A stretch of DNA of 20,000 nucleotides from an uncultured virus (IMG/VR IMGVR_UViG_3300042886_000142) (IMGVR_UViG_3300042886_000142), one strand, 5' to 3'. Positions 1 through 20,000 are shown, counted from the first letter of the stretch. The notes: generated by a model from the sequence alone, not told the origin. Made by a program: numbers and translations.

Positions 1-1
1 T

Positions 2-2728
2 ATCGGTGGTGGATATTGTAATTTTGTAAAAGGACAATATGGTAGTTATAATAGTAAAGCATCAACTATTAGTGGAGGAAGAAATAATTATACCTGTGGT
101 TCATATATTAGCATTAGTGGTGGATTACGAAATTGTGCAACTGGTGCTTGTTCAACTATTGGTGGTGGTAAATGTAATGTTACAAGTTACGCTGGTTCAA
201 CAATAAGTGGTGGTTCTTATAATATTGCTTCTAATAGTTATTCAACAGTTGGAGGAGGATATTGTAACACTGCATCTGGTAATGATTCAATAGTAGGAGG
301 TGGTAATAGTAATACTGCTTCTGCTTGTAGTTCAACAATTGGTGGTGGTCGTAGCAATACTGCTACTAATTATTTTGCCACAATTGGTGGTGGTCAACAA
401 AACATTGCTTCTGGTCTTTATTCAGCAGTTGGTGGAGGTCAAGCTAATACTGCTTCTGGTTCTCGTTCAACAATTGGTGGTGGTGTTGCTAACACTGCTT
501 CTGGTTATCGTTCAACAATAGGGGGTGGTTATAGTAATACTGCTTCTGCTTATCATTCAACAATTGGTGGGGGTAAAACTAATACTGCTTCTGGCATCCG
601 TTCAACAGTTAGTGGTGGATATAGTAATATTGCTTATAATTTTAGTTCAACAGTTGGAGGTGGTCAATATAATAATGCTTCTGGTATAGGTTCAACAGTA
701 AGTGGTGGCGGAGTGAATTATTATAATTTTAGTTATTATAGTGCTGGTAATAGTGCTTTTGGAAATTCTTCAACAATTGGCGGTGGTCTTTTTAATATTG
801 CTTCTGGATGTAGTTCTTTTATTGGTGGTGGTTGTAGCAACACTGCTTCTGCTAATAGTTCAACAATAAGTGGTGGTCAAAGCAACACTTCTTCTAGTAA
901 TTTTTCAACAGTTGGTGGTGGTGTAATTAACACTGCTTCTAATCCTTATTCAACAGTTAGTGGTGGTTTACAAAACACTGCTTCTGGTAATTCTTCAACA
1001 GTAGGTGGTGGTAGAAATAATATTGCATCTGGTATTCAATCAGCAATTGGTGGGGGTTGTCAAAATACTGCTTCTGCAACTTATTCAACTGTTGGTGGTG
1101 GTAAATATAATACTAACAATAGTCAGTATTCTACAATTTCTGGTGGTTGTGGTAATATAATTCCAAATACACAAAATAATAGAAACACTATTGGTGGTGG
1201 AGTTTGTAATGTAATGATAGCTAATACAAGTGGTGCTACAATTAGTGGTGGTAGAGCTAATACTATAAGTAGTGGTAGTGGTAGTTGTTATATGACTATT
1301 AGTGGTGGTTGTTGTAATACTATTACTTCTGGTACTGCATCAACTATTGGAGGTGGGAAATGTAATACTACTTCGGCTTTTAGTGCAACAGTTAGTGGTG
1401 GATATAGTAATACTGCTTCTGCTGGTCGTGCAACAGTTGGAGGTGGTAGTAATAATGTTGCTTCTGTTTATTGGGCAACAGTTGGAGGTGGTAATGCAAA
1501 CAATGCTTGTGGTCAATCTTCAACAATAGGCGGTGGAACTTCTAATATTGCTTCTAGTAATTATTCAATAGTTGGTGGTGGTTATTCTAATGATGCTACT
1601 AATTCTTTTGCAATAGTTGGTGGTGGTAATGCAAACACTGCTTCTGGTAGTCGTTCTACAATAAGTGGTGGTCAATCAAATACTGCTTCTTCTTCTTATT
1701 CAACAATAGGAGGTGGTTTAAATAATATTGGTTCTGGTTGTTTCTCAACAATTAGTGGAGGTCAAGGCAATACTGCTTCTGGTACTCTTTCAAATACTGG
1801 AGGTGGTTTTTGCAACATTGCTTCTGGTAGTCTTTCAACAATTGGTGGTGGTCAATGTAACAGAAATTGTTCTGACTATTCAATAATTGGCGGTGGTGTA
1901 AGTAATTGTACAGATTACGGATGTTTGAATACCATTAGTGGTGGTATGACAAATAGAATGATTCATAATACCAATAGTATTATTGGGGGAGGTCAGAATA
2001 ACTCAATTTGTGGAAATATTGCTAATTCTTCTTATACTCGTGGTAATTCTATTTTGGGAGGTTATAATAACGCTATAAACAATATAAGTTACGCTACGGA
2101 ATCTCAAAATAATACAATAACTGGCGGAATATCCAATAGTATATTTGCATATAATTCTGCATATACCTGTTCTAATTTTATTGGTGGTGGTAAGAGTAAT
2201 GCAATTTGTTCTTCAAGTAGTGATAAAGCCAGTTATAATTCTATTATAGGTGGTAGAAGTAATAATATAACTGGTTTTTGTAACTCACATATTATTGGTA
2301 GTTACCTTTCTGTAACTGCCAATGACACAACATTTGTTCAAGCATTATCAAAAACAAGTGGTACGTTTAGAATTAAGCACCCAGAACCTATAAAAAACAA
2401 AACGCATTACTTACAACACTCGTTTGTTGAATCGCCTACTGCTGGAGATAATATTTATAGATATGTTGTTAAAGTAGTAGATGGTGTTGCTGAAATTGAA
2501 TTGCCAGAGTATTTCAAATTCCTAAATGAAAACACTCAAATTTGGGTAACGCCCAAAGAAGGTTTTGGAATTGCTTATGGAAAAGTAGATGAAAATTTAA
2601 AAAAAGTAACTATATTTGCTAACGAGGATTTAGAATATAACGTTCTTATCATAGGAACAAGAAAAGATAAAGATGCTATTGAAAATTGGAATGGTATTGA
2701 AATATTACAAAATAAAATAAATAAATAA
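2..2728 (+). CDS. Large Gly/Ser/Thr/Asn-rich repeat protein, probable tail fibre/adhesin (beta-helix-like 15-aa repeats plus globular C-terminal domain); 5'-truncated by the window edge
   Basis: The frame of the 713..2728 ORF has no stop back to position 2 (IGGGYCNFVKGQYG...), so at least 908 aa are visible. It has dozens of NTASGxxSTIGGGxx repeats and a non-repetitive C-terminal ~125 aa (SGTFRIKHP...LQHSFVESP...IELPEYF) of a type I recognise from phage fibre C-termini. Confidence 0.75.
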   Translation: MGGGYCNFVKGQYGSYNSKASTISGGRNNYTCGSYISISGGLRNCATGACSTIGGGKCNVTSYAGSTISGGSYNIASNSYSTVGGGYCNTASGNDSIVGGGNSNTASACSSTIGGGRSNTATNYFATIGGGQQNIASGLYSAVGGGQANTASGSRSTIGGGVANTASGYRSTIGGGYSNTASAYHSTIGGGKTNTASGIRSTVSGGYSNIAYNFSSTVGGGQYNNASGIGSTVSGGGVNYYNFSYYSAGNSAFGNSSTIGGGLFNIASGCSSFIGGGCSNTASANSSTISGGQSNTSSSNFSTVGGGVINTASNPYSTVSGGLQNTASGNSSTVGGGRNNIASGIQSAIGGGCQNTASATYSTVGGGKYNTNNSQYSTISGGCGNIIPNTQNNRNTIGGGVCNVMIANTSGATISGGRANTISSGSGSCYMTISGGCCNTITSGTASTIGGGKCNTTSAFSATVSGGYSNTASAGRATVGGGSNNVASVYWATVGGGNANNACGQSSTIGGGTSNIASSNYSIVGGGYSNDATNSFAIVGGGNANTASGSRSTISGGQSNTASSSYSTIGGGLNNIGSGCFSTISGGQGNTASGTLSNTGGGFCNIASGSLSTIGGGQCNRNCSDYSIIGGGVSNCTDYGCLNTISGGMTNRMIHNTNSIIGGGQNNSICGNIANSSYTRGNSILGGYNNAINNISYATESQNNTITGGISNSIFAYNSAYTCSNFIGGGKSNAICSSSSDKASYNSIIGGRSNNITGFCNSHIIGSYLSVTANDTTFVQALSKTSGTFRIKHPEPIKNKTHYLQHSFVESPTAGDNIYRYVVKVVDGVAEIELPEYFKFLNENTQIWVTPKEGFGIAYGKVDENLKKVTIFANEDLEYNVLIIGTRKDKDAIENWNGIEILQNKINK
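242..1860 (+). repeat. Degenerate ~45-bp coding tandem repeat (aatactgcttctggt...tcaacaattggtggtggt)
   Basis: Consecutive units such as NTASGSRSTIGGGVA / NTASGYRSTIGGGYS / NTASAYHSTIGGGKT / NTASGIRSTVSGGYS, interrupted by longer variant units near 710-770 and 1100-1330. Confidence 0.9.
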
Positions 2729-2733
2729 ATAAA

Positions 2734-3060
2734 ATGGAAAATTTCACAATTCACATCTTCGGTTACGGAGAAACACAAATCAATTCAAAAGATTTGTCAG
2801 TAAAAGTATCAACTGATACATTAACAACAGTAACGCCTTTAGTGGCTGGAATATTTGCTAAAAAACCAGCAGATAATCCAACTGTAATTACAGACTTTCA
2901 CGCTATTAACCTATTTGGTTATAACGATGTTCGTTGGACTGCAAAAGATAGCTTTAACGTAAAAGATGATGCTGACTTAAAACCACTTATCGATGCTTTA
3001 ATTGCTGAATTGCAAAAAGCAAAAGACACAACTACTACCACAACTACAATATTGGTATAG
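2734..3060 (+). CDS. Hypothetical protein with C-terminal poly-Thr tail (DTTTTTTTILV)
   Basis: 108-aa ORF 5 nt after the fibre gene stop, followed by a terminator hairpin. Confidence 0.8.
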   Translation: MENFTIHIFGYGETQINSKDLSVKVSTDTLTTVTPLVAGIFAKKPADNPTVITDFHAINLFGYNDVRWTAKDSFNVKDDADLKPLIDALIAELQKAKDTTTTTTTILV

Positions 3061-3078
3061 TGTTCTAGATTTATTAAG

Positions 3079-3114
3079 AAAAAGGTAAGATTTTTATTAG
3101 TCTTACCTTTTTTT
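3079..3114 (+). terminator. Rho-independent terminator
   Basis: Stem aaaaaggtaaga (3079-3090) / tcttaccttttt (3101-3112) with a 10-nt loop and a T tract. Confidence 0.75.
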
Positions 3115-3117
3115 GTT

Positions 3118-3125
3118 TATCTTTG
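3118..3125 (+). promoter_or_regulatory. Bacteroidota-type sigma70 -7 element (TAnnTTTG)
   Basis: TATCTTTG ~20 nt upstream of the sulfotransferase ATG, directly after a terminator. Confidence 0.7.
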
Positions 3126-3144
3126 TATATAAAATCAATTAGTT

Positions 3145-3966
3145 ATGAAGAAAAGAATTTTATTTAACTCCTCTCTTCCTAGAGCAGGATCAACTCTTCT
3201 GCAAAATATTATTGCAGATAACCCAGACTTTCATTGTACACCTACATCAGGATTCTTAGATCTTATATTAGGTGCAAAGCAAAGTTATAATAACTCATCA
3301 GAAGTAAAAGCACAAGATGCTGAACTAATGAAGAATGCTTTTGTAGGGTTTTGTCATAATGCTATGGATGGATATTTTAATGCTCTAACAGATAAACCTA
3401 TTGTCTTAGATAAGAATAGAGGTTGGGGAATACATATTAATCTAGCTAGTGAGTTCATGGTGTCTCCTAAAGTGGTATGTATGATTAGAGATGTAAGAGC
3501 TGTATATTCTTCTATGGAGAAAAACTTTCGTAAGAATCCTACACAAGAGAATCATGTTCAAAATCCTAATCAATTAGTAGGTACTACTCTTCAAAAGAGA
3601 ATTAACATATGGGCTGATGGACCACCAGTAGGTATATCTATGGATAGACTAAAAGATGTATTTGATCAGGGAATAGATAAGAAGATATTATTTATTCGTT
3701 ATGAAGATTTAATGGACTTTCCTGAACAAGAGATGAGACGCTTCTATGAGTATATGGAACTTCCATATTATGAAGGACACAACTTTGAAACTGTTACACA
3801 GCATACACATGAAAATGATGCTATACATGGAATATATGGTGATCATAAACTAAGAACAAAGTTTGAAAGAAAGCCTGATGATTTTGAAGAAATCTTAGGA
3901 TTTGAAATATGTCAATCAATTAAAAACACTTATCCTTGGTTCTTTACCAAATTTGGATACGTATAA
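3145..3966 (+). CDS. PAPS-dependent sulfotransferase family protein
   Basis: 5'-PSB-like loop SLPRAGSTLL, 3'-PB-like motif MIRDVRAVYSS and downstream IRYEDL motif. Confidence 0.88.
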   Translation: MKKRILFNSSLPRAGSTLLQNIIADNPDFHCTPTSGFLDLILGAKQSYNNSSEVKAQDAELMKNAFVGFCHNAMDGYFNALTDKPIVLDKNRGWGIHINLASEFMVSPKVVCMIRDVRAVYSSMEKNFRKNPTQENHVQNPNQLVGTTLQKRINIWADGPPVGISMDRLKDVFDQGIDKKILFIRYEDLMDFPEQEMRRFYEYMELPYYEGHNFETVTQHTHENDAIHGIYGDHKLRTKFERKPDDFEEILGFEICQSIKNTYPWFFTKFGYV

Positions 3967-3976
3967 ATCAACCAAT

Positions 3977-4846
3977 ATGAATATAATATTTGATATATCA
4001 GGAGGCTTAGGAAAGAATGTTCTTTCTACAGCTGTATTAAAAGCTATTAAGACTAAACATCCTAAAGCAAACGTAATTGTTCTTACATCTTATCCAGATG
4101 TGTTTATTGGTAATCCAAATGTAAACAAGGTGATAGTTCATGGAACCACATTAGGTCTTTATAAAGATTACATAATGGGTAAGGACACAAAGATTTTTAT
4201 TACAGATCCTTATACATGCTCTGATTACTTAACAGAATCAAAACATCTAATTGAAATATGGTGTAAACTATGTGAGGTGCCATATAATAATGAATTACCT
4301 GAGCTTTTTATATCTAAAACAGAAATAGAATACTTTGCTCCATTCTATAAATTAGATAAACCTATTCTTGCTATACAACCTAATGGTGGTCCTCAAGATC
4401 AACCATTAAAATATAGTTGGACAAGAGACATTCCTTCTCCAGTAATTAATGATGTAATACAACATTACAAAAAGAAATATACAATTGTACACATTAAACG
4501 TGATGATCAACCAATCTACGATGATACAGTAGGAGCTCTTGATTCATTTAGAAGTATAGCTGTTCTATTATCATTATCAGAAAGAAGACTTCTTATTGAT
4601 TCATCAGCTATGCATATTGCTATAGCTCTAGGACTTCCAAGTGTTGTATGTTGGATAGGAACAAATTCAAAGGTGTTTGGATATGAAATGAATACTAATA
4701 TAGATGCTAATGCTCCAGACAAAGAATTAAACTTAGATCATCCATATTTACAAAGACTTCCATTGTTTGAAGATATCTCTAGATGTCCATATACAGAACT
4801 AGGAAGTATATTCAATAGCGAAGACATAATTAAAGCATTGAAATAA
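3977..4846 (+). CDS. GT9 (ADP-heptose:LPS heptosyltransferase)-like GT-B glycosyltransferase
   Basis: N-terminal ISGGLGKNV..TAVLKAIK..HP and C-terminal IDSSAMHIAIALGLPSVVCW match the GT9 DSGxMHxAxAxGxP motif. The start is moved to ATG 3977 to avoid overlap with the sulfotransferase. Confidence 0.75.
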   Translation: MNIIFDISGGLGKNVLSTAVLKAIKTKHPKANVIVLTSYPDVFIGNPNVNKVIVHGTTLGLYKDYIMGKDTKIFITDPYTCSDYLTESKHLIEIWCKLCEVPYNNELPELFISKTEIEYFAPFYKLDKPILAIQPNGGPQDQPLKYSWTRDIPSPVINDVIQHYKKKYTIVHIKRDDQPIYDDTVGALDSFRSIAVLLSLSERRLLIDSSAMHIAIALGLPSVVCWIGTNSKVFGYEMNTNIDANAPDKELNLDHPYLQRLPLFEDISRCPYTELGSIFNSEDIIKALK

Positions 4847-5286
4847 TGGCAGTATATTGGTTTACAGGACAGCCTTCACATGGTAAAACAGTTTTGGCTA
4901 AATTGCTAAAAGAAGAACTACAGAAATACGATAGAGTTTTTCATATAGATGGTGATGATCTTAGAGCTCTTACATTAAACAAAGACTTCTCTGAACAAGG
5001 AAGAATAGATAATGTCAAAGGTGCACAAAAAATAGCACATTATTTACATAATAAAGATTATACAGTGGTAGTTTCACTCATTGCTCCATATAGATGGCAG
5101 AGAGAAGAACTAAAAACTATGCTTGGTGCAGATCTTGTAGAACTATATGTTCATACAACAGAACCAAGAGAAAGAGATCATTTTAGTGTAAAAGATTATG
5201 AAGCTCCCTTAGAGAACTTTATAGATGTAGACACTACAGATGATACACCAGAAGAATCATTTGCTAAAATTTTAAAACTAATATAA
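4846..5286 (+). CDS. cysC: Adenylyl-sulfate (APS) kinase, compact form
   Basis: WFTGQPSHGKT P-loop, IDGDDLR, FSEQGRIDNV, VSLIAPY and YEAP motifs. Translationally coupled (TAATG) to both neighbours. Confidence 0.88.
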   Translation: MAVYWFTGQPSHGKTVLAKLLKEELQKYDRVFHIDGDDLRALTLNKDFSEQGRIDNVKGAQKIAHYLHNKDYTVVVSLIAPYRWQREELKTMLGADLVELYVHTTEPRERDHFSVKDYEAPLENFIDVDTTDDTPEESFAKILKLI

Positions 5287-5717
5287 TGGGATGGAGTAAA
5301 AAAGTGCATGTAGAATCTTCTATGCAACCAAAAGATTCACAATATGCAATGTTTGTAGGAAGATGGCAACCTTTACATGAAGGTCATGTAAAACTTTTTC
5401 AACAAGCAGTATTAGAGGGTAAAAATCTTTTAATATGTGTAAGAGATGGAGAGGTTAATGATAAAAACCCTTATACGTCAAAACAAGTAAAAAAAGCAAT
5501 AAAGGGCATGAGTAAAAATTGGTGGACAGAGGATATTTTACCTTTAATAGATAAATTAAAACCAAAAGTAAAAGTAATAATAATACCTGATATTTGCTCG
5601 GTTGAATTTGGAAGAGGTGTTGGTTATGATATAATAGAGCATATACCGCCTACAGAGATAGCAGAGATATCAGCTACAAAGGTTAGAGAACAAATGCGTA
5701 AAGATGGTGAGTTATGA
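5286..5717 (+). CDS. HxGH (cytidylyltransferase-like/NMNAT-like) nucleotidyltransferase
   Basis: MFVGRWQPLHEGH motif, NPY motif and C-terminal EISATKVR (ISST-like) motif. Confidence 0.82.
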   Translation: MGWSKKVHVESSMQPKDSQYAMFVGRWQPLHEGHVKLFQQAVLEGKNLLICVRDGEVNDKNPYTSKQVKKAIKGMSKNWWTEDILPLIDKLKPKVKVIIIPDICSVEFGRGVGYDIIEHIPPTEIAEISATKVREQMRKDGEL

Positions 5718-5923
5718 ATGTAGAAAAGAAAAGACACATAGCAAAAACTGTAAGCTATAGACTAATAAGTACATTGATTGGATTTGCACTTATGTTAGTT
5801 ATAACAGGATCAGTAAAGATGGGAGCTGCATTTGGTGTAGCAGAATTACTCTACAAACCTATACAATATTATATACATGAAAGAATATGGTATCGCTGGA
5901 TTAAATATGGATTAATAAAATAA
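5714..5923 (+). CDS. DUF2061-like small membrane protein
   Basis: RHIAKTVSYRLIST...ITGS...YYIHERIW pattern with two hydrophobic segments; ATGA overlap with the upstream gene. Confidence 0.75.
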   Translation: MNVEKKRHIAKTVSYRLISTLIGFALMLVITGSVKMGAAFGVAELLYKPIQYYIHERIWYRWIKYGLIK

Positions 5924-5924
5924 A

Positions 5925-5949
5925 AAAAACCCTCTATATGAGGGTTTTT
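5925..5949. terminator. Bidirectional intrinsic terminator between convergent genes
   Basis: aaaaaccctc-tatat-gagggttttt, a perfect 10-bp stem flanked by A and T tracts; it overlaps the stop of the minus-strand gene. Confidence 0.8.
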
Positions 5950-8900
5950 ATTTGGTCTATCACCATTTGTGGTGTTATACTCTTCTGACATTCGAACTGT
6001 CTCTCTGTACCTTCATGCACTGGACACCAATTATAATTTCCTTTATCAAACTTATATTGTGGATCATTCCAACATCCATGACACACACTTGTATTCACTG
6101 GTCTTAAACATTCAAACTCGTGATGCTTATCAGTGAAGTTAGAGATCATTATCACTTCTTTACCAAGGCCCCAAGCTAACCAGCTAAGCCCACTAGATAG
6201 TCCTATAAAGAACTTGCTTTCATCAATAACACGCATAGTGTTAGTCATTGAGGTGTCAAGTAATCCTTGACAGTTGTCAAATGGATTCTTTTCTAATGAT
6301 GTATTAATCACTTTATATCCTTGCTCATGCAAGTAGTTAATCACCTCTTGCCAAGCTTCTCTTGTCCAGAACTTACATCCTGCTGTACTATTAGTTGCAA
6401 TAGTTATATACATACCTTGCTCATGTGATTTTTTATATGCAAGTCTTGGTTTGATTTCTTTATAAGGAAGACCTAGAATATTTGTAGCTGTCTGCTGTAA
6501 TGGTATAGTGTTAGGAAGAACAGGTTCTTTGTTCTCATTATAGAACCAACCAATTTTGTACATAGCATATATATTATTGACAGCTGTTCCTGGAGCTACA
6601 AACTCTAGCATTGGATATTCTTTTTCAAACAAGAAGTTTTTGAATGTACTAACAATCACTTCACAGTTGTGTAAACATCTAAACTCTTCTACATATGGTA
6701 TCCAAGCTATTGTATCTCCTAAAGAAGAACTATCAAAAGCTATGTACACTCTTCTATTCTCTAGCTGTACGAACTTATCGTATACTTTCTCTCCATCTTT
6801 ATACACAACGGTTCTCCACTTAGTATAATACTCTCTAGCAAGTTTTATCCAGTGGTTACATTTGATTACATCGCTATGAACTAATTGCTCACCATCATAA
6901 AACTCTACACGAAAGTCACTAGTAGATGTACCAGTTATCTCTAAGAATGGTTGTCCAACAAAGTTTTGTGTTATATTATAATCTTTTATCTCATTTTTGT
7001 GTGGAATAACAGACATTACATTTTTATACAGGTTTGCATGAATTTTTCCGAAAACTTCAGACGTATTATCTGTAGGAACATCATATTTCATTAGTAGTCC
7101 CAGTATTGGAGAGTTTAAATCTACACTCTCTGCTATATAATTAGTATACATATCTTTATATTGTGGAAGATTTTTAGCTATTATAGGTAGGCCATAACTT
7201 ACAGCTTCTTTAAGTACAATAGGATTACATTCCCATGTGCTGTTAAACATAAACACATCAGCAGCTAACATAAAATGATGAATATCATTTCGTTCTCCCC
7301 ATATCTTTACATTAAAAGGTAGATCTTTCATAAGAGGTTCCCAGTAGTCTTTGAAGTTACCAGCTTGGTTACCTATGAAGTGAAACATCACCTTAGGATA
7401 TTTACGAGCAATAGCTAATCCTTCAGCTTGATTCTTACCAGGAGTCCAAAGTCCTACATTTATAACATGTCTACCACCAAGGCTCATACCTAAAAGTTCT
7501 TTATACTGTCTCTTTAATGTCTTAGATACTGGTTCTTTGTCTATAGGATATTCAATCACTTCTTTATATCCATCAAGACTGGCAAATGTATCTACATGAT
7601 AGGGAGTACAGAATGCATATGCATCTGGTGTAAACATCTTAGTCTCTGGTACAAAAGATACATCATGACATGTTTCTACTATTCTATACTTTCTACTAGG
7701 AGAATATAGTTTAGTGATCATCTCTCTATCCATTCTCTCAGACATTTCATCTATATGGATAACATCTGGTTGCCATCCATCTATTATATCAAACAGTTTC
7801 ATTTTATCTTCCCATAGTGTATGGAAGTGTGGATCTACAATATCCATGATTTGATTTCTTTGTACAACATAATCAATACCATGACATTGATATTCTACAA
7901 CAAAAATCTCTATATCTGTATTAGCTTGTAATGCCTCTATTCTTTTAAGAAGAAACTGAGGCATACCACCTGTAGATAGATGAGGTGCAAGGAACATCAC
8001 TCTCATAGGTTTAGACATCTTAGACATCATTTTAGACATTGCTATAGGATCTTTCTCTCCATGTAAGAAGAATAAGTCTTGCTCACTAACTGGTAACTTA
8101 AACCATGATTCTATATACTTGCCCCAATTGTCTTCTTCATATATCTTATCTAACTTATCAAGGCCAGCATTAGTATATATATAAGGAAGACCTTCTAAGA
8201 ATCTATGTTTCCATAATAATACATTCACTATTGTCTCTTCGTGATAAGGAGCATAATATTGAGGATTCTTTAACACCTCTGGGTGATTACACATCCAACT
8301 CCATTCATCTAAAAATGGTATACTGTTATGACCAGCTACAAAGTAACCAGTTTGTCTATACTTATCTCTAATGTTTTGATGTACACCAAACAACTGGCAT
8401 GCTGGATATTCTAATGTCTTAACTAGTTCAGTGCTTCCTCTTCCATTAATAAATAGATAGTCATATATACCCTCTGTGAAATACGGAAATTCCGAATTTA
8501 TAGGATGATAGTTGAATATTCTATCTACATACTTAGTAGCTATAGAATCAGAATCTACATAACATACTCTCTTAGCAAAGTTCTCAAGAGCATGTTTAAC
8601 TACAAGAGGTCTTTGTATTAATAGATTGTATATTCTAGAATCAGTTCTATCTATATAAGTGTTCTTAGGTAAGTCTTCAATATCAGATTGCCAATATATA
8701 GTCTTTGCTCCAGGAACCTCACTGTGACAATCTAACATGTATACTAAAACAGGAATCTTACTCATCTTGTTAAGACTTTCTACAGCAGCACATACAACAC
8801 TGTAATAAGATGCATTTGCATATAATACGTACATTTTCTCCTCTTTTATACGTGTATGCGTATAATAGCCATAATATTGATTTCTATATATACAACTAAG

Positions 8901-9347
8901 TTCAGGATATCTTTCACCCATTATAGGATGTGTAAGGTCTGGTTGGTGATGAGTTTCATGTATATTCCCCTCATGTTCTCCTTGTTCCATTTCATATGGA
9001 ATAGCCACCATACATTCTTTAGTGGATACAATGTTTCTGATTAACTTTACAGCATCATCTGTAGGAATATGTTCTAACACATCTCCCATGATTATAAAGT
9101 CATAATCACTAGTATCAAATGTGGTGATATCTCCTACATAAACATTATCATATTTAGCTCTAAGTCCATACTTTTCTATGTACGGTTCATAGATTTCTAC
9201 AGCATCAATTCTATATCCTAATGAACGTAATAATTCTGAATAAGTCCCTATTCCAGGGCCTACATCTAGTATTCTTTTACTAGTTGGAACGTTTTGAATG
9301 AACCATTCTTTCACTTCTTCTTTGAAGTAGGTAAAACTGTAAGGCAT
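5934..9347 (-). CDS. Four-domain fusion: class I SAM methyltransferase + GT-A glycosyltransferase + GT4 glycosyltransferase + Aah/TibC-like (autotransporter O-heptosyltransferase) domain
   Basis: aa1-165: ILDVGPGIG, DAVEIY, GDVLEH. aa170-445: YVDSDSIA (DxD), HEETIVNVLLW. aa448-785: FLAPHLSTGGMPQ, NVGLWTPGKNQ, DVFMFNSTWECNPIVLKEA. aa790-1137: SSSLGDTIAW, FIGLSSGLSWLAW, CHGCWND..WCP..FEC. Confidence 0.82.
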   Translation of the reverse strand: MPYSFTYFKEEVKEWFIQNVPTSKRILDVGPGIGTYSELLRSLGYRIDAVEIYEPYIEKYGLRAKYDNVYVGDITTFDTSDYDFIIMGDVLEHIPTDDAVKLIRNIVSTKECMVAIPYEMEQGEHEGNIHETHHQPDLTHPIMGERYPELSCIYRNQYYGYYTHTRIKEEKMYVLYANASYYSVVCAAVESLNKMSKIPVLVYMLDCHSEVPGAKTIYWQSDIEDLPKNTYIDRTDSRIYNLLIQRPLVVKHALENFAKRVCYVDSDSIATKYVDRIFNYHPINSEFPYFTEGIYDYLFINGRGSTELVKTLEYPACQLFGVHQNIRDKYRQTGYFVAGHNSIPFLDEWSWMCNHPEVLKNPQYYAPYHEETIVNVLLWKHRFLEGLPYIYTNAGLDKLDKIYEEDNWGKYIESWFKLPVSEQDLFFLHGEKDPIAMSKMMSKMSKPMRVMFLAPHLSTGGMPQFLLKRIEALQANTDIEIFVVEYQCHGIDYVVQRNQIMDIVDPHFHTLWEDKMKLFDIIDGWQPDVIHIDEMSERMDREMITKLYSPSRKYRIVETCHDVSFVPETKMFTPDAYAFCTPYHVDTFASLDGYKEVIEYPIDKEPVSKTLKRQYKELLGMSLGGRHVINVGLWTPGKNQAEGLAIARKYPKVMFHFIGNQAGNFKDYWEPLMKDLPFNVKIWGERNDIHHFMLAADVFMFNSTWECNPIVLKEAVSYGLPIIAKNLPQYKDMYTNYIAESVDLNSPILGLLMKYDVPTDNTSEVFGKIHANLYKNVMSVIPHKNEIKDYNITQNFVGQPFLEITGTSTSDFRVEFYDGEQLVHSDVIKCNHWIKLAREYYTKWRTVVYKDGEKVYDKFVQLENRRVYIAFDSSSLGDTIAWIPYVEEFRCLHNCEVIVSTFKNFLFEKEYPMLEFVAPGTAVNNIYAMYKIGWFYNENKEPVLPNTIPLQQTATNILGLPYKEIKPRLAYKKSHEQGMYITIATNSTAGCKFWTREAWQEVINYLHEQGYKVINTSLEKNPFDNCQGLLDTSMTNTMRVIDESKFFIGLSSGLSWLAWGLGKEVIMISNFTDKHHEFECLRPVNTSVCHGCWNDPQYKFDKGNYNWCPVHEGTERQFECQKSITPQMVIDQIKTLI

Positions 9348-9366
9348 AGTGTTGATTTTAGAAATT

Positions 9367-9374
9367 CAAATGTA
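9367..9374 (-). promoter_or_regulatory. Bacteroidota-type -7 element (TACATTTG on the minus strand)
   Basis: caaatgta on the plus strand, ~20 nt upstream of the 9347 start. Confidence 0.65.
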
Positions 9375-9450
9375 CAAAAAATATATTTATCTTATGCTAT
9401 ATTATGATGAAAATCTATTTCATACCCTTCGTTATTCCAAATATAAATTT

Positions 9451-9458
9451 TATATTTG
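9451..9458 (+). promoter_or_regulatory. Bacteroidota-type -7 element (TATATTTG), divergent promoter for the lysis block
   Basis: TAnnTTTG match in the divergent intergenic region. Confidence 0.6.
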
Positions 9459-9545
9459 CTATATATAAAATGGTACAATCATTGCATCATTGCACTTACC
9501 ATCTTAAAGTGTATAACTATGCTATAATAACACCCACACTCCCTT

Positions 9546-9866
9546 ATGGAAAACGCATTTGAACAACAAGTAGAAAAAGAATTAAAAAGCATGGATCAAC
9601 GACTATATGATCTAGAGGAGAAGATGACTTCTATAGACACTAAACTAACACAAGTTGTAGACGCTATCTTAGGTAATGCACTAACAAAAACAGGGGGATT
9701 TATTGCTGACTTAACTGAGCTAAAGGCCAAGATAAAAGATTTAGAAGATAAGATACAGAAACAAGAAGAGTTCAAAAAGAAATTTACTTGGACCGTAGGT
9801 ATCATATTAGGTATTGGTGTACTACTTCAATACCTATCTACACTTTATAGAAATATAACAACATGA
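9546..9866 (+). CDS. Coiled-coil protein with a single C-terminal TM helix (lysis-associated, holin/antiholin-like)
   Basis: Heptad-rich N-terminus and the hydrophobic segment FTWTVGIILGIGVLLQYL; first gene of an ATGA-coupled block. Confidence 0.55.
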   Translation: MENAFEQQVEKELKSMDQRLYDLEEKMTSIDTKLTQVVDAILGNALTKTGGFIADLTELKAKIKDLEDKIQKQEEFKKKFTWTVGIILGIGVLLQYLSTLYRNITT

Positions 9867-10066
9867 GTACAAAAGAGAAGGTTGATATTTTTTTAAACAA
9901 ATGGGTAAGCAGAAAGCTTACAGTGTTTGCTGTAGGTTCTGTTGGCCTTTTCTCTGGAAAATTAACATCATCTGATTGGGTTATAATTGCAGCAACATAT
10001 ATTGCTATTGAAGGAGCAACAACTATTGTAGAAAAATTAATGAAAGCTAGAGGAGGTATATCATGA
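9863..10066 (+). CDS. Putative holin
   Basis: 67 aa, SRKL followed by two hydrophobic segments and a basic C-terminus; directly upstream of the candidate endolysin. Confidence 0.65.
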   Translation: MSTKEKVDIFLNKWVSRKLTVFAVGSVGLFSGKLTSSDWVIIAATYIAIEGATTIVEKLMKARGGIS

Positions 10067-10458
10067 TATTAGAACTTAAAAGAAAGATATTCACAGATGA
10101 TTCCACAATAGGAGAAATATCTATTGATGGTGTATTTATATGTTATACATTAGAGGATAAAGTGAGAGAGACTAAGATAAAGAACATAACAGCTATCCCT
10201 TATGGAAAATATGAATTAGCAGTTACATTCTCTAATCGTTTTAAACAGTACATGCCTCTATTACTTAATGTACCAGGATTTGAAGGTGTACGTATACACA
10301 GTGGTAATAAATCTACTGAAACAGAAGGATGTATTCTTGTAGGTGGTACTAGATCATTAAACTTTATTGGCAAGTCTAGAGTGACATATAAAGCTTTATT
10401 TGATAAGATAAAGAGTGCAAAAAAAACAGAGAAGGTCTTTTTAAACATTACGCAATAA
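10063..10458 (+). CDS. DUF5675 family protein (L,D-transpeptidase-like fold), candidate endolysin
   Basis: STIGE, CYTLED, TAIPYGKY and GVRIHSGN..TEGCILVG (His...Cys) motifs; lies between holin-like and spanin-like genes. Confidence 0.8.
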   Translation: MILELKRKIFTDDSTIGEISIDGVFICYTLEDKVRETKIKNITAIPYGKYELAVTFSNRFKQYMPLLLNVPGFEGVRIHSGNKSTETEGCILVGGTRSLNFIGKSRVTYKALFDKIKSAKKTEKVFLNITQ

Positions 10459-10772
10459 TGATACAATATTTAAAAGATCAGTACTTGGCGGTGATCATCA
10501 CCGTTATCTGGCTATTCTTTACACTACATACTCAACAAAAGACTGCTCTTCTATTAGAACAAACTAAGAAATTAGAAGCTAAAATATTAGTTCTTGAAGA
10601 AAAAGATCATGAGTCTAGTATAATTATTGATAGCTTATCTAGAGTGGATACACTCATAGTTAATAGAATCAAAATCATCAAACAAAAAGAATATGTACAA
10701 ATTAGGATTATTGATAGTTTGCCTGTTAGTGGGCTTCAAAAGTACTTCACAGATCGTTACTCAGAAAAATGA
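10458..10772 (+). CDS. Putative inner-membrane spanin-like protein
   Basis: N-terminal TM segment (YLAVIITVIWLFFTL) followed by a coiled-coil-like region; follows the candidate endolysin and overlaps the next gene. Confidence 0.55.
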   Translation: MIQYLKDQYLAVIITVIWLFFTLHTQQKTALLLEQTKKLEAKILVLEEKDHESSIIIDSLSRVDTLIVNRIKIIKQKEYVQIRIIDSLPVSGLQKYFTDRYSEK

Positions 10773-11169
10773 TTCTATCGTTACCCTTAGTGAAACTGTT
10801 TCTAGGAAGGTTGTTTCTGATCTTGTACGTTATGATTTTGCTAAGAATATTATCAAAGAGCAAGAGATAAGAATAAAGAACTACCAGAACAAAGAGATTG
10901 AGTTTAAGAACAAACTAGATATAAAAGATTCCATCATATTCTATCAGAAGAGTATTATTGATATTCATAAAGAGATTATCAAGAGTAAAAAACCTTTAGA
11001 GATACATGGATATGTAGGTGTACAATCAATTCAATTCAAATTGGTAGAACCTATATTATATACAAACTTAATGTTTGAGTTTCCTAAGTTCAGTATAGGA
11101 GCTCAATACTACGTACAACCTAACAATCCTAGTGGATATGGGATTGTTCTAGAATATAACTTATTTTAA
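10693..11169 (+). CDS. Secreted protein with coiled coil and C-terminal amphipathic beta-strands; putative outer-membrane spanin component
   Basis: Signal-like MYKLGLLIVCLLVGFKSTS|Q, a central helical region, and a C-terminus ending GYGIVLEYNLF; 80-nt overlap with the upstream gene. Confidence 0.5.
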   Translation: MYKLGLLIVCLLVGFKSTSQIVTQKNDSIVTLSETVSRKVVSDLVRYDFAKNIIKEQEIRIKNYQNKEIEFKNKLDIKDSIIFYQKSIIDIHKEIIKSKKPLEIHGYVGVQSIQFKLVEPILYTNLMFEFPKFSIGAQYYVQPNNPSGYGIVLEYNLF

Positions 11170-11170
11170 C

Positions 11171-11305
11171 ATGGCAAAACAAACCAACTCTTCAGAAAAA
11201 GAAGTAAAAATTAAAGTGAGCAGACCTGGTGTGCATGCTAAAGCTCAGACATCTAAACTTAAATCTTCTAAGAATTACAAGAAGCTTTATAATGGACAAG
11301 GATAA
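11171..11305 (+). CDS. Small basic protein, 44 aa (not in the ORF track)
   Basis: MAKQTNSSEKEVKIKVSRPGVHAKAQTSKLKSSKNYKKLYNGQG; ATG 1 nt after the preceding stop and stop 1 nt before the next ATG. Confidence 0.7.
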   Translation: MAKQTNSSEKEVKIKVSRPGVHAKAQTSKLKSSKNYKKLYNGQG

Positions 11306-11306
11306 A

Positions 11307-11456
11307 ATGGATTGGGAATTAACATTCGCTCTCTATTGGCCTCACGATAGATTTGCTATAGGATGGGATATCCTACATGCTGATGAAACATATAATTACA
11401 GCACATACATATTGTATTTAGGAATACTTACAATAACATTAGACATAAATAATTAA
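11307..11456 (+). CDS. Small hypothetical protein, 49 aa
   Basis: MDWELTFALYWPHDRFAIGW...; the start is reassigned from GTG 11229 so the gene tiles behind the 11171 ORF. Confidence 0.6.
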   Translation: MDWELTFALYWPHDRFAIGWDILHADETYNYSTYILYLGILTITLDINN

Positions 11457-11458
11457 TC

Positions 11459-11484
11459 TAGTTAGACTTGCTCTAACTATTTTT
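11459..11484 (+). terminator. Probable intrinsic terminator ending the lysis block
   Basis: tagttaga-cttgc-tctaacta followed by ttttt. Confidence 0.6.
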
Positions 11485-11530
11485 GTTATTTTATTTTGGT
11501 GAAAATCAGATACTAATGGTGAAAAAAACT

Positions 11531-11538
11531 TATTTTTG
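11531..11538 (+). promoter_or_regulatory. Bacteroidota-type -7 element (TATTTTTG)
   Basis: TAnnTTTG match 27 nt upstream of ATG 11565. Confidence 0.55.
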
Positions 11539-11564
11539 TATATTAATTAATAAAATTTAAAATC

Positions 11565-11732
11565 ATGGCAATACCATCAAGAGGAATAGGCTGGAGTACT
11601 ACAGATAACCTATTATGGCAGATATCTAAGCAATTAGAACGTCTTATTAGTGTTACAGGTGCTGGAAACACGTACACTACAACTACTACTACTACTGTAG
11701 CACCTACTACCACTACCACTACAACAGTGTAA
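11565..11732 (+). CDS. Small protein, 55 aa, with T7-VAP-T7-V tail (not in the ORF track)
   Basis: MAIPSRGIGWSTTDNLLWQISKQLERLISVTGAGNTYTTTTTTTVAPTTTTTTTV; A-rich leader; Thr codons vary at the third position (act/aca/acc). Confidence 0.8.
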   Translation: MAIPSRGIGWSTTDNLLWQISKQLERLISVTGAGNTYTTTTTTTVAPTTTTTTTV

Positions 11733-11758
11733 AGAATTAAAACAAAACCAACTACATT

Positions 11759-12775
11759 ATGAAAGATTTAAAATTTATCCAGGCTTGTCCTAGTGATATT
11801 TATTACACATGGCAAGTGCACATGTGGTTAGAGAGCTTAAGAGAGATAGGTCATTCTGACAAAGCTATATCAGTAATCTTCACTCCTAAAGGGAGAGAGA
11901 ATAAAGACAAGTGGAAACAGATAGAAGATCTATATCCAGAAGCAGAGTTTCATTACTATGCTGATGAGGATAATTTAAATCGATTGTTAGGAATTTATAT
12001 TCCTGTACTTAGACCATATGTTCTTTGGAAACATTTTAAAGCACATCCAGAACTAAGTGAAAAAGCTATCTTCTATTGTGACTCTGATATTCTTTTCATG
12101 AAGGATTTCAATCTAGATAAGTTCTTAGAAGATGATGTTAACTACTTATCTGATACAAACAGCTATATCAATGCTAAATATTTTGATAGCAAGGTGCACC
12201 AAGTGTTACCAGAGAAGCTAGAAGAATATAAGAATAGGGATATCCTTGCAGAGATTGCAAGTGTGGTAGGAATAAGTAGAGAAGTGTGCGAAGCTAATAA
12301 TGATCATTCAGGAGGAGCTCAATATCTATTAAAAAATGTAGATGGTGACTTCTGGAGTAAGGTGATGAATGATTGTATTCTTATAAGAAGTTATTTACAA
12401 ACTGTGAATAGAGAATTCTTTAAAGATGAGAACTCAGGGTTTCAAAGTTGGTGTGCAGATATGTGGGCTGTCTTATGGAACATCTGGTTAAGAGATCAAG
12501 AAACAAAAGTGGTGCCTGAATTAGCATTTGCTTGGGCTACAGATCCTCTTATTAAATTAGATACACATACAATCTTTCATAATGCAGGAATAGTTTCTGA
12601 GACAGGAAATGGATACCCAGCTTTCTACAAAGGAAAGTATCACATGGGAACTGATCCAACAAAAGATCCTAACTTAGATATGATTCTTAATGATGAGAAT
12701 TCAAAAAAATATTGCACATGGTTCTATGCAAATAAATTAAATGAACTAAAACAAAAACATAACCTAAACTATTAA
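11759..12775 (+). CDS. GT-A fold glycosyltransferase resembling peptidyl O-glycosyltransferases (HPAT/SERGT-like)
   Basis: DxD motif (FYCDSDILF), N-terminal YYTWQV, GGAQYLL, SWCADMWAV and FHNAG motifs. Confidence 0.65.
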   Translation: MKDLKFIQACPSDIYYTWQVHMWLESLREIGHSDKAISVIFTPKGRENKDKWKQIEDLYPEAEFHYYADEDNLNRLLGIYIPVLRPYVLWKHFKAHPELSEKAIFYCDSDILFMKDFNLDKFLEDDVNYLSDTNSYINAKYFDSKVHQVLPEKLEEYKNRDILAEIASVVGISREVCEANNDHSGGAQYLLKNVDGDFWSKVMNDCILIRSYLQTVNREFFKDENSGFQSWCADMWAVLWNIWLRDQETKVVPELAFAWATDPLIKLDTHTIFHNAGIVSETGNGYPAFYKGKYHMGTDPTKDPNLDMILNDENSKKYCTWFYANKLNELKQKHNLNY

Positions 12776-12791
12776 CCCTAAATTTTAAACA

Positions 12792-12998
12792 ATGGGAAGC
12801 ATTAATTCAAGACCTTTAAAGGCTTTTGTTAGATTCGATGGATCTGGCAGAATAGTTGCAGGAAGTTTGATTCTAAGAAAGAACAAACCTAAAGTTGGTA
12901 AATGGAAAGAGATTCCAGCATATGAGTGCTGTAATCCTACAACCACTTCAACCACCACTGCTGTATTAACAACAACAACAACCACCTCACCTAGATAA
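12792..12998 (+). CDS. Small protein with Thr-rich tail (paralog 1)
   Basis: LKAFVRFDGSGRIV..SLI...KPKVGKWKEI..ECCN followed by PTTTSTTTAVLTTTTTTSPR. Confidence 0.82.
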   Translation: MGSINSRPLKAFVRFDGSGRIVAGSLILRKNKPKVGKWKEIPAYECCNPTTTSTTTAVLTTTTTTSPR

Positions 12999-13000
12999 TC

Positions 13001-13222
13001 ATGGCAAGAAGTAATAACAATAATAAGCTTAAAGCTTTTGTACGTTTTGATGGTTCAGGACGTGTAGTATCAAGTAGTTTAATTGTACAAGCATTTAAAC
13101 CGAAGGTTGGTAATTGGAAAGAAATAGATGCTAAGGAATGTTGTAATTATGTTCCAACAACAACAACTACCACTACAGTAGCACCAACAACTACAACCAC
13201 CACTACAGTTACTCCAGGGTAA
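13001..13222 (+). CDS. Small protein with T7-VAP-T7-V tail (paralog 2)
   Basis: LKAFVRFDGSGRVV..SLI...KPKVGNWKEI..ECCN followed by YVPTTTTTTTVAPTTTTTTTVTPG. Confidence 0.82.
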   Translation: MARSNNNNKLKAFVRFDGSGRVVSSSLIVQAFKPKVGNWKEIDAKECCNYVPTTTTTTTVAPTTTTTTTVTPG

Positions 13223-13239
13223 TTTAAAAACTAAATAAC

Positions 13240-13656
13240 ATGGCACTAAAATCACTATTTCCAGATGATATGATTAGCAAAGGGCCTAGTAGTGAGCTTT
13301 CATTAGATAGCATTGCTGCTAAGCTTACTTACTTTCATGAGCAACTACATTTGTTGCACTGGCAGACAAGCTCTTACGCAGAGCATATGGCACTAGGAGG
13401 ATTGTACGATTATGTACATGATTTCAAAGATGGGTTGGTTGAGAAGATTATGGGATATACAGGTAAAAGACCTGGAGCTTATAAGATAGAACCTCTTGGA
13501 GCAGCTAATGCTTCTTCTGTTGTTTCTGAGCTAATGAGCTTTGCTTCATCTCTAAAAGCATATGGTGAGAAGAATAGCTTCCACGATGTATGTAATCTTG
13601 CAGACTCTCTATCAGGAGAAGCAGCTAAAACTAAATATCTTTTAACATTGTCATAA
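13240..13656 (+). CDS. Ferritin/Dps-like four-helix protein (DUF5856-like)
   Basis: LHLLHWQTSSYAEHMALGGLYD...DGLVEKIMG and terminal KTKYLLTL resemble the Dps HW...H...D...E ferroxidase pattern. Confidence 0.75.
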   Translation: MALKSLFPDDMISKGPSSELSLDSIAAKLTYFHEQLHLLHWQTSSYAEHMALGGLYDYVHDFKDGLVEKIMGYTGKRPGAYKIEPLGAANASSVVSELMSFASSLKAYGEKNSFHDVCNLADSLSGEAAKTKYLLTLS

Positions 13657-13940
13657 TGGAGATAAACAGAAAACATTTTCCAAGAGTGATGCAAGATAAT
13701 GATGAAACATTCCTTGCACATCTGGAAGGTGTTATTTCTTCTGTTGATGAACTTTGTAGCTTAGAGATAACAAAAAGTTTAGAATCATACAAATTTAGAA
13801 TAGCTTGTAGCTTACCTAAATATAACAACATGTTAATAGAAGAGATTCTTAAGTTTTGTAACATGTTTAGAATAAGACTTGACATGAGTAAGAGTATAAA
13901 AACATCAAGTGTAATAACATTTGAAATAAATCTAAATTAA
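13656..13940 (+). CDS. Hypothetical protein
   Basis: 94-aa ORF, TAATG-coupled to the upstream gene and tiling to the next gene. Confidence 0.7.
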   Translation: MEINRKHFPRVMQDNDETFLAHLEGVISSVDELCSLEITKSLESYKFRIACSLPKYNNMLIEEILKFCNMFRIRLDMSKSIKTSSVITFEINLN

Positions 13941-13941
13941 T

Positions 13942-15174
13942 ATGCCAACATTTATAAAACCAGGATTCTGGAAAGAAACATGCAATCCTTGTAATGGTTA
14001 CAAAGGATGGTTAAACCTTGATCAATTCTCTGGTCAATCAGGAACAAATGGAACAAGTGGTACTAGCGGTGTATCAGGTGAACAGGGTGTTCAAGGAATT
14101 CAAGGGATACAGGGAATACAGGGAATACAAGGAGTTACAGGTTCTAGTGGTACTAATGGTACATCAGGACTAACTGGAGACAGATATCAAACTACATCTA
14201 CAACAACTTTTGAATTAGGAGTGAGTACAACTCTTACTGTTGAAACAGGATTATCTTATTCAGTAGCACAAGATGTAATTATATCATTTAATGTTAATAA
14301 TCATCAAGTGTGTTCTGTAGTTAGTTATGATCCTATAGTAGGGACATTGGTTATTGGACCTCCTATATCAGTAACTGGATCAGGTACATATAGTGTATGG
14401 GGAGTAAATCTAAATGGTGCAGCTGGAGGAGATGGTACAAACGGAACCTCTGGTACAAGTGGTCTTTCAGGATCTAATGGAACCAGTGGAACTAGTGGTA
14501 TACAAGGAATACAAGGTGTACAAGGAATTCAAGGAATTCAAGGAGTTAATGGTACCAATGGTACTTCTGGCACTAGTGGATTAACTGGAACTAACGGAAC
14601 ATCTGGTATCAATGGTAGCAATGGTACAAGTGGATCTTCAGGAGTGAGTAATGCTACAGCATCTTACGGTTTATTTGCTCAAACAGCTGATAGCACACCT
14701 GTAACTGCCACTGCAGTAGAAACAACAGTAATAGGATCAGGAGTTGGTACATTATCTGTTCCTGCAAATGCATTCTCTATTGGAGATTCTTTTCTTTGTT
14801 CTTTAGATGGTTTAATTTCTTGTACAAGTGCATCAACTGTACGCATTCGAGTAAAAACAGTAGGAGGAACACTTCTTGCAGATACTGGAATAATTGATTT
14901 GGCTGCTGCAACTAATAAAGCTTGGATAATGAACTTATATTTTACAGTAAGAACATTAGGAATAGCTACTGTTGCATCAATTTCATCTGGAGGATTGTTC
15001 TCTTATATTAGAAATGGGGGAACTCAATTTGAAGGATATAATTTAAGTACAGTTAATAGCACTACATTTGATACCACTATTAACAATACATTAGTAATCA
15101 CAGCACAGTGGGATACAGCTGATGTAGACAATTCAATATTGTCACGAAACTTCACACTAACAAAAGTCTATTAA
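13942..15174 (+). CDS. Collagen-like (Gly-X-Y) fibre protein with internal and C-terminal globular domains
   Basis: Two Gly-X-Y blocks built from GTS/GTN/GIQ/GVQ triplets (approx. 14032-14180 and 14426-14646) and beta-rich globular segments. Confidence 0.8.
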   Translation: MPTFIKPGFWKETCNPCNGYKGWLNLDQFSGQSGTNGTSGTSGVSGEQGVQGIQGIQGIQGIQGVTGSSGTNGTSGLTGDRYQTTSTTTFELGVSTTLTVETGLSYSVAQDVIISFNVNNHQVCSVVSYDPIVGTLVIGPPISVTGSGTYSVWGVNLNGAAGGDGTNGTSGTSGLSGSNGTSGTSGIQGIQGVQGIQGIQGVNGTNGTSGTSGLTGTNGTSGINGSNGTSGSSGVSNATASYGLFAQTADSTPVTATAVETTVIGSGVGTLSVPANAFSIGDSFLCSLDGLISCTSASTVRIRVKTVGGTLLADTGIIDLAAATNKAWIMNLYFTVRTLGIATVASISSGGLFSYIRNGGTQFEGYNLSTVNSTTFDTTINNTLVITAQWDTADVDNSILSRNFTLTKVY

Positions 15175-15199
15175 ATTTGGATTTGTAACTTATTTAATC

Positions 15200-15207
15200 T
15201 ACATTTG
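15200..15207 (+). promoter_or_regulatory. Bacteroidota-type -7 element (TACATTTG) with upstream TTTG
   Basis: TAnnTTTG match with TTTG at 15176-15179 as a candidate -33 element; ~30 nt upstream of ATG 15237. Confidence 0.7.
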
Positions 15208-15236
15208 TTACATAAATCAATTAAATAATTTACATT

Positions 15237-15473
15237 ATGGCACAGTATGATCCTGCAAAAAGGTACACCTGGACTCCTGAAGACACATTTGAAATCTCAG
15301 GACAAGACTTCGGTCTAATTCTTAACACTGTTAGATCTTATCTATCATCAGAAGAAGCAGCACGTTTTCAATTGATGATGAAAGCTAACGAGGTTATTGA
15401 AAAATTAATGATAGCTGGCGTTGAAGCTGATATCATTAAAGAAGTTGAAGCAGAAGCTCCAGTAGCAGAATAA
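15237..15473 (+). CDS. Hypothetical acidic protein
   Basis: 78-aa ORF downstream of a promoter and an A-rich leader. Confidence 0.75.
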   Translation: MAQYDPAKRYTWTPEDTFEISGQDFGLILNTVRSYLSSEEAARFQLMMKANEVIEKLMIAGVEADIIKEVEAEAPVAE

Positions 15474-15528
15474 CAACATACCTGTTGGGAGACGAATAAC
15501 AGGTGATTTCAAACAAAAGCTCTTCTCT

Positions 15529-15732
15529 ATGAGAATATATGAACCAAAGAATAGAATAGATGTTACAACACCCAAGGGAGATGGGATAATTCTTTTTGTG
15601 ACTGATTATGGTCATGAGACAGACACCATCTATACAATTATTATAAATGAAACAGGAGAAATGTGGCAATACACCCATTCTCAATTAATAGTTAAACCCA
15701 ATATAACATTTAAACGCTATGGCAACAATTAA
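15529..15732 (+). CDS. Hypothetical protein
   Basis: 67-aa ORF (VTTPKGDG...DYG..TDTIYT) tiling on the plus strand. Confidence 0.65.
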   Translation: MRIYEPKNRIDVTTPKGDGIILFVTDYGHETDTIYTIIINETGEMWQYTHSQLIVKPNITFKRYGNN

Positions 15733-16141
15733 AAAAGCACAAGGTGGTGTAACAGCTACAAAAGATAGTACAGCTTATTTTAGTAATAAAGCTGATAAGT
15801 TATCAGCTTCTATGAAAAAGAAAAATTTAAAGGGAGATTTTAGAGGAGGATCATCAGATTTAAAAGGTGCTCTTCAAGCTTTAAAAGATGAATATAGACA
15901 AGGTAATAAAGGAAAATCTGGTTATGATAAAAATGGCTATCGTTTGAAAAATGGTGGATCTTTATCTGGACTTAAAGCCTCCAACAAAAGAGTTGGTCCT
16001 GTAGATCCTAATGGAGCATTCACAAAGGTTCAAGAAAGAACATTAGCTGGTGCTAAAGGTAAAGCTAAGCTTGTAAAAGATAAACAACTTGGTGCTACAA
16101 AGATGACAGCTAAAGCTGGAAAGAAAATCTCTAAGAAATAA
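15719..16141 (+). CDS. Lys-rich basic protein (MATIKKAQGG start)
   Basis: 140 aa, K/G/A-rich, TAATG-coupled to the next ORF. Confidence 0.75.
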   Translation: MATIKKAQGGVTATKDSTAYFSNKADKLSASMKKKNLKGDFRGGSSDLKGALQALKDEYRQGNKGKSGYDKNGYRLKNGGSLSGLKASNKRVGPVDPNGAFTKVQERTLAGAKGKAKLVKDKQLGATKMTAKAGKKISKK

Positions 16142-16305
16142 TGGCTACCACTGATAAAAAGTGGATGCAAAAAGTTTCAGCTTCTATCAAAAAACGTGGT
16201 ACTGCTGGTAAATGTACACCAATCACTAAACCTGGTTGTACAGGAAAAGCTAAAGCTCTTGCTAAAACTTTTAAAAAGATTGCTAAATCTAATAAGAAGA
16301 AATAA
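16141..16305 (+). CDS. Small Lys-rich protein, 54 aa (not in the ORF track)
   Basis: MATTDKKWMQKVSASIKKRGTAGKCTPITKPGCTGKAKALAKTFKKIAKSNKKK; TAATG overlaps at both ends. Confidence 0.8.
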   Translation: MATTDKKWMQKVSASIKKRGTAGKCTPITKPGCTGKAKALAKTFKKIAKSNKKK

Positions 16306-16580
16306 TGTCTAAGCTAAATCCACAGAACGCTACAGCTTATGTAGGCCCTGGTGTTTTACGCAAAGGAGGAAAAATCACTCCTGTTCCAAATGGTCCTCTT
16401 ATTAAGAAGAAAGGTCCATTTAAAGGAAGCACATTAAAATCTGGTGGTATGTTAAAACGTAAAGATGGATCTACATCTAGACGTGGTTTATGGGATAATA
16501 TAAGAGCTAATAAAGGATCTGGAAAGAAACCTACAGCAGCTATGTTAAAACAAGAAAAGAAAATTAAAGCTAAGAAATAA
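16305..16580 (+). CDS. Lys-rich basic protein
   Basis: 91 aa with RKGG, KSGG and GLWDNIRA motifs; coupled at both ends. Confidence 0.75.
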   Translation: MSKLNPQNATAYVGPGVLRKGGKITPVPNGPLIKKKGPFKGSTLKSGGMLKRKDGSTSRRGLWDNIRANKGSGKKPTAAMLKQEKKIKAKK

Positions 16581-16858
16581 TGGCAACAGCAGCATGGACT
16601 AGAAAAGAAGGAAAGAATCCTTCTGGTGGTTTAAACAAAAAGGGAGTGGCTTCTTATAGAGCTGCTAATCCTGGTAGTAAACTAAAGACAGCTGTAACTA
16701 CTAAACCTTCTAAACTTAAACCTGGAAGTAAAGCTGCAGGAAGACGTAAGTCATTTTGTAGTAGAATGTCAGGTATGAAAAAGAAGCTTACCAGTGCTAA
16801 GACAGCAAAAGACCCTCAATCAAGAATCAATAAGTCACTTCGTAAGTGGAATTGCTAA
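16580..16858 (+). CDS. DUF6321-like basic phage protein
   Basis: AWTRKEGKNPSGGLNKKG...RRKSFCSRM...DPQSRINKSLRKWNC pattern. Confidence 0.75.
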   Translation: MATAAWTRKEGKNPSGGLNKKGVASYRAANPGSKLKTAVTTKPSKLKPGSKAAGRRKSFCSRMSGMKKKLTSAKTAKDPQSRINKSLRKWNC

Positions 16859-16876
16859 CAATCAAAATAATATATA

Positions 16877-17338
16877 ATGGCAACAATAAAAAAAGCTCAA
16901 GCAGGAATCACTGCTAAAAAACCTGTAGTTAAAGTGGTGGAAAAGAAAACCACTGTAACAGCAAAAAAACCTAAGACTGTTTCTGAGAGAATTGGAGATT
17001 TGACATTAAGAGATGTTAAAAATTCTGCTGAAGATGCTCTTAATCTTTCCACTCTTGGTGGATATGGAGTTGCAAAGAAAAAAGTTAAAGAATTAACTGG
17101 TATGAAATCTGGTGGTAAAATGAAAAAAGCTAAGTCTGGTGGTTCATTCCCTGATCTTAATAAAGATGGAAAGATTACAAAAGCTGATGTTCTTAAAGGA
17201 CGTGGTGTTATAGCTAAGAAAGGTGTTAAAATGAAAAAAGCTCAGACTGGTGATAAATTATATCCTACATCTGGTATAGGTAAAAATGTACCAGCTAAGA
17301 GTGGTAAGTTAATGAAAAAGTGTAAAGGTGGCTGCTAG
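16877..17338 (+). CDS. Lys-rich basic protein with an EF-hand-like DxNxDG loop
   Basis: MATIKKAQAG start, repeated MKKAxxG units and FPDLNKDGKITKADVL. Confidence 0.75.
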   Translation: MATIKKAQAGITAKKPVVKVVEKKTTVTAKKPKTVSERIGDLTLRDVKNSAEDALNLSTLGGYGVAKKKVKELTGMKSGGKMKKAKSGGSFPDLNKDGKITKADVLKGRGVIAKKGVKMKKAQTGDKLYPTSGIGKNVPAKSGKLMKKCKGGC

Positions 17339-17495
17339 TAAATCTATGACAGCTGGTAAAGCTAAGAAGAGTGGTAAGCCTAGAATGGCTCCTAAGGTAG
17401 CTCCTCCTAACCCAATCAATGGGAATTACATGAAGGAAGCTGGAGATCAAGGTACAAAGAGACCTTTACTTAAGAAGAAGAAAATATCAAAATAA
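17328..17495 (+). CDS. Small Lys/Pro-rich protein (not in the ORF track; alternative start ATG 17346)
   Basis: (M)AASKSMTAGKAKKSGKPRMAPKVAPPNPINGNYMKEAGDQGTKRPLLKKKKISK; ends right before the terminator. Confidence 0.65.
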   Translation: MAASKSMTAGKAKKSGKPRMAPKVAPPNPINGNYMKEAGDQGTKRPLLKKKKISK

Positions 17496-17497
17496 AG

Positions 17498-17523
17498 AAA
17501 GCCCCTTAATTGGGGCTTTTTTT
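17498..17523. terminator. Bidirectional intrinsic terminator
   Basis: aaagcccc-ttaatt-ggggcttttttt between convergent gene blocks. Confidence 0.85.
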
Positions 17524-18172
17524 ATCTAACTGTGTATTGATTTGAGTAAACATTACCTTCTAATAACTTGTATCTTGTACCAAACTTATGTAATAGATAT
17601 GGAAGACTGAGTTGATCTTGAACAGACCATATGCAATTGTGATAGAACCACTCTTTCATTAAATTGTATTGTCTGTTAGCTATAACATTCTTAGAATATA
17701 TGAATGTTCCACATTCAAAAAGAACATTATCTATCCAGTGTACATTTTTAGAATAGTGCTCTACTTGCTCTTTCATTCTTTCTCCATCATACCTATCAAT
17801 AAGATATTGATTATCTGTAGCAATTAAACTAATGACATGGTCTAGCTCTTGTTTAACAGAACTTCTTCCTGAATGTTTAAAGAAACATGCATCTGTGTCA
17901 ATACATACATCTACCATTCTCTCTATAGCTGATTCATCTGATATTGAAAAACCAGCATCCATCCATATGTAATAGTCATAACTTGGATGATCTTCCCAAA
18001 CTATCATTTTAGGTATTTTACCACGTAATCTGGGAAACATAGCTTTTTGTCTTGGAGATTCTATTTGATCATCTATTCTATTAAATACTATTTCATACTT
18101 ATCAGATTTTTGATCTACCCATCTAGAATATAATCCACTTCCAAATGAAGCTGTTGTTACTAATACTCTCAT
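17522..18172 (-). CDS. DUF616/MUCI70-like putative glycosyltransferase
   Basis: IPK, YDYYIWMDAGF, FKHSGRSSVKQE and QDQLSLPYLL motifs. Confidence 0.62.
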   Translation of the reverse strand: MRVLVTTASFGSGLYSRWVDQKSDKYEIVFNRIDDQIESPRQKAMFPRLRGKIPKMIVWEDHPSYDYYIWMDAGFSISDESAIERMVDVCIDTDACFFKHSGRSSVKQELDHVISLIATDNQYLIDRYDGERMKEQVEHYSKNVHWIDNVLFECGTFIYSKNVIANRQYNLMKEWFYHNCIWSVQDQLSLPYLLHKFGTRYKLLEGNVYSNQYTVR

Positions 18173-18921
18173 TGTTTATTTATAAAATCTTTTAACATTT
18201 GCGCATAGTCTTTGTTCCAATGAGGATTCAAATGAACATCTCCTGTAGGGATAAGATTTTTTTGTCTTAAGCTTTCTATATATTCACTATGTCTTTGTAT
18301 TATGTTAGGCTTATCTGCAGTGTCTGTACCTTGTCCAGATTGATGATAACCACGTCCACCCCACATATAGAACCAAGAACATTCTTCATTAGGAGGAGCA
18401 GCTAAAACCATTCCTTGTCTTCCTAGATTCTGTAGAGATATAGCTAATGTCATATCTCCTCCAGCATTCTGTATTGGACTTTTACCTATTTTTTCCCAAG
18501 CTTTCTTGCTATATACAATACCTGAATTACCAAGGCCCATTATTTTGGTTATATTAGGTTCATTATAGAACACACCTCTTTCCCAATGTAATATATTAGC
18601 ATCAGGTCTCCAAAACTTAGCTATGTTAGAGAGGTGATTGCTTAGTGCTACATCATCATCATCCCATACAGCAATAAGATCTCCAGAACAATGCTCTATA
18701 GCATAGTTTTCTTTATCCCCAATTGTAGGGAATGTTTCATCCATATTATAAATTTTTATTTCTGGATGATCATATACTAACTTTTGTAGAGGGTAGTCAT
18801 TAACTATAATAAGTTCTTTCTTACCTGGATACTCTTGTAGGAGGAAACTTTGTATAGCTTCCTCCAGAGTATCTACTCTTCCATAAGTGATGCATTTGCA
18901 ACTAATGAAAGGATATTCCAT
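18169..18921 (-). CDS. GT2 family glycosyltransferase
   Basis: ISCKCITYGR..LEEAIQSFLLQEY, ELIIVND, IGDKENYAI and IAVWDDDD motifs. The start is moved to ATG 18921, just after the GroES-like stop. Confidence 0.85.
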   Translation of the reverse strand: MEYPFISCKCITYGRVDTLEEAIQSFLLQEYPGKKELIIVNDYPLQKLVYDHPEIKIYNMDETFPTIGDKENYAIEHCSGDLIAVWDDDDVALSNHLSNIAKFWRPDANILHWERGVFYNEPNITKIMGLGNSGIVYSKKAWEKIGKSPIQNAGGDMTLAISLQNLGRQGMVLAAPPNEECSWFYMWGGRGYHQSGQGTDTADKPNIIQRHSEYIESLRQKNLIPTGDVHLNPHWNKDYAQMLKDFINKQ

Positions 18922-18922
18922 A

Positions 18923-19204
18923 TTACCAGATTTGAATAATGTCAAATGGAGAAACTAACAATACAGTTTCTTCTTCTGATAGAGGGATTAATGGAGCTTT
19001 TGATAAAGCTGCTGGATCTACAAGAACAAAATCACCCACCTTCACTTCCATGTTAGCTGTACCAACACTATGAACTTTAAGTTTGTTCATCTTCTTCAAC
19101 ATTTCTTTCTCTAAAGATTCTTTTGTATTCTCATCTACGATAAGTTTGCTTTCTTCTTTCTTTGGTATCTCTAAGTAGATACGGTTTCCTAATAATCTTG
19201 CCAT
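18923..19204 (-). CDS. groES: GroES/Cpn10-like co-chaperonin
   Basis: LLGNRIYLE, VHSVG, EVKVGDFVLV and terminal LLVSPFDII motifs; 93 aa. Confidence 0.7.
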   Translation of the reverse strand: MARLLGNRIYLEIPKKEESKLIVDENTKESLEKEMLKKMNKLKVHSVGTANMEVKVGDFVLVDPAALSKAPLIPLSEEETVLLVSPFDIIQIW

Positions 19205-19206
19205 GG

Positions 19207-19482
19207 CTATTTGTATTCTGTTAAGTTAAAAAATCTTGCTGCGTCCTCTACATTCAATAGAATTTCTGATTGAACTGTTTCTCTAACACTCTTATATCCC
19301 TTCATCTTGTTAGTCCTGATGTCGATATCTGGTTGTTGTGTTACTCTCTCATTGAAATCATCTAAGATTACAATTAGACTCTCATCTTCATTAGTTAAGG
19401 TTCTAATAACCTTATTAAGATTTAAAGAAGCTTTGAACTCCTTCTCAGCTATTACAGCTGTGTAAATAAATTGATTGTTCAT
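19207..19482 (-). CDS. Hypothetical protein
   Basis: 91-aa ORF tiling within the minus-strand block, with an A-rich leader. Confidence 0.75.
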   Translation of the reverse strand: MNNQFIYTAVIAEKEFKASLNLNKVIRTLTNEDESLIVILDDFNERVTQQPDIDIRTNKMKGYKSVRETVQSEILLNVEDAARFFNLTEYK

Positions 19483-19499
19483 ATTGGTTGTTTTAATTA

Positions 19500-19760
19500 T
19501 TAAATTTCTTTTGAGAACTTTAGATCAGTAAGAATATCTTCATACATCTTCAATGGCATATTACCAGATTGTCTATGTACTTCTTTACCATCTTTTAGAA
19601 ACACCATAGTAGGAACACTTCTGATTCCATACTTTCTAGCTGTTTCTTGATCTTTCTCTATATCAATGTTGGTTATTCCTTCAACATCTTTTAGTGTGTT
19701 TGCTAACACTCTACAAGGCCCACACCATGAGGCACTAAATTTTAATACTTCTACATTCAT
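19500..19760 (-). CDS. trxA: Thioredoxin
   Basis: FSASWCGPC active site and YGIRSVPT (cis-Pro) motif. Confidence 0.92.
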   Translation of the reverse strand: MNVEVLKFSASWCGPCRVLANTLKDVEGITNIDIEKDQETARKYGIRSVPTMVFLKDGKEVHRQSGNMPLKMYEDILTDLKFSKEI

Positions 19761-19921
19761 TTTTTAAATTTAAAATATTTACTATGTTCTTTTTTTCTGG
19801 ATTTGTATTTTATTACATTTCCTTTACTATCTTTTGTAAATTGATCTATCACTTTATTGAGACCATCAAAGTATAGAATACTTATTTTTGAGACTATCAC
19901 GTCTTTTATTAACTTCATCAT
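19757..19921 (-). CDS. Possible small basic protein, 54 aa
   Basis: MMKLIKDVIVSKISILYFDGLNKVIDQFTKDSKGNVIKYKSRKKEHSKYFKFKK; ATGA overlap with the thioredoxin start, but it also overlaps the upstream ORF by ~55 nt. Confidence 0.35.
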   Translation of the reverse strand: MMKLIKDVIVSKISILYFDGLNKVIDQFTKDSKGNVIKYKSRKKEHSKYFKFKK

Positions 19922-20000
19922 ATCTATACATATCATTTTCTACGTTAGAATGTTCTTCAAGTGTCAAAAGTATAATATTTTCTTCATCTAAACAAGCTTC
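19866..20000 (-). CDS. C-terminal fragment of a possible HNH-like protein (5' part outside the window)
   Basis: EACLDEENIILLTLEEHSNVE...YSIL*; the NxxxLxxxxH spacing resembles the second half of an HNH motif. Confidence 0.4.
   Translation of the reverse strand, partial: EACLDEENIILLTLEEHSNVENDMYRYDEVNKRRDSLKNKYSIL

What the first reader, a model, noticed from the sequence alone, without database searches (positions are those of the whole stretch)
3145..5923. Self-contained sulfation operon with a possible miniature non-canonical ATP sulfurylase
Seen: a promoter-to-terminator unit of sulfotransferase, GT9-like GT, CysC, a 143-aa HxGH nucleotidyltransferase and a DUF2061-like membrane protein, the last four translationally coupled. 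Known: PAPS synthesis needs ATP sulfurylase (Sat or CysDN) followed by APS kinase, and the Sat catalytic domain belongs to the same HxGH nucleotidyltransferase superfamily. No sat or cysDN is visible here. Inference: the small HxGH protein makes APS, completing sulfate -> APS -> PAPS -> sulfated glycan, so cysC here serves a phage modification pathway rather than host sulfur assimilation. The role of DUF2061 is unknown.
Basis: partly seen in the sequence, partly recalled or inferred. Interest (0 to 1): 0.75.

Follow-up and report, generated by a model that had tools for sequence, protein, structure and literature searches.

The report
Phage sulfation operon with mini-sulfurylase candidate
A crAss-like phage carries a tight five-gene set for sulfating something, probably its own tail fibre, and its tiny 143-residue enzyme is probably an unrecognised kind of ATP sulfurylase that many marine bacteria also seem to rely on, though nobody has assayed it.

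Summary
The operon is real. Five same-strand ORFs lie between two terminator-like hairpins: sulfotransferase, a GT9-fold glycosyltransferase, a lid-less APS-kinase-like kinase (K), a 143-aa HxGH/ISxT nucleotidyltransferase (NT) and DUF2061. The last four have overlapping stop/start codons.

The 118.9-kb crAss-like phage genome has no Sat or CysD. In 77 of 80 related viral loci the order K-NT-DUF2061 is kept, and the other 3 are cut by contig ends.

NT belongs to a large unnamed family. It is fused to bona fide APS kinases in both orders (28 of 41 long representatives) and once each to DUF2061. It sits beside PAPS reductase plus sulfite reductase, CysQ-like phosphatases, sulfotransferases and sulfatases in bacteria and archaea.

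Of 52 cellular genomes carrying it, 1 has Sat and 2 have a CysD-like gene; 5 of 5 tested keep their own NadD. By fold and sequence NT is a cut-down archaeal-type NMNAT, not a Sat-family member.

My best reading (about 0.6) is that NT makes APS, K makes PAPS, and the sulfotransferase uses it. One counter-example exists: CysDN lies next to an NT-kinase fusion. No assay exists, and four literature searches found no published description. This scan reached the same idea earlier on other DNA.

The parts
3077..3114 (+). terminator-like hairpin ending the upstream unit; marks the 5' boundary of the operon
   Evidence: 16-pair stem followed by a T run; sequence read
3145..3966 (+). PAPS-dependent sulfotransferase (ST), 273 aa
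   Evidence: Pfam Sulfotransfer_3 1.5e-15 and Sulfotransfer_1 2.1e-9. phrog_27463 1.2e-37. Nearest solved sequences are protein-tyrosine sulfotransferase 1, E 3e-6. A relative is present in 64 of 80 related viral loci.
3977..4846 (+). GT-B glycosyltransferase with a GT9 (heptosyltransferase-like) fold, 289 aa
   Evidence: No Pfam hit. Model pLDDT 92.2. Foldseek best hits are 3tov 4.8e-12, 1psw 1.8e-10, WaaC and TibC. A relative is present in 56 of 80 related viral loci.
4846..5286 (+). short, lid-less APS-kinase-like P-loop kinase (K), 146 aa
   Evidence: Pfam APS_kinase 65.8 bits. It falls below the NCBIfam cut-offs (TIGR00455 65.4 against 138.7). The best solved matches are APS kinases, 2gks 7.5e-12 and 3uie. 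Alignment A5 shows the P-loop, DGDxLR, F/YSxxGRxxN and PY..R kept, and about 16 lid residues absent.
5286..5717 (+). 143-aa HxGH/ISxT nucleotidyltransferase (NT), the candidate ATP sulfurylase
   Evidence: family membership, fusions, model, fold, and differences from NMNAT
5714..5923 (+). DUF2061 small membrane protein, 69 aa, start overlapping the NT stop (ATGA)
   Evidence: Pfam DUF2061 1.8e-15. A hydrophobic stretch covers about residues 15-45. It is present in 79 of 80 related viral loci, directly after NT. It is fused to APS kinase in L106/L108 and to NT in P0185.
5925..5949 (.). bidirectional terminator-like hairpin between the operon and the convergent 1137-aa gene
   Evidence: 10-pair stem, found on both strands; sequence read

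Best explanation
The operon is a self-sufficient sulfation cassette of a crAss-like phage.

- **NT step (inferred).** NT, a cut-down relative of archaeal NMN adenylyltransferase, uses its HxGH and ISxT motifs to transfer AMP from ATP onto sulfate. This gives APS plus PPi. It would be a third, analogous kind of ATP sulfurylase.
- **K step (inferred from homology).** The lid-less APS-kinase-like K phosphorylates the 3'-OH of APS to give PAPS. This pulls the unfavourable first reaction forward.
- **ST step (inferred from family).** The sulfotransferase spends PAPS on an acceptor.
- **Acceptor (weakly inferred).** The acceptor is most likely the phage's own Ser/Thr/Tyr-rich repeat fibre encoded just upstream. 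It could be sulfated directly, or on a sugar put there by the GT9-fold transferase.
- **DUF2061 (weakly inferred).** This two-helix membrane hairpin probably holds the PAPS-making pair at the inner membrane.
- **Shown here.** The genes, their coupling, the conservation of the K-NT-DUF2061 triad, the fusions, the cellular contexts, and the absence of Sat/CysD.
- **Not shown.** Any enzymatic activity, the acceptor, and the role of DUF2061.
For: **1. The phage has no known sulfurylase.** There is no PF01747 or PF01507 match in the complete 118.9-kb genome. None appears among the 70 further ORFs scanned.

**2. The triad is conserved in phages.** Among the 80 best of 129 viral relatives of NT, K is present in 78, DUF2061 in 79, ST in 64 and GT in 56. 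K-NT-DUF2061 lies in that order on one strand in 77. The 3 exceptions are cut by contig ends, and ST and GT shuffle around the triad. At least one locus without an ST hit has another sulfotransferase family instead (Sulfotransfer_2 in L007).

**3. Rosetta-stone fusions.** I scanned the 41 representatives of 182 aa or more among the 150 best NT relatives. Of these, 28 carry a Pfam APS_kinase domain: 17 as kinase-NT and 11 as NT-kinase. Kinase scores reach 230 bits with the full lid. One representative is NT-DUF2061. Named examples are Halalkalicoccus and an Acidobacteriota MAG.

**4. Cellular neighbourhoods.**
- L142 (Pelagibacteraceae MAG): CbiX, TP_methylase, sulfite reductase, PAPS reductase, DUF2061, K, NT.
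- L091: APS kinase, NT, then a CysQ-like Inositol_P, a flippase and a sulfotransferase.
- L146 and L148: Inositol_P next to a kinase/NT fusion.
- L106 and L108: a DUF2061/APS-kinase fusion, NT, then a sulfotransferase-like gene.
- L134: two sulfotransferases next to an NT-kinase fusion.
- L145: sulfatases and TauE.

**5. Phyletic complementarity.**
- Of 52 NT-bearing genomes (29 Pelagibacterales, 23 others), 1 has Sat and 2 have a CysD-like gene above 200 bits. None passes the CysD cut-off.
- Base rates are much higher. CysD is found in 37 of 61 Chitinophagaceae. Among the 14 control genomes, Sat is in 5 and CysD in 4.
- Passages of Grote et al. 2012 (PMC3448164) say only 1 of 7 SAR11 strains has sat, while an APS kinase is mentioned.

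**6. NT is not a housekeeping enzyme.** Of 5 tested NT genomes, 5 have their own NadD and 4 their own CoaD.

**7. NT is remodelled relative to true NMNATs.**
- It scores 28-52 bits on NF002243 (cut-off 127); 6 of 6 outgroup NMNATs pass.
- It lacks a roughly 26-residue insert and the C-terminal helices.
- It has IRD where NMNATs have IGS, and an invariant GRxVGY. That adds two conserved arginines (R53, R110).
Against: - No biochemical data exist for any member.
- By sequence and fold NT is closest to NMNAT and PPAT (1f9a Z 9.7, 4nah 9.1). Sat is only mid-list (1v47 Z 7.0).
- A profile comparison with Sat aligns only the C-terminal ISxT-like motif, at probability 11.5 %.
- In L107 (Acidobacteriota) a CysN-like and a CysD-like gene lie divergently adjacent to an NT-kinase fusion. 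NT is therefore not always a replacement. G016 also has a CysD-like gene and G049 has Sat.
- Most of the 52 genomes are incomplete MAGs or SAGs of 0.7-1.6 Mb, and 29 are one lineage already known to lack sulfate assimilation. The absence counts are not independent.
- K lacks the lid of canonical APS kinases and fails the NCBIfam cut-offs.
- Stenotrophomonas phage DLP_6 has a kinase-NT fusion with no sulfotransferase within 5 kb.
- The host is unknown and may supply APS itself.
Confidence: 0.6

Rival explanations
1. NT and K work together, but not on sulfate. NT adenylylates some other small phospho- or anionic acceptor, and the APS-kinase-like K phosphorylates that product. The result would be a PAPS-like or CoA-like 3'-phospho-nucleotide used by another enzyme.
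For: - The nearest folds are NMNAT and PPAT, which take phospho-acceptors.
- The phage and SAR11 kinases are divergent and lid-less.
- DLP_6 carries the fusion without a sulfotransferase nearby.
- SAR11 loci place a HalD-like oxygenase after NT, not a sulfotransferase.
Against: - Many fusions carry full, high-scoring canonical APS kinase domains of up to 230 bits.
- The contexts are specifically sulfur-related: PAPS reductase plus sulfite reductase, CysQ-like phosphatases, sulfotransferases, sulfatases and TauE.
- 64 of 80 phage loci have the same sulfotransferase family nearby.
Confidence: 0.12
2. The host supplies APS through its own CysDN or Sat. The phage adds only the kinase and the sulfotransferase. 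NT is an unrelated NMNAT-type NAD-salvage gene that happens to travel with them.
For: - The best sequence and fold matches are NMNATs.
- Some sources name relatives NMNAT.
- 61 % of one Bacteroidota family has CysD, so a host source of APS is plausible.
Against: - NT scores 21-31 bits against NMNAT cut-offs of 127-181.
- It lacks the insert and C-terminal part that all 6 true NMNATs in A6 share.
- No other NAD-salvage gene was seen in the phage.
- A chance passenger would not be fused to APS kinase in both orders, nor be stop/start-coupled to K and DUF2061 in 77 of 80 loci.
- NT-bearing cells keep their own NadD.
Confidence: 0.08
3. NT is an HldC-like sugar-1-phosphate adenylyltransferase that makes the ADP-sugar donor (such as ADP-heptose) for the neighbouring GT9-fold transferase.
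For: - The GT has a heptosyltransferase fold.
- NT gives weak hits to RfaE domain II (TIGR02199, E 0.004) and phrog_7878 (E 0.001).
- HldC appears among the fold matches (5x9q Z 5.7).
Against: - The GT is the least conserved member of the cassette (56 of 80 loci), while K-NT-DUF2061 is invariant.
- The cellular NT-kinase modules examined had no GT9 next to them.
- No GmhA, GmhB or HldE-kinase genes were seen in the phage.
- The fusion partner is APS kinase, not a sugar kinase.
Confidence: 0.06
4. NT is a non-catalytic regulatory or scaffolding partner of the APS kinase. It would be comparable in spirit to the inactive APS-kinase-like domain of fungal ATP sulfurylase (recalled).
For: The association and fusion with the kinase are constant. 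The domain is small.
Against: The nucleotide-binding and catalytic signatures are invariant or nearly so across 60 diverse members: R26, H31, G33, H34, S129, T131 and R134. This argues for an active enzyme.
Confidence: 0.04

Closest known systems
Bifunctional Sat-CysC enzymes and PAPS synthases (human PAPSS1, PDB 1x6v; Aquifex aeolicus Sat/APS kinase, PDB 2gks)
   Same: - A HIGH-superfamily adenylyltransferase is paired or fused with APS kinase, in either order, to make PAPS. This is the same logic as the K-NT pair and its fusions.
- The C-terminal SGT/ISAT..R motif is shared.
   Different: - NT gives no PF01747 match, and profile similarity is only 11.5 % probability.
- NT is about 120-143 aa, against a roughly 210-position catalytic domain plus a PUA-like domain.
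- Fold similarity is mid-range: Z 7.0 to 1v47, 5.8 to 2gks and 5.2 to 1x6v.
Archaeal / NadM-type NMN adenylyltransferase (NF002243, TIGR01527; PDB 1f9a, 1ej2, 2qjt, 2qjo)
   Same: - It is the best fold match (Z 9.7, 8.8, 8.2) and the best sequence match (E 1e-4).
- The GRxQPxHxGH, NPF(T/S) and ISxTxxR motifs are shared.
   Different: - NT is far below the family cut-offs: 31 bits against 127 and 21 against 181.
- It lacks a roughly 26-residue insert and the C-terminal helices.
- It has IRD in place of IGS and GRxVGY in place of F(R/K)E(R/E)G.
- Its neighbours are sulfur genes, never NAD genes.
CysDN / NodPQ with NodH (GTP-coupled ATP sulfurylase, APS kinase and a sulfotransferase in Rhizobium Nod-factor sulfation; recalled)
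   Same: A dedicated PAPS supply is encoded next to a sulfotransferase for a surface or secreted product rather than for cysteine synthesis.
   Different: - The phage has no CysD or CysN homologue.
- NT has no GTPase partner.
- The cassette adds a DUF2061 membrane protein.
Bacterial autotransporter heptosyltransferases with their adhesins (TibC/TibA, Aah/AIDA-I; PDB 4rap, 4rb4)
   Same: The GT model matches TibC (E 2e-6). The gene lies directly behind a long repeat fibre rich in Ser/Thr.
   Different: - LPS heptosyltransferases match better (3tov, 1psw).
- The acceptor is untested.
- No sulfation is known in those systems (recalled).
Protein-tyrosine sulfotransferases (TPST1; PDB 5wri, 5wrj, 9wp1)
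   Same: They are the only solved sequences that match ST (E 3e-6 to 6e-6, over the N-terminal PAPS-binding region and a C-terminal stretch). Both belong to the Sulfotransfer_3 type.
   Different: The match covers about 90 of 273 residues. The acceptor specificity is unknown.

Membership tests
Sat-type ATP sulfurylase (PF01747) | Significant match to the ATP-sulfurylase catalytic-domain profile | tested here: not met
   PF01747 is not among the NT Pfam hits at E <= 0.01. hhalign of the NT family (A2) against 8 cyanobacterial Sat domains (A4) gives probability 11.5 %, with 34 C-terminal columns aligned only.
Sat-type ATP sulfurylase (PF01747) | Catalytic-domain fold | tested here: inconclusive
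   Sat chains appear at Z 7.0 (1v47), 5.8 (2gks) and 5.2-5.3 (1r6x, 1j70, 4maf, 1x6v). They rank below NMNAT and PPAT at Z 8.2-9.7. This shows a shared superfamily, not family membership.
Sat-type ATP sulfurylase (PF01747) | Formation of APS from ATP and sulfate | not testable with these tools
   This needs an enzyme assay or genetic complementation.
CysD/CysN heterodimeric ATP sulfurylase | CysD (PAPS_reduct-type, TIGR02039) and a CysN GTPase | tested here: not met
   The whole phage genome has no PF01507 match. NT has a different fold.
Archaeal/NadM-type NMN adenylyltransferase (NF002243, TIGR01527) | Score above the curated cut-off | tested here: not met
   Window NT scores 31.0 against 127 and 21.3 against 181.2. 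Four cellular family members score 28-52 against 127, whereas 6 of 6 outgroup proteins pass NF002243.
Archaeal/NadM-type NMN adenylyltransferase (NF002243, TIGR01527) | Fold and nucleotide-binding motifs (GRxQPxHxGH, ISxTxxR) | tested here: met
   1f9a Z 9.7, rmsd 2.9 over 110 residues. The motifs are present and conserved.
Archaeal/NadM-type NMN adenylyltransferase (NF002243, TIGR01527) | Full-length architecture (middle insert and C-terminal helices shared by true members) | tested here: not met
   In alignment A6, all 9 NT-family rows lack the roughly 26-column insert. The phage rows also lack the C-terminal extension present in all 6 NMNAT rows.
APS kinase (PF01583; TIGR00455) - for K | Profile match | tested here: inconclusive
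   Pfam 65.8 bits, above the 21.1 cut-off. TIGR00455 gives 65.4 against 138.7, and all other NCBIfam APS-kinase models fall below their cut-offs.
APS kinase (PF01583; TIGR00455) - for K | P-loop, DGD..R, F..R..N and SP(Y) substrate motifs; mobile lid | tested here: inconclusive
   The motifs align with solved APS kinases and are conserved in A5. The roughly 16-residue lid present in canonical rows (L091, L094, L143) is absent from all phage and SAR11 rows.
Glycosyltransferase family 9 - for GT | Sequence profile PF01075 | tested here: not met
   No Pfam hit at E <= 0.01. The only match is a 15-bit partial hit to TIGR02201.
Glycosyltransferase family 9 - for GT | GT-B fold closest to heptosyltransferases | tested here: met
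   Foldseek gives 3tov 4.8e-12, 1psw 1.8e-10, WaaC 6.5e-8 and TibC 2e-6.
Sulfotransfer_3 (PF13469) - for ST | Profile match over the whole domain | tested here: met
   58.5 bits against a 27 cut-off, covering residues 10-209 of the protein and positions 6-215 of the 216-position profile.
DUF2061 (PF09834) | Profile match | tested here: met
   57.6 bits against a 23.1 cut-off; confirmed in the genome search.

The most novel reading that the evidence does not exclude
The NT family would be a third class of ATP sulfurylase. It would have been carved out of an NMNAT-type nucleotidyltransferase and would work as a minimal PAPS synthase with APS kinase and, often, a DUF2061 membrane anchor.

- Phages of several kinds would carry it to sulfate their own fibres.
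- It would be the missing sulfate-activating enzyme of SAR11, Marine Group II archaea, Peribacteria, some Bacteroidota and haloarchaea, all of which lack Sat and CysDN.
- Some Pelagibacterales would then have a complete sulfate-assimilation operon built on it (L142).
Probability: 0.55. Interest if true: 0.85.

Novelty: new variant of a known kind. Interest (0 to 1): 0.75.

Why it matters
ATP sulfurylase is the entry point of sulfate into all biology, and only two enzyme types are recognised (Sat and CysDN).

- **Metabolic reconstruction.** A third, 120-140-residue type would change how genomes and metagenomes are read. Genomes now scored as unable to activate sulfate would in fact be able to make PAPS. 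That includes the most abundant marine bacteria, where an orphan APS kinase has been noted in print (passages of PMC3448164).
- **Phage biology.** It would show that phages carry a complete, host-independent sulfation pathway, probably to decorate virion fibres. Sulfation of a bacteriophage virion has, to my knowledge, not been demonstrated (recalled; not searched specifically).
- **Practical use.** The enzyme's small size would make it attractive for PAPS regeneration in biocatalysis.

Tried and rejected
- **Complex prediction on K plus NT** (alignments A5 and A1) gave no verdict (score 0.00). It says nothing either way.
It was redone with the 11-row A2.
- **megablast of the operon** against deposited phages found no match.
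- **tblastn of NT** found only one full-length deposited-phage relative, the DLP_6 fusion, plus N-terminal matches to NadM-like genes of Sinorhizobium phages.
- **Foldseek of the NT model** against the PDB found nothing at E <= 0.001. VIA-align was needed.
- **DUF2061 'longer' search** returned only close phage relatives with short extensions and no enzyme fusions. The fusions came from other calls (33, 52).
- **Protein Atlas look-ups** of NT and DUF2061 returned only viral clusters with generic names.
- **Within-family cross-tabulation in Chitinophagaceae** failed as a test of exclusivity. NT was found in only 1 of 61 genomes, the centre itself. The search served only as a base rate for CysD.
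- **Sigma-70 promoter scan** was no better than shuffles.
- **DUF2061 in the literature** appears in 6 papers. In the two I opened, it occurs only in tables of iron-regulated genes of unknown function.
- **Considered and rejected: NT as the cell's NMNAT or PPAT.** NT-bearing genomes keep their own NadD and CoaD.
- **Considered and rejected: NT as a truncated gene fragment.** The length and motifs are conserved across thousands of proteins.


Full report
**1. What is in the window**

The window is bases 68,775-88,774 of a 118,934-base IMG/VR virus record rated 100 % complete. Pfam hits outside the window show a crAss-like phage, so a Bacteroidota host is likely. These hits are Crass_capsid, CrAss_Ring_1 and CrAss_Ring_2, the crAss muzzle protein, a P22-type portal and a 4328-aa giant protein. 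G+C is about 31-35 %.

- ST, 3145-3966
- GT, 3977-4846
- K, 4846-5286
- NT, 5286-5717
- DUF2061, 5714-5923

Their junctions are a 10-nt spacer at ST/GT, TAATG at GT/K, TAATG at K/NT and ATGA at NT/DUF.

Terminator-like hairpins bracket the unit at 3077-3114 and 5925-5949. Four such sites were found in 2700-6100 against 1.0 +/- 1.1 in shuffles. Sigma-70-like promoter sites are not enriched (16 against 19.9 +/- 4.5), so the promoter stays unverified.

**2. The individual genes**

*ST.* It is a Sulfotransfer_3/Sulfotransfer_1 protein (58.5 and 37.6 bits). The only solved sequences it matches are protein-tyrosine sulfotransferases (E 3e-6).

*GT.* It has no Pfam hit. A confident model (pLDDT 92.2, built on 27 sequences) is closest to GT9 enzymes: 3tov 4.8e-12, WaaF 1.8e-10, WaaC, and the protein heptosyltransferase TibC 2e-6.

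*K.*
- It matches Pfam APS_kinase (65.8 bits) and solved APS kinases (2gks 7.5e-12, 3uie 2.7e-10).
- It falls below every NCBIfam APS-kinase cut-off.
- Alignment A5 shows why. The phage and SAR11 kinases keep the P-loop, DGDxLR, F/YSxxGRxxN and PY..R segments. They lack about 16 residues of the lid that canonical rows possess.

*NT.* It has GRWQPLHEGH and ISATKVR, with weak hits to CTP_transf_like (27.7 bits) and to NMNAT models far below their cut-offs.

*DUF2061.* It scores 57.6 bits and has a hydrophobic stretch over about residues 15-45.

**3. No known sulfurylase in the phage**

Six-frame searches of the whole genome with PF01747 (Sat) and PF01507 (CysD/CysH type) found nothing. The control genomes responded as expected. 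Pfam scans of 70 ORFs outside the window, and of the window's other ORFs, showed none either.

**4. The cassette is conserved and mobile among phages**

A scan of IMG/VR with NT found 129 relatives, and the best 80 loci were kept. I searched them with phmmer using the window's own proteins at E <= 1e-3, over flanks of up to 6 kb:

| Gene | Loci with a relative (of 80) |
|---|---|
| K | 78 |
| DUF2061 | 79 |
| ST | 64 |
| GT | 56 |

- The order K, NT, DUF2061 on one strand holds in 77 loci.
- The three exceptions (L049, L057, L063) are cut by a contig end.
- ST and GT take several positions around the triad.
- The ST count is a floor. L007 has a Sulfotransfer_2 gene instead.
- The contigs range from a few kb to 373 kb, so different phage types carry the cassette.
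- Homing-endonuclease-like domains are fused to NT in some relatives: 320-aa forms and a NUMOD3 form.
- Fibre genes flank the cassette in the window, in L024 and in L061.

**5. The NT family and its fusions**

- The word-indexed search returned 4108 proteins at E <= 1e-3. Many are named 'adenylylsulfate kinase' by one source although they hold only the NT domain.
- The exhaustive search of 1.84 billion representatives gave 968 at E <= 1e-3 and 277 at E <= 1e-10.
- I scanned the 41 listed representatives of 182 aa or more with Pfam.
  - 28 carry an APS_kinase domain: 17 with the kinase first and 11 with NT first.
  - Several have full-length canonical kinase domains (P0179 230.7 bits, P0290 193.8, P0206 188.7).
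  - One is NT plus DUF2061 (P0185), one is methyltransferase plus NT, and the rest show NT alone or an unknown extension.
- The sequences show the canonical lid in these fused kinases.
- Named members include Halalkalicoccus 'adenylyl-sulfate kinase' (286 aa) and an Acidobacteriota MAG protein (319 aa).
- phrog_10255 (230 positions) spans both K and NT. Its deposited example is a 243-aa protein of Stenotrophomonas phage DLP_6.

**6. Cellular contexts**

A scan of one genome per species with alignment A2 found 470 relatives, and 80 loci were kept.
- 68 loci (L089-L155 and L160) belong to the family.
- The other 12 are distant. The six I aligned pass the NMNAT model NF002243.
- K was found next to or fused with NT in 53 of the 68 by phmmer. 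That is an undercount, because Pfam found a further kinase in L096.

Neighbourhoods:

| Locus | Organism label | Gene order or neighbours |
|---|---|---|
| L142 | Pelagibacteraceae MAG | CbiX, uroporphyrinogen methylase, sulfite reductase, PAPS reductase, DUF2061, K, NT |
| L091, L092 | Bacteroidota | canonical APS kinase (233-240 bits), NT, a CysQ-like Inositol_P; in L091 also a flippase and a sulfotransferase |
| L146, L148 | Marine Group II | Inositol_P beside a kinase-NT fusion |
| L106, L108 | Chitinophagaceae | DUF2061/APS-kinase fusion, NT, a sulfotransferase-like gene |
| L134 | Omnitrophota | two sulfotransferases beside NT-kinase |
| L150 | - | sulfotransferase beside kinase-NT |
| L145 | - | sulfatases and TauE |
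| L090 | - | Sulfotransfer_5 upstream |
| L110, L096 | SAR11 | K, NT, a HalD-like oxygenase |

L142 has every step of assimilatory sulfate reduction except a sulfurylase.

**7. Phyletic pattern**

- I searched 52 of the 68 genomes whole. Sixteen Pelagibacteraceae loci were left out only to fit a 50-handle limit.
- Sat is present in 1 of 52, namely G049, a Synechococcus MAG.
- For CysD (TIGR02039), none passes the cut-off.
  - Two have a clear CysD-like gene: G016 at 210.9 bits and G023 at 223.1 bits.
  - Two have only faint hits: G004 at 32 bits and G038 at 22 bits.
- So 49 of 52 lack both enzymes: all 29 Pelagibacterales and 20 of the 23 others.
- For comparison, 37 of 61 sampled Chitinophagaceae have CysD over the cut-off. 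Of the 14 control genomes, 5 have Sat and 4 have CysD.
- There are two caveats. Most genomes are partial MAGs or SAGs, and the SAR11 genomes are not independent.
- Passages of Grote et al. 2012 (PMC3448164) state that only one of seven SAR11 strains has sat, and they mention an APS kinase. This fits an orphan kinase.
- Passages of a Marine Group II paper (PMC6864105) report CysDN plus CysC in MGIIb. The pattern there is therefore mixed.

**8. The counter-example**

In L107 (Acidobacteriota) a GTP_EFTU protein (CysN-like) and a PAPS_reduct protein (the 223-bit CysD-like hit) lie divergently next to the NT-APS-kinase fusion. NT is therefore not always a replacement for CysDN. The case is compatible with two sulfurylases in one sulfate-activation locus. 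It also leaves room for another role of NT in the same pathway.

**9. What NT is structurally**

- The model is confident (pLDDT 90.6, pTM 0.82).
- Foldseek found nothing at E <= 0.001. Its best hit was archaeal NMNAT (1.9e-3), and soybean ATP sulfurylase ranked 40th.
- The full VIA-align search ranks as follows:

| Match | Z |
|---|---|
| NMNAT 1f9a | 9.7 (rmsd 2.9, 110 residues aligned) |
| PPAT 4nah | 9.1 |
| NadM 2qjt / 2qjo | 8.8 / 8.2 |
| ATP sulfurylase 1v47 | 7.0 |
| Other Sat chains | 5.2-5.8 |

- A profile comparison with cyanobacterial Sat domains aligns only ISATxxR with LSGTxFR (probability 11.5 %).
- In alignment A1 the invariant residues are R26, H34, P62, G109, R110 and G113. 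Nearly invariant are G25, Q28, H31, G33, R53, N61, P101, V112, Y114, S129, T131, I133 and R134.
- Against six true NMNATs (A6), the family shares the ATP-binding motifs and NPF(T/S).
- It differs in having IRD for IGS and GRxVGY for F(R/K)E(R/E)G. It has lost a roughly 26-residue insert and, in phages, the C-terminal helices.
- My inference, not a result: the pocket for the large NMN moiety has been removed, and two conserved arginines were added where a small anion could sit.
- NT-bearing cells keep their own NadD (5 of 5) and CoaD (4 of 5).

**10. Reading**

The simplest account of all this is that NT makes APS. The observations it has to explain are:
- an invariant, translationally coupled K-NT pair;
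- repeated fusion to real APS kinases in both orders;
- neighbours that consume PAPS or recycle PAP;
- genomes without Sat or CysDN;
- intact catalytic motifs on a stripped-down acceptor side.

I put this at about 0.6. The acceptor of the phage sulfotransferase is open. It could be a glycan laid down by the GT9-fold enzyme or a protein residue, given the tyrosine-sulfotransferase likeness. In either case the adjacent 2299-aa repeat fibre is the obvious candidate substrate.

The role of DUF2061 is unknown. Its fusions to both NT and the kinase suggest a membrane anchor for the pair.

**11. Literature and earlier notes**

- Four full-text searches found no paper describing this family as a sulfurylase or describing the fusion: listings only; 0 papers; listing plus the two passages above.
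- The DUF2061 search found 6 papers. In the two I opened, it appears only in tables of iron-regulated genes.
- Supplements were not consulted.
- After my own analysis was largely done, a look-up showed that this scan had noted the same idea on other DNA several times. I treat those notes as leads, not evidence.

Noticed in passing
window 2-2728 (part of G000 ORF L086:4603-11502): This is the C-terminal part of a 2299-aa fibre ORF with collagen repeats upstream. In the window it carries dozens of 45-nt / 15-residue tandem repeats rich in Gly, Ser, Thr, Asn and Tyr. It is a candidate acceptor for the GT and ST.
   Followed up: partly
window 2734-3060 and 13001-13222: A 108-aa ORF ends in a run of seven threonines. 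A 73-aa ORF holds two runs of seven threonines.
   Followed up: no
window 5934-9347 (- strand): A convergent 1137-aa ORF combines a methyltransferase domain (residues 21-107), a GT1 domain (634-737) and a GT9 domain (958-1075). It is probably part of the same decoration system.
   Followed up: no
window 11759-12775, 17522-18172, 18169-18945: These are further glycosyltransferase-like genes: phrog_4417 (unknown function), TOD1_MUCI70-like, and GT2. The window is unusually rich in glycan enzymes around the tail-fibre genes (collagen-like fibre at 13942-15174).
   Followed up: no
window 15719-17338: Four small Lys/Gly-rich ORFs (91-153 aa) lie here. Two of them start with nearly the same residues, and one matches DUF6321. 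Their function is unknown.
   Followed up: no
window 3118-3125: A TATCTTTG sequence lies 20 nt before the ST start codon. It fits the TAnnTTTG -7 element of Bacteroidota promoters as I recall it. No matching -33 TTTG at the usual distance was seen.
   Followed up: no
L142:1193-6330: A Pelagibacteraceae MAG has the operon CbiX, uroporphyrinogen methylase, sulfite reductase, PAPS reductase, DUF2061, kinase, NT. No Sat or CysD was found in the 1.1-Mb assembly. This looks like sulfate assimilation in a SAR11 relative.
   Followed up: partly
L110:5561-7200 and L096:3170-7190: In SAR11 genomes the kinase-NT pair is followed by a 283-aa HalD/WelO5-like Fe/2OG enzyme, not a sulfotransferase. In L096 an autotransporter gene is inserted between the kinase and NT. 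The PAPS consumer there is unknown.
   Followed up: no
L107:3803-6945: In an Acidobacteriota MAG, CysN-like and CysD-like genes are divergently adjacent to an NT-APS-kinase fusion. This is the one clear case of co-occurrence with a canonical sulfurylase.
   Followed up: partly
L001:4623-5354 (Stenotrophomonas phage vB_SmaS-DLP_6, AAY80_227): A deposited phage has a 243-aa kinase-NT fusion annotated as a hypothetical protein. It lies among DNA-metabolism genes, with no sulfotransferase within 5 kb.
   Followed up: partly
P0121-P0135, P0141 (relatives of NT): NT genes in related phages are fused to or preceded by homing-endonuclease-like domains, including a NUMOD3 form. Several loci show gaps of about 300 nt between K and NT or between NT and DUF2061. 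These may be small mobile insertions.
   Followed up: no
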